Source of the DNA: Candidatus Zixiibacteriota bacterium
GTDB taxonomy: Bacteria > Zixibacteria > MSB-5A5 > GN15 > FEB-12
Direction of reading: 5' to 3'
Assembly (NCBI GenBank): GCA_028289585.1
Contig: JANQPI010000029.1
Coordinates: 12,169-76,168 of the forward strand
Length of the DNA: 64,000 nucleotides
In this document: one piece after another, positions 1 through 64,000 of the stretch
Numbering within the stretch: the stretch's first letter is position 1
How the letters are laid out: the number at the start of each line of letters is the position of its first letter
Made by a program: the position numbers and the translations under genes
The notes under the pieces: model-generated
Databases searched by the model: none
Told to the model about the DNA's origin: nothing
Seen by the model: only the letters and a program-made list of their open reading frames with translations

Positions 1-7638: not shown

Positions 7639-8525
7639 CGGTCGACATGCTGACCGGCCATGACCGCCTCGCGACCACCCGCGACCTGACCGATCGTTTG
7701 CTTGATCGGTACCTTCCATCAGAGTCGACCGAGCCGACCACCCTCCATGCTGCGATGCGCTATTCGGTCATGGCGGGGGGGAAGCGCCTTCGGCCAATGC
7801 TTGCTCTCGCCGCCTATGAATACTGCGACGGCTCCATGGAGCACGCCGATCGGACGATCTACCCGGCGATGGCGGCGCTCGAGATGGTCCACACGTTTTC
7901 CCTGATCCACGACGACCTCCCCTGCATGGACGACGACGACCTCCGTCGCGGCCGCCCGACCTGCCACAAGCAGTTCGGCGAGGCGATCGCCGTTCTCGCC
8001 GGCGATGCTCTCCAGGTGTTGGCGTTTCGGCTCATGGCGTCAACCGGCTCACCCGCTGCGGTGACCGAACTCGCCGACGCGATCGGTTCCGACGGCATGC
8101 TGGGCGGCCAGGTCGGCGATCTCGAAGCTGAGGGGCGGGTTGAATCGCTGACCAGAGCCGATATTGAGCAGATTCACCGCCGCAAGACCGGGGCGCTGAT
8201 CCGGTCGTCGGTGCGCATTGGTGCGATCCTTGCCAAGGCGCCCGAATCACAAGTTTCGGCCCTGACCCGGTACGGTGAAAACGTTGGCCTGGCCTTCCAG
8301 ATCGTTGATGATGTCCTTGATATCGAGGGTGACGAACAACGGTTGGGAAAGATTGTTGGATCTGATAGTAAAAATGCGAAGGCAACCTACCCCGGTGTTG
8401 TCGGGATGGCTGCCGCGAAAGAGGATGCCCACCGGCTGATCACGGATGCGTTGGCGGTCTTTGGGCCGCAGGACGACAACCAGTTGATCTGGCTGGCTAA
8501 CTTTATCGCCCGACGGGAATCCTAA
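7635..8525 (+). CDS. ispA: Farnesyl/geranyl diphosphate synthase
   Basis: GGKRLRP, HTFSLIHDDLPCMDDDDLRRG, KTGAL and FQIVDDVLD motifs. Confidence 0.95.
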   Translation: MTVDMLTGHDRLATTRDLTDRLLDRYLPSESTEPTTLHAAMRYSVMAGGKRLRPMLALAAYEYCDGSMEHADRTIYPAMAALEMVHTFSLIHDDLPCMDDDDLRRGRPTCHKQFGEAIAVLAGDALQVLAFRLMASTGSPAAVTELADAIGSDGMLGGQVGDLEAEGRVESLTRADIEQIHRRKTGALIRSSVRIGAILAKAPESQVSALTRYGENVGLAFQIVDDVLDIEGDEQRLGKIVGSDSKNAKATYPGVVGMAAAKEDAHRLITDALAVFGPQDDNQLIWLANFIARRES

Positions 8526-8527
8526 CG

Positions 8528-10495
8528 ATGACCGATACCGCCAAGAAACTGCTACCGTCGATTAACAGCCCCGCTGATCTCAAATCGCTCACCGATGACG
8601 AACTCGTCCAGCTGGCAAGCGAAGTCCGCGAACAGATTGTCGGTGCCGTTTGTGAAACGGGCGGCCACCTGGCGAGCAACCTCGGGACAGTCGAGCTGGC
8701 GATCGCGCTGCACCGCGTTTTCGACACGCCAACGGATAAGATCGTCTGGGATGTCGGGCATCAGGCCTACCCGCACAAAGTGCTGACCGGCCGTCGCGAC
8801 GAAATGGCGGGCATCCGTCAGTATGGCGGTATTGCTGGCTACTGCAAACGCACCGAATCGGAATATGATACGTTCGGTGCGGGTCACGCCTCGACGTCGA
8901 TTTCAGCAGCACTTGGGTTTGCTACCGCCCGCGATCTGCAAGGCGAAGACCACAAAGTGGTTGCGGTTATCGGCGACGGTTCGATGACGGGCGGTCTCGC
9001 CTTTGAGGCGATGAACAATACCGGTACGATCGACACCGACATGCTCGTTATCCTCAACGATAACACCTGGTCGATTTCCAAGAACGTCGGGTCGATCTCG
9101 ACCTACCTCTCCAGCATCTTCGCCGACGAAAAACTCGTCAAACTGCGCGGGGAAATCTGGGAGTTCCTCGGCAAAGTCAAAGTGGGTGACTCGCTGCGCG
9201 ACCTTGCAGGACGTGTCGAAGACTCGATCAAAGGCTTGCTGACCCCCGGTATGCTCTTCGAAAAGCTCGGTTTCCAGTACTTCGGTCCAATGGACGGTCA
9301 CGACCTGCCGCAGCTTGTGAAGATGCTGACGGATTTAAAGCACGCGTCCGGCCCGGTCATGCTGCACATCGGTACGGTTAAAGGGAAGGGCTACGAGCCG
9401 GCCGAGCATGATGCGTTCAAATATCATGGTGTGTCACAATTTGACAAGGTTACCGGCGTCATGGCCACAGGCTCATCCGGCAACCCGGCATATACGAAGA
9501 TTTTCGGACAGGCCATGGTTGAGCTTGGTCGCAAGCATGATGACATCGTGGCGATTACGGCCGCGATGGCCGCTGGCACCGGACTCGTCGAGTTCGGCGA
9601 GCAATTTCCCGATCGGTTCTTCGACGTTGGTATCGCCGAGGCGCACGGCGCCTGTTTCGGTGCCGGGCTCGCGTGTAATGGCATCAAACCGTATGTGACA
9701 ATCTACTCGACATTTCTGCAGCGTGCGTACGATCAGGTTATTCATGACATGGCGATCCAGAATCTTCCGGTCGTCATCTGCATGGACCGTGCCGGTGTGG
9801 TCGGTAACGACGGACCAACGCACCACGGCGTGTTCGATATTGCCTATCTTTCAACGGTTCCCAATCTGACGCTGGCAGCCCCTAAGGATGGCAACGAACT
9901 GCGCGCGATGCTCAACTGGACGGCGACCAACGATATCGACGGCATCGTCGCCTTGCGCTACCCTCGGGATACATCACCGACTCCCGTTGACAGCACGTTT
10001 CACCCGATCCAGTGGGGAACATGGGAGCGGATGACCGATCCGGCTCGAACAACGATCCTCGCCACCGGCGCCTTGGTGACTCATGCTCTGCACGCGGCCG
10101 AACGGTTAGCTGCAACCGGAGAGCCGGTCGCGGTAGTCAATGCGCGGTTCCTGAAGCCGTTCGATTTCGAAATGCTCGATGACGTTCTGCGCGAATCGCG
10201 AGCGATTGTGACGATCGAGGAAGGACAAATTCGGGGTGGCTTTGGTCAGGCTATCGCTGCCTATGCAATGCAGCATGGCTACTCAGGACGACTGAAGACG
10301 CTTGGCATTTCCGACCAATTCGTAACCCACGGTACTCGCGGCGAACTGCTGGCCGAGTTGAAGTTGGATGCAGACGGTATCGTTGAGCAAATCGGTACGT
10401 TTCTCCACGCCAACGGCTCGGTGCGCGAGAGCGGCTGGCTGGAACGCCTTCGCCATCGCGGCCGCTCCCTGACGTTTAAGTCGGATTCGGCGTAG
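8528..10495 (+). CDS. dxs: 1-deoxy-D-xylulose-5-phosphate synthase
   Basis: GGHLASNLG, WDVGHQAYPHK, GDGSMTGG...LNDN, DVGIAEAH and DGPTHHG. Confidence 0.97.
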   Translation: MTDTAKKLLPSINSPADLKSLTDDELVQLASEVREQIVGAVCETGGHLASNLGTVELAIALHRVFDTPTDKIVWDVGHQAYPHKVLTGRRDEMAGIRQYGGIAGYCKRTESEYDTFGAGHASTSISAALGFATARDLQGEDHKVVAVIGDGSMTGGLAFEAMNNTGTIDTDMLVILNDNTWSISKNVGSISTYLSSIFADEKLVKLRGEIWEFLGKVKVGDSLRDLAGRVEDSIKGLLTPGMLFEKLGFQYFGPMDGHDLPQLVKMLTDLKHASGPVMLHIGTVKGKGYEPAEHDAFKYHGVSQFDKVTGVMATGSSGNPAYTKIFGQAMVELGRKHDDIVAITAAMAAGTGLVEFGEQFPDRFFDVGIAEAHGACFGAGLACNGIKPYVTIYSTFLQRAYDQVIHDMAIQNLPVVICMDRAGVVGNDGPTHHGVFDIAYLSTVPNLTLAAPKDGNELRAMLNWTATNDIDGIVALRYPRDTSPTPVDSTFHPIQWGTWERMTDPARTTILATGALVTHALHAAERLAATGEPVAVVNARFLKPFDFEMLDDVLRESRAIVTIEEGQIRGGFGQAIAAYAMQHGYSGRLKTLGISDQFVTHGTRGELLAELKLDADGIVEQIGTFLHANGSVRESGWLERLRHRGRSLTFKSDSA

Positions 10496-10523
10496 CCCGA
10501 CTTCGACTACGTGTCGTCACATC

Positions 10524-11387
10524 ATGCGCTTTGGTCTGACTGCAAATCTGAAACGGCCCGATGCTCAGGCTGCCGTTTCTCAGTGTCTCGAATGGGCAAT
10601 CGAACACGAGCACACGCTGGTTCTGGCCGACAACCTTTCGGATCTCTGTCCGGACTCCTACTCCTGTCGACCACTGGCCGACCTCGCGCCCGATGTCGAT
10701 ATGCTCATAACACTCGGTGGCGATGGTACCCTGCTTGCCTCGGCGCGAGCAGTCGGGGGCTCGGGCACGCCGATGTTTGGTGTCAATCTTGGTTCCCTCG
10801 GATTCCTCACGCAAACGCCCTCGAGCGGACTACGGGCTGCTCTTGATCGGTTGGCGGCCGGAAGCTACGCCATCGAATCAAGGATGCTCCTGACCGCACG
10901 GCTATCCGGTAATGGTGAGCTTGAGTCAGCGCTGGCCCTCAATGACGTCGTTGTCAATCATGGTGAACTCAATCGCGTGATCTCGGTAACGCTCTCCGTG
11001 AATGACGAAGAGATTGTGACCGTTACCTGCGACGGGCTGATCGTCGCAACGCCAACGGGATCAACCGCCTATTCCATGGCTGTTGGCGGTCCGATTGTGA
11101 AGCCGACGATGGCGGCGATGCTTGTCGCTCCGATTTCACCGTTCGCTTTGTCGATGCGACCGATGCTCTTCGGAGCCGATGACCAGTTAAGCGTGCGCAT
11201 GAACTCGCCTGACCGTGTCGCTTCACTGACGCTCGATGGTCAGGTATCGGCACCGATGGAACCGGGTGATACCGTAACGGTAGCCCCGGCCGAACAGGCG
11301 GCCCGCTTTGTTGTTTTTCCCGAGGTATCATTCTACGGCGTACTCACAAAAAAACTCGGCTGGGGCAACTCTCCCCGCGGAGAATAG
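10524..11387 (+). CDS. nadK: NAD(+) kinase
   Basis: GGDGT, GVNLGSLGF, LND and DGLIVATPTGSTAYS motifs. Confidence 0.95.
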   Translation: MRFGLTANLKRPDAQAAVSQCLEWAIEHEHTLVLADNLSDLCPDSYSCRPLADLAPDVDMLITLGGDGTLLASARAVGGSGTPMFGVNLGSLGFLTQTPSSGLRAALDRLAAGSYAIESRMLLTARLSGNGELESALALNDVVVNHGELNRVISVTLSVNDEEIVTVTCDGLIVATPTGSTAYSMAVGGPIVKPTMAAMLVAPISPFALSMRPMLFGADDQLSVRMNSPDRVASLTLDGQVSAPMEPGDTVTVAPAEQAARFVVFPEVSFYGVLTKKLGWGNSPRGE

Positions 11388-11427
11388 CCGTCCAGCCGAG
11401 TGTGGCTTCGTACGCTGAGCGTTGGCG

Positions 11428-12255
11428 TTAGGCTGCCGGAACCTGGTGCATATGAACATCCTGCTGCGGGAACGGAATCGAAATCCCCTCCGCATCGAAG
11501 GTCAACTTCACCTTCTCCTGCATGTCAAGGTAGACACCCCAGTAATCGGCGGTGTTGACCCACGGTCGGACCGCAAAGTTCACCGATGAGTCGGCCAGTT
11601 CCAGAACCGCGACCTGCGGAGCCGGATCTTTCAGTATTCGCGTATCCTCGGCCAGCAGTCGCTCAAGAATCTGCTTCGCCTTCTTGATATCATCGCCGTA
11701 GCCGATACCAAAGACCATGTCAACGCGACGGGTGTCTTTCGCGGAGTAGTTGATGATCGTCCCGGAGAAGATCGCCCCGTTGGGTACGATGACTTCCTTA
11801 TTGTCCGGCGTCTTAAAGCGAGAACTGAAGATCGAGATCTCTTCAACGGATCCAGCCGTGCCTCCGGCCTCGACATAGTCGCCCGCCTTGAAGGGGCGGA
11901 AAATGATCAGCATGACGCCGGCGGCAAAGTTTCCGAGTGAACCCTGCAGGGCGAAGCCGATCGCCAAACCAAGGGCACCAAGCACGGCCACGAACGACGT
12001 TGTTTCGATACCGAGCGTGCCGACGGCGGCGATAATAACCATCGCCATCAAGAGGCCGCGCATCAGACCAAGAAGAAACTTGCTTAACGTCGCGTCGGTG
12101 TTCGATCGATTCATTACTCGACGCGTAATGCCGATCAGTATTCCGACCACGAACCGTCCGATAATCAGAACGAGTAGTGCGCCAAGAATCTTGAGGCCGT
12201 AGAGTGCGGCAAGTTCCTGCACGCGGGCCCAAATCTCATGCCAGTTTAAATCCAT
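11428..12255 (-). CDS. mscS: Small-conductance mechanosensitive channel
   Basis: Three N-terminal TM segments, GFALQGSLGNFAAG, PFKAGDYV, IINYS and GISIPFPQ. Confidence 0.93.
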   Translation of the reverse strand: MDLNWHEIWARVQELAALYGLKILGALLVLIIGRFVVGILIGITRRVMNRSNTDATLSKFLLGLMRGLLMAMVIIAAVGTLGIETTSFVAVLGALGLAIGFALQGSLGNFAAGVMLIIFRPFKAGDYVEAGGTAGSVEEISIFSSRFKTPDNKEVIVPNGAIFSGTIINYSAKDTRRVDMVFGIGYGDDIKKAKQILERLLAEDTRILKDPAPQVAVLELADSSVNFAVRPWVNTADYWGVYLDMQEKVKLTFDAEGISIPFPQQDVHMHQVPAA

Positions 12256-12300
12256 ACCTATGTCTCCATGTTTGTGGGGATTGTCATCGTCGCGTCTTGG

Positions 12301-13215
12301 TTACAGAGTAACGGCAATACCCAGACCAAGGGTCTGTTTGATCTGCACTCGAGCATCTTGTTCGCGATCGAAAATGAACTGCAGGTAGAAGCTCGTCTGG
12401 ATAATGCTTGTCACCTGTGCGGTCAGGATGTGCTCCGAGTTCACGTCAATCTGTTTCCAATTGTCGTCCGGATCACTGTCCGATTCTGAGAAGAAGAGAG
12501 CCCGGAAGAGTGTCAGCTTCGAAGTGTACTTCAGTCGTTCATTGATCTGGGCGAGGAAGTCGGTGACTGACTCAATACCACCATCGTTGCTCGATTCCCA
12601 CGACGACGCTCCGGAATACGTCGTGTCGTCACCGGTTATTGCTGCGATTTCGGGTACGTCCACGAGTCGCTGGCGAATGGCGAAACCGAGACGACTGGTC
12701 AGCTCCAGTTTGTCTTTCTGCTTAATGAAATGACGCAGAATACCACCCGACTCCGTTATCACTGTGGGTGAGAAGTATCGACGTAACCCTTCAATGGACT
12801 CGTCAGTGAAGCGCGACTCAATTCGCAGAGCCAGATACGGGTCAACGAATCCGTGCAGATCGAAATCAAGAACGGATTCAATGTCGATCAGATCGGTCGA
12901 TTTCTGTGGCTTATCCCAACTCGACGTACCGTCGTCGCGACGGACCTCACGATACGTCTGTCCGAAGTTGATTTTGAACGTGTTATTCCAGCCGATCACT
13001 TCGGACAGCTGGCGGTCAAGCGACGTGTTGGAGTTGAACGTCCAGCTGAACGATCCGACCTCACCACCCTGCCAGCTGTCCGAGTAGGCAGCCTGGGTGA
13101 GAGAAAGGGAGAGGTTCGAGGAAAGCTGCCAGCCACGAGCGGTTGTGTCGGCATCGTCGGCGAGTGCGGCAGCCGACGCCATTACAAGCAGCGCGGCACA
13201 TATGGTTATACGCAT
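12301..13215 (-). CDS. DUF3078-like outer-membrane beta-barrel protein
   Basis: Start at 13215 after AAGGAG. Signal peptide, W.LS...SL.LTQ.AYSD.W.GG, KSTDLIDIES and a C-terminal QTLGLGIAVTL strand. Confidence 0.72.
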   Translation of the reverse strand: MRITICAALLVMASAAALADDADTTARGWQLSSNLSLSLTQAAYSDSWQGGEVGSFSWTFNSNTSLDRQLSEVIGWNNTFKINFGQTYREVRRDDGTSSWDKPQKSTDLIDIESVLDFDLHGFVDPYLALRIESRFTDESIEGLRRYFSPTVITESGGILRHFIKQKDKLELTSRLGFAIRQRLVDVPEIAAITGDDTTYSGASSWESSNDGGIESVTDFLAQINERLKYTSKLTLFRALFFSESDSDPDDNWKQIDVNSEHILTAQVTSIIQTSFYLQFIFDREQDARVQIKQTLGLGIAVTL

Positions 13216-13383
13216 CGGGGGAATACACTCCTTGTTCCGGGTTACACCTTGTGGTACAACGACTCCGTTCGGCCGCAATGTCGGATTGTGCTGGGGCGTT
13301 GACAAGCAGTGAATTACCGCGGCACGTTCATCGATCCGAGACAATTTTCTTGCCGTCTCCGGTTGAACCGACTACTCACTGGC

Positions 13384-14292
13384 ATGTATCTGCGCCTCCT
13401 ACTCCTCGCTGCGGTCTGCATTTGGGGGTGGACGTTCGTTGCCAACAAAATCTGTCTCGACTACCTGACACCGGTAGAATTGATCGGGTTCCGGTTTGCC
13501 ATCGGCATCCCGTTGATGGCAGCTACGATTCCGTTCAGCCGTCAGCCACTCGGACTGCAGCGATCCGATCTCATGCCAATCTTCCTGGGTGGACTGGTCC
13601 TCGCCGCACACTTCATCATCCAAGTCATCGGGATGACAACCACGACCGCGACCAACACCGGGTGGCTGATCGCAGCGACACCGCTGGCCATCATGCTTCT
13701 CGGCTGGTTATTCCTCAAAGAACGGATCGGTAGTGCACAACTCACAGGAAGTGCTCTGGCGATTGTAGGAGTGGTCCTCCTTGTTTCTCGCGGCGACCTG
13801 GCATCTATCGATTGGTTGAGTTCAACCGGTGACTGGCTGGTTCTAACGACGGCATTCACTTGGGCGGTCTACACCATCGTCGTGCGCCGAATCGTGGCCG
13901 ACCGTCGTCCGGTCGTCGTGACCGTGGCTGTTTTCATCCCGGTCTTGATCGTCTGCTTCGCGTGGATCATCCCAACTACCGATTGGTCGACCGTCTTCAT
14001 TATGCCCTGGGAAAGCTGGGTGGCGCTGCTTTTTCTAGCGATCCCGGGAACGTTTGCTCAATGGATTTGGCAATATGCGGTCCGACACCTGGGCGCGAGC
14101 AACACGGGCTACTGGATCTATCTGGAACCGGTTGCGACAATGCTGCTCGCCGTCCCGCTCCTGGGTGAGGAGTTCAGTCTATTAGTGGTGGTCGGAGGAG
14201 GGTTGGTTATTCTCGGTGTTTACCTGGCCCAGCGGAAACTCAAGAATGGTAGCGATTCTGAGGTAAGCGTACCCTCACGTTCCTCTGAGTGA
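13384..14292 (+). CDS. DMT/EamA family transporter
   Basis: About ten hydrophobic helices in two EamA repeats (IWGWTF, FRFAIG, LEPVAT..L.VPLLGE). Likely ATG at 13384. Confidence 0.9.
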   Translation: MYLRLLLLAAVCIWGWTFVANKICLDYLTPVELIGFRFAIGIPLMAATIPFSRQPLGLQRSDLMPIFLGGLVLAAHFIIQVIGMTTTTATNTGWLIAATPLAIMLLGWLFLKERIGSAQLTGSALAIVGVVLLVSRGDLASIDWLSSTGDWLVLTTAFTWAVYTIVVRRIVADRRPVVVTVAVFIPVLIVCFAWIIPTTDWSTVFIMPWESWVALLFLAIPGTFAQWIWQYAVRHLGASNTGYWIYLEPVATMLLAVPLLGEEFSLLVVVGGGLVILGVYLAQRKLKNGSDSEVSVPSRSSE

Positions 14293-14720
14293 CCACTCTC
14301 GCTCGATCTCGCCGCTGGACAATTCGAACGGCCCTGTCACTCCTCCATACGCCATATGTTTGGGGTGGCGATGATCCTGCCGGCTTCGATTGCTCCGGAT
14401 TCGTCATCTATTGTCTCCAGGCCGGAGGGTGTCTTCCCACTGACTACGACACGACTGCGGATGGATTGTATCGGCGGTTTTACTCGTGCAGCGTTACAGT
14501 TGCACGCACCGGGTGCCTGATCTTCCGGTTTGGCTCTGATGGCCGTGCCCGGCATGTTGATCTCGTACTCGACAGTGAGTTCGCCATTGGCGCCCGCGGT
14601 GGCAACCGTGCTATCACCACTGAGCGTCAGGCACTTGCGGTCAATGCGAGTGTCTGCATTCGTCCCCTCCCCTCCGATCTTGACCGCTATCGACTCGTTG
14701 ACCCCTTCCAAACCGTGTGA
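14289..14720 (+). CDS. Single-domain NlpC/P60 peptidase without a signal peptide
   Basis: PYVWGG..GFDCSGFV catalytic Cys motif and downstream HVDL. The start overlaps the DMT stop (GTGA). Confidence 0.8.
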   Translation: MTTLARSRRWTIRTALSLLHTPYVWGGDDPAGFDCSGFVIYCLQAGGCLPTDYDTTADGLYRRFYSCSVTVARTGCLIFRFGSDGRARHVDLVLDSEFAIGARGGNRAITTERQALAVNASVCIRPLPSDLDRYRLVDPFQTV

Positions 14721-14925
14721 TTGAAACGCCAGCAACAAGCAAGCCGCCTGCTGCGCTGCAGACGGCCTGTTCTGGTAACGGGTACCAGAGGGACAAGGAG
14801 TCCTTGAGACGATGACGGCTACCCGGAATTCCCCTTTTCTTGGGTGTACAGCGGGCGGCACAAGCGTGTGTGAGAGTGACGTCGTATCGTCGCGTGATGT
14901 GCAGAGGAATTGTGCGTCGGAGGTA

Positions 14926-15426
14926 CTAGTCTCGTGCCCGCAGGGCACGAATGATCTCGCCGGGCGACTGGGCTGCGAAGAGATCATCGCGAAATGTCGC
15001 GTCATGGAAGTGCACAGAGAGCGCCTTGAATACCTGTAGGTACAGCTTGTCGTCGTAGGGGGGGGCTGCCATGAAGAAGAAGAGCTGGACCGGCTCATCG
15101 TCGGGAGCATCAAACTCATAGCCAGTGAAGGAGCGACAGAACCCCATGACAAACTCTTTGGCCTGCATCGAGCGGATATGCGGAATCGCAACTCCCCGCC
15201 CCAGGGCTGTCGTCGCCTTGCGCTCTCGGTTGATGTAGTCGGTCAGGAGTTTGGACGGATTGCCGATGCGCGCCCCGGCATCGAGAATGTCGACGATTTC
15301 CGCCAGGACGAGCTCTTTTGCCTCCTGGCGCCACTTCGTTTCCGAACCGGTCTCGTCCCAGGGCTCAACGGTGGTGGTCATCTCCAGGCGGATCAGATCT
15401 TCCGTGATGTAGCGGGCAAGATTCAC
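14926..15426 (-). CDS. PTS EIIA (fructose/Ntr type) domain protein
   Basis: RERKATTALGRGVAIPH (phospho-His), then PVQLFFFMAAP. Confidence 0.88.
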   Translation of the reverse strand: MNLARYITEDLIRLEMTTTVEPWDETGSETKWRQEAKELVLAEIVDILDAGARIGNPSKLLTDYINRERKATTALGRGVAIPHIRSMQAKEFVMGFCRSFTGYEFDAPDDEPVQLFFFMAAPPYDDKLYLQVFKALSVHFHDATFRDDLFAAQSPGEIIRALRARD

Positions 15427-15605
15427 GCCGCCAAGCTATCGGTCCTGACAATAGATCGCAAGCGTGACCGGATACGGCTGCTTGACACTTTCCCACCGGC
15501 CGCCTAGATTCGGCCCCAGCATGCGCGTCCGGTCGACAACGATTCTCAACTGACCTGCCGAATGGTCGATAAGTCTCAATACGACAAACGGTTAACGAGG
15601 TAGAT

Positions 15606-17432
15606 GTGCCGCCCTTTGGGGAACTGAAACGAACACATACCTGTGGCGAGTTACGCGCCGAGCATGACGGCCAAACGATCCGGCTCAACGGCTGGGTGCA
15701 GGCCTATCGCAATCTCGGCGGTCTGCTGTTTCTCGATCTGCGCGATCGCTACGGTGTAACCCAGGTGATGATCGACCCGCAGACGTTCGATCCGCAGATG
15801 CTCACCGATGCCGAGCGCGCCCGTTCCGAATGGGTCGTCGCGGTTATCGGAACGGTTCGTCGCCGTCCCGAGGGGACACACAATGAGCGTCTCGCTACCG
15901 GCGATGTTGAGGTTGTTGCTCAGGAGTTTCATGTCCTCAGCGAGGCCAAGACGCCACCGTTTGAGATTGAGGATCGCTGCAAGGCGAACGAGGCACTTCG
16001 ACTTGAGTATCGCTACCTTGATCTTCGTCGCCGACCGCTTCAGGAAGCGATCCGTCTTCGTCACGAGACAACGATGCTGGTCCGAAATCATCTTCATGAT
16101 GCCGGCTTCTACGAGATAGAGACACCACTACTCATGCGCTCGACGCCCGAGGGGGCGCGTGACTACGTTGTTCCGAGTCGTGTTAATCGCGGTAAGTTCT
16201 ATGCGTTGCCCCAATCGCCGCAACTGCTCAAGCAGATTCTCATGGTTTCCGGTTTCGACCGTTACTTCCAGCTCGCGCGGTGTCTCCGTGACGAAGACCT
16301 CCGCGCTGACCGCCAGCCAGAGCATACTCAGATCGACTTGGAGATGTCGTTCGCGACTCCCGAAGACGTGTGGACTGTTATCGAGGGGATGATTGCGCGG
16401 ATCTTTCGCGAATTGCTCGACGTCGAGCTCCCAGTACCGTTTCTGCGTCTCGACTACGCCGAGGCCATGAACCGCTACGGAATCGATAAGCCCGACCGGC
16501 GCTTCGGTATGGAGATCGTTGATCTCTCGGACCTGGTTACCAACTGCGAGTTTGCCGTCTTTGCCGATACCGTTGGCGGTGGCGGCGTCGTTAAGGGAAT
16601 CGTTGTTCCGGGGGCAGCAAGCTACTCACGAAAGCAGATTGACGAGCTAACTACGCTCAGCAAAGATTTCGGTGCCCGTGGGCTTGCCTATATACTGCGC
16701 GGGGAGACGATTAAATCACCTATTGCCAAGTTCCTTGGCGATGATCTTGTCCGTCAGTTCCTCGATCGGGCGGCGGTTCCGGAAGGGGCTGGCCTCTTCA
16801 TCGTTGCCGACAAGTCTTGGAATTGTGAGAGCACCCTTGGCCAGCTGCGCCTTCACTTCGGTCGCGAACTATCGTTGATTGATACGAATCGGCATGAATG
16901 TTTGTGGGTGACAAGCTTCCCTCTCCTTGACTACGATGGCGAAAGTGGAACCTGGCAGGCGATGCATAACATCGTGTCCCATCCCTACTATGAGGATTTG
17001 TCTTTGTTAGATGACGGTCAATCGACCGATATTCCGCCAACCGACGCAAATCATCCCTGGCGTCAGATTCGTGCGCTTCAGTACGACCTGGTCATCAATG
17101 GGTCCGAGATCGGCTCTGGTGGTCAACGCATCAATCGACGAGAGCTTCAGGAGAAGGTTCTCGCGATTCTTGGCATCGGTTCGGACCGCGCTGATCGCAT
17201 GTTTGGGTTCCTTCTGCGGGCGCTTGAGTACGGTGCCCCGCCCCACGCTGGCATTGCTCTCGGACTCGATCGTCTGGTGACGATCCTCGCTGGTGCCGAA
17301 TCGATTCGCGATGTTATCGCGTTTCCCAAGACTGCGCAGGCGACCTCACTGATGGACAACGCCCCGTCCGAACTCGAATCGAACCAACTCGATGAACTCG
17401 GGTTACGAGTCACCATCGACGAGTCGTCGTAG
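15606..17432 (+). CDS. aspS: Aspartate-tRNA ligase
   Basis: KRTHTCGELR, FLDLRDRYG, TPEGARDY, LPQSPQ, RDEDLRADRQPE and PPHAGIALGLDR. Confidence 0.97.
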   Translation: MPPFGELKRTHTCGELRAEHDGQTIRLNGWVQAYRNLGGLLFLDLRDRYGVTQVMIDPQTFDPQMLTDAERARSEWVVAVIGTVRRRPEGTHNERLATGDVEVVAQEFHVLSEAKTPPFEIEDRCKANEALRLEYRYLDLRRRPLQEAIRLRHETTMLVRNHLHDAGFYEIETPLLMRSTPEGARDYVVPSRVNRGKFYALPQSPQLLKQILMVSGFDRYFQLARCLRDEDLRADRQPEHTQIDLEMSFATPEDVWTVIEGMIARIFRELLDVELPVPFLRLDYAEAMNRYGIDKPDRRFGMEIVDLSDLVTNCEFAVFADTVGGGGVVKGIVVPGAASYSRKQIDELTTLSKDFGARGLAYILRGETIKSPIAKFLGDDLVRQFLDRAAVPEGAGLFIVADKSWNCESTLGQLRLHFGRELSLIDTNRHECLWVTSFPLLDYDGESGTWQAMHNIVSHPYYEDLSLLDDGQSTDIPPTDANHPWRQIRALQYDLVINGSEIGSGGQRINRRELQEKVLAILGIGSDRADRMFGFLLRALEYGAPPHAGIALGLDRLVTILAGAESIRDVIAFPKTAQATSLMDNAPSELESNQLDELGLRVTIDESS

Positions 17433-17437
17433 CAGCT

Positions 17438-18421
17438 ATGGCTCCTGAGTCGGCGTCAACTCCAACGCGTACGTTTTCCGTAGCTGACATCGATCAGCGC
17501 TTACTGCGAGGTCAGAACGACCAGTGGCTGCGCCTGATTGAATCTCGTTTCGAGAGTCGAATCATCGCTCGCGGCGATACCTTCGTGATCGAGGGGCCAG
17601 GCGAAGATGCCATGCTCGTGGAGCGTCTCCTGCATGACCTGGTTAAGCGTATTCACCACGGCGAGTTTCTGACCGAGCAGTATGTCAGTTACGCCATTTC
17701 CATGATTCGCGAGAACGGTATCGGTCCGGCGGCAGAACTATCGACCGAGAACCTGCTCAGCTCGTCCCTCAAGAAAGTCATCAAGGCGAAGACCGTCGGA
17801 CAGGCCCGATATCTGGAAGCTGTCGATCGCCATGACATTGTGTTCGCAATCGGTCCGGCAGGCACCGGTAAGACGTACCTGGCCGTAGCGATGGCCGTCG
17901 CCGAGCTGCGTGCCAAACGTGTCAATCGGATCGTCTTCACTCGACCGGCTGTTGAGGCAGGGGAGTCTCTCGGCTTTCTGCCCGGTGATATCCGCGCCAA
18001 AGTTGATCCCTACCTGCGCCCGGTTTACGATGCTCTCTACGACATGCTCCCGCAGGAGAAGATGCGAAGTTTGCTCGATCTCGGTGTCATCGAAATTGCC
18101 CCTCTCGCTTTCATGCGCGGTCGGACGCTCAATGAGGCGTTCGTCGTTCTCGATGAAGCACAGAACACGACCAACGCTCAGATGAAGATGTTCCTGACAC
18201 GGATCGGGGAGAAATCAAAAGCCGTAATCACGGGGGATGTAACCCAGATTGATCTGCCGCAGAAGGGGAGTTCCGGTTTGATTCGTGTCCAACAGGTGCT
18301 CAAGGGAGTTTCGGGAATCGCATTTCTCAAGCTGACGGAAAAGGATGTTGTACGTCACCGTTTGGTTCAGGAGATCATCAAAGCGTACGAGCGCCACGAC
18401 GGTCCGGGTCAACGTCACTAA
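17438..18421 (+). CDS. PhoH family ATPase (PhoH-like/YbeZ)
   Basis: GPAGTGKT, RPAVEAGE.LGFLPG, RGRTL, DEAQN, GDVTQIDL and VVRH. Confidence 0.95.
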   Translation: MAPESASTPTRTFSVADIDQRLLRGQNDQWLRLIESRFESRIIARGDTFVIEGPGEDAMLVERLLHDLVKRIHHGEFLTEQYVSYAISMIRENGIGPAAELSTENLLSSSLKKVIKAKTVGQARYLEAVDRHDIVFAIGPAGTGKTYLAVAMAVAELRAKRVNRIVFTRPAVEAGESLGFLPGDIRAKVDPYLRPVYDALYDMLPQEKMRSLLDLGVIEIAPLAFMRGRTLNEAFVVLDEAQNTTNAQMKMFLTRIGEKSKAVITGDVTQIDLPQKGSSGLIRVQQVLKGVSGIAFLKLTEKDVVRHRLVQEIIKAYERHDGPGQRH

Positions 18422-18442
18422 TCGGACCCTAGGGCGGTAATA

Positions 18443-20716
18443 GTGTTCCGCGCGCTCATTCGCCTACAGCGTCGCCTCAAGCGACTGCTCAAAATCCAGA
18501 CCGCGACCCGGCAACGTGCCGCCATTGGTCGACGGCATACCGCGATTCGCATCGCGCTCCTCGTCATCACTGGAGCCGGGATCGGTCTCCTCTATTCGGG
18601 CGACACACTTTTTGAACCGCTCGACATTCCCCGCGAAGGCGAACTCGCGCGCGAGGACGTTATTGCTCCGTTCCGCATCGAGGTGCAGAAGTCGGCGCGA
18701 GAACTGGAACGGGAACGCGAGAACATTCGCGCGTCGATTCCGTTCGTCATCGATTACGACTCAACGATTCTTCCGCGCTCCCTTTCCACAATGCGTCGTT
18801 TTGCCACTCTTGTTGATTCGATCCGAACCCAGGTCGCCGTCGATACCGCCGCCGCTCGTGTTATTGCTGACAGTATCTGGATTCAGCAGATTGAGCGACG
18901 GTTCCCGATGCTTTCGACCAACGCGATTGCCGATGCTTTTACCTCCGATATTGATCTCTCTTTGATGGTAACCCGTATCGGGCAGGTCTTTGTCGAGGAA
19001 CTCTACTCTCCGGGAGTCCTGCGTTCACGAAGCGACCTGCCGACGAGTCGAGAGTTTCAGACATTCGTCATTCGGGCGGGGGAGACGGAGTCGGTCGTCA
19101 ATCGAGATGAGTTGATTGATATGCCGGTAGCGACCGCCAAGCTCCTGTCCATTTTGAACCAGCGTGGCGACTCACTTCGCTTTTCGGTCGATGCCTACTA
19201 TTTCATTGGACGATCATTTGTCCAGCCGAACTTGCGGGTGAACATGGCGGAACACGAGCGGCGAGTCGACGAAGCGATCACACGGCTGTCCGAGGTCTCC
19301 GAAGTTCTATTCCCGGGAGACGTCATCGTTTCAGCTCGCCAACGGGTCACTGAACGCCAGGAACGCATTCTTCGCGAGATGGTTCGTCAGCAGTCGGCAC
19401 TTGATTCGAGTGAGAGTTTTCTGCAACCGATCCTGCCGGCGGTGTCTCGCCTTGCGCTCGTGTTGGTTGTGTTGGCCGGACTGTTCATCTTTCTGAAGAC
19501 GTTCCGCCGTGATATCTATTATTCGCATCAGAAGTTGTTCGGACTCATGCTGCTCTTTGGCGTCCAGTTCGCAGCGTTGTGGCTGGCCGAGCTTGCGTCC
19601 GACCAGTACAGCGTGACCTCGTTGTACGCGCTCCCAGTCGCCATTTTACCAATCATGGTCGCGGTCCTGTTCGACAGCGAAGTCTCGATTCTGGCAACGT
19701 TGGGGTTGGCGATGCTTGTTGGCGTCACACAGAAATTCGCGTTCCCGGCGGTGCTGCTCACCGTTATTGTTGGGATAACCGGAGCGTTCGTCTCGCGCCA
19801 TGTTCAGCAGCGGTCACATTTCTATCGTATCTGGCTCGTTGTGGTCCTCGCCTATTTCCTGGTCGCGCTGGTCCTCGAACAACTTCTGATGACCGAGCAA
19901 CATGAGGTCCTCGAAGACCTGTTGATCGGGCTGATCATGGGCACGATTACCGTCGCTGTCATTACCTTCCTTCTGCCGTTCTTCGAGTCTCTGTTCGGGT
20001 TCACGACCGATATTCGTCTCCTGGAGCTGTCCGACCTTAATCGACCGTTGCTCAAACGATTAGCTCTCGAGGCGCCCGGGACGTACCACCACTCCATTAT
20101 GGTTGGCAATCTCTGTGAGGCGGCTGCCAAGGCGATTGGGGGTAATCCGCTACTGGCCCGGGTGGGTGCGTACTATCATGATATCGGGAAGATCGAGATA
20201 CCCGAGTATTTCGTGGAAAATCAACTTGGTGTCAAATCACGGCATGAGAACATCTCTCCAACGATGTCGGCGATGATCCTGGCGTCGCATGTTAAAAAAG
20301 GTCGAGCTCTCGGTGAGGATGCAGACCTGCCGGATGCGGTGCTTGATTTCATTGAAGAGCACCATGGTACGATGGTCATGAGCTACTTCTACAGTAAGGC
20401 GCAGGAGCAGGGTGACGATGATGTCGACGAGATGAAATTCCGTTACCCGGGCCCCAAACCACAGACCCGCGAAACAGGAATCTCGATGCTTGCCGATGCG
20501 GTTGAGGCCTCAAGTCGTACGCTCGACGATCCCAAGCCGGCACGTGTCGACTCGCTCATCCAGCGGATTATCAACGATCGCTTTCAGTCCGGAGAGCTGT
20601 CCGAGTGTCCGTTGACGCTGGCCGATCTGGCTCTGATCAAGAGCGCGTTTGCTCAAATTCTCATTGCCGCGTTTCACCATCGCGTTCGCTATCCGGCCGG
20701 TGTTCAGCCCGACTGA
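18443..20716 (+). CDS. 7TM-HD family phosphohydrolase (PgpH-like cyclic dinucleotide phosphodiesterase)
   Basis: Extracytoplasmic domain, seven TM helices and an HD domain (APGTYHHS, YYHDIGK, EHHGT, LADAVEA). Conserved position between phoH and ybeY. Confidence 0.9.
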   Translation: MFRALIRLQRRLKRLLKIQTATRQRAAIGRRHTAIRIALLVITGAGIGLLYSGDTLFEPLDIPREGELAREDVIAPFRIEVQKSARELERERENIRASIPFVIDYDSTILPRSLSTMRRFATLVDSIRTQVAVDTAAARVIADSIWIQQIERRFPMLSTNAIADAFTSDIDLSLMVTRIGQVFVEELYSPGVLRSRSDLPTSREFQTFVIRAGETESVVNRDELIDMPVATAKLLSILNQRGDSLRFSVDAYYFIGRSFVQPNLRVNMAEHERRVDEAITRLSEVSEVLFPGDVIVSARQRVTERQERILREMVRQQSALDSSESFLQPILPAVSRLALVLVVLAGLFIFLKTFRRDIYYSHQKLFGLMLLFGVQFAALWLAELASDQYSVTSLYALPVAILPIMVAVLFDSEVSILATLGLAMLVGVTQKFAFPAVLLTVIVGITGAFVSRHVQQRSHFYRIWLVVVLAYFLVALVLEQLLMTEQHEVLEDLLIGLIMGTITVAVITFLLPFFESLFGFTTDIRLLELSDLNRPLLKRLALEAPGTYHHSIMVGNLCEAAAKAIGGNPLLARVGAYYHDIGKIEIPEYFVENQLGVKSRHENISPTMSAMILASHVKKGRALGEDADLPDAVLDFIEEHHGTMVMSYFYSKAQEQGDDDVDEMKFRYPGPKPQTRETGISMLADAVEASSRTLDDPKPARVDSLIQRIINDRFQSGELSECPLTLADLALIKSAFAQILIAAFHHRVRYPAGVQPD

Positions 20717-20717
20717 T

Positions 20718-21149
20718 ATGGAATTCGCGATCACCAAAGCGACTGCTACTCGCGTTCCTCGCCAGCGATTGCAGTCCCTGGCCCGAGCAATCGGTCGAGG
20801 CGAAAAGCTGCGGCCAGGTGACCGGGCGAGCTTGATTTTTGGCTCGGATAATCTCCTGAGACAGCTCAATGCCCGTTGGCGGGACAACGATCGACCCACC
20901 GACGTTCTCTCGTTCCCGTTCGATGACGATGGTTTTTTAGGCGAGATCTATATCTCGGTCGAGACTGCCGCTCGCCAGGCGGTTACGTATGAGGCGACGC
21001 TCTCCCAGGAGTACTTGAGGCTGGCGTGTCACGGGTGTCTGCATCTGCTTGGTTATGACCATGTTGTCGACAGTGATGCGCAACGGATGCGGGTCGCCGA
21101 GCAGCGCTACTTACGGCCATTTATCGCTGAACGAGATGTCACGTGGTGA
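20718..21149 (+). CDS. ybeY: Endoribonuclease YbeY
   Basis: TDVLSFP, GEIYIS and HGCLHLLGYDH metal-binding motif. ATG at 20718. Confidence 0.93.
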   Translation: MEFAITKATATRVPRQRLQSLARAIGRGEKLRPGDRASLIFGSDNLLRQLNARWRDNDRPTDVLSFPFDDDGFLGEIYISVETAARQAVTYEATLSQEYLRLACHGCLHLLGYDHVVDSDAQRMRVAEQRYLRPFIAERDVTW

Positions 21150-22447
21150 TAGTGCTGACACTGCTCATTTCCTTCGTGCTCTTTGCCGTGGAATACGTGG
21201 TGGCCGCGTACGCGCTGGTGGTGTACATCGATACGGAGGATCTCTCCGGTCGTTATGCCTCGGTCGGTGGGTGGCGACGGCGCTGGTTGCTGCGCATTGT
21301 TGATGATTCGCGTCAGCCACTGCAGACCCTTGCCGTCTGGCGTTCACTCGTTCTGCTGGTGGTGACAGTCCTGACGTTAACCTCAGTCCATGATGTCGTG
21401 GGTACGACTGAACGTGGGGGATGGGTCGTCTATGTGCTGGCGCTGCTCGGCGTTTGGCTGGTTCACCTCCTGGCTGTCGAGCTCCTTCCCCGGCGGACGT
21501 CGCGTAAACTGCTCGAGGATCAACTCCCCCACTTCCTCTGGCTCATTGCCGTCGTCTCGTTTCTCACGTTTCCGTTTGTTCAATTGTATCGTGCCGGCCT
21601 CGCGCGTCGGGAACCTCGGGAGGAAGACCGGGATGAGGATCGAGAAGACCTGATCGAACGGGCGCTCGCAACGGTTATGGAACAGGCCGGTGCTGACACC
21701 GAGCTGCTTGAGGCGCAGGAGCGTCAGATGATCGGATCGATCGTCCAGCTTAGCCAGACCGTTGCTCGCGAAATCATGGTGCCGCGCATCGATATCCACG
21801 GCCTGCCGCGAATGACCTCTACCTACGCCATCCGGGAAGTGCTAACCGGTACGGGGCACTCCCGATTTCCGGTGTACGACAACGATATCGATACGATCAT
21901 TGGCGTTCTTTATGTGAAAGATTTTCTCAAGCTTGAGTCATTGCCTACCGGCGATCTTGATCTCGCCGCTCATGTTCGACCGGCATTCTTCACACCAGAG
22001 TCAAAACCGATTTCTGACCTGCTCCGGGATTTTCGAACGGAGCAGGTACATCTCGCGATTGTCGTCGACGAATACGGAGGTGTTGCCGGGCTGGTGACAC
22101 TTGAGGATATCCTCGAGGAGATCGTGGGCGAGATCCAGGATGAGCACGATATCGAAGAGGCGGACTTCAAGCCGCTCCCGGATGGTGGCTTTTCGGTCGA
22201 TGCTGGTCTTTTAGTCGAGGAATTGCAGGAGTACATCCACACCGATTTCGAGACAGGCGACTATGACACAGTGGGTGGACTCATTTACCATTTGGTCGGT
22301 TCCGTTCCGCGGGAAGGTATGAAGGTACGCTGGCGCTCACTTCGGTTCACGGTCATCAGTGTGGAGGGGCAGCGGATCAAGCGGGTTGAGGTGCACCGAC
22401 GTAACCGCGACCGGGACAGCAGTAGCGACAGCTCGGCAGGTGGGTGA
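21143..22447 (+). CDS. Hemolysin/CorC (CNNM-CBS-CorC) family transporter
   Basis: N-terminal TMs, a CBS pair (REIMVPR, HSRFPVY, VVDEYGGVAGLVTLEDILEEIVGEI) and a CorC C-terminus. Confidence 0.9.
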   Translation: MVIVLTLLISFVLFAVEYVVAAYALVVYIDTEDLSGRYASVGGWRRRWLLRIVDDSRQPLQTLAVWRSLVLLVVTVLTLTSVHDVVGTTERGGWVVYVLALLGVWLVHLLAVELLPRRTSRKLLEDQLPHFLWLIAVVSFLTFPFVQLYRAGLARREPREEDRDEDREDLIERALATVMEQAGADTELLEAQERQMIGSIVQLSQTVAREIMVPRIDIHGLPRMTSTYAIREVLTGTGHSRFPVYDNDIDTIIGVLYVKDFLKLESLPTGDLDLAAHVRPAFFTPESKPISDLLRDFRTEQVHLAIVVDEYGGVAGLVTLEDILEEIVGEIQDEHDIEEADFKPLPDGGFSVDAGLLVEELQEYIHTDFETGDYDTVGGLIYHLVGSVPREGMKVRWRSLRFTVISVEGQRIKRVEVHRRNRDRDSSSDSSAGG

Positions 22448-22484
22448 CGCAGATCCTGCGGCGACACGGGAACCTGTTATTACC

Positions 22485-22539
22485 TTGACCGTTTCCCAAG
22501 TACCGGGTATACTAAAACAGATTCTGCGTTGATATACCC
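22485..22539 (+). promoter_or_regulatory. Sigma70 promoter with an overlapping inverted repeat, upstream of the small secreted ORF
   Basis: TTGACC (22485-22490), 17 nt, TATACT (22508-22513). GGGTATA (22505-22511) / TATACCC (22533-22539) inverted repeat overlaps the -10. Confidence 0.65.
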
Positions 22540-22648
22540 AGCCAATACGGGTTTCGTAGGCCGCAGCTACCATGTGTTCGCCTTGCTAGCATCAACGCAA
22601 GCACTTCGAAGATAACGTTTCATCATATAGTTTCGTAGGAGCAGAAGC

Positions 22649-22933
22649 ATGCGCAGAGATACTCTGTGGCTATTGGGGTTACTTGGCCTGATTATCGTGG
22701 CCGTGGCCCCCACCGGAGTAACCGGTGAGCATCCGTGGGATGTCGATCAGCGAATTGCAACCGATACCTTTATCGATTGGGATGACGAGCACCGCGATCC
22801 CGGTGATTCGGTCATTGTCGATACGCTCCAGGTCGACCTCCAGCCACGAAATCCCGTCGCACCAGTTCCCGTCGTGAGCGATTACTTCCGCTGGTTATCG
22901 CTCTGGTTCACCATTTCGAGCGTTGCGCTCTAG
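22649..22933 (+). CDS. Small secreted protein / putative signalling pre-propeptide (94 aa)
   Basis: RBS AGGAG at 22637-22641. Sec-type signal (MRR + LWLLGLLGLIIVAVA), then GEHPWD, an acidic linker and an amphipathic aromatic C-terminus (DYFRWLSLWF). Confidence 0.7.
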   Translation: MRRDTLWLLGLLGLIIVAVAPTGVTGEHPWDVDQRIATDTFIDWDDEHRDPGDSVIVDTLQVDLQPRNPVAPVPVVSDYFRWLSLWFTISSVAL

Positions 22934-23010
22934 TGACCGCGCCGAACGAGAATTCTTGTGACTCGATCCGCCGTACTGCCCGGCCGGATCAGTAAGGACG
23001 ATCTGAACTG

Positions 23011-25944
23011 ATGCACGACACCTCACCGACGCAAACGACCGATGCCCGGCTTTCCGCGGCATTGGCTGCCTGGGTCGACCGCCGGATTGATGACCTGAAA
23101 GCATCGTTAAGCGAGCTCTCAGCCGATGAGTTCGTCAATCCTGCCGACAAAGGCCTGTTCCATATCATCCAAGGGGACTTGGGACTGCATGAAACCGATT
23201 ACCGGACGGCTATCAAACATGGCCTCGCCGGGGTCCGTGCGCTCGCCAATTCCTCGCACAATGTGCTCTATGCCCGGTCGCTGGTTGTTCTGTCCAAGGC
23301 GTACTACGCGGTTGGCGACCTCCGGCAGGCCGAGATGAAAGCGCGCGATGCCCTCTCGGCATATCGACGGGCTGGCGATATCGACGGCCAGATCAATGCG
23401 TTCAACTTGCAGGCGCGATGCAGCTTCACCCGATCTGACTACCCGGCAGCCGAACGATTCCTGGCCGATGCGGTGACACTCGCCGACGAAAACGAGGAAA
23501 AGCTGGCTCAGCTGACCGGTAACGCTGGTCGCGTGAAGATTCTTACGGGTAAATGGGACGAAGCCGCACGTGATCTGAAATTTGCGCTCGACTACCAAAC
23601 AGCCAACGACAAGCGCTCCTCTCAGGCGATCAACTTGCTATCAATTGGGTATCTGGCCCTTCGCCAGCGGGAGTTCGGCAAAGCCGAAAAGGTTTGGCAG
23701 AAGGCCGAGCGGTTAATCCGTGACCTTTCGCTCAAACGCGAGCAGGTCATTCTCCTCGAGTATCGGGGCGAGTTAGCGCTCGAACGATCTGATCTGTTTC
23801 GAGCCAAAGCGCATCTCAGCGAGGCGTATCATCAGGGGCGCCTGATCGCACCTGATTCGGCGCTCGTCTCCCAGGCGTCGCGACGACTGGCGGAAGTCGA
23901 GTGGGAACTCGACAATCTCGATGATGCGATGAAGCATGCGCAGAAGGCGCTCGACCTGGCACAGCAGCTCGGCGAGCGAATTGAAGCTGCCCTCGCGATG
24001 CGAACGATTGCCCGTATCTTTGCCGCTCACGGTGACGATGATTCGGCTGTTGAGCATATCACCGACGCGATTGCGCTCTGTCGCGACATTGGCGAACCCT
24101 ATGATCTGGCTCGCACGCTCCTTGTCGCCGCAGAACTGGCGAGTCGACCGGCTGTCGACGATTTTGCTCGAGCTCGTTCGTGGTTCGATGAGGCCGGCCG
24201 CATCTTCCGCCGTCTTGATGTCGATTACTGGCTCGCCGAGACCGATTACCGTTTCGGTGTTGTTTTGTGTCAGCAAGGCGAACTGGCTCGCGGTTTCCGC
24301 AAACTCTCACGGGCGGAGCGAATTTTCGCAGCCCTCGATGATTCCGGTCGCGTCCGTGCGGTTGAGCAGTTCATTCGTTCTCTGGCTGACCAGGCGGTTG
24401 CCGTATCGATCTCCGAGCAGAACACCTACAAGGTGTTCGGGAATTTTCTGACCGGAGATGAACTGTCCGACCTGCGGGACGGTCACATCGAAGATGTGTT
24501 CCGTGTCTTGCTCGATCGGTCCCATGGTGACCGGGCGATACTCTACCTGCCCGAATTTGCGTCGCATCCGGTGGTTTCGTCTCACAACATCTCAGCCGAC
24601 ACGGCCAAGTTGTTCGAAGACAACTTCCGACGCCTGATCGGTGAAGAGGTCCACCCGTCGCGACCTACGCTGCTGCTCGATACCCGCCGGGATCCGTATA
24701 TCAACGGACTTTTCGGCTCCGTCCCCGAGGTTGTCGCGTCCGTCATTGTGGTCCCCTTCCAGACTTCGGTGAGTACGACGGGCTACCTGTATGTCGATAA
24801 GCTGTCCGGGGAAGGCGGATTGAATCCGTTCGATCAGGCCGCTTTGAACTTCGCCGTCGGTTTTTCTGACCTGGTTGCGTTCAAGGCCGTGGAAATGCAA
24901 AAGGCATCCCTGATGGAGGATAATCGACGGCTGCGGGCCCAGATCGGCGAGTCTGTCGCCTTTCCGAATATCATTACCCAGAACGCCGACATGAGAGCGC
25001 TGCTTACTCAGGTCCAGCAGGTTGTCGACGCTACCATTACGGTGCTTATCGAAGGTGAGACTGGATCTGGTAAAGATCTTCTCGCCCGTGCGATTCACTA
25101 CAACTCTTCACGGCGCGACAAGCGGTTCATTTCGGTGAATTGTGCGGCCCTTCCTGAAACCTTGCTCGAATCAGAGCTCTTCGGCTATCGCAAGGGCGCG
25201 TTCACCGGTGCCGACCGTGACAAGATGGGGCTGTTTGAGGAAGCCGATGGCGGAACGTTTTTCCTGGATGAAATCGGCGATATGCCGCTTGCCATCCAGG
25301 TGAAGCTGCTGCGTGTCCTGGAAAGCCAGGAGGTCGTTCGACTCGGCGAGTCAACGCCGCGTAAGGTTGATGTTCGCGTTCTCTCCGCGACCAATAAGGA
25401 TCTGCGTGAGGCGATGGCGGCCAACGAGTTCCGTTCGGACCTCTACTATCGCCTGGCGGCGCTGTCGTTCCGGCTCCCGGCTTTGCGGGAACGGACCGAG
25501 GATATTCCCTTGTTGGTGAACCACTTCTTAAACAGTTCGGGAAAAGAGCTGAGTGCATCAGCGATGCAGGCGATGATTCGCTACCCGTGGCCCGGCAACA
25601 TTCGAGAGCTTGAGAATGAGGTCAAGAAGATGATACTCCTCGCAGGCGACCGGGTGCTGATCGACCATGAACTACTGGCTCGCAAGCTGACCGCAGGTTT
25701 ACCCGATTCGCAGGTCCCCGCAACGCCTGAGAATGCGACGGACAGTAAGGGTCTACCCCAGCTGAGCGAGAAATTCTCGCTCTACGATTTCATCGCAGCT
25801 CATGAGAAGCGGTTTCTCATTGCCGCATTGAAGGCGACCAAAGGAGTGAAGAAGCACGCCGCGGCGCGGTTATCGATCCCCGAGTCCACCCTTCGCCTCA
25901 AGCTGAAAGAATACGATATCGATCTGTCACAACTCGATGACTGA
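23011..25944 (+). CDS. TPR-GAF-AAA+-HTH sigma54-dependent transcriptional activator
   Basis: About 460 aa of TPR-like helical repeats, a GAF-like region, Walker A GETGSGKD, ESELFG..KGAFTGA, Walker B FFLDEI, DLYYRL and a C-terminal Fis-type HTH. No receiver domain or TM. Confidence 0.92.
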   Translation: MHDTSPTQTTDARLSAALAAWVDRRIDDLKASLSELSADEFVNPADKGLFHIIQGDLGLHETDYRTAIKHGLAGVRALANSSHNVLYARSLVVLSKAYYAVGDLRQAEMKARDALSAYRRAGDIDGQINAFNLQARCSFTRSDYPAAERFLADAVTLADENEEKLAQLTGNAGRVKILTGKWDEAARDLKFALDYQTANDKRSSQAINLLSIGYLALRQREFGKAEKVWQKAERLIRDLSLKREQVILLEYRGELALERSDLFRAKAHLSEAYHQGRLIAPDSALVSQASRRLAEVEWELDNLDDAMKHAQKALDLAQQLGERIEAALAMRTIARIFAAHGDDDSAVEHITDAIALCRDIGEPYDLARTLLVAAELASRPAVDDFARARSWFDEAGRIFRRLDVDYWLAETDYRFGVVLCQQGELARGFRKLSRAERIFAALDDSGRVRAVEQFIRSLADQAVAVSISEQNTYKVFGNFLTGDELSDLRDGHIEDVFRVLLDRSHGDRAILYLPEFASHPVVSSHNISADTAKLFEDNFRRLIGEEVHPSRPTLLLDTRRDPYINGLFGSVPEVVASVIVVPFQTSVSTTGYLYVDKLSGEGGLNPFDQAALNFAVGFSDLVAFKAVEMQKASLMEDNRRLRAQIGESVAFPNIITQNADMRALLTQVQQVVDATITVLIEGETGSGKDLLARAIHYNSSRRDKRFISVNCAALPETLLESELFGYRKGAFTGADRDKMGLFEEADGGTFFLDEIGDMPLAIQVKLLRVLESQEVVRLGESTPRKVDVRVLSATNKDLREAMAANEFRSDLYYRLAALSFRLPALRERTEDIPLLVNHFLNSSGKELSASAMQAMIRYPWPGNIRELENEVKKMILLAGDRVLIDHELLARKLTAGLPDSQVPATPENATDSKGLPQLSEKFSLYDFIAAHEKRFLIAALKATKGVKKHAAARLSIPESTLRLKLKEYDIDLSQLDD

Positions 25945-25965
25945 TTGGTTGATGCTTCAGCGACG

Positions 25966-26775
25966 ATGAGTTTGCCCATCCGCGGCCTGGTCACCTTTGG
26001 TGGTCAGGCCGCTGTCCATATGGCAATCGATGAGTGGTTGGCCGCCAAGGCTCTTCGCGAGCCGGCGATCTACCTCCGTCTCTATACCTGGGACGAGCCG
26101 GCGATTACGATCGGTTTCCATCAGGATCTCCAGCGCAGCGTTGCCATCTCGGCGCTGGGAACGACGCCGACAATCCGCCGCGTTACCGGTGGGCGGGCGC
26201 TCCTGCATGATCCGTCCGAACTTACCTACGCGGTGGCTGCGCCAACCGACCGCGGACCTCTGGCGGCCAATCTTGGCGCTACCGGGCGACTCATCGCTGC
26301 GACCTGGGAGGATTGGCTCGCCTCGATGGCCATCGCGGGGACGTATCAGCGGCAGGCGGCCCCGGCCGAACGGTCGCCCGATTTTGCCCGCACCGCAGCC
26401 TGTTTTGCCTCCCACAGTCGCCATGAGATCACCGGTCGACGAGGGAAGCTGGTTGCCTCGGCCCAACGTCGTCAGGATAATGTTCTCCTTCAGCATGGTT
26501 CCGTTAAGTGGCGGGGGATTCGCGCTCATCCGGCTTTGGGGTCGGTCGCCGGGGAATCGACCGAACCGCTCCCACCGGTTACCGAATCAGAACTGGCACA
26601 GGCGGCACACACTTGGATGCTTGCCTGTACGGAGCGGTTTGGCGGGGTGTTTGATAGCTATCAGCGAACGGCTGTCGACGACGCGGAAATTGCGTCAATC
26701 GCACGAAAAATTGCTTCCGAGCCACTCGCGCACCGAGATTTCGTTAAACAGACCCAAACGACCGCCAGTCAGTAA
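25966..26775 (+). CDS. Lipoate-protein ligase A / octanoyltransferase (LipM-like) family
   Basis: MAIDEWL, LRLYTW..PAITIG, RRVTGGRALLH, KLVASAQ and LQHGS. Confidence 0.88.
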   Translation: MSLPIRGLVTFGGQAAVHMAIDEWLAAKALREPAIYLRLYTWDEPAITIGFHQDLQRSVAISALGTTPTIRRVTGGRALLHDPSELTYAVAAPTDRGPLAANLGATGRLIAATWEDWLASMAIAGTYQRQAAPAERSPDFARTAACFASHSRHEITGRRGKLVASAQRRQDNVLLQHGSVKWRGIRAHPALGSVAGESTEPLPPVTESELAQAAHTWMLACTERFGGVFDSYQRTAVDDAEIASIARKIASEPLAHRDFVKQTQTTASQ

Positions 26776-26860
26776 GTTGACAGGCAAAACCCGGGGAAAA
26801 AGCGCTTGACGACGCACTCGCCAAGCGGCTTTCTTGCCCCTCACGGCAATGCCTTAGGTG

Positions 26861-26890
26861 TTGTCTGGCTGAGATTTGGCTCGATATGAT
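26861..26890 (+). promoter_or_regulatory. Candidate sigma70 promoter of the TonB receptor operon
   Basis: TTGTCT (26861-26866), 18 nt, TATGAT (26885-26890). Confidence 0.4.
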
Positions 26891-27065
26891 AGGGTCCTTC
26901 GGAGTTGCGTCGGGAAGCGTCATCAAACCGCCTGAAAGAGCACGGCTCGTACGTCACACCGGTCTTCACTTACCCGCCATGTGGGCCGATATCGACCGTA
27001 ACGCACACGGTCATCATTCGACTGAGGATAGCATGCTTATGATAGGTCTGCGAGGAGGTTTCGCG

Positions 27066-30000
27066 ATGGGTACCCGGAGACTCTCTGCTCTCTTGGTAAC
27101 GGTCCTATGTGCTGGACTTCTGGGTATTCTGGCGCCAATTGCACAGGCGTCGACGGGAACAATCAAGGGGAAGTTAACCAACGAGGATGGTGAGCCGGTT
27201 GTCGGCGCGTCGGTCTTGGTGGTGGGGACCACGCGTGGTGCCGTAACCGACCTCGACGGAAACTACACCATTCGTAACCTGGAACCGGGTCGTGTCACGC
27301 TGCGCATTACCAGCCTTGAATATGCGACGGTTGAGATCACGGATGTTCTTGTCCGACTCGATATCACAACCGAGCAGAACCAGGTGTTGGAGCGGACAGC
27401 CCTCGAAACGGGTGAGGTTATCACCGTCGAGGGGACTCAGGAAATTATCGACAAGTTCAATGTCGCCAACCAGGTCTCCATTGGTGCCGAAGAGATTCAG
27501 CACCGCCCGGTCCAGACGGTTGACAACATTCTTCAGTCGGTTGCCGGTGTTCAGACAACCAACACGGGTGAGATTTTCATTCGCGGTGGTCGCGCCGGAG
27601 AGGTGGCGTTCATCGTCGACGGTGTTCCGATCTCCGATCCCCTTGGTGGACTCGGTTCGGCGGGGGCGAGCCTTAACCTGACCGCCGGCTCGATCCAGGA
27701 GATTCAGGTCATCAAGGGCGGTTTCGATCCCGAGTTTGGTAACGCCCTTTCGGGTATCGTCAACATCCGGTCCAACTTCGGAAACAAAGACAACACCCAA
27801 CTTTCGATTCAGTACATTACCGATGACCTCGGCAATACCGATCTGAACAAGTACAGCCGCAATCAGGACTTCCTGACACTCACGCTGTCGGGTCCCGATC
27901 CAATTCTCAGCAGCCGCATACTTCCCGCGCTCGGTCTCAAGTTCCTTGAGGGGCGCGAGTTTACGTACTACCTGTATGCCGAAGTGGACAAGAACGACGG
28001 CATCTACCAGTACAACGACTTCACCTCGCCGACGACGCGCTTTGAGCGCCGTGACTTCTCGCTCTTCGGCGTTGGCGTTCCGGAGCGTCTCTTCAATCGC
28101 TACAACATTCAGACGAACTTCCGGTTCCGGCCTCGCCAGAACCTCCAGTTCCGACTCTCCTATAAGCTGTGGGATACGCGCAACACGGCGTTTGGGCGGT
28201 TTGATTGGGAATATCGCTATACCCCGAACACTGCGCAGGTGCAGGAACGTGTTCAGCAGTCGTTGTCGTTCGAAGTTGTCCATGCGGTCGACAAGAACAC
28301 GACGTATGAAGTTCTCCTGTCATACCTTCAGACCGATATCACGCAGAAGCCGGGCGATCCGAACAACCCCGGCCGTGGTCTCGATCCGGACCAGATCCCG
28401 AGTCAGGGTGAATGGGAGCGTTTTAACGACGTCAACGGCAATGGTATCTACGATCCGCCGGAGCCGATCATTAACCTGTTCCCCGATACGGCGCTCTACG
28501 GCACCGACTACAGCGGCCCGGGCTATACGTTTGGCGAGAATCTCTTCCTCGACAATGTCCAGGGTGGCGGCGGTGGTTCGTTTGCCAACTTCCGTTTCAA
28601 CAACAATGGTGTCGTTGACTCGCTCGAGGGTGAGGCCTTTGTCGATCTCAACGGAAACGGTGTGTGGGACGCTGGTGACTTCCTGGTCGACAAGAACGGG
28701 AATGGTCTCTACGACCTTGATCTTCGCGAGCGGGTCTTCACGCCCCGCGCGGAACCGTTCATCGATGGCGACTCAATCATTGGTGAGCCGTTCACCGATT
28801 TGAACGGCAACGGTGTTTACGACGAGGGAATCGACGGCTTCGTAATATCCTTTGGAGCTGACAACCAGGATCTCAACCGCGACGGTATCTACAACGGTCC
28901 GAATCAGATCTGGTCACCCGGCGTTCCGTTCTTCGATCGTAATGGTAACGGTCTCTACGATCCGCCGAACTTCACGTACGATCCGGGCGAGCAGTTCACC
29001 GACGTTAACGGCAACGGCGTCTATGACCGAGGTGGTAGTTCCGACTTCCTGCTTCCCAATACGTATGCCGACGACATCATCTGGCTCGACCAGCAGGTCC
29101 GGACACTTCGGGCCGAGTTCAAGGCGACTCGTCTGGCCGGTAATCACGAGCTGAAGGTCGGTGGCTTCATCCAGCGCGATGATTTCTCGTTCGGACTTAT
29201 CGATCGGCCGTACATTAACTACAGTGGCCGTCCCGATGGTGGTGCGTTCCCCGATCGTGGTGCCTTCCGCGACTTCTATTCGTATGACCCGTGGCAGGGC
29301 GCTCTGTACTTCCGCGATAAGCTGGAGTACGGTTCGATGATCGCGTCGCTCGGTATTCGCTGGGACTTCTTCCTACAGGACGTCAACGATCTGGCGAGCA
29401 CGTTCCGCGACGATGACCAGGGTGGCTTGCTGCTTGGTGATCGCCAGAAGGTCTCGCCGCGTATCGGCTTTTCCTATCCGATTTCCGATAAGGCAAAAGT
29501 CTATTTCAACTACGGTCATTTCTACCAGCTTCCGACGTTCGGACGCTTCTACGCTCGCAATACGTCGTCCGCTAACCAGAACGACGTTCTTGGTAATCCG
29601 AACCTCGACTACCAGAAGACGATTCAGTACGCGTTTGGTGTTCGCTACGCGGTTACCGAGAACTACGCCCTCGACATTCAGGGCTACTTCAAGGACGAGT
29701 TCGACAAGATCAATCAGACCTCTGAACTGCGCGGATCGATTCGCCGAAACGTTTACACTAACTCTGACTACGGTCGTAGCCGCGGCATCGAGTTGACGCT
29801 CGAACGGCGGGGGAGTGGTTACGTAAACGGTGAAATCAGTTACACCTATCAGTTCGCCTTTGGTAAGGCCTCCGAAGCTGCCGAGGCGTTCCTTGATCAG
29901 GGTGAGCTTGATCGCCAGCCGCTCGACGAGGCACCGCTCGACAATGATGTTCGGCACTCGCTCAAATCGTCGATCATCTTCTTCATCCCGTCGACCGTCA

Positions 30001-30404
30001 AGCCGCGACTGTTCGGTATTCCGATCCCGAATGGCTGGACGTTGAACATCACCTCGATCCTTGAGTCAGGGGCACCGTTTACGCCGGCAACGAACTTCCC
30101 GAACCTGAGTCAGTCGGGTGTGACCGATCCGCAGCGTAACTCATTGCGGTATCCAAGCACGGCGTTCTTTGACGTTCGCTTCGCGAAGGAATTCGAGATC
30201 GAGGGCCTCGACTTCGAGGCAATCCTCTGGGTCGAGAACATTTTCGACAATCGCAACGTCGAGTTTGTCTATTCAGCGACCGGTCGTCCCGATACTCGGC
30301 AGAACCGTAACGGTGTCGTGCTGGAGGGGACGCCGTTCGATGTCAACCCGTACAACTATGATGAGGGTCGCCAGGTTCGCCTCGGCCTGCAGCTGAATCT
30401 GTAA
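27066..30404 (+). CDS. TonB-dependent receptor with an N-terminal carboxypeptidase-regulatory-like domain and a Ca-binding repeat insert
   Basis: Likely ATG at 27066 after GAGGAGG. Signal peptide, G.VTDLDGNY.I, plug motifs (IRGGRAGEV...VDGV, GGFDPEFGNALSG), PDLxxQKT-like NPNLDYQKT and C-terminal GRQVRLGLQLNL. Confidence 0.9.
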   Translation: MGTRRLSALLVTVLCAGLLGILAPIAQASTGTIKGKLTNEDGEPVVGASVLVVGTTRGAVTDLDGNYTIRNLEPGRVTLRITSLEYATVEITDVLVRLDITTEQNQVLERTALETGEVITVEGTQEIIDKFNVANQVSIGAEEIQHRPVQTVDNILQSVAGVQTTNTGEIFIRGGRAGEVAFIVDGVPISDPLGGLGSAGASLNLTAGSIQEIQVIKGGFDPEFGNALSGIVNIRSNFGNKDNTQLSIQYITDDLGNTDLNKYSRNQDFLTLTLSGPDPILSSRILPALGLKFLEGREFTYYLYAEVDKNDGIYQYNDFTSPTTRFERRDFSLFGVGVPERLFNRYNIQTNFRFRPRQNLQFRLSYKLWDTRNTAFGRFDWEYRYTPNTAQVQERVQQSLSFEVVHAVDKNTTYEVLLSYLQTDITQKPGDPNNPGRGLDPDQIPSQGEWERFNDVNGNGIYDPPEPIINLFPDTALYGTDYSGPGYTFGENLFLDNVQGGGGGSFANFRFNNNGVVDSLEGEAFVDLNGNGVWDAGDFLVDKNGNGLYDLDLRERVFTPRAEPFIDGDSIIGEPFTDLNGNGVYDEGIDGFVISFGADNQDLNRDGIYNGPNQIWSPGVPFFDRNGNGLYDPPNFTYDPGEQFTDVNGNGVYDRGGSSDFLLPNTYADDIIWLDQQVRTLRAEFKATRLAGNHELKVGGFIQRDDFSFGLIDRPYINYSGRPDGGAFPDRGAFRDFYSYDPWQGALYFRDKLEYGSMIASLGIRWDFFLQDVNDLASTFRDDDQGGLLLGDRQKVSPRIGFSYPISDKAKVYFNYGHFYQLPTFGRFYARNTSSANQNDVLGNPNLDYQKTIQYAFGVRYAVTENYALDIQGYFKDEFDKINQTSELRGSIRRNVYTNSDYGRSRGIELTLERRGSGYVNGEISYTYQFAFGKASEAAEAFLDQGELDRQPLDEAPLDNDVRHSLKSSIIFFIPSTVKPRLFGIPIPNGWTLNITSILESGAPFTPATNFPNLSQSGVTDPQRNSLRYPSTAFFDVRFAKEFEIEGLDFEAILWVENIFDNRNVEFVYSATGRPDTRQNRNGVVLEGTPFDVNPYNYDEGRQVRLGLQLNL
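28428..29027 (+). repeat. Seven DxNGNGx(Y/W)D-type protein repeats in the receptor
   Basis: DVNGNGIYD, DLNGNGVWD, DKNGNGLYD, DLNGNGVYD, DLNRDGIYN, DRNGNGLYD and DVNGNGVYD. Confidence 0.85.
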
Positions 30405-30436
30405 TGAGCATGAACCACACAGGTGGAAGTCGCGAT

Positions 30437-31411
30437 ATGAATCGTATTTCTCGCACCCTCAAACGCTCCGGAGCGACGTGGTTGCTACGCGGAGCCGCCA
30501 CAGCCCTTGTTATTGGCTTGCTCCTGCCGAGTTCCGGATTCGGACAGGCAAAAGTTGGCACCACCGGAGCGCAGTTTCTGGAGATCGGTGTCTCGGCGCG
30601 GGCGATGGGAATGGCTGAGGCCTTCACGGCGACGGTTGATGACGTCTCCGCCGTCTATTACAACCCGGCCGCGTTGTCGTATCTCTTTGGTCGTGAGGTC
30701 ATGGCCACGTATGTGAGCCTTCCCGCCGATATCAATTACGGCTTTGCTGCTTTCGGCTTGCCGCTCGAATCGGTCGGCGGTGTTCTCGGTGTGGCGGCAT
30801 ATGCGTTGTCGACCGGTGACATAGTCGAACGAACCTACGAACGACCCCTTGGTACTGGACGAACGTTCTCGGCGAATGACTTTGCGTTCGCGGTTAGCTA
30901 CGGCCGCTACCTGACCGACCGTTTTTCGGTTGGTTTCACCGTCCGGTTCATCCAGCAAATCGCTCACGACTATAGCACATCGGGGTGGTCGGCCGATGTC
31001 GGTACGCTGTATGATACCGGTTTCCGCGGCTTCAAGCTCGCGATGTCGATCTCCAACTTTGGCCCCGACTTGCAGTTCATCGACGAGGACTACCCGATTC
31101 CGATTAACTTCAAATTCGGCGGTTCGATTAACGTTGTCGAGGCGACTGACCACCTGGTCACGTTTGCGGCCGAGGGCTCGCACCCGGCCGATAACCTTGA
31201 GAAGTACAACGCCGGCCTCGAATATACCTTCAACGATCGTTATATCCTGCGCGCCGGCAGCCGGTTCAACTATGATGTCGACGGCCTCACGTTCGGTGGT
31301 GGCCTCCGCCTCCCGTTCGGTGAAGAAGGACAGATCGCTGTTGATTACGCTTACCAGGATTTCGGCATTCTCACCGAGGTGCATCGATTTAGCTTGGGTC
31401 TCGCCTTTTAG
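30437..31411 (+). CDS. PorV/PorQ family outer-membrane protein
   Basis: GTTGAQFLEIGVSARAMGM, A.YYNPA.L and FadL-like barrel ending HRFSLGLAF. Likely start at 30437; the alternative at 30404 overlaps the upstream stop. Confidence 0.88.
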   Translation: MNRISRTLKRSGATWLLRGAATALVIGLLLPSSGFGQAKVGTTGAQFLEIGVSARAMGMAEAFTATVDDVSAVYYNPAALSYLFGREVMATYVSLPADINYGFAAFGLPLESVGGVLGVAAYALSTGDIVERTYERPLGTGRTFSANDFAFAVSYGRYLTDRFSVGFTVRFIQQIAHDYSTSGWSADVGTLYDTGFRGFKLAMSISNFGPDLQFIDEDYPIPINFKFGGSINVVEATDHLVTFAAEGSHPADNLEKYNAGLEYTFNDRYILRAGSRFNYDVDGLTFGGGLRLPFGEEGQIAVDYAYQDFGILTEVHRFSLGLAF

Positions 31412-31435
31412 GGTACGAATCCGAGAGATAAGGAC

Positions 31436-33781
31436 ATGAAGACAAACATGACATCAACGATTCGTCGCACAACAGTTGCCGCCACCGGAGCCGTTGTAGC
31501 TTGTGCCCTGGCGGTCTTCTCAGGTTGTTCTGATCGACTCGCCGGTACGCCGGTTGCCAATCAGCCTCCGGTCGTTGAATTCGTGAACATTCCACCGGAA
31601 AACTCGACGTTCTCAACGAATCCGATTCTCTTCTGGATCGGCCGGGATGTCGACGGTCAGGTGACCGCGTACCGCTACACGGTCGTTTTGGAAGATGAGA
31701 TCGCCGATTCCCTCGGCACGACCGCACCGCTCGACTCTATGCAGGTGGCTAGTTTCGTCACTACGTTCCTGCCGTCGCGATCGGATACGGCGTGGACGGT
31801 TCTTGAGGTCGATCTGCAGCAGTCGCAGGATCCGAGTCCGAAGACCGAGGATATCGTCCAGCTTCAGGCTGAGCTGAGCGATCCGGTAAACACATTCGTG
31901 GCTCAATATGTCTTCCTGCAGTGCTTTGATGACCAGGGAGCGGAGTCAGCGGTGGTCTGGCGCCGCTTGTTGCGTAACGACAACCCGCCGGAAACCGCGT
32001 TGATTGGCTACGACGCGAACATGCCGCCGACGTTCATTAATTCGGTGCTGCCGTTCGGTATCACTGGCGCCAAGTTCACCTGGTCGGGTAGCGACGTGAT
32101 TGACTATCCGTCTGACCCGCCGCCGTTCGAGTTCGAATGGCGGGTGTATGGTCCGTACGCGTTCAATAGCACGGACAACGCTCTCAATGACACGATCTTT
32201 GAGCGTATCCTCGATCAGTTCGTGAAACCGGTCTTCCGTACCTTTGACGGCAGCCTGTTCGTCCTGGGCAATGGCGAGACCTACTCTCGCTTCGATTCGA
32301 TTCCGAACGACACCGGATTCCAGGTCGACAGTCTCATTGTTTTCGTCGACACCCTGAATCCCGACTCAAGCTATGCCTTTGGGTCGTTTGACGTCCTGCT
32401 TGATGTCGACGATCCCGCGTTTGTCAGCGATCCGGAAGTCAACAAACTCGCCGCGCAGTCGACCGATGGTGTCGATGAATGGGTCTTCGATACGCGTGAC
32501 TCCATTTACAATCTGTTCTCTGAGGCTCCGGCCGACACGACGCAATCGGCGCAGTTCTTCTTCTGGATTCGGTCTCGGGATGATGCTCTTGTCCCTGACT
32601 TGACGCCCGCATTTGGCAGTTTCACCTCGGTCGATCCGAAGTATGAACGTGATATCGGTATCGTGAACACCAACTTCCCGGCGTTCAATAACCGACCCAA
32701 TGATGACTCACTGAGCGCTTTCTGGGAGCGCACCCTGAATCAGTTCTATACAGATAACTATCCGGGTGCGGGGCTTGCCTATGATCCCGACCGTGATTTC
32801 ATCGGACGGAATTCGAGTTCTTTCGCGTTGACAACGCGTATTGCGCTGTCGTTTAAGACGCTTGTTCTCGTTGATGACGAAGTAACATCCGGATTCCTGC
32901 GCGGCTTTGGCAACCAGGTACCGGTGACCACGGCCCTACAGTCAGGTGTAAACGTCTGGTACATTGGACGAGCACCGCTGGGTATTTCAAACCAGCAGAC
33001 GGCACCGCAGCAGGCAATTTTCTATGATCTGCTTTTCCCCGGATTCAACTTCTTCTTCGGTGGTATCCGAACGAACTATTCGGGATGGATGTATCTCAGC
33101 TTCTTTGGCTTTGATGGTCGCGGATTGCAGCGTGCACGTGTCGACCAGTTTGTCGGAGCGGTACCTGCCGATCCGAACTCAGCCTTCCCCGAACTGAATG
33201 TCGATATCAACGCTTTGCGGCCGAATATCGATACCGATCCGCCCTACGACCCGGTCGGTGGGGCTGATGTCGGTGTGTATCGTTATGCCACTCCCGCTCA
33301 GTTCCTTCGTCCGGTTGACATTGATCCGGAAAACGATACGATTGCCGTTGGCCTGGCGCTTCCCGAAGTCAATTGGTCGCAGGTGAACAGCTCGTTCTCA
33401 GAGGTGCTCTACCTCTATCGCTCCTACTTTGGTGCCAACCCGCCGTGGGGGAGCACGTTCAACTTCCAGGCGCGCCCAGTCGCCTGGCGGACGAATCGTG
33501 GTTTCTTCCGCACCGCGTTCTCGCACTTCTCGCCGATTGCCATGGAACAACCCGAAGCTCAGGAATTCGCTAACCTGTTGCTCCTCTGGCTCTATGGACC
33601 GCAGGCTCAGTTGTCACCTGGACAGCCGAAGCCGCACGATCCGACCGCGAAAGTGCCAGCGACACAGGATGAGCTGCGTGAGATGTTCTTCGATCGCATT
33701 GAGAGCGAGGGTAAGGGTATCCAGCATCTGTATCAGCTTGATAACGAGGGTAACGCCTGGCGTCTTGACGATCGTCGTTAG
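31436..33781 (+). CDS. Large lipoprotein of unknown function (Ig/FnIII-like N-terminal modules)
   Basis: Lipobox FSG-C, repeated NQPP/NPPET...F.WSG.D.D modules; third gene of the receptor-PorV operon. Confidence 0.75.
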   Translation: MKTNMTSTIRRTTVAATGAVVACALAVFSGCSDRLAGTPVANQPPVVEFVNIPPENSTFSTNPILFWIGRDVDGQVTAYRYTVVLEDEIADSLGTTAPLDSMQVASFVTTFLPSRSDTAWTVLEVDLQQSQDPSPKTEDIVQLQAELSDPVNTFVAQYVFLQCFDDQGAESAVVWRRLLRNDNPPETALIGYDANMPPTFINSVLPFGITGAKFTWSGSDVIDYPSDPPPFEFEWRVYGPYAFNSTDNALNDTIFERILDQFVKPVFRTFDGSLFVLGNGETYSRFDSIPNDTGFQVDSLIVFVDTLNPDSSYAFGSFDVLLDVDDPAFVSDPEVNKLAAQSTDGVDEWVFDTRDSIYNLFSEAPADTTQSAQFFFWIRSRDDALVPDLTPAFGSFTSVDPKYERDIGIVNTNFPAFNNRPNDDSLSAFWERTLNQFYTDNYPGAGLAYDPDRDFIGRNSSSFALTTRIALSFKTLVLVDDEVTSGFLRGFGNQVPVTTALQSGVNVWYIGRAPLGISNQQTAPQQAIFYDLLFPGFNFFFGGIRTNYSGWMYLSFFGFDGRGLQRARVDQFVGAVPADPNSAFPELNVDINALRPNIDTDPPYDPVGGADVGVYRYATPAQFLRPVDIDPENDTIAVGLALPEVNWSQVNSSFSEVLYLYRSYFGANPPWGSTFNFQARPVAWRTNRGFFRTAFSHFSPIAMEQPEAQEFANLLLLWLYGPQAQLSPGQPKPHDPTAKVPATQDELREMFFDRIESEGKGIQHLYQLDNEGNAWRLDDRR

Positions 33782-33810
33782 CCAGCCGTTTGATCGTGAC
33801 TTGAAATGGT

Positions 33811-33845
33811 GCGCCGAGTCGACTCCGACTCGGCGCTTTCTTGTA
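33811..33845 (+). terminator. Intrinsic terminator, probably shared by the convergent genes
   Basis: 11-bp stem GCGCCGAGTCG-ACTC-CGACTCGGCGC followed by TTTCTTGT. Confidence 0.85.
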
Positions 33846-33868
33846 TCTGTCTTTCGAAGATGATCTGC

Positions 33869-36055
33869 TTAGCGGCCGAGAAGTGGGGCGAGGCGGCGCA
33901 GTGTGGGATGCCCCGGAAAACGCTCACTGGCCATCACGAATAGAGAATCCGCGCGCCGCCGTGCCCCGGTCGTCCAGTGCCCCGAGATCAGGTTGACCCA
34001 CCCCGGTACGAATGTGGAGTCGAGTTCGACCGCCCGCGCCGCAGCCCGAGTTGCCTCGACCAGGTTACCCCGCCGTGCTTCGAGAAGTGACCGCTGCGTC
34101 GCCGCCTCTGCCTGTTGTTGACGCCAGTTGTCAAGCCAACCGAGGTAGTCAGGTCGGAAGAGTTGGTCGCTGATCTCCATCGGCCCGGGCCGACTCTCCT
34201 CTGCTCGAAGTAACCAGCGCACCGCACGTGTGGTGTCACCGAGCGTGGTCCAGACATCAGCAGCCTCGCGAGCGACGCCAATACTGCTGTCAGTACGCGA
34301 CCAGGCTAGTGCCAATAGATCAATAAGCTCACCCGTTGACGTGAGATGAAGAGGTGCCAACCGAATCGCCAGGCGTGTGGTTGTTTCGTCGTAGGGCCGC
34401 AACATGACCGCTCGTTGTGCTGCTTCGATAGCGGCACTCGTGTCACCGGTAAGGATGAGTGAACTGGCGTAGGAGGTCCAGCCGGCGGATCGATCGGGCC
34501 AGCGCTCGACTTCCGCAGCGAAGGCGGACCGGGCGCTGTCGACCAGCCCGAGACGCATCCAAGCCGCACCCAGGTTGAGGTTTACCTCCGGGCGGTCGGG
34601 GGCGAGCTCACGTGCCCGTCGAAAGGCTGACTCCGCCGCCGGATAATCGTTGGCCCGGAGGGCACGTAAACCCCGTGTGCTGGCAGCCTCGGCAGCCGCC
34701 GTGGTTGTCGGCGCTGATGGCAACGGGAGGAAATGTACAGCGAACAGGAGCACAAGCGCGCTTCCAATGCCCAGGGCTAGGCCCGTCCAGTGTCGCTCGC
34801 GAATCTGTGCCGTAATCCACCATGCGAAACCGGAAACGCCGAGCGCAAAGATCGGCAGCAGCGGCATGCGGAAGCGCGAATTGACGAAGAATAGAGCCGT
34901 GATAACGACGAAGCCGATCAGCCAGATCCCGATAGCACCTACCACCGACGACCGCCGCCAAGTCAGGACGAGCCCGATTATCCCCAGCGGGACCAGCCAG
35001 AGCGCCCGCACCGGGAGCCATGAGAGCAGCTGGAATTCCGGTAGCCACGGTTCGCCCGCCCGATTGTTGGCTAACTCGTCGGGCAGCAGATAAAAGCCGA
35101 TGCGCTTCAGGTAGCTCACAGCCCAGTTGAGTGGTTTACCACCGATCTCAATCAAACCGCGACCAAACCAGTAGCGAGAAACGGCGGCCGGCGTCAGCGC
35201 TGCACCCTCGTCGTTCTCTGCGATCCAGGCGATATCCGTCAGCTGCCAGTTGAAGCCGTACGGCTCCGGCATGATCGCCGAAGCTCCATCGGCCTCGGCG
35301 TGATTGCCGAGGTAGAAGTTGATTCCTCCCTGCGTCGCGATCGGTGTGATGTCTTCCGCAACGAGGTAGTTTCGTGTGATGACCGGACCAAGGAACAGGA
35401 GCGTTGCACCGATGATGGGGACAAGTGGTTGCCAGCGCAGGTGCGGTGTCTCACGTTGCTCCCACCAGAGGTAGAGGACTAACCAGGGTAGCCCGAGCAA
35501 GGCTGTTGGCCTCAGCAGCGCTGCCAGACACCAGATGGCTGCTGCCCAGAACACTCGGCCGGTGGTCAGCTTGGCTCCGGCCCGGATGGATAGCCAGAGT
35601 GCGGCTACCAGGGTGAGAGCGAATGGGCTCTCCGCCAGAATCTCTGATTCGTAATAGATCATCACCGGAGAGACTGCGACCAGCAGCCCGGCGAACAAGC
35701 CCGGGATAACTCCGAAGAGATGACGACCCAGGCGGCACGTTACAAGTACCGTCACGACGCCACTGGCAATGCCGAGTAGCCGAGCCGGCCATAGCCCCTC
35801 ACCAAAGAGCCATTGCCATCCGGCGAGGGCAAAAGGGTAGAGCGGCGCCCGAAAGTACGTCGTTTCACCGAGCCAGCCACCGTTCTTGATCCATACGGCC
35901 CAGTTGTACCAGTAGTGGTTATCGACTGTCAGATCATGCCAGATTGGATGCTGAGCATACTCCAGAAGATGAGTTAGGCGAAGACCGGCCGCCAGCACGG
36001 CCAGCGCGACTAGACCGGTAGTCCAACTCAACTCTTCTCGGTGAATCGGAAGCAT
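33869..36055 (-). CDS. GT-C (ArnT/PMT, GT39-like) glycosyltransferase with C-terminal TPRs
   Basis: DxxxY loop (TVDNHYWYNWA), RAPLYP, multiple TMs, RP motif, GGINFYLGN, RFRMP and TPR helices. Confidence 0.82.
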   Translation of the reverse strand: MLPIHREELSWTTGLVALAVLAAGLRLTHLLEYAQHPIWHDLTVDNHYWYNWAVWIKNGGWLGETTYFRAPLYPFALAGWQWLFGEGLWPARLLGIASGVVTVLVTCRLGRHLFGVIPGLFAGLLVAVSPVMIYYESEILAESPFALTLVAALWLSIRAGAKLTTGRVFWAAAIWCLAALLRPTALLGLPWLVLYLWWEQRETPHLRWQPLVPIIGATLLFLGPVITRNYLVAEDITPIATQGGINFYLGNHAEADGASAIMPEPYGFNWQLTDIAWIAENDEGAALTPAAVSRYWFGRGLIEIGGKPLNWAVSYLKRIGFYLLPDELANNRAGEPWLPEFQLLSWLPVRALWLVPLGIIGLVLTWRRSSVVGAIGIWLIGFVVITALFFVNSRFRMPLLPIFALGVSGFAWWITAQIRERHWTGLALGIGSALVLLFAVHFLPLPSAPTTTAAAEAASTRGLRALRANDYPAAESAFRRARELAPDRPEVNLNLGAAWMRLGLVDSARSAFAAEVERWPDRSAGWTSYASSLILTGDTSAAIEAAQRAVMLRPYDETTTRLAIRLAPLHLTSTGELIDLLALAWSRTDSSIGVAREAADVWTTLGDTTRAVRWLLRAEESRPGPMEISDQLFRPDYLGWLDNWRQQQAEAATQRSLLEARRGNLVEATRAAARAVELDSTFVPGWVNLISGHWTTGARRRADSLFVMASERFPGHPTLRRLAPLLGR

Positions 36056-36106
36056 TTCGGTATGTAACTATCCGGCTGCAATCACCCTAACGGAAATCTT
36101 GATCTA

Positions 36107-36241
36107 TGCAGCTGCCTGCACTATCCGCCCCCCGGGACGTCGCGAAAGACGCACCCCTGCAACTCTATGCACGATGTAATTTGTTGATCGACAATGAATT
36201 ACGTCGAGTATCTCGCGTTTCAGTTCGGGCACCCCCTTTGC
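36107..36241 (+). promoter_or_regulatory. Sigma54 promoter with two candidate enhancer sites and an IHF-like site
   Basis: GGCAC-CCCCT-TTGC at 36228-36241 (-24/-12). TGCA-N6-TGCA at 36107-36120 and 36158-36171. The reverse strand of 36177-36189 reads GATCAACAAATTA, versus IHF consensus WATCAANNNNTTR. Confidence 0.72.
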
Positions 36242-36269
36242 GCTAAGGCCTCGTGGAGGAAAGAAGGCT

Positions 36270-39125
36270 ATGCGCACTTGTGGTACACATCTCATTATCG
36301 GACTCCTGCTCATCACGGGCATGGCCACGTCCGCTTCAGCTCGGGGACTGGTCCATCCGAATCTGACTAACCACTCGTCGCAGTTGCCGATGACGATTCT
36401 TGTGGAAGTCGAATCGACTCCCGGATCGCGCCAGCACCTGTCAGCCGCGATGTCCGCTCCGATCCGCACGGATCGCATGAAAGCGGTGCCGAGTGCCGCC
36501 CAGCAGGCCGCAGCCGGTCGCGATAGTCGATTCGTCCCCACCCTTCAGCAGTTTGCCACTGATTCGGTGCGTTCGTTCTGGGTCGCTCCGTTCTATGCTC
36601 TGACGATTAATCCTACCGATCTTGATCTCATCGCCAATCTCGACGGTGTCGTGGCGATCTACCCGAATGTTCCCCTTGAAGCAGTCGCTCCGGTGCGTGT
36701 TGAACCGTCGGGTTCGGCTGCCGGGATTGCTACCGAACTGACAGCGCTCAACGTTCCGGCAGTCTGGTCGCAGGGCTTCACTGGTCGTGGCCGTCTGGTC
36801 TGCTCGTTTGATACGGGTGTCGACGGAGATCATCCTGCCTTGACCAATCGTTGGCGTGGAAACAGCGCGTCTACCGATGCCAGCTGGTTTTCACCGTTGG
36901 CGTCAGCAACACTTCCCACTGACCGAACTGGTCATGGTACTCATACAATGGGAATCATGGTTGGGCGCGACGGTGACGATCGCTTTGGTGTCGCACCGGA
37001 TGCCGAGTGGATTTCCGCCGGCGTGATCGACCAGGGACGTTCTCTGGGCGTTACGATTGCTGACATTCTCGATGCGTTTCAGTGGGCGTTGAATCCGGAT
37101 GGTGATCTCACGACGACCGATGATGTCCCCGACGTGATTCTCAATAGCTGGGGAATTCCAGCCGGTATCTTCGCCGATTGTGACAATAGCTTCTGGGGTG
37201 CCATCGATCTCGTTGAAGCAGCGGGGATCGTCACGATCTTCGCAGCCGGCAACGAAGGTCCGCTGCCGCGCACGGTGCGGGATCCCGCTGATCGGGCCAG
37301 CTCACCGTTGAACGCTTTTTCGGTGGGAGCTGTCGATGCCGAAAGCAGCATCGCCTCGTTCTCGTCGCGGGGCCCGTCGCGCTGCAATCCCGAAGCGGTG
37401 AAACCAGAAGTCGTTGCTCCCGGTGTGTCGATTCGTTCCGCGACAAAGGACGGTGGATATGCGCTTATGAGTGGAACGTCGATGGCCGCGCCGTACATCG
37501 CGGGCCTTGTCGCGTTGGCTCGCGAAGCGTATCCCAACGCCTCGGTCCGTCGTATCAAAGAAGCGCTTATTGCCTCGGCTCAGGATCTCGGCGTACTCGG
37601 TGAAGACAATGCCTACGGCTGGGGGATGGTTGATGCCGCTCTCTTTCTGGAGCTACTCGATGATCCGGCACCAGTGTCGTTCTCGCTTCGTGAGGTTGCT
37701 TGGGAGAATGGTGCAATCGGTGCCCCGGGCTCCGAGATCGGTCTTGAGATCACGCTCGGCCAGTCCGGTGCGCATCTCTCAGCGGTTGCGGCTCGTCTAA
37801 CCAGCCTTGATGCGGAAGCTGCCGAGGTCCAGGGTGATTCGACGTCGTTCCTGTTTGGTCCCATCGGCTCAATCGCACAGACGTCCCAGCCTTTTGTCAT
37901 CACGCTGGCCGATACCCTGACGCACGGTCGGTCACTGGGCTTTGCTCTAAAGCTCTACCGCTCGACCGGAGAACTCATCGACTCGCTCACGTTCGAATTG
38001 GCTGCCGGCTACCCGGCGCCGGGGCTTCTGGGCGCCCATGAGTCAGGCGGTTTGGCCCTTTCCGTTTCGGATTTTGGTCAATTCGGGCTGGCTGCCGGCT
38101 CGCTCTATCCCGTCGGTGGCGAAGGTCTGCGCTTTGGTGGCTCGGATAATCTGCTCTACGAAGGCGCCATCTTTGTCGGCCGCTCGCCGCTCCAACTCGC
38201 GACCGCGACGCGTGGAGACGACGGTCGTTTCGCACCGTCTGACTTTGTCGCTACCGAGGCGCTTGCTACTGGTACCGGAGGTAGCTATCGGGCGACGATG
38301 AAAGACCAGGCGGCTCCGATCCCGATACCGATCACGATTCGTCAGGAGACTGAAGCTGACAGCGACGGTCGGTTCATTATTCTCAAGTATACGATCGTCA
38401 ACACCAGCCTGGAGATCATCTCGAATCTCGCTATGGGTTGTCTGTTTGACCTTGATATGCCTGGTGGAGACATCGTCGATTATGACGCCGTTGAAGGCAT
38501 GCTGACCATCAGAGGCGGGACCGGCCCAATCATCGGGCTGACAGCGCTCGAGAATGGCCGTCTCTTCCATCGGCTCGCAAATGGCAGCGAGAAGCTGGGG
38601 CTTTCCCGCGGCGATCTCTACTCCCTGTTGTCTGACAGTGTATCGCGCGATGATGCGGCGTCGGACGACGCTATGGTTAGTCTTACTTCCCAGCCGGTCA
38701 CCCTCCACCCCGGGGATTCCGCCACTGTCAGTTACGTCGTCCTGGGAGCCGATGACTTCGCGACTGTCTACGACAACCTGATTGCGGCACGGGAACGATA
38801 CCTCTCGCCGACCGACGTTGACGACGACAACCCGCTGGGGCTACCGGATGACTTCACGCTCCACGCCAACTATCCGAACCCGTTCAATCCGACGACCACG
38901 ATCAGCTGGTCGCTGCAGTCACGGGCGCGGGTCGAACTTACGGTCGTCAATCTGCTCGGTCAGACGGTGGCGACGCTGGCCGATGGCGAGTATCCGGCAG
39001 GGACGCATTCTCTGCGCTGGGACTCCCGCGACCAGTCCGGTCGCAGACTGGCCAGCGGTGTCTATTTTGCCCGGCTGACGACCCCGTCGGGGTCCGCTGT
39101 ACGAAAAATGATGCTTCTAAAATAG
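36270..39125 (+). CDS. Secreted S8 (subtilisin-like) serine protease with T9SS/FlgD-Ig C-terminal domain
   Basis: Signal peptide, prodomain, catalytic FDTG / HGTHTMG / GTSMA, and a CTD (ANYPNPFNP...LASGVYF..L). Confidence 0.93.
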   Translation: MRTCGTHLIIGLLLITGMATSASARGLVHPNLTNHSSQLPMTILVEVESTPGSRQHLSAAMSAPIRTDRMKAVPSAAQQAAAGRDSRFVPTLQQFATDSVRSFWVAPFYALTINPTDLDLIANLDGVVAIYPNVPLEAVAPVRVEPSGSAAGIATELTALNVPAVWSQGFTGRGRLVCSFDTGVDGDHPALTNRWRGNSASTDASWFSPLASATLPTDRTGHGTHTMGIMVGRDGDDRFGVAPDAEWISAGVIDQGRSLGVTIADILDAFQWALNPDGDLTTTDDVPDVILNSWGIPAGIFADCDNSFWGAIDLVEAAGIVTIFAAGNEGPLPRTVRDPADRASSPLNAFSVGAVDAESSIASFSSRGPSRCNPEAVKPEVVAPGVSIRSATKDGGYALMSGTSMAAPYIAGLVALAREAYPNASVRRIKEALIASAQDLGVLGEDNAYGWGMVDAALFLELLDDPAPVSFSLREVAWENGAIGAPGSEIGLEITLGQSGAHLSAVAARLTSLDAEAAEVQGDSTSFLFGPIGSIAQTSQPFVITLADTLTHGRSLGFALKLYRSTGELIDSLTFELAAGYPAPGLLGAHESGGLALSVSDFGQFGLAAGSLYPVGGEGLRFGGSDNLLYEGAIFVGRSPLQLATATRGDDGRFAPSDFVATEALATGTGGSYRATMKDQAAPIPIPITIRQETEADSDGRFIILKYTIVNTSLEIISNLAMGCLFDLDMPGGDIVDYDAVEGMLTIRGGTGPIIGLTALENGRLFHRLANGSEKLGLSRGDLYSLLSDSVSRDDAASDDAMVSLTSQPVTLHPGDSATVSYVVLGADDFATVYDNLIAARERYLSPTDVDDDNPLGLPDDFTLHANYPNPFNPTTTISWSLQSRARVELTVVNLLGQTVATLADGEYPAGTHSLRWDSRDQSGRRLASGVYFARLTTPSGSAVRKMMLLK

Positions 39126-39230
39126 AAGCGGCGTATACTGTTATGAGAACCGCCAGGGCACCTCACGCGTTTATATTATGAGAGCGCGATTCTACCCAAT
39201 TCGGACAGTTCAGATTTTCAGGAGATAGCT

Positions 39231-42071
39231 ATGCGCCTGCGTTTGCTCACGTTGATTGCCGCGACTGCGGTCCTTGTCTCAGTTGCGCCACGTGCTTTTG
39301 GCTGTGCACCATCCCCGGAAGCCGTCGAGAAGTGGGAGAAAGAGGGAGTCCTCGAAGAAAAGATGGCGGCGTGGCATAAGCATCACCCGGGTGGTTCTAA
39401 ACCGGCGACAACGCCTGCCCTGCCAACCCGAGCTGCTCGTGGTTTGGCGACCGCCGATGCTCCGGACACGATGTACGTGCCGGTTGTCCTGGTCGACTTC
39501 CCCGACTACAAATGGGATCAATCGACCTACACGGTCGGTAGTCAAACCGTCCTGACCGGAGGCGTGAGTGCCACGCCGGATGACTTCCAAGATCTTCTCT
39601 TTTCCCGGTCCGGTGAACCCGGCAACCCGCCGAACGGATCGTTTACCGACTTCTACTTCGAGGCATCGAACGGCAAGCTGGTCGTCATCGGTGACATCTT
39701 TGGCTGGCATACCGCACCCAACAATTACGAGACGTACGTTCAAGGAGCAGCAAACGGACTCTCGGGAGGCGGCGCCGACCTCGCCTACGACGCTGTCTGG
39801 CTGGCGAAGAATGAAGGTGGTGCGGACTTCTCAAAGTACGACAATAACAACAACGGGATCGTTGAAGGGTTGATCGTCATCCATGCCGGTCCGGGTGCGG
39901 AAACGGGTGCCTATGGCATTTGGTCGCACCGGTCCGTCTTCAGCCCGGCGCACCAGTACGATGGCGTCACGATTTCTGACTACACGATGAACCCTGAAGA
40001 GTACTCAGGCAACATCACGACGATCGGTGTGATCTGCCACGAATTCGGTCACGCTCTTGGACTCCCTGATCTCTATGATCTGAATCCGAATCAGAGCCTG
40101 CGACGCGGTGGTATCGGTCGGTGGTCGGTAATGGCGTCGGGCAGCTGGAATGGCAACGGTGGTGACATTCCGTCGCAGTTTGATGCGTGGAGTCGGTTCC
40201 AGCTGAATCAGTTCAACAACACTGACGTTTTCGGCGAGGTTATCGTCGTCGAAAGTAACATGGGGCAGGTTGAGATTCCGGCCGCGACGTCTAATGCCGT
40301 AACGTACGCCCTCCGCGATCGCAATGATCCAATAGCGACTGACGTTTGGTTTGTCGAAAATCGTCAGCGGGAAGGGTTCGATGCGGCGCTTCCGGGTGAG
40401 GGACTTTTCATTTGGCACTGGGACCGTGAAGTGACGCGTCAAGATAACGCGAATCGCTACATGGTCGGCCTTGAACAAGCTGATGGGCTCTTTCAGCTCG
40501 AGAACAGCGGCGGCGGCGGCGATTCCGGCGATCCGTTCCCGGGCGGGACGAATAACCGGGAGTTTTCGGTGTTTACGAATCCGTCGGCGATTAGCTGGAA
40601 CGGCGACTCGACCCAGGTTTCGGTCGACAACATTTCGGACAATGGTCCGGTGATGTACGCCGATCTGAATATCTCCTACAATCGTGCCCGCATCGTCTTG
40701 ATCGACGAGCCCGACTCAGTTCAGTTCCTCGATGCCGCGCCCGGCGGCAACGCCAATGGCGTTCTGGAAGCCGGGGAGACGATCTCCTTCGATATGGGCG
40801 TGCGCAACATCGCCCTCGCGGGTAACTTCGGAAAAGTCACGGTGACGCCAAGCAATCCCGCTATTGTCATGTCCAACAATGGCGAGATGAAGATGGACAA
40901 GGTCTTCAACACCGTCTTCGACGAGATCCGTCTTGACGAGCCGTTGACGTTTACCATCCCTACCGACTGGGCGTCACAGAATGTGACGTTCAACGTTGTT
41001 CTTGCCATCGACTCCGTATTCAATCCTGAACCGACGACCGGCGAGTGGGAATTCGAGTTTAACTTCACCCGCCTGCTTGGCCGTCCGCAGGTGCTGATTG
41101 TTGATGATGATGCCTCGACGGCGTCGAACAAAATCGCCGCACTGATGGATCGCATCAATCGTCCGTATGGGATGCACGTCAAAGACGTATCAGGCTCCCC
41201 GGACTTCTCGACACTGTCGAGTTATCCGATCGTGCTCTGGCACACTGGCACCAACCAGCCAGGGCAGGGGGGAACGTTGACGTCCGCCGATATCAGCGCT
41301 CTGAAGCAGTACCTCGACAACGGAGGTTCACTTATTCTCTCGACCCTCGATGGGATCGGTGAGATGGAGGCAATCGATGCTGATTTCGTGACGTCGTATC
41401 TGCGCGTCCTTCCGGATAGTCAGGTCTTCCGTCAGGTCTTCCGCGGTGTCGATTCCGATCCGATCTCCGATGGCCTCGTCTATCAGCTGTCATCGGGAGC
41501 GACCGGTTTTCATCGGATCATCAATCCGGGAACCGATGCCCGGACGGTCTTTGACCTTGTGGACAATCCGATCGCGACGGAGAGCCGTGGTTCGATCGGT
41601 GTGGTCTACGAAAGTTCGTCGTATCGGACGATGGTTCTGACCTTTGCGTTGGAATTCGCCAGCCCGGGTTCTGGCAGTTTCCCGCTCGATACGTTAGTTG
41701 ATCGTGTCATCGCCGAGTTTGCTCGCGGCGCGGCAACGGATGTCGATGATGACAACACGGGTACCGTGTTGCCGCGCAGCTTTACCCTTGATCAGAACTA
41801 CCCGAATCCGTTCAACCCGACCACGACGATCAGCTACACGATCGGCAGTGACAGCGAAACCGGTCGTCCGGCCCGGGTGCTGCTTGAGGTGTTCAACGTC
41901 CTCGGTCAGCGGATCACGACTCTCGTCGATCGCGTCCAGCCTCCGGGGAGCTACTCGGTAGACTGGAATGGCCGTTCTGACGACGGTACGGTGGCCGCCA
42001 CGGGCATCTACTTCTATCGACTGCAGTTCGACGGTGCGAGTCAGGCGCGCAAAATGGTGCTGCTCAAGTAA
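39231..42071 (+). CDS. Secreted M6 (immune inhibitor A-like) metalloprotease with T9SS/FlgD-Ig C-terminal domain
   Basis: VVLVDFPD, IVIHAGPGAE, HEFGHALGLPDLYD, WSVMASGSW, ENRQ..GFD and CTD QNYPNPFNP...ATGIYFY. Confidence 0.93.
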   Translation: MRLRLLTLIAATAVLVSVAPRAFGCAPSPEAVEKWEKEGVLEEKMAAWHKHHPGGSKPATTPALPTRAARGLATADAPDTMYVPVVLVDFPDYKWDQSTYTVGSQTVLTGGVSATPDDFQDLLFSRSGEPGNPPNGSFTDFYFEASNGKLVVIGDIFGWHTAPNNYETYVQGAANGLSGGGADLAYDAVWLAKNEGGADFSKYDNNNNGIVEGLIVIHAGPGAETGAYGIWSHRSVFSPAHQYDGVTISDYTMNPEEYSGNITTIGVICHEFGHALGLPDLYDLNPNQSLRRGGIGRWSVMASGSWNGNGGDIPSQFDAWSRFQLNQFNNTDVFGEVIVVESNMGQVEIPAATSNAVTYALRDRNDPIATDVWFVENRQREGFDAALPGEGLFIWHWDREVTRQDNANRYMVGLEQADGLFQLENSGGGGDSGDPFPGGTNNREFSVFTNPSAISWNGDSTQVSVDNISDNGPVMYADLNISYNRARIVLIDEPDSVQFLDAAPGGNANGVLEAGETISFDMGVRNIALAGNFGKVTVTPSNPAIVMSNNGEMKMDKVFNTVFDEIRLDEPLTFTIPTDWASQNVTFNVVLAIDSVFNPEPTTGEWEFEFNFTRLLGRPQVLIVDDDASTASNKIAALMDRINRPYGMHVKDVSGSPDFSTLSSYPIVLWHTGTNQPGQGGTLTSADISALKQYLDNGGSLILSTLDGIGEMEAIDADFVTSYLRVLPDSQVFRQVFRGVDSDPISDGLVYQLSSGATGFHRIINPGTDARTVFDLVDNPIATESRGSIGVVYESSSYRTMVLTFALEFASPGSGSFPLDTLVDRVIAEFARGAATDVDDDNTGTVLPRSFTLDQNYPNPFNPTTTISYTIGSDSETGRPARVLLEVFNVLGQRITTLVDRVQPPGSYSVDWNGRSDDGTVAATGIYFYRLQFDGASQARKMVLLK

Positions 42072-42101
42072 CAGCGCGTCCCCCTCTTGAAAACCAAGCC
42101 T

Positions 42102-42138
42102 ACGGCCCGGTGATGTGATCACCGGGCCGTTTCTCTTT
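42102..42138 (+). terminator. Intrinsic terminator after the M6 protease gene
   Basis: 13-bp stem ACGGCCCGGTGAT-GTG-ATCACCGGGCCGT followed by TTCTCTTT. Confidence 0.87.
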
Positions 42139-42141
42139 CGC

Positions 42142-42185
42142 TTGACTTTGCCTGTTGCCGCCGCTTATTGAAAGTCGATTTCAAT
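42142..42185 (+). promoter_or_regulatory. Sigma70 promoter with overlapping Fur-type operator
   Basis: TTGACT (42142-42147), 18 nt, TATTGA. The 19-bp dyad ATTGAAAGTCGATTTCAAT (42167-42185) overlaps the -10. Confidence 0.7.
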
Positions 42186-42196
42186 TAGGGGTAGTG

Positions 42197-42628
42197 ATGC
42201 GAGAGTTTCTGCGGACCAAAGGTCTGCGCATGACACCGCAGCGAGAGTTGGTCTTTAAAACCTTCTTCGGTGCTGAACGGCATGTGTCACTCGACGAGCT
42301 GTACGAGATGATCTGTCAGAAGGACAGTTCCATTGGCTATGCCACTGTGTGGCGAAACCTCAAATTGATATGTGAACTTGGTTTGGCCGAAGAAGTAACG
42401 GTTGGTGATGGTATCACGCGCTATGCTCAGGTCACACAACGACCGCAGGCACACTTCTACTGCGGAGATTGCCGGTACTTCGTGGAACTTGATGCCACCG
42501 ATATCGTCCCGTTGGTTCGCGAGCGAGCCCGTGCTGCCGGCCTGGTGCCGCACACGATTCGTATTGAGCTGCAAGGACGATGTGAGTCATGCCCCTTTGA
42601 CAACTCCTTACCGGAGATGCAACGATGA
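42197..42628 (+). CDS. fur: Fur family transcriptional repressor
   Basis: GLRMTPQRE, IGYATVWRNL, HFYCGDC and C-terminal CESC. ATG at 42197 follows the operator. Confidence 0.88.
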   Translation: MREFLRTKGLRMTPQRELVFKTFFGAERHVSLDELYEMICQKDSSIGYATVWRNLKLICELGLAEEVTVGDGITRYAQVTQRPQAHFYCGDCRYFVELDATDIVPLVRERARAAGLVPHTIRIELQGRCESCPFDNSLPEMQR

Positions 42629-42671
42629 GTCAATTGGTTACCGGTTGGGGTGAGCAGGAGAGTACTCGGTA

Positions 42672-42956
42672 ATGGTCGTAACTCTTGACACTGCGAATCG
42701 CAATCTGGGCGCAGCAGTTCGTCTTGATCAGCTGAAGCCAGGCGATGCTGGTGTTGTCGTTGAGGTTACGACCACCGACCTCCGAGCGCGTCGACTCATC
42801 GAACTCGGTCTGGCTCCCGGACGCCGCATTCGCTTTGTGCAGCGGGCACCTCTCCTTGATCCGATTCTCGTGCAGGTCGGTGAGGGTGTCTATTCTCTGC
42901 GGCGAGACGATGCCGCATACCTGATGGTTCTCCCCGATTCTCCGGTGCATGACTGA
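42672..42956 (+). CDS. feoA: Ferrous iron transport protein A
   Basis: LDQLKPG, RRLIELGLAPG, APLLDP and SLRRDDA. Confidence 0.92.
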   Translation: MVVTLDTANRNLGAAVRLDQLKPGDAGVVVEVTTTDLRARRLIELGLAPGRRIRFVQRAPLLDPILVQVGEGVYSLRRDDAAYLMVLPDSPVHD

Positions 42957-45171
42957 TTCGTCCGTAGCTGCCGCCCGCACGTCACTCACAATTGCGCTCT
43001 GCGGCAATCCCAACAGCGGTAAGACAACCGTGTTCAATGCTCTTACTGGATCTCAGCGGAAGGTTGCCAACTATCCAGGGGTCACGGTTGAACGCGTTTC
43101 TGGGACAATCACAGGTCTCGCTGGTACATCGCCACAAATGACGCTTGTTGACATTCCGGGTACCTATTCATTGGCGGCGGCATCGCCGGATGAGGCCATC
43201 GCTACGGCGGCAATCGTCGGCCCAAGCGATGAGCCGACTCCTGATGCTATCATCGCGGTCGTCGATGCGACTACGTTGGAGCGTGGACTCTATCTGGTGA
43301 ACCATCTGCTGACCGTTGGCCGCCCGGTTATTGTTGCCATAAACATGACCGATCTCGCGGCCGAGCGCGGCATTGACATTGACACGAAACGACTTTCTCA
43401 GGAACTGGGGGAGACCCCCGTTGTCGCCCTGGTTGCCAGTCGTGGCCGGGGCATTGATGAGCTGCGCCGCGAGCTGGATCGTCTGGACCGTGAGACTTCC
43501 ACATCGAACGCTGTCTACAGTGAGTCGATTGCAAGCCAGATTGAGTCTTTGCGTGCTATCGACTCCGACACCTCGCGGTCCGATGCATACTATGCGCGGC
43601 TTCTGTTTGATCACGATACGTCGGCTGAGGCTGCCTGGCGAAAGCGGACGGGAGCCTCGGGCGCCGAAGCACTGGAGCAGGCGCGAGGAGCGCTGGGGAG
43701 ATCGCCGGAACTGATTGGTCGTGTTGAAAGCGATCACCTCGCGCAGCGTTCGGCGGCAATCGCCGCTACGGTGAGTCGGACCGATGAACGCACCGGCCAT
43801 TCGTGGACTGCGCGGGTGGATCGTGTCCTGCTCCACCCGGTGGCCGGACCGGTCCTTCTTCTGCTCATCATGGCATCGACATTCCAGGCGATTTTCGCCT
43901 GGGCGGAGCCGCTCATGACAGTTATCGATAACGGTTTTGGAGCTCTGGGTGACTTTGTCGGTGGGCTGCTGCCTCCGGGACCGATTCAGTCGTTGCTTGT
44001 CGACGGTGTAATCGGTGGTGTGGGATCGGTAATCATCTTCCTTCCTCAGATCATTATTCTATTTGTCATTCTCAGCGTGCTCGAAGCATCCGGCTACCTC
44101 CCGCGGGCAGCGTTCCTGGTCGATCGCTTGTTTAGCTGGTGTGGCCTTTCGGGCAAATCGCTCATTCCCTTGCTTACGTCCTACGCCTGCGCAATACCGG
44201 GAATCATGGCAACGCGAACGATTGAAGATCGACGGGTTCGGCTACTGACGATTATGGTCGCCCCACTGATGTCGTGTGCGGCGCGACTTCCGGTCTACAC
44301 GATCATGATTGCGGCATTCATACCGCCGACAACGGTTGCGGGTATTTTCAATCTTCAGGGTCTTACGCTGCTCACGCTCTATCTCCTGGGACTGGTTGTC
44401 GCGGTCGCCATTGCGTTTATCGTTTCGCGACTGCGGGGAGAGACGAAGCAGTCATCGTTTTTGATGGAGATTCCGCCTTACCGCCGGCCGCAGATTGGTC
44501 AGCTTGCTCGTCGCGTTGCGGGGCAGGCGAGATTATTCCTGGTCAATGCCGGGACCGTGATCTTTGCGATGACTGTCATCATCTGGGCACTGGCTTACTA
44601 TCCACAGTCGAGTGACATACGTCAGTCGTTCGCGGAAGAGCGGGAGTCGTTGGCGGTCCTCCACGACTCGGGCAAGCTTACGGAGACCGAGTTAACCTCC
44701 CGCGTTGAGGTGCTGGATCAGGAAGAAGCCGGGGCATTACTGCGGGATTCGTATTTCGGCCGTGTTGGACGGGCGCTCGAACCGGTCTTTCGACCGCTTG
44801 GCTGGGACTGGAAAATCACCATGGCGGCACTCGCATCGTTTCCCGCCCGAGAGGTGATCATCGCCACGCTGGGGACGATCTACAATTTAGGACCGGAGAC
44901 CGACGAGACGTCGACCTCTCTGGTCGAACGAATGCGAAACGCCACATGGGACAGTGGTCCCCGTCTTGGCGAACCCGTCTTTTCGCCTGCGGTAGCCTTG
45001 TCGATCATGGTCTTCTTCGCGCTCTGTTGCCAGTGTGGAGCTACTGTCGCCACGATTCGTCAGGAAACCGGGGGATGGGGTTGGGCCGGGCTCGCATTTG
45101 GATACATGACTGCCATGGCCTATGTTGGAGCGCTCGTTGTGTATCAAGTTGGGAGTCGACTCGGATGGTAG
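42949..45171 (+). CDS. feoB: Ferrous iron transport protein B
   Basis: GNPNSGKT, VANYPGVTVE, DIPGTYS, NMTD and a membrane domain with SGYLPRAA, CAARLPVY and CCQC. Confidence 0.96.
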   Translation: MTDSSVAAARTSLTIALCGNPNSGKTTVFNALTGSQRKVANYPGVTVERVSGTITGLAGTSPQMTLVDIPGTYSLAAASPDEAIATAAIVGPSDEPTPDAIIAVVDATTLERGLYLVNHLLTVGRPVIVAINMTDLAAERGIDIDTKRLSQELGETPVVALVASRGRGIDELRRELDRLDRETSTSNAVYSESIASQIESLRAIDSDTSRSDAYYARLLFDHDTSAEAAWRKRTGASGAEALEQARGALGRSPELIGRVESDHLAQRSAAIAATVSRTDERTGHSWTARVDRVLLHPVAGPVLLLLIMASTFQAIFAWAEPLMTVIDNGFGALGDFVGGLLPPGPIQSLLVDGVIGGVGSVIIFLPQIIILFVILSVLEASGYLPRAAFLVDRLFSWCGLSGKSLIPLLTSYACAIPGIMATRTIEDRRVRLLTIMVAPLMSCAARLPVYTIMIAAFIPPTTVAGIFNLQGLTLLTLYLLGLVVAVAIAFIVSRLRGETKQSSFLMEIPPYRRPQIGQLARRVAGQARLFLVNAGTVIFAMTVIIWALAYYPQSSDIRQSFAEERESLAVLHDSGKLTETELTSRVEVLDQEEAGALLRDSYFGRVGRALEPVFRPLGWDWKITMAALASFPAREVIIATLGTIYNLGPETDETSTSLVERMRNATWDSGPRLGEPVFSPAVALSIMVFFALCCQCGATVATIRQETGGWGWAGLAFGYMTAMAYVGALVVYQVGSRLGW

Positions 45172-45335
45172 CTGACCTCTGGCAGCATATTCTCGTGGCG
45201 ATAGTCATTCTCAGTGCGATCGGGTGGCTCGTCTATCGCTACCGACAGCACCGCAAGGTGGCGACAGCTTGTGACTCTTGTGCCGCGATGAAGGCGGTCA
45301 GGCGCCGGGCGTCGGGTGATGACCTCGGCTCGTGA
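45165..45335 (+). CDS. FeoB-associated Cys-rich small membrane protein
   Basis: 56 aa from ATG 45165 overlapping the feoB end; one TM followed by CDSC. Confidence 0.75.
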   Translation: MVADLWQHILVAIVILSAIGWLVYRYRQHRKVATACDSCAAMKAVRRRASGDDLGS

Positions 45336-46144
45336 CGGCTACCGTCACTCAAACCCCATCGATGCTAACTGCCTCCGACCGTGAAGTCGGCTCTCTGGCG
45401 CGACTGCTGTTACTGGTGGCCGTGCTTGGAGCCACCCTGCTCGCCGCATCGAGTCGATTCCCGGCCCTCATCCTTGGTCTAACGCTTGTTTTCGGATCAC
45501 TTAACTCGGCTCGTCGCCGAGCGATTCTCCGGGCCCTGCCACCCGTTCTGATGATCTCAGTGATCACGACCGCATGGCACCTTCTATTTGGTCGCCGGAT
45601 CGGTGTGGAGGTCGTCTCCTGGGGTATCCTGAGCATCGATGCTGCGGGGATCGCGGACGCCCTCTACTATTCTCTACGAGTTGCGCTGTTTGTCATCGCC
45701 ACCGCTGTCGTCACCGCCGGTATGCCACCCGGGGCTTTTGGGGAAACCATAGCTCAACTCCTGTGGCCGTTGCGCCGGGTGTCACCGTTCTTCGGAGATC
45801 TCATTCTGACCTTGCGGCTATCGTTGCGCTTTGTGCCGATCCTGGCCCGCGAGTACGAATCGATTCGCGATGCTCAGCGATTGCGGGGAGTCGGTAATCA
45901 GCGTTCCTGGTGGCGACGGCTGGTCGATATTCGTTACCTGCTGCTGCCGGTCTTTCTCTCGGCATTGAATCGGGCTGATCGTGTGACCGTTGCGGTTGAA
46001 GCCCGCGGCTACGATCCGGTGCGTCAAACGCTCTTCATTCGTCAGCCGTGGAAGGCCGCTGACACCGCCGCTGTCGTTTCCGGAGTTGTACTTCTCGCCG
46101 TCCTGTGGTGGAGCGTCGAGCGGGGGGGCGTGTGGCCCGCCTGA
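45332..46144 (+). CDS. ecfT: ECF transporter transmembrane component (EcfT/CbiQ family)
   Basis: Five TMs, LRFVPIL, DAQRLRG and AVEARGY (two conserved Arg motifs). Confidence 0.85.
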   Translation: MTATVTQTPSMLTASDREVGSLARLLLLVAVLGATLLAASSRFPALILGLTLVFGSLNSARRRAILRALPPVLMISVITTAWHLLFGRRIGVEVVSWGILSIDAAGIADALYYSLRVALFVIATAVVTAGMPPGAFGETIAQLLWPLRRVSPFFGDLILTLRLSLRFVPILAREYESIRDAQRLRGVGNQRSWWRRLVDIRYLLLPVFLSALNRADRVTVAVEARGYDPVRQTLFIRQPWKAADTAAVVSGVVLLAVLWWSVERGGVWPA

Positions 46145-46893
46145 AGCTGGTAATCGAGTATGTGGGGAGTGAGTTTTCCGGTTGGCAGTACCAGCCGGGG
46201 CAGACCACCGTTCAGGGCGAGATCGAGTCAGTTCTGTCGAAGTTATACAATCAGCCGATTCGCGTCTTGGGAGCGGGACGGACCGACGCCGGGGTGCACG
46301 CCCTCGGGCAGGTAGCTCACTTCGACTGCGACGCTGGCTTTCCGCTGGAGAAGCTCCAGCCGGCCCTTAACTACCATCTCCCGCGTTCCATTCGTATCCA
46401 CTCGGTGGCATCGGTGCCGACGTCCTGGCATGCTCGCTTCAGCGCGACATCGCGTCGCTATCGTTACCTTCTGGCAACCTGTCACTCCGCTTTGTGGGTG
46501 CCTTTTCGTTGGGAGCGACCTGGCGATCTCTCCCCCGAAAGACTACGACAGTCGACGGAATTGATCCGAGGAGAGCACGACTTTTCCGCCTTTTGTGTCG
46601 CTGCTTCCCGGCAGGAAAACAATCGATGTCGTATCGACTATGCGCGGTGGTTTCGCTACGGCCCGCTCTGGTCATTTGAGATTCGGGGAAACCGCTTTCT
46701 CCACTCGATGGTCCGATCGCTGGTCGGAGGGATGGTGAACCTGGCCGCGGAGGACCGCGACGACAATCCACGCAACTTGACCATGGCGACGTTCACGGAT
46801 ATGTTGAGAGAACCGGATGACCACCGCAATCCCTTCACGGCCCCGCCCCAGGGGCTGTATTTGGTTTCAGTCGGTTATCCGACAACAACATAG
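46132..46893 (+). CDS. truA: tRNA pseudouridine(38-40) synthase
   Basis: [35 protein letters not shown] and APPQGLYL. Confidence 0.96.
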
Positions 46894-46907
46894 CACGGGA
46901 GCCTGGA

Positions 46908-47555
46908 ATGAAGTTCTTTATCGATTCGGCGAACCTCGACGAGATTCGGCAGGCGGCAGAAATGGGGTTGCTCGACGGTGTCACTACCAATCCCTCGCTG
47001 GCAGCCAAGGAGTCGGCACCGTACGAAGAGATTCTCACCGAGATCTGCAACGTTGTGGAGGGGCCAGTGTCGGCGGAGGTCATCAGTACCGACGCTCCCG
47101 GCATGCTCAAGGAAGCCGACCGGCTTATCAAGATCGCCGAGAACATCGTGATCAAGATTCCCACTATCCCCGAAGGGCTCAAAGCGATCTCGACACTGAG
47201 CGGGAACGGGATTATGACCAACGCAACACTCGTTTTTCAGCCGCTGCAGGCGTTGATGGTTGCTAAGGCCGGGGCGACGTTTGTCTCACCGTTTGTCGGC
47301 CGGCTCGACGATATCGGTACCGACGGTATGGACCTGATCAATCAGATAGTAACGATATACAGCAACTACGGTCTTGAAACCGAAGTACTGGTCGCCTCGG
47401 TCCGTCACCCGATGCATGTCGTGCAAGCTGCTATGCTGGGAGCCGATGTCGTTACAATGCCGTTCAAGGTGATTTCAACCTTGATGAAGCATCCCTTGAC
47501 TGACTCCGGCCTGGAGAAGTTCATCGCAGACTTCAAGAACGCCGGGAAAGGCTGA
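46908..47555 (+). CDS. fsa: Transaldolase / fructose-6-phosphate aldolase (TalC/Fsa type)
   Basis: [35 protein letters not shown] and ASVRHP. Confidence 0.92.
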
Positions 47556-47565
47556 TTGAGCGGCT

Positions 47566-48861
47566 ATGATTGCTCGCTATACGCTCCCCGAAATGGGGGA
47601 CTTGTGGACCGACGAAGCCAAGTTCAGGACATGGCTCAAAGTTGAGGTCGAAGCCGCACGGGCTATGGCTCAGGCCGGAATCATACCCCGGGACGCGTTT
47701 CGAGAGATTGAGGCCAAAGCTGATTTCGATCTGACTCGAATCAACGAGATAGAAGAAGAAGTCCGTCACGACGTCATCGCCTTCCTCACCGCAGTCGCGG
47801 AGCAGGTCGGTGACGCCGCCAAGTGGCTGCATTTCGGGATGACGTCTTCCGATGTCGGCGATACGGCGCTCTGTTTACAGATTAAGTCGGCAACAACGCT
47901 GTTGCGAAAAGAGCTGACCCGCCTGCGCAAGGCAGTTCGCAAGCTGGCCCACAAACACAAGATGACACCGTGTATTGGGCGGACTCACGGCGTGGTCGCG
48001 GAACCGACGACCGCCGGTCTGAAGTTTGCGGTCTGGTATGCCGATCTCACGCGACGACAACACGATCTTGATGATGCCGCCGAACGTATTGCGGTCGGGG
48101 CGATCTCTGGTGCAGTGGGCAATTATGCCAATCTTCCACCGAAGATCGAAGCCGCCGTCTGCCGAAAGCTGGGACTCAAGCCGGCGACAATCAGTACGCA
48201 GGTTATCCAGCGCGATCTTCACGCCGAGCTGATTACGTCACTGGCGACCCTCGGCGCGACGATTGAGAAGATCGCCACCGAGATCCGTAATCTGCAGCGG
48301 ACAGAGATAGGCGAATTGCGCGAAGAGTTCTCATCGGGTCAGAAAGGTTCGTCGGCAATGCCGCACAAGCGGAATCCGATTACTGCCGAGCGCCTGACCG
48401 GCTGTGCCCGACTGCTTCGCGGCTACGCGGTCCCGGCACTTGAAAACGTTGCGCTCTGGCACGAGCGCGATATCGCTCATTCGTCGGTCGAGCGGGTGAT
48501 CCTCCCTGATGCCACTATTCTTGCGCATTACGCTATCGTGACGCTGGTCCAGTTGATCAACCGGCTGGTGATTAACAAAGATCGTATGCTCCAGAATGTC
48601 TACTACGGCGGTGGTCTGGTCTTTTCTCAACGACTGCTGCTGAAGCTGGCTCCTGCCGTCGGTTCTCGGGAGGATGCCTACCGCTTGGTCCAGCGCAATG
48701 CGCTGTCAGCGGCCGATGGCCGAGGAGATTTTCGGGCGCTCGTACTGGCCGACACCGATATTGGGGCCCATCTATCCGCCGAAGAGATCGAGGAGTGTTT
48801 TACCCTCGATCGCTACCAGGAACACGTTGAAACGATCTTCGAACGGGTCTTTGCTGAATGA
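47566..48861 (+). CDS. purB: Adenylosuccinate lyase
   Basis: HDVIAF, HFGMTSSD, GRTHG and the signature GSSAMPHKRNP. Confidence 0.96.
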   Translation: MIARYTLPEMGDLWTDEAKFRTWLKVEVEAARAMAQAGIIPRDAFREIEAKADFDLTRINEIEEEVRHDVIAFLTAVAEQVGDAAKWLHFGMTSSDVGDTALCLQIKSATTLLRKELTRLRKAVRKLAHKHKMTPCIGRTHGVVAEPTTAGLKFAVWYADLTRRQHDLDDAAERIAVGAISGAVGNYANLPPKIEAAVCRKLGLKPATISTQVIQRDLHAELITSLATLGATIEKIATEIRNLQRTEIGELREEFSSGQKGSSAMPHKRNPITAERLTGCARLLRGYAVPALENVALWHERDIAHSSVERVILPDATILAHYAIVTLVQLINRLVINKDRMLQNVYYGGGLVFSQRLLLKLAPAVGSREDAYRLVQRNALSAADGRGDFRALVLADTDIGAHLSAEEIEECFTLDRYQEHVETIFERVFAE

Positions 48862-49544
48862 TTGATCGCGACGGCTATCGCTTCGTGATTCCCGGACTGT
48901 TGATCGCTCTGATGCTCTTCTGGGCTGCCGGCCTTTACGCTGTTGGTTGGCTGTCGTTACTGGGTGGAGTTGTCGCCGTGCTTACCGGTGGTGTCGTCTG
49001 GTTTTTCCGCGATCCACGCCGGACTCCGCCCGTCGACGATCGGATCGTGGTCAGCCCTGGTGATGGGCGAATCGACACGATTGAGGCAGTTGATCATCCC
49101 TTCGTCGGCCCGGGCGCACGACGAATATCGCTCTTCCTGTCGATCTTCGATGTTCATGTTAACCGACTGCCGATGAGTGGGTTGATTGAGCGCATCGACT
49201 ACCGACCCGGCTCGTTTGGGAATGCCATGGATCCGGGGTCGTCCGCCCGCAATGAGCAGTCGGAAATCTGGATCAGCGGGGATCATGGCGAGCGACTGGC
49301 TTTCCGACAGGTAGCGGGATTGATCGCACGTCGGATCGTTACGCGCCTGGCCGCGGGCGACCACGGCCGTCGCGGGGACCGCTGCGGCCTTATTCGATTT
49401 GGCTCGCGCTGTGACCTGATCATCCCCGGAGATGCCGAGATCACCGTTCGAATAGGGGAGACTGTCCGCGGAGGAGAGTCCGCGTTGGCTCGGATGGCTG
49501 CGGTACCGGCTCCCGAGATTGCACCGGAGTCCGATCATGCCTGA
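48858..49544 (+). CDS. psd: Phosphatidylserine decarboxylase proenzyme
   Basis: FFRDP, SPGDG, FDVHVNR, QVAG.IARRI and the FGS cleavage motif. Confidence 0.93.
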   Translation: MIDRDGYRFVIPGLLIALMLFWAAGLYAVGWLSLLGGVVAVLTGGVVWFFRDPRRTPPVDDRIVVSPGDGRIDTIEAVDHPFVGPGARRISLFLSIFDVHVNRLPMSGLIERIDYRPGSFGNAMDPGSSARNEQSEIWISGDHGERLAFRQVAGLIARRIVTRLAAGDHGRRGDRCGLIRFGSRCDLIIPGDAEITVRIGETVRGGESALARMAAVPAPEIAPESDHA

Positions 49545-50298
49545 TTTTCGCCCGGTTATCCCCGGTGTTTTCACGATGGGGAATGTGGTCTGCGGATTCT
49601 TCTCGATCCTCTCGACGCTCGAAGGAAACGTAACCACGGCAGCCTGGCTGGTTCTGCTGGCAGCACTGCTGGACGCTCTCGATGGGAAAGTGGCCCGGAT
49701 CTCCGGGGGGAGCTCTCGATTTGGCGTGGAACTCGACTCGCTGGCCGATTTCCTTTCTTTTGGAGTCGCCCCGGGAGTCCTCGTTCATGCCCTGGCGCTG
49801 GGCGATCTTGGCCGTTGGGGCTGGCTGGTGGCGATTGTCTATATCATGGCTGCGGCCTACCGCCTCGCCCGCTACAACTTGCTCGCCGATACCGATGAGA
49901 AGCGGGACTTTGTCGGTCTGCCCGCACCCGGAGCCGCTTTTCTGCTCGTTTCGTACGTCATTTTCAGCTTCGACATTTTTGGCGAGATTCGCTTTCCGGA
50001 GCTTCTGGTCGGTATGGTCGTTGGGTCGGCGGTGCTCATGGTCTCCCAGGTCGAGTACACGGCGTTTCCCGACCGGTTCACACAGCGGGCCGATCGGATC
50101 AAGCTCCTCATTGTGATCATCGCCGCGGCGCTCATCTTGGTCTGGCCGAGACTCATGTTGTTTCCGCTTATCGCCGCCTATATATTATTCGGCCTTGGTC
50201 GGGAGTTAACCCGACTCTTTGGTCTGGGCGTTGAGCGGGTGACATCAAGGGTCACGGCTAATCGTCGTTCCGAGCATGAGGACATTCAGGATGAGTAA
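49537..50298 (+). CDS. pssA: CDP-diacylglycerol-serine O-phosphatidyltransferase
   Basis: DALDGKVAR...SRFGVELDSLADFLSFGVAP CDP-alcohol phosphatidyltransferase motif; follows psd. Confidence 0.93.
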   Translation: MPDFRPVIPGVFTMGNVVCGFFSILSTLEGNVTTAAWLVLLAALLDALDGKVARISGGSSRFGVELDSLADFLSFGVAPGVLVHALALGDLGRWGWLVAIVYIMAAAYRLARYNLLADTDEKRDFVGLPAPGAAFLLVSYVIFSFDIFGEIRFPELLVGMVVGSAVLMVSQVEYTAFPDRFTQRADRIKLLIVIIAAALILVWPRLMLFPLIAAYILFGLGRELTRLFGLGVERVTSRVTANRRSEHEDIQDE

Positions 50299-50542
50299 GC
50301 GCAAAGCCATAGTTCATGTTCGTCTGAAACCGGGAGTCCTTGATCCCCAGGGCGGTACGATTGAACGGGCGCTCAACAAGCTCGGATATCACGATTTCAG
50401 CGATGTTCGCTCGGGCAAGTTCTTCGAAATCGTACTGGCTGATGACTCCGATGCTGCGATGACGAAGCTGGACGAAATCTGTCGTGACCTGCTCGCGAAT
50501 CCCGTAATCGAAGATTACACTATCGAGACGGTGGCTGAATGA
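50291..50542 (+). CDS. purS: Phosphoribosylformylglycinamidine synthase subunit PurS
   Basis: LKPGVLDPQG, VRSGKFFEI and LLANPVIE. Confidence 0.95.
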   Translation: MSKRKAIVHVRLKPGVLDPQGGTIERALNKLGYHDFSDVRSGKFFEIVLADDSDAAMTKLDEICRDLLANPVIEDYTIETVAE

Positions 50543-51252
50543 AGTTTGGTGTCGTTGTCTTTCCCGGCTCAAACTGCGATTACGACGCCTATCTTGCGAT
50601 CCGCGATCATTTAAATGAACCGGTGGAATATCTCTGGCACGATCGCAGTGATCTCCAGGGGTGTGACGCCATCATCCTGCCGGGCGGTTTTTCGTACGGT
50701 GATTACCTCCGCGTTGGCGCTATCGCCAGCCACGCCCCGATCATGGACGCGGTGAAGGAGCACGTTGCCGTTGGCGGGCTGGTCGTTGGGATCTGTAACG
50801 GCTTCCAGGTGCTGTGTGAGGCGCGTTTGCTGCCCGGTGCGCTCATCCGCAATCAGTCGCTGCGTTTCAGCTGCCGGGACGTCTACCTGCGGGTCGAAAC
50901 CGCTGCCACCGCCTTTTCGTCGGCCTGCCAGCCGGGTGAAGTGCTGAAGATTCCAATCAATCACGGTGAGGGGAACTTCACCGCGGCTCCGGAGGTTCTC
51001 GACGAGCTAGAATCGACCGGTCGTGTTGTCTTCCGGTACTGTGATCGGAATGGAGCAGTTTCGGAGGTAACGAATCCCAATGGCTCGCGGCGCAGTATCG
51101 CCGGGATTGTCAATGAGCGAGGCAATGTGCTCGGTATGATGCCCCATCCCGAACGGGCGGTCGATCCGCTCCTCGGCGGGACTGATGGCATGAAGCTCTT
51201 TGAGTCGATGCGGCAGGCGATGAACGCGGTCCAGGGAATGGCTGTATCATGA
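50539..51252 (+). CDS. purQ: Phosphoribosylformylglycinamidine synthase subunit PurQ
   Basis: FPGSNCD, PGGFSYGDYLR, GICNGFQ, NPNGS and GMMPHPER. Confidence 0.96.
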   Translation: MKFGVVVFPGSNCDYDAYLAIRDHLNEPVEYLWHDRSDLQGCDAIILPGGFSYGDYLRVGAIASHAPIMDAVKEHVAVGGLVVGICNGFQVLCEARLLPGALIRNQSLRFSCRDVYLRVETAATAFSSACQPGEVLKIPINHGEGNFTAAPEVLDELESTGRVVFRYCDRNGAVSEVTNPNGSRRSIAGIVNERGNVLGMMPHPERAVDPLLGGTDGMKLFESMRQAMNAVQGMAVS

Positions 51253-51515
51253 AGGCACGCGAGGTTACGTTCCTGGTTACGGCCCTGATCCTCGGGGCGG
51301 TTTTAGGTGGCCTGCTCGGCGAGTTGATCGGCGGTTTTCTGCCCGATGGTGCTGCGCGGACGCTGTTTACGAAGGCGATCGAGATCGGATTCTCGCCGGT
51401 CACGCTGTCCCTGTATACGATCACGTTCACCATCGGCCTGATGGTTAAGATCAATTTCATGTCGGCATTAGTTGTATTACTGGTTATCTTCTACTTCAAG
51501 TTCTGGTACCTGTAA
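51249..51515 (+). CDS. Small membrane protein (DUF4321-like)
   Basis: Two hydrophobic segments (LILGAVLGGLLGELIG; FTIGLMVKINFMSAL). Confidence 0.65.
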   Translation: MKAREVTFLVTALILGAVLGGLLGELIGGFLPDGAARTLFTKAIEIGFSPVTLSLYTITFTIGLMVKINFMSALVVLLVIFYFKFWYL

Positions 51516-51541
51516 TGCCTGAGTGTGGAAGAGGTTAGACG

Positions 51542-51757
51542 ATGTTTGGCATGGGCCCCACGGAACTCATTCTCATTTTTCTCGCCATCCTGCTGCTATT
51601 CGGCGCCAAGCGAATTCCGGAGATTGCGCAGGGACTTGGCAAGGGCATTCGTGAGTTCAAGAAGACGATGAAGGAAACGACCGACGAGGTCAAAGGGTCG
51701 CTCGACGTCGACGATTCCAACAAGAAATCCGACTCTTCGTCGTCGCCTCAATCGTAG
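51542..51757 (+). CDS. tatA: Twin-arginine translocase TatA/TatE
   Basis: [12 protein letters not shown]...[24 protein letters not shown]. Confidence 0.95.
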
Positions 51758-51770
51758 TTCAGTCAAGCCG

Positions 51771-52220
51771 ATGCAGCACGAATTCACCCCGGCCGACGCT
51801 GAATCGATAGCCGCTGTCCTCGGTGCCGAAAAGCTCTCCTCGGAGAAAGAGCACTATCGGATCAAGCTGACCAATCGCGAGGAGAAGCGTATTCTCATTC
51901 TTGAGATCTATCCCGAGACAAGTCTCGGGCGAACCCGCGGAATGCTCGTTGTTGTCTACACAGGCAATTCTCATCTCCAGCTGCATAACTGCTCGGGCTA
52001 TGTTATCTCGGAAGAACTCGGTGAGGTGACATTTGTGGCTGAACAGCACGAGCGCCTATCGGGACTGGTCATTGAGCGCGGCGCTTCATGTTCGCTCTAT
52101 TCGTCGATCAGCCGCGATCTCATCTCATCCGATTTCACGAAGCTCGGTGTCGAGGTCATGCTCGCCGGTGTAGCGATGTCGCTTACCGAAGGCTCGCTTG
52201 AGGCTGACGACGCCGACTAG
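51771..52220 (+). CDS. Hypothetical protein (149 aa)
   Basis: Codon-consistent ORF in the run of plus-strand genes; no family recognised. Confidence 0.7.
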   Translation: MQHEFTPADAESIAAVLGAEKLSSEKEHYRIKLTNREEKRILILEIYPETSLGRTRGMLVVVYTGNSHLQLHNCSGYVISEELGEVTFVAEQHERLSGLVIERGASCSLYSSISRDLISSDFTKLGVEVMLAGVAMSLTEGSLEADDAD

Positions 52221-52338
52221 CGGTTCTCACCCCTCTCAACAAATTGTGCCAAACAGACTTCGCCCCGTGTCGCGATGGCTCTCAATTCGCGAACGGCAGC
52301 GAAGCTGTTAGGAGAAAAAGAAGTTTGATCAGAAGCGG

Positions 52339-54759
52339 CTACTTCTGGAATGCCGCCACGAAGTCGGCCAGGTCAGCGGCCACCTCGGTAGCACGCTGGT
52401 AGCGCTTCTGCGGGTCTTTCTGCAACGATTTCGAGATGATATGGTCGAACAGCAACGGCACCTGCGGGTTGATGTTGGACGGTTTCTCGGGTTCGTTGTT
52501 AATGATCGCGTAGATCAACGCCGTGATGTTCTCGCCCTTAAACGGACGTTTGCCCAGAAGCATCTCGTACATCACCACGCCCAGAGAGAAAATGTCCGCC
52601 CGGCGATCGGTCGCCTGACCCTTCAACTGCTCGGGTGAAATGTAGTTCGGCGTGCCCATGGCAATGCCCGTCTTAGTCATCGAGTGCGAGTCGACACGAG
52701 CGATACCGAAATCCATGACTTTCACTGTGTAATCCGGCAGAATCATGACGTTGGCCGGTTTGATATCGCGATGGACGATGCCGTTGTCATGGGCATAGTC
52801 GAGCGCCGCACACATCTGTGAGATGATCTGAGCGATGATGCGGTAATTGAATTTCGTCTTCTTCTTGATCATGTCCTCGAGCGTCCGCCCCTCGAGGTAT
52901 TCCATCGCGATGTACTGCAGCTGACCTTCCGAACCAACGTCGTAGATCGTGACGATGTTCGGATGCGACAGCTTACCGGCGGCCTGCGCCTCGCGGTGCA
53001 GCCGTTCCTTGAGTTCGGCCATCTCTTCGGGATCGTTAACGAAGTCGAGGCGGATAGTTTTCAGAGCGACATTGCGGTTAATTGCCGGATCAAGTGCTCG
53101 ATAGACCATACCCATCGCACCCTTACCGAGCTTTCCGTTGATCTCATACCGTCCGAGATTCTTGATGTCGGACGAGAGTGAACCGGAATCGGTGAAGAGA
53201 CGTCCGGAGTCGGACTGACGGAGGTCGCCCGCGGCATCTGGATCGATTGCCTGGTTGTCGACCGGGTCGGCCGGCGTATCGTCGGCAGCCATCGGCGCGT
53301 CACTCTCACCAGGCAACGTTTGGTGGTCGAAAGCTGAAGTAGCGGCAATCTCTCCACTTCCGGCGGCGGTCGCAGTCGTTTCACCGGTCTTGGCGTTGAT
53401 CATACCGGTCGGGATCGACGCCGGATCATTCGGATCAACTTTGATCTCGCGAGCAGGGATATTGGCGACCAACTCCGGCTTTTTCTGCGACACTGCTTTC
53501 ACCGCAGATTGCTTCTTCTCCCGCTTGCCACCCAGCAGTTCGGAATCGATGAGCGGAGCGACGATTCCGGAGACCAGTAGCAGCGTGATTAGATAGATCG
53601 ACTCCGGCATCATGTTGTACTTCACAAAGAGGAAGTAATTCAGGTTAGCGACGACCACGAGACCACCGACAACGGCGACCAGACGATGCCACAGCAGCAT
53701 TCGGGGCATCAGGAGTGCCAGCAGGATGCCAACGCCGAAGAGAATCACAATGTCGATCAGTGCGTGGCTCCGGGCTCGGCTAATCATCGCGTCGCTGACA
53801 ATATTCTCCATGATCATTGCCTGGATGTACGGCGCGGGGGTCGACTCGTCGACCGGCGTCTTGTAGAACTCACCGTCGATGAAATCCTCGGCGTAGATGA
53901 ACACGAGACGGTCACGGAATTGTTCGAAATCCGAAACCTCGTTGAGAATGTCCGCCGCCGATGTCGTCAGGAATGGTGTCTCGGGTGTCCAGTTGATGAA
54001 GATCTCGCCGCGGCTGTTAATCGGTAGCGACCGCTCTTCGGCAAGCCGGATCTCCTGTCCGTCGATAACCTCGATATTGTTCGGATTGACCCCGAGATAG
54101 GTGGCCGCACCAAGCAGCGCCAGGGACGGATAGTAGTAACCGAGGTAGTTCATGAAGAGCGGCGAATGGCGCAGGATGCGATCATCATCATAAGACTGAT
54201 GAACGAAGCCCAGGAGCGGTTTGTGTTGAACCAGCTTCGTGGCCGGGAGAAAGACTTTGCGGACCGCCAGGCCGGCTTCCTCGGAGATAAGTCCGACCGG
54301 ATTGTCGACCGTTATTGAGTTCTTGAAAAGCAGATCGGGGTTGCCGGTTCGATTGCTCCGGAAGTTGGCGACCGCGATATCGTAGGGGAGCACCGCACTG
54401 TTGATCCACCGGAGTTGTCCGGCCAGCGTGTCGGTGAAGCCGAGTGAGTCCTGACCGGCATCCTCAGGAAGTTCGAAGCCAACGACAATGGCACGCGGTT
54501 CGGCGGTGGCGATGGCGGCGACGAGGTCGGCAATGCGATCCCGATCCCAGGGCCAGTTGCCAAACTCATCCATGGAATACGCGTCAATAGCGACCAATTG
54601 AACGTGGGGCGACTCGCGCTCGGCACTGGCGAACCGAACCAGCAGGTCATCAATCGCCCGCTGGGAATCCTGTAGCGGACCGAACTGATTGAGATAGAGG
54701 AGTCCGGTCAAGATGGTAACCAGCAGCAGGAGAATCTGTGGGGTGTAGCGCGAGAGCAT
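52339..54759 (-). CDS. CHASE2-domain transmembrane Hanks-type Ser/Thr protein kinase
   Basis: CHASE2 (VAID...GNWPWDRDRIADLV), three TMs and a kinase domain (GKGAMGMVY, VALK, HRDIKPAN, DFG, GTPNYISPE). Confidence 0.92.
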   Translation of the reverse strand: MLSRYTPQILLLLVTILTGLLYLNQFGPLQDSQRAIDDLLVRFASAERESPHVQLVAIDAYSMDEFGNWPWDRDRIADLVAAIATAEPRAIVVGFELPEDAGQDSLGFTDTLAGQLRWINSAVLPYDIAVANFRSNRTGNPDLLFKNSITVDNPVGLISEEAGLAVRKVFLPATKLVQHKPLLGFVHQSYDDDRILRHSPLFMNYLGYYYPSLALLGAATYLGVNPNNIEVIDGQEIRLAEERSLPINSRGEIFINWTPETPFLTTSAADILNEVSDFEQFRDRLVFIYAEDFIDGEFYKTPVDESTPAPYIQAMIMENIVSDAMISRARSHALIDIVILFGVGILLALLMPRMLLWHRLVAVVGGLVVVANLNYFLFVKYNMMPESIYLITLLLVSGIVAPLIDSELLGGKREKKQSAVKAVSQKKPELVANIPAREIKVDPNDPASIPTGMINAKTGETTATAAGSGEIAATSAFDHQTLPGESDAPMAADDTPADPVDNQAIDPDAAGDLRQSDSGRLFTDSGSLSSDIKNLGRYEINGKLGKGAMGMVYRALDPAINRNVALKTIRLDFVNDPEEMAELKERLHREAQAAGKLSHPNIVTIYDVGSEGQLQYIAMEYLEGRTLEDMIKKKTKFNYRIIAQIISQMCAALDYAHDNGIVHRDIKPANVMILPDYTVKVMDFGIARVDSHSMTKTGIAMGTPNYISPEQLKGQATDRRADIFSLGVVMYEMLLGKRPFKGENITALIYAIINNEPEKPSNINPQVPLLFDHIISKSLQKDPQKRYQRATEVAADLADFVAAFQK

Positions 54760-54768
54760 AAAGACTCC

Positions 54769-55497
54769 TTAGCGGCCAACCTCTAGGCGGGTGACCAGTG
54801 AGGCCGGGGCGTTGGCAGCTTTCAGTTTTGACTGAGTTCGCGCGATGTCATACACCACACGAATGAAGGAGATCGTTTCGTCATCGGTATCAGCAATGAC
54901 GTAACAGGCCCGGGGATCATTGTCTCGAGGCTGACCGACGGAACCGACGCTGATGAGGTACCGCATATCGGACTCGGGGGTCAACGTTTCGGCGAACGTT
55001 CCGGTCACAGTATGATTGGGCGACTCACTGAAGATAACCGGGATATGCGTATGCCCGGTGAAACAGAGCGCAGTATCAAATGCGGAGAAACCGAGGCGAG
55101 CCTCGAACTCGTCGAGAATGTACCGCCAGGATCGCGGCTCAAACGGGGAGGCGTGCACGAACGTCTGATCGTTCTCGACGACAAACTCCGGTAACGTCGC
55201 CAGGTACTCTACCCATGTCGGCGACAGTTGGTTCTGGGTCCACTGCATCGAGATGCGAGCGGTATCGCTGAACCGTTCGATGGTGTGCTGCTCTAACAGC
55301 GCTGCTTCGTGATTGCCAATGAGAGAAAAGCGGCAATGGCGCTGTACCAGTTCCAAGCAGGGAATGGGGTCACAACCATAGCCAATGACATCCCCCAGCG
55401 AGACAATCTCGTCGATCTGCCGCGACTCGATGTCGGCGAGGACCGCTTCCAGTGCCTCCAAATTGCCGTGGATGTCGGAAAAGACCGCAAGACGCAT
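54769..55497 (-). CDS. Metallophosphoesterase (calcineurin-like, putative Ser/Thr phosphatase)
   Basis: SDIHGN, GDVIGYG, GNHE, HAS, GHTHIP and GSVGQPRD. Confidence 0.9.
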   Translation of the reverse strand: MRLAVFSDIHGNLEALEAVLADIESRQIDEIVSLGDVIGYGCDPIPCLELVQRHCRFSLIGNHEAALLEQHTIERFSDTARISMQWTQNQLSPTWVEYLATLPEFVVENDQTFVHASPFEPRSWRYILDEFEARLGFSAFDTALCFTGHTHIPVIFSESPNHTVTGTFAETLTPESDMRYLISVGSVGQPRDNDPRACYVIADTDDETISFIRVVYDIARTQSKLKAANAPASLVTRLEVGR

Positions 55498-56192
55498 CAG
55501 GACTTGCCTTCAATAAATCGAAATGCCGTCTTGCCAACCACGATCAGGTCGTCGTTGCGCAGGACACGACGGTCAACCGTCTCACCATTGACCTTCGTCT
55601 TGCCGGATCGACCGAGCGAAACGAGTTCAAACTGTCCATTTTCGCGAACGATCTTGGCCTGGATAGCGGCCACGAAGAATCCCTTCACGCGGACATGGAC
55701 AAACTTCGCTTTGCCGATCGTAGTGACATCACGGTCAAGGACGTACTCGGAAAACTCGGCGTTTTCCTCGCCGATCAGGACCGATCCACCGAATTTCGCA
55801 ACGATCTGGCGCTCGAGTTTGTCTTTTTCCAGAAGCTCTTTCTGCTTCTTGGTATTGAGCACCATTGTACCTTCGAAGCTAACACCGCCCGTGTTGCCTT
55901 CTTCCGCTTCCGGATGGTACACGAGGGCGTACTTGCCAATGGTGATCACGTCCTCGGGGCGCAGGACTTCTTCGCTGATCTTGCGATTATTGACGAACGT
56001 TCCGTTGAGTGACTCGTTGTCAATGATCACCGCTGCATTGTCGTTGAACTCCAGCAAGGCATGCTTGCGGGAAACACCCCGGTTTTCGAGCACGATGTCG
56101 TTATCGTGCGTACGGCCAATACTCAGGCGCTTCTTCTCGGTGACGATGCGTTCTATCACCTTGTCTTCGAATTTGACGATGATCTCGGCCAT
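55497..56192 (-). CDS. Tandem FHA-domain protein
   Basis: First FHA: IGR..DND...VSRKHA...SLNGTFVN. Second, degenerate FHA: TIGK...TKVNG. Confidence 0.88.
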   Translation of the reverse strand: MAEIIVKFEDKVIERIVTEKKRLSIGRTHDNDIVLENRGVSRKHALLEFNDNAAVIIDNESLNGTFVNNRKISEEVLRPEDVITIGKYALVYHPEAEEGNTGGVSFEGTMVLNTKKQKELLEKDKLERQIVAKFGGSVLIGEENAEFSEYVLDRDVTTIGKAKFVHVRVKGFFVAAIQAKIVRENGQFELVSLGRSGKTKVNGETVDRRVLRNDDLIVVGKTAFRFIEGKS

Positions 56193-56416
56193 GGCCGGGC
56201 TTCCTTTCCGTGTTCCCCGCGGCGACCCCCAGATCCGTGGCAGTCACCGAGCGACATTCGTGCTGTCCGAAGCTGATTACTCCGGATCAATAGAGTTGTC
56301 GGCACCCGTGGCTCAGGACTTAACAAGCGCTGTCCGGGCGACTTACCGGGATTCGAGTTGCCGGCCCCGAGAGGGGCCGATATATTCCCGGCCTCTAGCG
56401 AGAGGAGAGAGGAATC

Positions 56417-57376
56417 ATGTCCGTTCTTGCGGTAGCTCAACAGAAAGAGGGAGCCCTAGCCGGTGTCTCCTTTGAAGCGATTTCTGCGGCCCAACGCGCC
56501 GGCGACGACCTTCATACGCTGGTTCTGGCCGCCGACGCCACGTCGATGGCAGATCAGCTCGCGGCTCGGGGTGGGGGGGCTGTGCACGCCGTTTCACATC
56601 CGAATCTTGGGGCATTTCATGACGAGGTGGCCGCTCGTGCCGTTGTCAATGTCGTTCAGGAACTCAAGCCGACCGTCGTTATTGGCGCGGCCACGTTCTA
56701 TGGCAAGGCACTGTTCAGTCGCGTTGCAGCGCTTCTCGACGCGCCAATGATCTCTGAGGTCACCGGAATCTCTCGCGACGGTAGCACGGTCACGTTTACA
56801 CGCCCCACGCACGGCGGTAAGGTTGTCGCCGAGGTTGTGGGACGGGCCGACGGTCCGGTGCTGGCAACGATTCGGCCCAAAATCTTCCCCGAGTCAAGCG
56901 AGGGAGCCGGATCCGTAACGGCGACCGATTTGCCGGCCGATCTGGCCACGCCCCGCGCCACGGTCAAAGAGGTTAAGGTGGAGGCAGGAGATATGATCAC
57001 ACTCGGCGAGGCCGATCGGATTGTCTCTGCTGGTCGTGGAATCAAGGGTCCGGAAAACGTTCCGCTCATTGAGAATCTGGCGAAGGCAGCCAAGGCAGCG
57101 TTCGGTGCTACCCGCGCCATTGTCGACGCCGGCTGGGTGCCGTATCAACACCAGGTCGGACAGACGGGTCGGACGGTCAATCCGAAACTCTACATCGCGT
57201 GCGGCGTCTCCGGTGCCATTCAGCATCTCGTTGGTATGCAGGGGTCGCAGACGATCGTTGCCATCAACAAAGATCAGGATGCTCCGATCTTCAAGGTCGC
57301 GACTTACGGGGTGGTGGCTGACCTCTTCGACATCGTCCCGGTGCTGACGACCAAACTGGAGCAGGAACTCGGTTAG
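56417..57376 (+). CDS. etfA: Electron transfer flavoprotein alpha subunit
   Basis: IVSAGRG, GATRAIVDAGW, QVGQTG, LYIACGVSGAIQH and AINKD..APIF. Confidence 0.95.
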   Translation: MSVLAVAQQKEGALAGVSFEAISAAQRAGDDLHTLVLAADATSMADQLAARGGGAVHAVSHPNLGAFHDEVAARAVVNVVQELKPTVVIGAATFYGKALFSRVAALLDAPMISEVTGISRDGSTVTFTRPTHGGKVVAEVVGRADGPVLATIRPKIFPESSEGAGSVTATDLPADLATPRATVKEVKVEAGDMITLGEADRIVSAGRGIKGPENVPLIENLAKAAKAAFGATRAIVDAGWVPYQHQVGQTGRTVNPKLYIACGVSGAIQHLVGMQGSQTIVAINKDQDAPIFKVATYGVVADLFDIVPVLTTKLEQELG

Positions 57377-57402
57377 CGAGCGGGGCAGTATCAGATTTAT
57401 CA

Positions 57403-57430
57403 AAAGCGGCCGGAGTAATCCGGCCGCTTT
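57403..57430. terminator. Bidirectional intrinsic terminator between convergent etfA and the cytochrome gene
   Basis: AAAGCGGCCGGA-GTAA-TCCGGCCGCTTT, a 12-bp stem with A and T ends. Confidence 0.82.
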
Positions 57431-57453
57431 GCTGTTACGAATGGTACTGCTTG

Positions 57454-59382
57454 CTATCGATCCTGATCGTTGGCGGTCGTTCCGAAGACACGCTCCCAGA
57501 GCGATGCTTTCGCGGGCGATCCGCCCGGTAGCGTCACGACGATCGTGTCCGATGCCTGGGTTGAGCCGCAGCCGGAACTCGCCGTAAGCGTAATCACGTA
57601 GGTACCCGGAATGGCGTAGGTGTAGGTGCCGTTCCTCAGTGAGGATGTATCGTCGGTTGTCGAGGGATCGCCAAAGTCCCAAAGGAAATCAATCGCTGCG
57701 CCGCTTGTCAGATTCGGTGTGTTGTTGGACGTTGTGACCGTCTGCGGTGCTGGACCAACGGTATCAATCAGGTCGACAAAGCTTGCTTGCGGGATTTCAT
57801 CGATTACTTGCAGAACGTCGGTGCGCGTGAGTGAATCCGTGCCACAGTCTCCCGTGGTAATGAGCGTGATGCTATAAGTCCCGGTGTCGTTAAACGTCAA
57901 CGACGGATTCTGAGCCGTTGAGAAGATGAGCGTGTCATCAAGACGCCATGTCCAGCTGACGATGTTCGGTCCGCTCGTTACGTCGGTGAAGTTCACGGAT
58001 GCACCCGTACAAATGACCGCATCACTCGCAATGAATCCGGGCGCGGTCGCTTCGGCGCGCACGTAGTTGAACTTACGCTCGATATCAACTCCACCCGGGC
58101 TGAAGATGGTCAACTGGACGGTATAGACTCCGGCCGTATCGTAAGTATAGGTTGGGTTCAGCTCGGTCGATTCGGCGTTCGCTTCACCAAACTGCCAGCG
58201 TACAGAATCGATCGCTCCCGTTGACTGGTTGGTGAACGTTACCGTTGCCCCCGCGCAAATCAGGGTGACGTCGGCCATAAACTCGGCGAACGGCAAGGAA
58301 TCAAACTGAGCCACCGATTCCTGGAGCAGCGCCCGGGCGTAGTCGGTGTTGTGAATGCCGCGCGAGTTATCGAAGCGGTAGAGTAGATAGTTGTGCAGCA
58401 TCTGGGCCGCTCCGCGGGAAAGAACCTCGCCGACGCGAATTGTCCGACCGGACGTATCAGCAGGGTCGAGAGCGCCAAGTTGTACCAGCAACGTCTCAAG
58501 CGAATCGGCGAGTTGGTCGAGCGTGTCGGATACGGGCAGATTGACCCAATCGGTGATCGGCGCCGAAGCATGGCAGCCGGCTTCATTGCAGGTCGTTACC
58601 AGTTGACCGTCGGTCTCATTCTGAAGCCGGAAGGTATGCTCGCCGAGTCGATAGCCGATCCCCTGTCCGCCGTTCGCGCCGAAGTGACAACTGTTACAGC
58701 CGTCCCGGTTCACCGCCGCCTGGTGGGTTGGGATGATCTGAGATGTGCCAAAACGGTAGCCGCCCACCCCGAGAACCATCTGAGCCTGGGGAGCAAAGTG
58801 GGGTCCCCATAATGCTTCGAGGGAGTCGGTTGGTTCGAAGAAGACGGGGACTTCAACCGCCTGATGACACTGAGCACACTGATTCGATGTTCCCTGGGCG
58901 TAGATTGCCATCTGACCGCCGGTGTCAGCGATCATCACGGTATCTCCTCCTCGCAGAGAATCAAGTCGCCAACTCCCGAACTGCCCCGAATGAACCACAT
59001 GGCAGGTGTAGCAGTTGATTACCGACGGTCGCTCCTGAAGGGCCGGCGTTCCGGTCTCGATGAACGCGACGTAACCATTTCCTGAGTGACACCGTGCACA
59101 TTCGGTTTGGGCAGTGTTAAACGTCTCGCCATTGATGGTGACCGTTGCTTCCAGCGTTGTGGTGTTCGCGTGTGCTGAATTCTCCCATTGGCCACGGGGG
59201 ACAATGATGTTGGCATCATTATTGTCAGTATGACAAACGACACACTCCTGCCCGAGAGTCGAATCGAAGAGTGTGATCTCATTGACCTCAGTAATCAGCT
59301 CGTCGCAGCCGGGGACGGTAAGCATCAGCGGGGCGATGAGAAGAATGAGGAGCAGGGCAGCGGGGAAGTGGTGACGGCGCAC
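57454..59382 (-). CDS. Multiheme c-type cytochrome lipoprotein with three C-terminal PKD domains
   Basis: Lipobox VPG-C. Heme motifs CVVCH, CARCH, CYTCH, CAQCH, CNSCH plus CNEAGCH (CX4CH). Three PKD repeats (F.N.ST...W.FG...NP...Y...G.Y.V.L). Confidence 0.88.
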   Translation of the reverse strand: MRRHHFPAALLLILLIAPLMLTVPGCDELITEVNEITLFDSTLGQECVVCHTDNNDANIIVPRGQWENSAHANTTTLEATVTINGETFNTAQTECARCHSGNGYVAFIETGTPALQERPSVINCYTCHVVHSGQFGSWRLDSLRGGDTVMIADTGGQMAIYAQGTSNQCAQCHQAVEVPVFFEPTDSLEALWGPHFAPQAQMVLGVGGYRFGTSQIIPTHQAAVNRDGCNSCHFGANGGQGIGYRLGEHTFRLQNETDGQLVTTCNEAGCHASAPITDWVNLPVSDTLDQLADSLETLLVQLGALDPADTSGRTIRVGEVLSRGAAQMLHNYLLYRFDNSRGIHNTDYARALLQESVAQFDSLPFAEFMADVTLICAGATVTFTNQSTGAIDSVRWQFGEANAESTELNPTYTYDTAGVYTVQLTIFSPGGVDIERKFNYVRAEATAPGFIASDAVICTGASVNFTDVTSGPNIVSWTWRLDDTLIFSTAQNPSLTFNDTGTYSITLITTGDCGTDSLTRTDVLQVIDEIPQASFVDLIDTVGPAPQTVTTSNNTPNLTSGAAIDFLWDFGDPSTTDDTSSLRNGTYTYAIPGTYVITLTASSGCGSTQASDTIVVTLPGGSPAKASLWERVFGTTANDQDR

Positions 59383-59637
59383 GGGGAAGGCCCTCCTGGG
59401 CTGAGGGGTTGCAGGTCAAAATTATGATCGGCCAGAGGACAAGTCAACGCCGGAGATAATCGGCCGGTCGAGCTCGGGAATTGAACCTTGCCGCTCTGGC
59501 GGGTCGCATGTACTTTTCGACCGATATCGGCGGATGCTTGTATACTCTTATATACAAATACAACCGCCAGCCAACTCGTCTGATAGAACTCAACCCTGTG
59601 AGGATGTCCTCTGAAGGCAGCCCGGATTCTTCAGCGC

Positions 59638-62259
59638 ATGGTGGGGCTTGCTCTCCTGCTCGGTTCCGCCTCCGTTTCGTATTCCCAAACACCCGACTTG
59701 TACCGACTTGAGGCGTCAGCAGTGGCGGCCGATTCGGCGCGTCCGGGGCTCTTTGCCAATACCGCTATCGACATTGTCAGCCACGCCAGCGCTATCTGGT
59801 TGGCGACTGGTAAGGGAATCCAGGTTTCACGGGATGGCGGTGCAACCTGGGCGATCTATGATAACAGCAATGGACTGGTAGCGTCGTCGGTCTCAGCCCT
59901 GGCATCGATCGACGGCCGTCTTTGGACCGGCTTGACGCGAACCCAGGTCGTCGACGGTCGGCTCTTTCCGTTCTCCGAGGGGGTCTCGTTTACCGACGAC
60001 GAGATGACCTGGACGCAGATCGATTTCTCCGATGCAGACCAGGACATTCCCTTCGTCATCGGAGTCAATCGAACAGTCTTTGACGTTACCGGTGTGAATG
60101 ACATCCTTGGCAGCGATTGGGTCTTCTTCGCCTCGTTTGCCGGTGGGCTTCTTGCGTCTCAGGACGGTGGCGTGAACTGGCGACGTATCTACGCGTCGTC
60201 GTCTGACTCCGTTCAGTTCAATGCTGGCGGGCCGCCGTCGCTACGAAATCGACTCTTCTCCGCAGTCGTTGATACCTCTCACGGCGATTCGTTGTTTCTG
60301 TGGACCGGTACGGCTGCCGGTGTCTTTCAGTTCGTCTACGCTCCGCCCCGAGATAAACTCTTCCAGAGTCGTTTTGCCGCTTTTGCTGCGACCGATAGTG
60401 GTGTTGTCATCGGTGGGGATGCTGGCGTGTCGCGTGGGGCATTGACGGGATTGCCGTTTGATACGCGATTTGCCACTGACCCTCTCACGGGCGGGAGTGA
60501 TGGCCTTCGTGACGGTTCGGTGAGTTCGCTCTTTGCGATCGACGATGTTGTTCTTGTTGGTTCGGTCGACGGTACGGGGGCGAGTCTGGGCTTGAGTCGT
60601 TCCGTTAACTCAGGCGATGTGTACGGACCGATCTCGAATGTGGATTTCGAAGGTGCTGGCCGAGCTGTAAACGATATGGAGTGGTTTCAGGACCGGCTCT
60701 ACCTCGCTGCGAGTGAGTCCGGCCTGCAGGTTTCTAGTGATACGGGGCAGACGTTCACCCGCATCCTCGTTGACTCCGTAACTCCGAGTCTTCCGTGGAA
60801 CAACATTTACGGTCTCACCAGTCTTGGTGATACGCTTTGGCTCGGTACTGATTCGGGCGTGGTGACCCTCTATCTGAGTCCTGCGGGAGCGATCGACTCA
60901 ACCGTCCGGGCACCGTTTCTCGAAACCGACACGTCGTCCCAGCGAGTTATCGATTTGGCCGCTCACGAGTACATTGTGGGTGTCATTCCTCCACCTGACA
61001 CGTTGACGCCCCCCGACACCGTTCGCAATGAGGCAGTCTGGGCGGTAACAGTCCCGACCTCAGTTATCGGGCTGCCGTCGCTTCAGGTTTCACTTGATGG
61101 TGGCCGGACGTGGGAGGTGCGTACCGTTCCGGAGCCGCGCTCACTCGTCGCCGTCAACGATTCCCTCTATGTGGGCACTGTAACTGGTGTCCGCAAGGTC
61201 GTCGATCCGGAAGAGGATGAGAACCGGGTCGTCGACGTTGTCGATCTGAACGACGCGTCGTTGTCCCTGAATGCTGATACCGTTGAAGCGTTACTTTTTA
61301 TCCCCGGCTCGAACCTGATATGGGCGACCGCGGCCGGGAAGCTGGCAGTAACGACACCGACGGACGTTGAATGGCAAATTTACACCGCTAACTTCGATTC
61401 GCTTCGCGCTGATCGGATCTCGAACTTTAACACGATCAACACGGTCTTTGGACTCCCAGGCGATTTCGTTCCGGCGCTCGATATCCATTATCGTTCGTCC
61501 GGAGGACCGGCCGACATCTGGGTTTCGGGACGGCCTGTTGATATTGGCGGTAACGGCGTCGCCCGCGGGACCTGGGATGACGGCGGACCGTTTCCTCAAT
61601 GGAACGTCGTCTATGATCAGAATTTCATGTGGAATGCCGGAACGCTCGACGATTCCACTCATCTTCTGGCGACAGACGATGGCCTTCTGCTGGGCTTCGA
61701 TACGTTGGTCTTCTTCACTGACACCGCTGGTACCGACTCGGTACGCCTGGTGAACTGGGATACCGTTCCCTTTGAGGCTGCTAATGGCGACCTGCTGGTC
61801 GACCCTGGGACGTCGGTCTTCGCGGTGGAAGCGATCGATACGTCGGTCTGGGTTGGAACGTCGGATGGTACCATTCAGATCAGTCGCGCCACCATCGCCG
61901 ATATGCGACCCGTCCAGCGGCTGGTTGGTGTGGTCGATTCCACAACACCTGACGACGAGGTCTATGCGTTTCCTGTCCCGTTTTCGCCAAGCAGCGGTCA
62001 GACTGTCGACTTCCGTTTCGTGGTTGATGACGATGGTCCGGTGACGATTGAGATCTACGATTTCGCGATGAATCTCGTTGCGCGACCGATCGACAACGTC
62101 TTCTACGCCGCCGGCATCTATCCGAGCGGCTCGGTGCCAGGTCGCACCTGGGATGGGCGAAATGGCAAGGGAGAGTTGGTGGCGGTTGGCGTCTATTATT
62201 TCAAGGTCGAACAAAGCAATGGTGAGATTCGATGGGGCAAACTGGCGGTGCTGCCATGA
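59638..62259 (+). CDS. Secreted beta-propeller (BNR/Asp-box) protein with T9SS/FlgD-Ig C-terminal domain
   Basis: Signal-like N-terminus, Asp-boxes (SRDGGATW, SQDGGVNW, SSDTGQTF, SLDGGRTW) and CTD YAFPVPFSP...WDGRN..G.LVAVGVYYF. Confidence 0.82.
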   Translation: MVGLALLLGSASVSYSQTPDLYRLEASAVAADSARPGLFANTAIDIVSHASAIWLATGKGIQVSRDGGATWAIYDNSNGLVASSVSALASIDGRLWTGLTRTQVVDGRLFPFSEGVSFTDDEMTWTQIDFSDADQDIPFVIGVNRTVFDVTGVNDILGSDWVFFASFAGGLLASQDGGVNWRRIYASSSDSVQFNAGGPPSLRNRLFSAVVDTSHGDSLFLWTGTAAGVFQFVYAPPRDKLFQSRFAAFAATDSGVVIGGDAGVSRGALTGLPFDTRFATDPLTGGSDGLRDGSVSSLFAIDDVVLVGSVDGTGASLGLSRSVNSGDVYGPISNVDFEGAGRAVNDMEWFQDRLYLAASESGLQVSSDTGQTFTRILVDSVTPSLPWNNIYGLTSLGDTLWLGTDSGVVTLYLSPAGAIDSTVRAPFLETDTSSQRVIDLAAHEYIVGVIPPPDTLTPPDTVRNEAVWAVTVPTSVIGLPSLQVSLDGGRTWEVRTVPEPRSLVAVNDSLYVGTVTGVRKVVDPEEDENRVVDVVDLNDASLSLNADTVEALLFIPGSNLIWATAAGKLAVTTPTDVEWQIYTANFDSLRADRISNFNTINTVFGLPGDFVPALDIHYRSSGGPADIWVSGRPVDIGGNGVARGTWDDGGPFPQWNVVYDQNFMWNAGTLDDSTHLLATDDGLLLGFDTLVFFTDTAGTDSVRLVNWDTVPFEAANGDLLVDPGTSVFAVEAIDTSVWVGTSDGTIQISRATIADMRPVQRLVGVVDSTTPDDEVYAFPVPFSPSSGQTVDFRFVVDDDGPVTIEIYDFAMNLVARPIDNVFYAAGIYPSGSVPGRTWDGRNGKGELVAVGVYYFKVEQSNGEIRWGKLAVLP

Positions 62260-63251
62260 TTACAAGTTTGGCTAAACGATGTCTGGCAACGGCCGCTTTG
62301 CTCGCCGTTGGGTTCGGTGGCAGCTATGCTCAGGATGGCGATGCTGGTTACGCTGGATCGTGGTTGCAGGTCGATATCGGTGCCCGACCCACCGCGCTGG
62401 GTGGAGCGTACCGGGCTGTCTCGGACGATGGTATTGGAGGGTTGTTCAATCCGGCCGGGCTGACAACTATTCCTCAGGTGACGTTCGCATCGTCGTATCG
62501 TGTTATGCAGCTCGATCGGCAGTTGCTCTTTGCATCGGTGCTGTTTCCGGCTGCCGGTGATGCCGTCATCGGCGCCCAATGGCTCTACGCTGGCTCGGGT
62601 GATGTCGAGGCTCGCGATTCCGACGGTGCGCTGCTTGGTCGTAGCATCTATCAGGCGAACAATCAGTTCTCGGTCGTTTTCGGCAAACGCTTCGAGACGT
62701 GGTTTGGGGCCGGCGTAACGATCAGTTATCTCTATTCGGTCATGCCGGAGATCAATGCCTCGTCGGTCGGCTTCGATTTCGGAGGGATGCTCTATATTGA
62801 GCAGCTGATCGATCGGGAAGTCCGTGATCGGTGGCCGGTGCGTCAGCTGCAGGTCGGTCTGGTAGTCAAGAATATCGCTAAATCGTACCGCTGGAACTCG
62901 GAAGAGTATGTTTTCCGTTATACGACGTCCGGTCTTGGACGAGAGCAGACGGACGACTTTCCGATTGAGGTCGGTCTGGGCGTGTCGGGACGTTGGCTGG
63001 ATGAGCAGCTTCTGACCACAATTGATGTTGTTCAGGATGCCGAGCTTGACCCGCGACTTCATGCCGGGGCTGAGTACGCCCTCACGCCGGAGGTTTTTCT
63101 CCGGGGTGGTTTCGCCAATGGTCGACTGACGGCGGGAACCGGGTTCATCTTTCGCCTGGGGGGCCGATTGGTAGCCTTAGACTATGCGTTTTCGACTGAT
63201 CGGGCCGATGAGGGTTCGGAGCATATCTTTTCGTTCGACTTTCTGTTGTAG
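62256..63251 (+). CDS. PorV/PorQ family outer-membrane protein
   Basis: ATG overlaps the upstream stop (ATGA). GYAGSWLQVDIGARPTALGGA, FNPAGL and C-terminal HIFSFDFLL. Confidence 0.85.
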   Translation: MITSLAKRCLATAALLAVGFGGSYAQDGDAGYAGSWLQVDIGARPTALGGAYRAVSDDGIGGLFNPAGLTTIPQVTFASSYRVMQLDRQLLFASVLFPAAGDAVIGAQWLYAGSGDVEARDSDGALLGRSIYQANNQFSVVFGKRFETWFGAGVTISYLYSVMPEINASSVGFDFGGMLYIEQLIDREVRDRWPVRQLQVGLVVKNIAKSYRWNSEEYVFRYTTSGLGREQTDDFPIEVGLGVSGRWLDEQLLTTIDVVQDAELDPRLHAGAEYALTPEVFLRGGFANGRLTAGTGFIFRLGGRLVALDYAFSTDRADEGSEHIFSFDFLL

Positions 63252-63269
63252 GACGGGTAGAAACGGATA

Positions 63270-64000
63270 ATGCGCACTCTAGCACTCGCCATCGTTTTCA
63301 CGAGTTCCCTGGTCGCTCAGGCTGCGGCCCAGGATGGTCTCGCGCTGATGCGAGTTGAAGCCGGAGCACGGCCGGCTGGCATGGCTGGGACGTTTACGGC
63401 GGTTAATGGCGACCCTATTGCGGCGCTCTACAATCCCGCCGGCTTAAGTGGACTGAAGCAGGTTGCCTTCAGTGCCGCCTACCACTCCTACTGGGAGAAT
63501 ATATCGATCGGCTCCGCGGTCGTTGGCGGTCAGATTCGAGACAATTGGTATCTGGGTGGGTCGATTCGCTACGCATCGGTGGGCGATATCGAACAGCGGT
63601 CAATCGCCTCGATTCTTCCGGAAGCGACGTTCTCAGCATATGATTTCGGTGGCAAAGCGGTACTGGCTCACCAGGCAACCGAGCGGTTGGTGGTTGGCGT
63701 CGCCGCCGGCTGGTTCATCGAAAAGATCTCGACGTACCGGGGGACGGCGTTCAATGCTGATCTCGGAGCTCATTATCTCGTTACGAACGACCTGACCGCC
63801 GGCGTTTCTGTACTCAACCTCGGCTCTGACTTCAATCTGAGCGATGGCCCGGGGGATACGTCACGAACAATCAGTCTGCCGACTACCTATCGCGCCGGTG
63901 TTAGCTACGTATGGAACGAACGGTATCGTGGTGCCGCTGATGTTGTTTATCTCGACGATGAGGCGTACGGGCACTTGGGAGCCGAGGCGATCGTACATCG
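63270..64000 (+). CDS. PorV/PorQ family outer-membrane protein, 3'-truncated by the window edge
   Basis: Own translation from ATG 63270: MRTLALAIVFTSSLVAQAAAQDGLALMRVEAGARPAGMAG...ALYNPAGL. The frame stays open to the window end. Confidence 0.85.
   Translation, partial: MRTLALAIVFTSSLVAQAAAQDGLALMRVEAGARPAGMAGTFTAVNGDPIAALYNPAGLSGLKQVAFSAAYHSYWENISIGSAVVGGQIRDNWYLGGSIRYASVGDIEQRSIASILPEATFSAYDFGGKAVLAHQATERLVVGVAAGWFIEKISTYRGTAFNADLGAHYLVTNDLTAGVSVLNLGSDFNLSDGPGDTSRTISLPTTYRAGVSYVWNERYRGAADVVYLDDEAYGHLGAEAIVH

Follow-up and report, generated by a model that had tools for sequence, protein, structure and literature searches.

A small PWD-motif protein with a predicted signal peptide is paired with a TPR-bearing sigma54 activator in Zixibacteria

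Described systems related to the locus

In the RRNPP(A) peptide quorum-sensing systems of Firmicutes (Rap-Phr, NprR-NprX, PlcR-PapR, PrgX, AimR-AimP), a small precursor with a Sec signal is encoded adjacent to a cytoplasmic TPR receptor that controls transcription, and NprR-NprX and PlcR control secreted proteases. The published signature (PMC10075063) comprises a receptor of 250-500 aa and a propeptide of 10-100 aa (21-50 aa in validated cases), and in all known RRNPP systems the mature peptide is C-terminal. Separately, some sigma54 activators (NifL-NifA, PspA-PspF, HrpV-HrpS), and ZraP-ZraSR, are controlled by a separately encoded neighbouring protein rather than by phosphorylation, and NtrC and PspF are autoregulated at a sigma70 promoter. 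Literature searches for TPR-containing enhancer-binding proteins or for Zixibacteria sigma54 found nothing relevant. Peptide-enclosing TPR superhelices are also found in eukaryotes (LGN/Pins, kinesin light chain with its W-acidic and Y-acidic motifs, OGT, TONSOKU), where the ligands are extended, acidic, aromatic short linear motifs from disordered partners (PMC6214655). Finally, TonB boxes occur in disordered translocation domains of colicins B, D and M and pesticin, and in TBDT N-termini (PMC11658791).

Here we analyzed a 64,000-nt stretch of a Candidatus Zixiibacteriota bacterium contig (hereafter the window; GCA_028289585.1, JANQPI010000029.1, 12,169 to 76,168), in which a first-pass annotation had proposed an RRNPP-like, quorum-type system of a diderm acting through a sigma54 activator. 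The observation on which that proposal rested, a 94-aa ORF with its own promoter, ribosome-binding site, predicted signal peptide and HPWD motif lying 77 nt upstream of a TPR/GAF-like/AAA+/HTH regulator, was confirmed. The proposed interpretation was only partly supported, as discussed below. The features of the locus are as follows.

22448..22460, no strand assigned: operator O1, palindrome CGCAGATCCTGCG, directly after the corC stop codon
22485..22513, plus strand: sigma70-type promoter TTGACC-17-TATACT of the small-ORF/regulator operon
22516..22528, no strand assigned: weak O2-like half-palindrome AACAGATTCTGCG, just after the -10 element
22529..22648, plus strand: long 5' leader (about 130 nt) with a duplicated GTTTCGTAGG...ATG element, the repeats lying at 22551-22560 and 22630-22639
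22649..22933, plus strand: small ORF, 94 aa, preceded by a GGAG ribosome-binding site
22649..22726, plus strand: predicted Sec signal peptide (residues 1-26, MRRDTLWLLGLLGLIIVAVAPTGVTG)
22727..22747, plus strand: core motif E-H-P-W-D-V-D at the predicted mature N-terminus, followed by an acidic linker
22805..22822, plus strand: second motif D-S-V-I-V-D, TonB-box-like, with an alternative copy, DTFID, at 22763-22777
22880..22930, plus strand: aromatic amphipathic C-terminal segment DYFRWLSLWFTISSVAL
23011..25944, plus strand: 977-aa sigma54 enhancer-binding protein with a predicted TPR superhelix (residues 12-467), GAF-like domain (482-600), coiled linker, AAA+ (654-819; GAFTGA at 25195-25212), lid and HTH_8 (931-968)
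26682..26694, no strand assigned: O1-like site CGCGGAAATTGCG in the 3' end of the LplA-like gene, about 125 nt upstream of the TBDT promoter
36227..36242, plus strand: candidate target, sigma54 promoter GGGCACCCCCTTTGCG ahead of genes for S8 (36270-39125) and M6 (39231-42071) T9SS-secreted proteases

Conserved pairing and the small protein

The first-pass annotation had named the absence of adjacent small secreted ORFs, or of a conserved HPW motif, as grounds for rejecting its reading, and neither was the case. In 144 of 150 related loci with enough upstream DNA, a small signal-peptide ORF carrying E-[H/D/N]-P-W-D-x-D at the predicted signal-peptidase site lies directly upstream of the regulator; most of the other six were not inspected, and five loci missed by an earlier, narrower pattern had variant motifs. 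The expected frequency of a P-W-[DE] tripeptide in random ORFs of this size is, by our estimate, under 1%, and the recurrence is thus far more than chance. Reverse look-ups from two small-protein homologues both landed next to a TPR-sigma54 regulator. The gap between the genes is 77 nt in the window, with no terminator in between, and ranges across loci from -4 to 151 nt (median 45), with ATGA overlaps in one clade. No other neighbouring gene is universal. A word-index search with the window's small protein found only itself, and profile searches were needed to reveal the family, which has 332 clusters, all unannotated and all stand-alone. Hits in Gemmatimonadota and Verrucomicrobiota from the first scan were ordinary NtrC-type regulators matching only the AAA+ part.

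The signal peptide was inferred from hydropathy and the -3/-1 rule only: the hydrophobic core has a Kyte-Doolittle family median of 2.87, and the c-region carries P at -5/-6 and small residues at -3/-1 (VTG|EHPWD in the window). In a logo from 126 unique homologues, in which P-W was required for detection of the ORFs, the motif columns were E in 94, H/D/N in 105, W in 123 (F in 3), D in 112 and the final D in 93. A P-W-x match, found with a loosened pattern, was present in all 173 retrieved database homologues. A lipoprotein reading was rejected as a family feature, as a Cys in the h-region is common but is absent in the window copy and several clades, and the lipobox is poor. A metal-binding reading of the N-terminal X-His was also rejected, as His flips to Asp, Asn, Trp or Leu at least 18 times and the distance to the cleavage site varies. 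Acylation of the small protein on lysine by the LplA-like enzyme was ruled out because the window protein has no Lys.

Beyond the core motif, we found two further conserved elements. The D column of the second motif (family form D-T-x-I/V-V) is at least 90% conserved in one family alignment, and the strict pattern, which resembles the TonB pentapeptide (D/E)-T-x-(V/I/T)-V (PMC11658791), occurs in 74 of 281 sequences, about a quarter, against 5 in shuffles, a 14-fold enrichment in a Gly/Asp/Ser-rich, disordered chain. This resemblance is a lead only. In contrast to the colicins, the protein has its own predicted Sec signal peptide, is about 70 residues when mature, and has no toxin or receptor-binding domain. 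The third element is a Trp-containing aromatic segment near the C-terminus. Many homologues have a basic tail after this hydrophobic segment, which raised the possibility of a type I membrane protein tethering the regulator through a cytoplasmic tail. However, the 19-residue hydropathy median is 1.0, only 11 of 126 segments reach the TM-like threshold of 1.6, nine members including the window copy have no tail, and the segment often contains Arg, Asp or His, so that this reading is already largely refuted and very unlikely.

The upstream position, small size, signal peptide and short or overlapping junction would also be compatible with a cis-acting leader or monitoring substrate, such as SecM, MifM or VemP, whose translation or export would control translation of the regulator gene. 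We consider this very unlikely, since the motif lies immediately after the signal peptide, too early for force-released arrest, and both the distance from the aromatic segment to the stop codon (0 to 57 residues) and the intergenic gap vary. The long 5' leader is seen across the family (palindrome to ATG, median 178 nt, range 125-259), and no Rfam family matched it.

The regulator, its operators and candidate targets

Pfam and NCBIfam profiles assigned the regulator TPR_12/TPR_MalT, Sigma54_activat (PF00158, E 4.9e-70, residues 654-819), AAA_lid_14 (PF25601) and HTH_8 (PF02954, 931-968), with no receiver domain; GETGSGK is at residue 682 and GAFTGA at 729-734. The protein thus has the AAA+ domain, Walker A, GAFTGA loop and C-terminal HTH of a bacterial enhancer-binding protein. 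The GAF call made by the first-pass annotation is weak: Pfam GAF is sub-threshold but matches the full profile length in three of four homologues, while the fourth (from related locus L108) matches only the C-terminal half but reaches the cut-off. AlphaFold2 (pLDDT 90) predicted 22 helices, about 11 TPR repeats, at residues 12-467, followed by an alpha/beta domain at 482-600. The best Foldseek matches were TPRs that enclose extended peptides (TSK-H3, LGN-Insc/NuMA, OGT and APPBP2), and no RRNPP structure appeared among the top 50 hits. The similarity to the eukaryotic superhelices, which includes long TPR_12-type repeats and Asn-rich A-helices, is structural only, with no evolutionary or functional link, and here the TPR is fused to a bacterial AAA+ transcription activator. 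Invariant or near-invariant polar residues (N132, N171, S211, R243, Q288, R291 and E322/E325) lie on successive TPR A-helices. In the model of a natural read-through fusion of the two genes (locus L049), confidence was raised only at EHPWDAD (pLDDT at least 50, against 26-31 in the flanking linker) and at the aromatic segment, predicted as a helix (52-69), while the second motif region stayed below 50. This is an indirect hint of contact, read from confidence values alone.

The promoter of the pair matches the consensus at 10 of 12 positions, and CTTGACA is conserved at this place across loci. The palindrome CGCA-N5-TGCG was found in 106 of 117 unique upstream regions, against a background of 0.07 per 450 nt, usually 29 nt upstream of the TTGAC -35 element (37-45 nt in some loci, 37 nt here), and O1 is the top PWM hit in the window. 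The family consensus has a second site, (A/G)GCA-N5-TGCG, at or after the transcription start, although the window copy scores only 6.9 bits. Operator and HTH change together in one clade, and CGCA-N5-TGCG is the likely, though inferred, binding site. The second-best PWM hit in the window (14.2 bits) is the O1-like site upstream of the TBDT. In related loci, 10 hits of at least 14 bits fall in the Lpl gene (24 kb) against about 3 in the other 650 kb; five of those may be driven by coding sequence.

A consensus scan for sigma54 promoters near the pair in the window found nothing within two mismatches, and only a weak TGGCTGAGATTTGGCT lies before the TBDT. The candidate promoter ahead of the S8 and M6 proteases is 13 kb away. 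In three related loci (L005, L119 and L120), however, an M6 protease with a GGCAC-N5-TTGC promoter is the divergent neighbour of the pair, and all five exact GGCAC-N5-TTGC sites in about 1 Mb of loci (L005, L119, L120, L122 and L183) lie in the divergent intergenic region beside the pair, three of them before M6 proteases. The regulator is the only sigma54 activator gene in the window. The link is suggestive and indirect, as no O1-like site lies upstream of the window's protease promoter. Instead, TGCA-N6-TGCA repeats are found there, which differ from O1 and are not shared by the sigma54 promoters of L005, L119, L122 or L183.

Possible roles of the pair

Our preferred explanation, which remains tentative, is that the two genes form a cognate signal-receptor module conserved across Zixibacteria. 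In this view, the operon is transcribed from the sigma70-type promoter, probably autoregulated by the regulator through the CGCA-N5-TGCG operators; the small protein is exported by Sec; signal peptidase exposes E-[HDN]-P-W-D-x-D as the new N-terminus of an acidic, disordered chain; this Trp-acidic peptide is released in the periplasm, possibly after a TonB-dependent step using the D-T-x-I/V-V motif; and it is re-imported and binds in the inner channel of the TPR superhelix, relieving or imposing TPR/GAF control of the AAA+ ATPase. The regulator would then drive sigma54 promoters, probably including those of the S8/M6 proteases. The Trp-acidic ligands of kinesin light chain TPRs (PMC6214655) are consistent with such binding. 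Of these elements, the conserved pairing, the motifs, the operator architecture and the predicted TPR fold are established by our analyses, whereas the cleavage site, export, contact between TPR and motif, release, re-import, any TonB binding and the regulon are inferences.

The logic resembles that of RRNPP, for example NprR-NprX controlling a protease, and the receptor, as in those systems, carries TPRs, whose predicted fold here resembles that of peptide-binding TPRs, and is encoded directly adjacent to the precursor gene, whose conserved core is a short 7-residue motif. However, the pair does not match the published signature (PMC10075063). The receptor is 977 aa, with GAF-like, AAA+ and Fis-type HTH domains after the TPRs, and the precursor gene lies upstream of it in a diderm host. 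The window precursor is 94 aa, but the family median is 113 aa (range 79-135), and most members exceed the range. The conserved 7-residue motif is at the N-terminus, not the C-terminus, of the predicted mature chain, and two further conserved elements in a mature chain of 60-90 residues are more than a pro-peptide needs. No peptide permease is linked to the locus. In addition, P-W-D is essentially invariant in the tree of the family, fixed across the phylum without pherotypes, which argues against a quorum code; under our model, the signal is probably cell-autonomous or reports on the envelope. Relative to the partner-regulated sigma54 activators, the partner here carries a predicted signal peptide and is disordered, and no membrane sensor kinase is present.

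Alternatively, and just as possibly, there is no direct contact: the small protein may work only in the periplasm, for example as a disordered TonB-binding or envelope-associated factor whose P-W-D motif binds a periplasmic partner, and be merely co-transcribed with its regulator, while the TPR domain senses imported oligopeptides or another protein. The signal peptide, the acidic disordered chain, the TonB-box-like motif and the fixed motif, as if read by a conserved housekeeping partner, favor this view, as does the presence of a SusC-like TBDT and a PorV-like gene downstream in many loci, with an operator-like site upstream of the TBDT. However, the TBDT linkage is present in only a subset of loci, whereas the regulator is almost always linked, the spacing within the pair is tight or overlapping, the conserved TPR groove lacks another obvious ligand, and confidence is raised at the motif in the fusion model.

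A third, less likely possibility is a secretion-coupled partner switch, in which the TPR domain binds the un-exported precursor in the cytoplasm, at the motif and perhaps along the whole disordered chain, and Sec export removes this anti- or co-activator, as for FlgM-sigma28 or ExsE. The regulator would thereby read Sec capacity or secretion load and tune genes for heavily secreted proteins. Co-translation from one mRNA, a TPR channel long enough for an extended partner with several motifs (as in LGN complexes), three conserved elements spread over about 70 residues, a likely regulon of Sec/T9SS cargo and the lack of motif diversification are in line with this. However, Sec export is constitutive and fast, no precedent is known for a Sec-exported anti-activator of an enhancer-binding protein, the second motif shows no raised confidence in the fusion model, and a TonB-box-like motif implies a periplasmic life.

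A more far-reaching reading, which we regard as unlikely though not excluded, is that this would be the first peptide or mini-protein signalling circuit of the exported-precursor and cytoplasmic-TPR-receptor kind in a diderm phylum, in which a Sec-exported disordered protein would carry a Trp-acidic ligand for an 11-repeat TPR sensor fused to a sigma54 activator, and also a TonB box that lets it pass, or report on, the neighbouring TonB-dependent transporter, so that the cell would couple outer-membrane uptake or envelope state to sigma54-dependent expression of T9SS-secreted proteases.

Cytoplasmic TPR receptors for exported peptides are regarded as a speciality of Firmicutes (monoderms), and sigma54 activators are not known to use TPR sensors or exported partners. 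Here, a whole candidate phylum keeps such a pair as a core, single-copy module with a near-invariant 7-residue motif, and its parts, a 7-mer motif, a 13-bp operator and a soluble receptor, are small and defined, which makes the hypothesis directly testable. If the TPR reads that motif, it would give a new input mode for enhancer-binding proteins, a new solution to peptide signalling across two membranes or a new kind of secretion or envelope monitor, and a handle on how uncultured Zixibacteria control secreted proteases and TonB-dependent uptake.

Organization and conservation of the gene pair

The 94-aa ORF and the 977-aa ORF lie 77 nt apart on the + strand, with no terminator-like site between them, and are preceded by a sigma70-type promoter. 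The features of the two genes and of the region around them are as follows.

18443-22447, housekeeping-type PgpH (7TM-HD), YbeY and CorC genes, directly upstream
22485-22513, sigma70-type promoter TTGACC-17-TATACT, 10 of 12 matches
22551-22574 and 22630-22651, duplicated GTTTCGTAGG(N11-12)ATG element in the 5′ leader
22649-22933, + strand, 94-aa ORF
23011-25944, + strand, 977-aa ORF, the regulator
25945-26775, LplA/LipB-like ligase gene, between the regulator and the transporter
26777-27065, conserved CGCTTGAC-N17-TATCTT-like sigma70 promoter in front of a 1112-aa SusC-like TonB-dependent transporter
30404-31411, PorV/FadL-like gene following the transporter, which is also followed by a 781-aa protein with no Pfam match

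In the leader, the first copy of the duplicated element precedes a 5-codon mini-ORF (MCSPC*), while the second is the real RBS/start of the small ORF. The small protein has no Pfam or NCBIfam match. It comprises a hydrophobic signal-like N-terminus (residues 1-26), the sequence EHPWDVD (residues 27-33), an acidic linker, the sequence DSVIVD (residues 53-58) and the C-terminal segment DYFRWLSLWFTISSVAL (residues 78-94). The regulator has TPR_12/TPR_MalT, Sigma54_activat (E 4.9e-70), AAA_lid_14 and HTH_8 matches, with GETGSGK at residue 682 and GAFTGA at 729-734, and has no receiver domain. An AlphaFold2 model of residues 1-650, with 36 homologues in the alignment, gave a mean pLDDT of 90 and shows 22 helices (about 11 TPRs, residues 12-467), an alpha/beta domain (482-600) and a long helix (609-649). 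Pfam GAF matches the alpha/beta domain only below threshold. In three of four homologues the match covers the whole profile, while in the fourth (from L108, one of the related loci, which we designate by L numbers) only the C-terminal half matches, although that one reaches the cut-off. The first-pass annotation, which had described a signal-peptide ORF upstream of a soluble regulator with TPR-like repeats, GAF, AAA+ and HTH, was therefore correct in what it observed.

It had also proposed, as a test, that homologous regulators should consistently have such small ORFs next to them. A single-sequence search with the small protein found only itself. The regulator, however, has full-length relatives, and each carries a small signal-peptide ORF with x-P-W-D directly upstream. 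A metagenome scan with the TPR part gave 80 loci at 23-52% identity, and a species-level genome scan gave 100 relatives, of which 80 were kept. Nearly all of these are labelled Zixiibacteriota or GN15, or come from bins labelled Ignavibacteriales or Calditrichota that group within the same family tree. Of 150 loci with at least 330 nt upstream, 144 have the ORF. Five loci missed by an earlier, narrower pattern had variant motifs (HPWG, GPFD, HPWAED and DPWNE), and the pattern was widened to include these; the six loci that remained unmatched include L126, L137, L139 and L156.

A profile of 80 small proteins found 332 clusters at 50% identity in 1.84 billion representatives, 187 of them at E below 1e-10. 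All of the 150 best hits listed are stand-alone proteins of 79-140 aa, and where named at all they are called "hypothetical protein" from Zixibacteria. All 173 retrieved sequences contain a P-W-x match when the pattern is loosened to include Ser, within the first 70 residues. Two reverse look-ups from small-protein homologues both landed directly upstream of a TPR-sigma54 regulator. In contrast, no other neighbour is universal. The LplA-like gene and the SusC-like transporter follow in one large subset only, and corC precedes the pair in a smaller subset. The order PhoH-PgpH-YbeY-CorC-small ORF-regulator-Lpl-TBDT is also seen in L207.

Sequence and evolution of the small protein family

The logo from 126 unique members is E (94) - H/D/N (105) - P - W (123) - D (112) - x - D (93), although P-W was part of the search pattern and its count is therefore partly by construction. 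The motif is preceded by P-x-x-S-G, a typical signal-peptidase I c-region, so that in most members cleavage, as predicted by rule from sequence alone, should make E-H-P-W-D the mature N-terminus. In many main-clade small ORFs (e.g., L049 3607-3921, where LLVAC is followed by FVSVPVFSG and then EHPWD) a Cys is conserved inside the signal-peptide h-region. Some members might therefore be lipoproteins with the motif 10 residues from the lipid anchor, but this Cys is absent in the window copy.

After the motif comes a Gly/Asp/Ser/Thr/Pro/Asn-rich linker with a median of 41 residues and a net charge of -7. Alignment of the family shows two more conserved elements. The first begins with a near-invariant Asp about 20 residues after P-W-D and has the form D-[TS]-x-x-[VI]. 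Its strict form, D-[TS]-[TVILM]-[IVTLF]-[VIT], occurs in 74 of 281 sequences compared with 5 in composition-preserving shuffles, and a looser form occurs in 166 of 281. The strict motif has the form of a TonB box, a pentapeptide found in all TonB-dependent transporters and in the disordered translocation domains of TonB-dependent colicins, such as ETLTV in colicin M (PMC11658791). This resemblance is only a lead, but a TonB-box-like motif implies a periplasmic life for the protein. Alternatively to any contact with the regulator, the small protein may have a purely periplasmic role, a possibility to which we give the same tentative weight as to our preferred reading.

The second element is a Trp-containing aromatic segment, which is predicted as an amphipathic helix and is not a membrane helix in most members, as its 19-residue hydropathy median is 1.0 and only 11 of 126 reach 1.6. 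The small protein acting as a type I membrane tether fits the data poorly and is considered very unlikely, as is a SecM-like leader function for the small ORF.

On a tree of 123 TPR domains, HPWD is ancestral to the whole family. The residue before Pro flips among H, D and N at least 18 times, while P-W-D stays fixed across branches longer than one change per site. This is unlike RRNPP peptides, which diversify into specificity classes, and suggests a fixed structural ligand rather than a private code.

The predicted TPR sensor and its possible contact with the motif

The polar residues that are invariant or near-invariant in 36 diverse sequences are N132, N171, S211 (N208 among close relatives), R243, Q288, R291 and E322/E325. 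By the helix boundaries of the model, these lie on the first (A) helices of six successive repeats, and in TPR superhelices the A helices line the inner channel. A Foldseek search against the PDB ranked first TONSOKU bound to the H3 tail, LGN/Pins bound to Inscuteable/NuMA/Frmpd4 peptides, the OGT TPR and the APPBP2 degron receptor, all of which enclose extended peptides, whereas no RRNPP receptor is in the top 50. Trp-acidic and Tyr-acidic motifs are established ligands of the TPR_12-type domain of kinesin light chain (PMC6214655).

In an attempt to assess contact between the two proteins, we took advantage of the 39 loci in which the two genes are in the same reading frame. By reading the stop codons as Gly, we obtained for L049 a natural fusion of the mature small protein, the intergenic linker and regulator residues 1-650, with a paired alignment of 36 such fusions. 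AlphaFold2 kept the TPR and GAF-like parts confident. Within the small-protein part, only EHPWDAD (residues 4-10, pLDDT at least 50, block mean 61) and the aromatic helix (pLDDT 52-69) rose above the background, while the rest of the small protein and the linker, including the TonB-box-like region, scored 26-39. This is what docking of the motif would look like, although the result rests on pLDDT alone, without a control fold of the small protein by itself, and is a hint only.

Direct contact between a cytoplasmic TPR and a motif that follows a signal peptide would need either re-import or binding before export. We tentatively rank re-import of the N-terminal peptide first, level with the purely periplasmic role, as signal peptidase would create its N-terminus, the conserved core is only 7 residues, and the TonB-box-like motif implies a periplasmic life. 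Binding before export, by which the regulator would act as a Sec-load monitor, comes next and is somewhat less likely, although the long channel and the three spaced motifs fit it.

Cis-regulatory architecture and candidate output

A palindrome, CGCA-N5-TGCG (extended form GGCGCA-N5-TGCGCC), occurs in 106 of 117 unique upstream regions, usually 29 nt (37-45 nt in some loci) upstream of CTTGACA, compared with a background of 0.07 per 450 nt. A second, weaker copy, (A/G)GCA-N5-TGCG, follows the -10 element, and a leader of about 100-150 nt precedes AGGAGG and the ATG. The window copy of the palindrome is at 22448-22460. The clade that lacks it (L105-L117, L124, L125) has a different repeat at the same place, GGCAA-N5-TTGCC or GACAA-N5-TTCTC, and also a different HTH, with IPESSLRFK and KK[S/F/A]AA instead of IPESTLRLK and KKHAA. 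This is one evolutionary event, but it fits the regulator binding its own promoter. Such autoregulation at a sigma70 promoter is established for NtrC and PspF.

A PWM built from these sites found its top three hits in the 64-kb window at 22445, 26679 and 39001. The second lies at the end of the LplA-like gene, about 125 nt before the conserved CGCTTGAC promoter of the transporter, and the third lies 230 nt before the M6 protease ATG. The transporter promoter has counterparts in L001 (7900-8200), L002 (7865-8115) and L005 (5965-6370). Genes homologous to the LplA/LipB-like ligase gene are found in about 30 loci, and CGCA-N5-TGCG sites are enriched inside them, partly at a homologous coding position. 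Several loci have such a site in this gene, and in five it coincides with the codons for A-(H/Q)-Y-V-R.

The candidate output of the regulator in the window comprises the following.

About 36110 and 36160, two TGCA-N6-TGCA repeats
36227-36242, sigma54-type promoter GGGCACCCCCTTTGCG
36270-39125, S8 subtilase with a T9SS C-terminal domain
39231-42071, M6/InhA-like peptidase with T9SS sorting-domain-like matches below Pfam's cut-offs (FlgD_ig, CHU_C)

Exact GGCAC-N5-TTGC occurs only five times in about 1 Mb of related loci, and all five lie in the divergent intergenic region beside the pair. In L005, L119 and L120 the gene driven would be an M6 peptidase, which in L119 has a FlgD_ig and a sub-threshold T9SS sorting-domain match. 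In L122 (931-2997, - strand) and L183 (about 799) the divergent gene is not a protease; in L122 it is a 688-aa putative lipoprotein with no Pfam match. The regulator is the only sigma54 AAA+ gene in the window. Against a link to the proteases, the window's promoter has TGCA-N6-TGCA repeats and no site resembling the CGCA-N5-TGCG operator.

The first-pass annotation had interpreted the pair as an RRNPP-like quorum-type system in which a TPR sensor gates a sigma54 enhancer-binding protein, and our results support this only in part. The system would work like RRNPP in outline, and NprR-NprX also controls a protease, but in the signature of PMC10075063 it fails defining features of that family, namely receptor size and architecture, precursor length and position of the peptide. 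By domain content the regulator is a bona fide sigma54 enhancer-binding protein. No description of a TPR-sensing enhancer-binding protein or of this small-protein family was found in the literature searched. While the pairing, its conserved motifs and the palindrome upstream of the promoter come directly from the sequence comparisons, export and cleavage of the small protein, TonB binding, contact between motif and TPR, re-import, autoregulation and the regulon are inferred. The original observation is thus confirmed and extended: this is a real, undescribed gene pair, found in about 100 species-level genomes, nearly all of them Zixibacteria.

Follow-up and report, generated by a model that had tools for sequence, protein, structure and literature searches.

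A predicted sigma54 promoter with AtoC-type enhancer dyads, conserved upstream of type IX-sorted protease genes in a lineage without cultured members

Introduction

Promoters of the sigma54 class are switched on by NtrC-family enhancer-binding proteins (bEBPs): the bound activator oligomerises, loops the DNA to reach the closed sigma54 holoenzyme complex and opens the promoter through ATP hydrolysis. NtrC works by this mechanism at glnAp2 and at the other promoters that depend on it, from dyad sites located about 100-140 bp upstream of the sigma54 promoter, and NtrC sites have a TGCA-N9-TGCA geometry (TGCACC-N5-GGTGCA). At the IHF-assisted promoters nifH, Pu and glnHp2, the elements are laid out in the order enhancer, bend, promoter. 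The E. coli atoDAEB genes, which serve short-chain fatty acid catabolism and are controlled by AtoS/AtoC, have a promoter of the TGGCAC-N5-TTGC type and two experimentally verified AtoC sites, GCTATGCAGAAATTTGCACA and GCTATGCAGAAAATTGCGCA, both of which conform to TGCA-N6-TGC(A/G) (PMC3118216, Table 5). In the E. coli chromosome these two 20-bp sites start 119 and 100 bp upstream of the atoD promoter TGGCAC and abut as a 40-bp inverted palindrome.

Other regulatory systems are associated with secreted proteases or with the type IX secretion pathway. In the Bacillus cereus group, NprR and PlcR are TPR regulators adjoining genes for small exported proteins, with secreted proteases, including M6 (InhA-type) enzymes, nearby. 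RRNPP proteins have their HTH at the N terminus and a peptide-binding TPR domain at the C terminus, and the Firmicutes promoters at which they work belong to the sigma70 family. In Porphyromonas gingivalis, PorX/PorY and the ECF sigma factor SigP control type IX secretion genes. At a more general level, sigma54 is described in one published account (PMC3162934) as a controller of the bacterial exterior.

The window analyzed in this work is a stretch of 64,000 nucleotides (G000:C44:12169-76168) of a 3.15-Mb genome with 57% G+C. It includes genes for an S8 subtilase and an M6 metalloprotease, and a sigma54 promoter with upstream enhancer sites had been proposed from the nucleotide sequence of the region that precedes them (referred to below as the original prediction). 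We compared this region with its counterparts in related genomes, with the rest of the genome and with the systems mentioned above.

Results

The features of the region are listed in Table 1. The original prediction included a -24/-12 element, a transcription start near 36253 and a GGAGG ribosome binding site, and the element and the GGAGG were found where it had placed them. The string GGCAC-N5-TTGC occupies positions 36228-36241 and its -12 C, at 36241, sets the predicted start at about 36253, which gives the S8 gene a short predicted leader of about 17 nt. The GG and GC doublets of GGGCACCCCCTTTGCG are exactly 10 bp apart and in the right orientation, 28 bp before the S8 ATG, and a search for sigma70-type matches in 36056-36269 returned none. 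Taken alone the element is not significant, as the exact -24/-12 string occurs once in the window against 0.41 expected and at least once in 34 of 100 shuffles; the 16-mer sigma54 consensus with two mismatches has 19 matches in the window, where 23 are expected. With a rough sigma54 weight matrix the S8 promoter scored 10.6 bits, which ranks it 36th among the intergenic, correctly oriented candidates and about 300th overall in the genome; these ranks and the label "intergenic" are approximate because the matrix only approximates the published consensus and the gene calls are crude longest-ORF calls. Such a score by itself would correspond to roughly even odds for a real promoter.

Table 1. Features of the S8/M6 protease locus and of the nearby TPR regulator gene (window coordinates)
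Feature	Coordinates	Strand	Remarks
TPR / sigma54-AAA+ / HTH_8 activator gene	23011..25944	+	membership in the protease unit doubtful
PMT_2/TPR glycosyltransferase-like gene	33869..36055	-	divergent from the S8 gene; 214-bp intergenic region common to both
Lone extra TGCA half-site	36077..36080		
Distal enhancer site (putative) TGCAGCTGCCTGCA (extended tCTATGCAGctgccTGCACt)	36107..36120		starts 120 bp upstream of -26
Proximal enhancer site (putative) TGCAACTCTATGCA	36158..36171		starts 69 bp upstream of -26
IHF-like match GATCAACAAATTA, one mismatch to WATCAANNNNTTR	36177..36189	-	between enhancer and promoter
Sigma54 -24/-12 element (predicted) GGGCACCCCCTTTGCG	36227..36242	+	GG at 36228-9, GC at 36240-1
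Shine-Dalgarno GGAGG	36255..36259	+	10 nt ahead of the ATG at 36270
S8 subtilase gene	36270..39125	+	951 aa; type IX secretion C-terminal sorting domain
M6 (InhA-like) metalloprotease gene	39231..42071	+	946 aa; type IX secretion (T9SS) sorting domain
Terminator-like hairpin, 13-bp stem	42102..42130	+	3' of the M6 gene

Of 61 related genomes, 60 contain a single clear orthologue of the S8 protein, with 39-49% identity and nearly all of them in different genera. A sigma54-like element (10.3-19.5 bits) was found just upstream of the S8 gene in all 29 orthologous loci for which upstream sequence was present, a set whose members are not fully independent because the related genomes all come from one class. 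While the scan forced only GG and GC, the whole of GGCA (-25 to -22) and TTGC (-15 to -12) turned out to be invariant in the 29 loci and positions -32 to -27 were essentially unconstrained; the aligned consensus is cGGCAta.CCTTTGCt. The gap between the element and the candidate start codon was 28-52 bp in about a dozen loci where it could be read. As a negative control, 27 orthologous TonB-receptor upstream regions of 900 bp each were scanned, and they contained neither a positionally conserved sigma54 element nor TGCA-N6-TGCA. Sigma54 control of the neighbouring TonB-PorV operon was accordingly rejected. The genome encodes the sigma factor itself (rpoN, one Sigma54_DBD match, 1.4e-56) as well as 13 full bEBPs (Sigma54_activat proteins). 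Together with the conservation of the element, these findings support the original prediction of a sigma54 promoter ahead of the secreted protease genes, and the element is most simply read as a genuine, evolutionarily conserved promoter of this class. It is through the comparison with relatives and the genome-wide association described below, and not in the window alone, that the promoter and its upstream dyads stand far above chance.

The order PMT_2 (minus strand), S8, M6 is preserved in nearly all 29 related loci. The M6 gene lies directly 3' of S8 in 27 of them, and the divergent PMT_2/S8 arrangement is kept in 28, two of which are partial matches only. Neither a sigma54 element nor a sigma70-type match is present in the 105 bp that separate the S8 and M6 genes, and a separate promoter for the M6 gene was therefore rejected. 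Since the gap lacks a promoter match and a hairpin follows the M6 gene, the two genes probably form one operon in which M6 is co-transcribed with S8. An Rfam scan of positions 35950-36400 matched no known RNA family.

Two TGCA-N6-TGCA palindromes located 51 bp apart, about 140 and 90 bp upstream of the start, had also been described and are present, with their centres 139.5 and 88.5 bp upstream of position 36253. With the lone half-site included, TGCA occurs five times in 95 bp, and the genome has only five clusters of this kind, this one among them. The two palindromes are the only ones in the window, where 0.69 are expected and two or more were obtained in 12 of 100 shuffles. The tetranucleotide TGCA occurs 119 times in the 29 related upstream regions of 220 bp each, in position classes of 120-200 bp (distal) and 20-40 bp upstream of -26, and the sites of the relatives likewise form two position classes, a distal one at 120-200 bp and a proximal one at 25-70 bp. 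All trinucleotide pairs with a spacing of 0-12 bp were then counted in the 28 relatives, leaving out the window locus. The first-ranked dyad was GCA-N7-GCA, found in 26 of the 28 sequences (5.9 expected), and the second was GCA-N6-TGC, found in 22 (3.0 expected), while the highest count reached by any dyad in 100 shuffles was 17. The spacing is specific: YGCA-Nx-TGCR was counted 4, 7, 25, 0 and 0 times in the related upstream regions for N4, N5, N6, N7 and N8, respectively. Among the relatives, the distance from the start of the proximal N6 site to -26 is 25 bp, 36 bp (in seven loci), 46-47 bp (in three loci), 60 bp or 69-70 bp. The distances go up in steps of one helical turn, which puts the sites in phase with the promoter.

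The original prediction had further proposed that TGCA-N6-TGCA is a bEBP operator and that a genome scan for it near -24/-12 motifs could define a regulon, and such a scan gave a positive result. There are only 24 exact copies of TGCA-N6-TGCA in the genome. Although only about 9% of the genome is intergenic, 16 of the 24 are located in intergenic DNA, and 11 have a sigma54-like element (at least 10 bits) that lies 60-215 bp away and reads away from the site; in seven of these 11 cases the distance is 107-126 bp. For other spacings (N2-N5, N7, N8, N10 and N11) there were 0-2 sigma54-linked sites each. TGCA-N9-TGCA sites were near sigma54-like elements in 4 of 19 cases and probably represent a separate class of the NtrC type. 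Among the products of the genes behind the N6-linked elements, a second S8 protease and a cohesin protein each have a sorting domain; the remaining products are a C25 peptidase, a PKD protein of 2920 residues, a FlgF/G rod protein, an EPS sugar transferase (Bac_transf), a PAS histidine kinase and a CpeT-family protein. The N6 operator thus likely marks about ten further sigma54-like promoters with co-regulated downstream genes, a probable regulon that combines peptidases exported by type IX secretion with other functions at the cell exterior. The recovery of the motif in relatives, its spacing specificity, its helical phasing and its genome-wide link to sigma54-like elements all point to TGCA-N6-TGCA as an enhancer-type operator for an NtrC-family protein.

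Among known systems, the closest to the S8 promoter appears to be atoDAEB, and its sequence assigns the operator to the AtoC type known from E. coli. The two promoters share the TGGCAC-N5-TTGC form and a pair of TGCA-N6-TGC(A/G) sites, the first of which lies 119 bp upstream of the -24 element in E. coli and 120 bp here. The half-sites CTATGCAG...TGCAC of the E. coli site GCTATGCAGAAATTTGCACA are identical to those of the distal site tCTATGCAGctgccTGCACt, so that all 13 non-spacer positions are common to both. The systems differ in the arrangement of the sites, which abut in E. coli and are 51 bp apart here, and in their targets, secreted proteases here in place of fatty acid catabolism genes. 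NtrC promoters share the mechanism but are set apart by the N9 geometry of their sites, and this genome seems to hold an N9 class of its own.

Considering all of this evidence, we regard it as about 80% probable that the S8/M6 promoter is sigma54-dependent and that the two N6 dyads are AtoC-type enhancer sites for an NtrC-family bEBP. The sigma54 promoter of the 214-bp region (GGCAC/TTGC, start near 36253) would drive the S8/M6 operon, which would end at the hairpin at 42102-42130. An NtrC-family enhancer-binding protein would occupy the two dyads, whose centres precede the start by about 140 and 89 bp, oligomerise, reach the closed sigma54 complex by looping and open the promoter with ATP hydrolysis. 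In these terms the promoter would belong to a known class, that of sigma54 promoters with bEBP enhancer sites, and would be a well-conserved member of it.

As to the identity of the activator, our tentative choice, at slightly less than even odds, is an AtoC-like REC-AAA+-HTH_8 response regulator whose gene (G000:C20:463908-465311) follows that of a histidine kinase. Among NCBIfam families it matches AtoC best, with 445 bits against an equivalog cut-off of 714, and it is 40% identical to E. coli AtoC, a level that is ordinary for the bEBP family and does not establish orthology; the TPR activator encoded at 23011 is equally 40% identical to AtoC over the AAA+ and HTH region. The recognition helix of the AtoC-like regulator, ISYRSLLYKIKDY, resembles that of AtoC, ISRRALMYKLQEY, while the one in the TPR activator, IPESTLRLKLKEY, is less AtoC-like. 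The AtoC-like regulator fits better than the TPR activator does, with the understanding that naming an activator from HTH sequences is suggestive only. In 26 of 26 relatives the gene of the AtoC-like regulator is preceded by TGCA-N6-TGC[GC]-N7-[GC]GCA and a TTGATT...GATACT promoter, and we assume that the protein regulates itself through this N6-type site. A clear orthologue (58-66% identity, compared with 41-45% for paralogues) was present in all 26 class members tested; being found in every genome, it has a distribution that discriminates nothing between the candidates.

A different activator, either another of the remaining 11 bEBPs or several paralogues with a common N6 half-site geometry, is possible, and we give it somewhat more than one chance in three. 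If several bEBPs are involved, one protein might recognise the distal sites and another the proximal ones, and the separation of the relatives' sites into a distal and a proximal position class would fit such a division. The HTH helices of the 13 bEBPs in the genome differ, and the N6 promoters precede functionally diverse genes, some of them near other bEBP genes: the EPS promoter is 4.7 kb from the bEBP gene C16:34849 and the flagellar promoter is 11 kb from C16:84003. However, the spacing seems to be regulator-specific, with a separate N9 class and no enrichment of N5, N7 or N8, which argues against a generic TGCA motif shared by many proteins, and synteny with the S8 locus is not seen for any other bEBP gene.

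The original prediction had named the TPR / sigma54-AAA+ / HTH_8 protein encoded at 23011 as the nearest candidate. In that model the protein binds TGCA-N6-TGCA and activates the protease promoter in an RRNPP-like circuit acting through sigma54, possibly in response to a small exported protein encoded just upstream. Several observations are in its favor. In about 30 genomes the orthologue of the 23011 gene lies upstream of the S8 orthologue at a distance of 13-23 kb, mostly of about 13.4 kb, a same-strand linkage that comprises families f1 and f2 and part of f3. In 27 related loci the TonB operon between the two lacks a sigma54 element, and sigma54-like elements are almost absent from the 8 kb around the 23011 orthologue in families f3 and f4. 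In f3 the orthologue is directly followed by genes that, judged by sequence only, resemble those of M28-type peptidases. A small exported protein with a PWD motif is encoded next to the 23011 orthologue in 19 of 20 related loci.

Nonetheless, the synteny holds at the family level only. In f4 and most of f3 the 23011 orthologue has a different location, on a separate contig or at a distance of as much as 1 Mb, and yet the TonB-PorV-PMT_2-S8-M6 block remains intact there with its sigma54 promoter. The operon of the TPR regulator, which is led by the PWD-motif gene, has conserved operators of its own around a TTGACA sigma70 promoter, and their geometry is CGCA-N5-TGCG and not N6; the one in the window is CGCAGATCCTGCG at 22448-22460. 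Exact CGCA-N5-TGCG sites across the genome showed no association with sigma54 elements, and a sigma54 regulon behind this operator was sought and none was found. The N6 motif, in turn, marks about ten dispersed promoters that include those of flagellar and EPS genes, and the recognition helix of the TPR protein resembles that of AtoC less closely than does the helix of the response regulator. Finally, families f9 (five genomes), f13, f14 and f17 have no 23011 orthologue, with generic TPR matches of at most 44 bits as the only hits. Even so, a sigma54-like element precedes the S8 homologue in all five f9 genomes (TGGCCTnnCCTTTGCA in most), and in four of the five there is one N6 site 130-132 bp upstream. 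The argument from f9 is not airtight because one of these genomes encodes an unrelated TPR-PAS-bEBP, 37% identical in the AAA+ domain. On balance the case for the 23011 protein is weakened, and we consider it unlikely to be the activator; the protein that switches on the S8 promoter is probably another one. The suggested parallel with NprR/PlcR fares no better. The TPR regulator, the adjoining small exported protein gene and the secreted proteases nearby are common features, but the 23011 protein has the TPR region first, then the sigma54 AAA+ domain and then a C-terminal HTH_8, and since the evidence does not tie it to the promoter the parallel remains an unsupported analogy.

A combination in which an AtoC-like regulator and the TPR sigma54 activator both act on TGCA dyads appears improbable to us. 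As part of the same proposal, the TPR activator would sense either the small exported protein with the PWD motif or peptides that the proteases release. Were it true, a peptide-responsive, RRNPP-like sigma54 circuit would control type IX-secreted proteases in an uncultivated phylum.

The TGCA dyads could also be the operators of a regulator outside the bEBP family, such as a repressor, or belong to the divergent PMT_2 gene, in which case activation of the sigma54 promoter would come from solution or from sites other than these. The intergenic region between the divergent genes is conserved, and the distal TGCA sites could partly serve PMT_2. Some proximal sites of the relatives lie just 25-47 bp upstream of -26, closer than is usual for an enhancer, and an N6-type site also precedes the sigma70-like promoter of the AtoC-like regulator's own gene. 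We nevertheless judge this explanation very doubtful: genome-wide the N6 sites stand at enhancer-like distances from sigma54-like elements (seven at 107-126 bp), and the identity with the verified AtoC enhancer extends to its distance from the promoter. The last alternative, that the motifs are chance matches and the proteases are read from an unrecognised sigma70-family promoter, agrees with the window taken alone, where none of the three motifs is clearly above chance, but it is hardly credible against an element that all 29 loci have, with no variation in GGCA and TTGC, the concordant TonB control, spacing specificity and genome-wide association, and an S8 upstream region devoid of sigma70-like matches.

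Discussion

The original prediction completed the architecture with an IHF-like site. The match exists, with one mismatch and in the expected place between enhancer and promoter, but its frequency does not exceed chance (20 such matches in the window against 22 expected). Among the relatives' upstream regions there was a weak enrichment, with a match in 9 of 29 (4.9 expected), clustered 71-95 bp upstream of -26. The match is located inside an imperfect inverted repeat with 20-nt arms (36167-36186 / 36192-36211, 75% complementary), an arrangement that is atypical for IHF and points to a dimeric factor or to chance instead. The genome encodes two HU/IHF-family proteins, both below the IHF equivalog cut-offs, and one of them (G000:C16:159420-159683) scores 90 bits with IHF models against 56 bits with HU models. 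The locus resembles nifH, Pu and glnHp2 in its proposed layout, with an A/T-rich IHF-like match between enhancer and promoter, and differs from them in that the match occurs at chance frequency and is part of an inverted repeat. The promoter model does not need it.

The promoter described here would provide a first regulatory handle on the secreted, type IX-sorted proteases of a lineage without a cultured member. The set of about ten promoters likely covers also the C25 peptidase, other sorted surface proteins, the flagellar rod gene and the EPS transferase. As in the PorX/PorY-SigP system, transcriptional control would be tied to the type IX secretion pathway, although there it is the machinery genes that respond through an ECF sigma factor, whereas here it is the cargo (S8, M6, C25 and cohesin-CTD) that is found behind sigma54-type promoters. 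The S8 promoter and the probable regulon fit the published view of sigma54 as a controller of the bacterial exterior (PMC3162934).

The regulator that is encoded nearest to the proteases is not the best supported one, which corrects the TPR/peptide model. A TGCA-N6-TGCR core at about 120 bp from the -24 element would span distant phyla, E. coli AtoC being the one case in which it is experimentally verified. When the S8 protein was compared with public genome contigs in a single scan, most matches were distant and partial, the majority to catalytic domains from Planctomycetota.

Elements surrounding the S8 promoter

Upstream of the S8 and M6 secreted-protease genes, the predicted sigma54 promoter (S8 promoter) is accompanied by further elements. 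In many relatives (loci L021-L049) a palindrome, CCTTTGC(T)CAAAGG, encloses the -12 region from position -18 to -5, and the window carries a counterpart of it (Table). This palindrome may serve as a repressor site, or it may represent extended -12 context. Another conserved element, CTG(T/A)AAAAANTTGC, is found in about 14 relatives (L021-L046) at the far end of the region between the divergent PMT_2 gene and the S8 gene, about 185-205 bp 5' of position -26. It may belong to the promoter of the divergent gene, and it is missing from the corresponding intergenic region of the window genome, which is shorter. Two 8-nt direct repeats were also located in the S8 promoter region. As the TCTATGCA repeat shows, site 1 (in its left half) and site 2 (in its right half), the two TGCA-N6-TGCA dyads upstream of this promoter, have an extended half-site in common.

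Upstream of the S8 homologues of the related family f14 (L165-L170) stands GGCAT-N5-TTTGA or GGCAT-N5-TTTGT, in which GA or GT takes the place of the near-invariant GC of the -12 element. This element is read as either a decayed or a variant sigma54 promoter. TGCA-N6-TGCA is present upstream as well in two of five cases.

Regulator genes

The operon that includes the TPR activator gene has a sigma70-type promoter. Conserved CGCA-N5-TGCG dyads lie 5' of the -35 and directly 3' of the -10 in most of 19 relatives (L132-L151), resembling a pair of operators for autoregulation or repression. In family f3 (L093, L098, L099) a terminator lies after the TPR activator gene, and beyond it come one or two genes, each encoding about 945 aa; no sigma54 element was found between the activator gene and these genes at the three loci. 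By their sequence motifs, the products resemble peptidases of the M28 type with a dockerin-like C-terminus.

The gap 5' of the AtoC-like regulator gene contains TGCA-N6-TGC[AGC]-N7/8-GCA and, 3' of it, a TTGATT...GATACT promoter, and this arrangement is kept in all 26 relatives (26/26; L101-L128).

Table. Coordinates of the features described (bare numbers, window positions; C, contigs of the window genome, G000).
Feature	Sequence	Position	Remark
Palindrome counterpart	CCTTTGCGCTAAGG	36234-36247	S8 promoter
Direct repeat, 8 nt	ACTATCCG	36067-36074 / 36120-36127	spacing 53
Direct repeat, 8 nt	TCTATGCA	36103-36110 / 36164-36171	spacing 61
Sigma70-type promoter	TTGACC-N17-TATACT	22486-22514	operon of small exported PWD-motif gene and TPR activator
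Upstream CGCA-N5-TGCG dyad	CGCAGATCCTGCG	22448-22460	same operon
Histidine kinase/AtoC-like regulator gap, 110 bp		C20:463798-463907	L002/L100
TGCA-N9-TGCA example	TGCACACCTTTTGTGCA	C23:253190	
Top sigma54 matrix matches	TGGCACACTAATTGCA	C42:5930-5945; C42:30807-30822	
TonB-receptor ORF		26886-30404	

Other observations

A second, NtrC-like enhancer class, TGCA-N9-TGCA, occurs in the window genome, and 4 of its 19 sites have sigma54-like elements nearby. The top two sigma54 matrix matches in this genome are the same string, found twice on one contig about 25 kb apart and within called ORFs; it may be a repeated element. The called TonB-receptor ORF probably extends about 50 codons too far at its 5' end; the reading frame of relatives opens near residue 55 of the called ORF.
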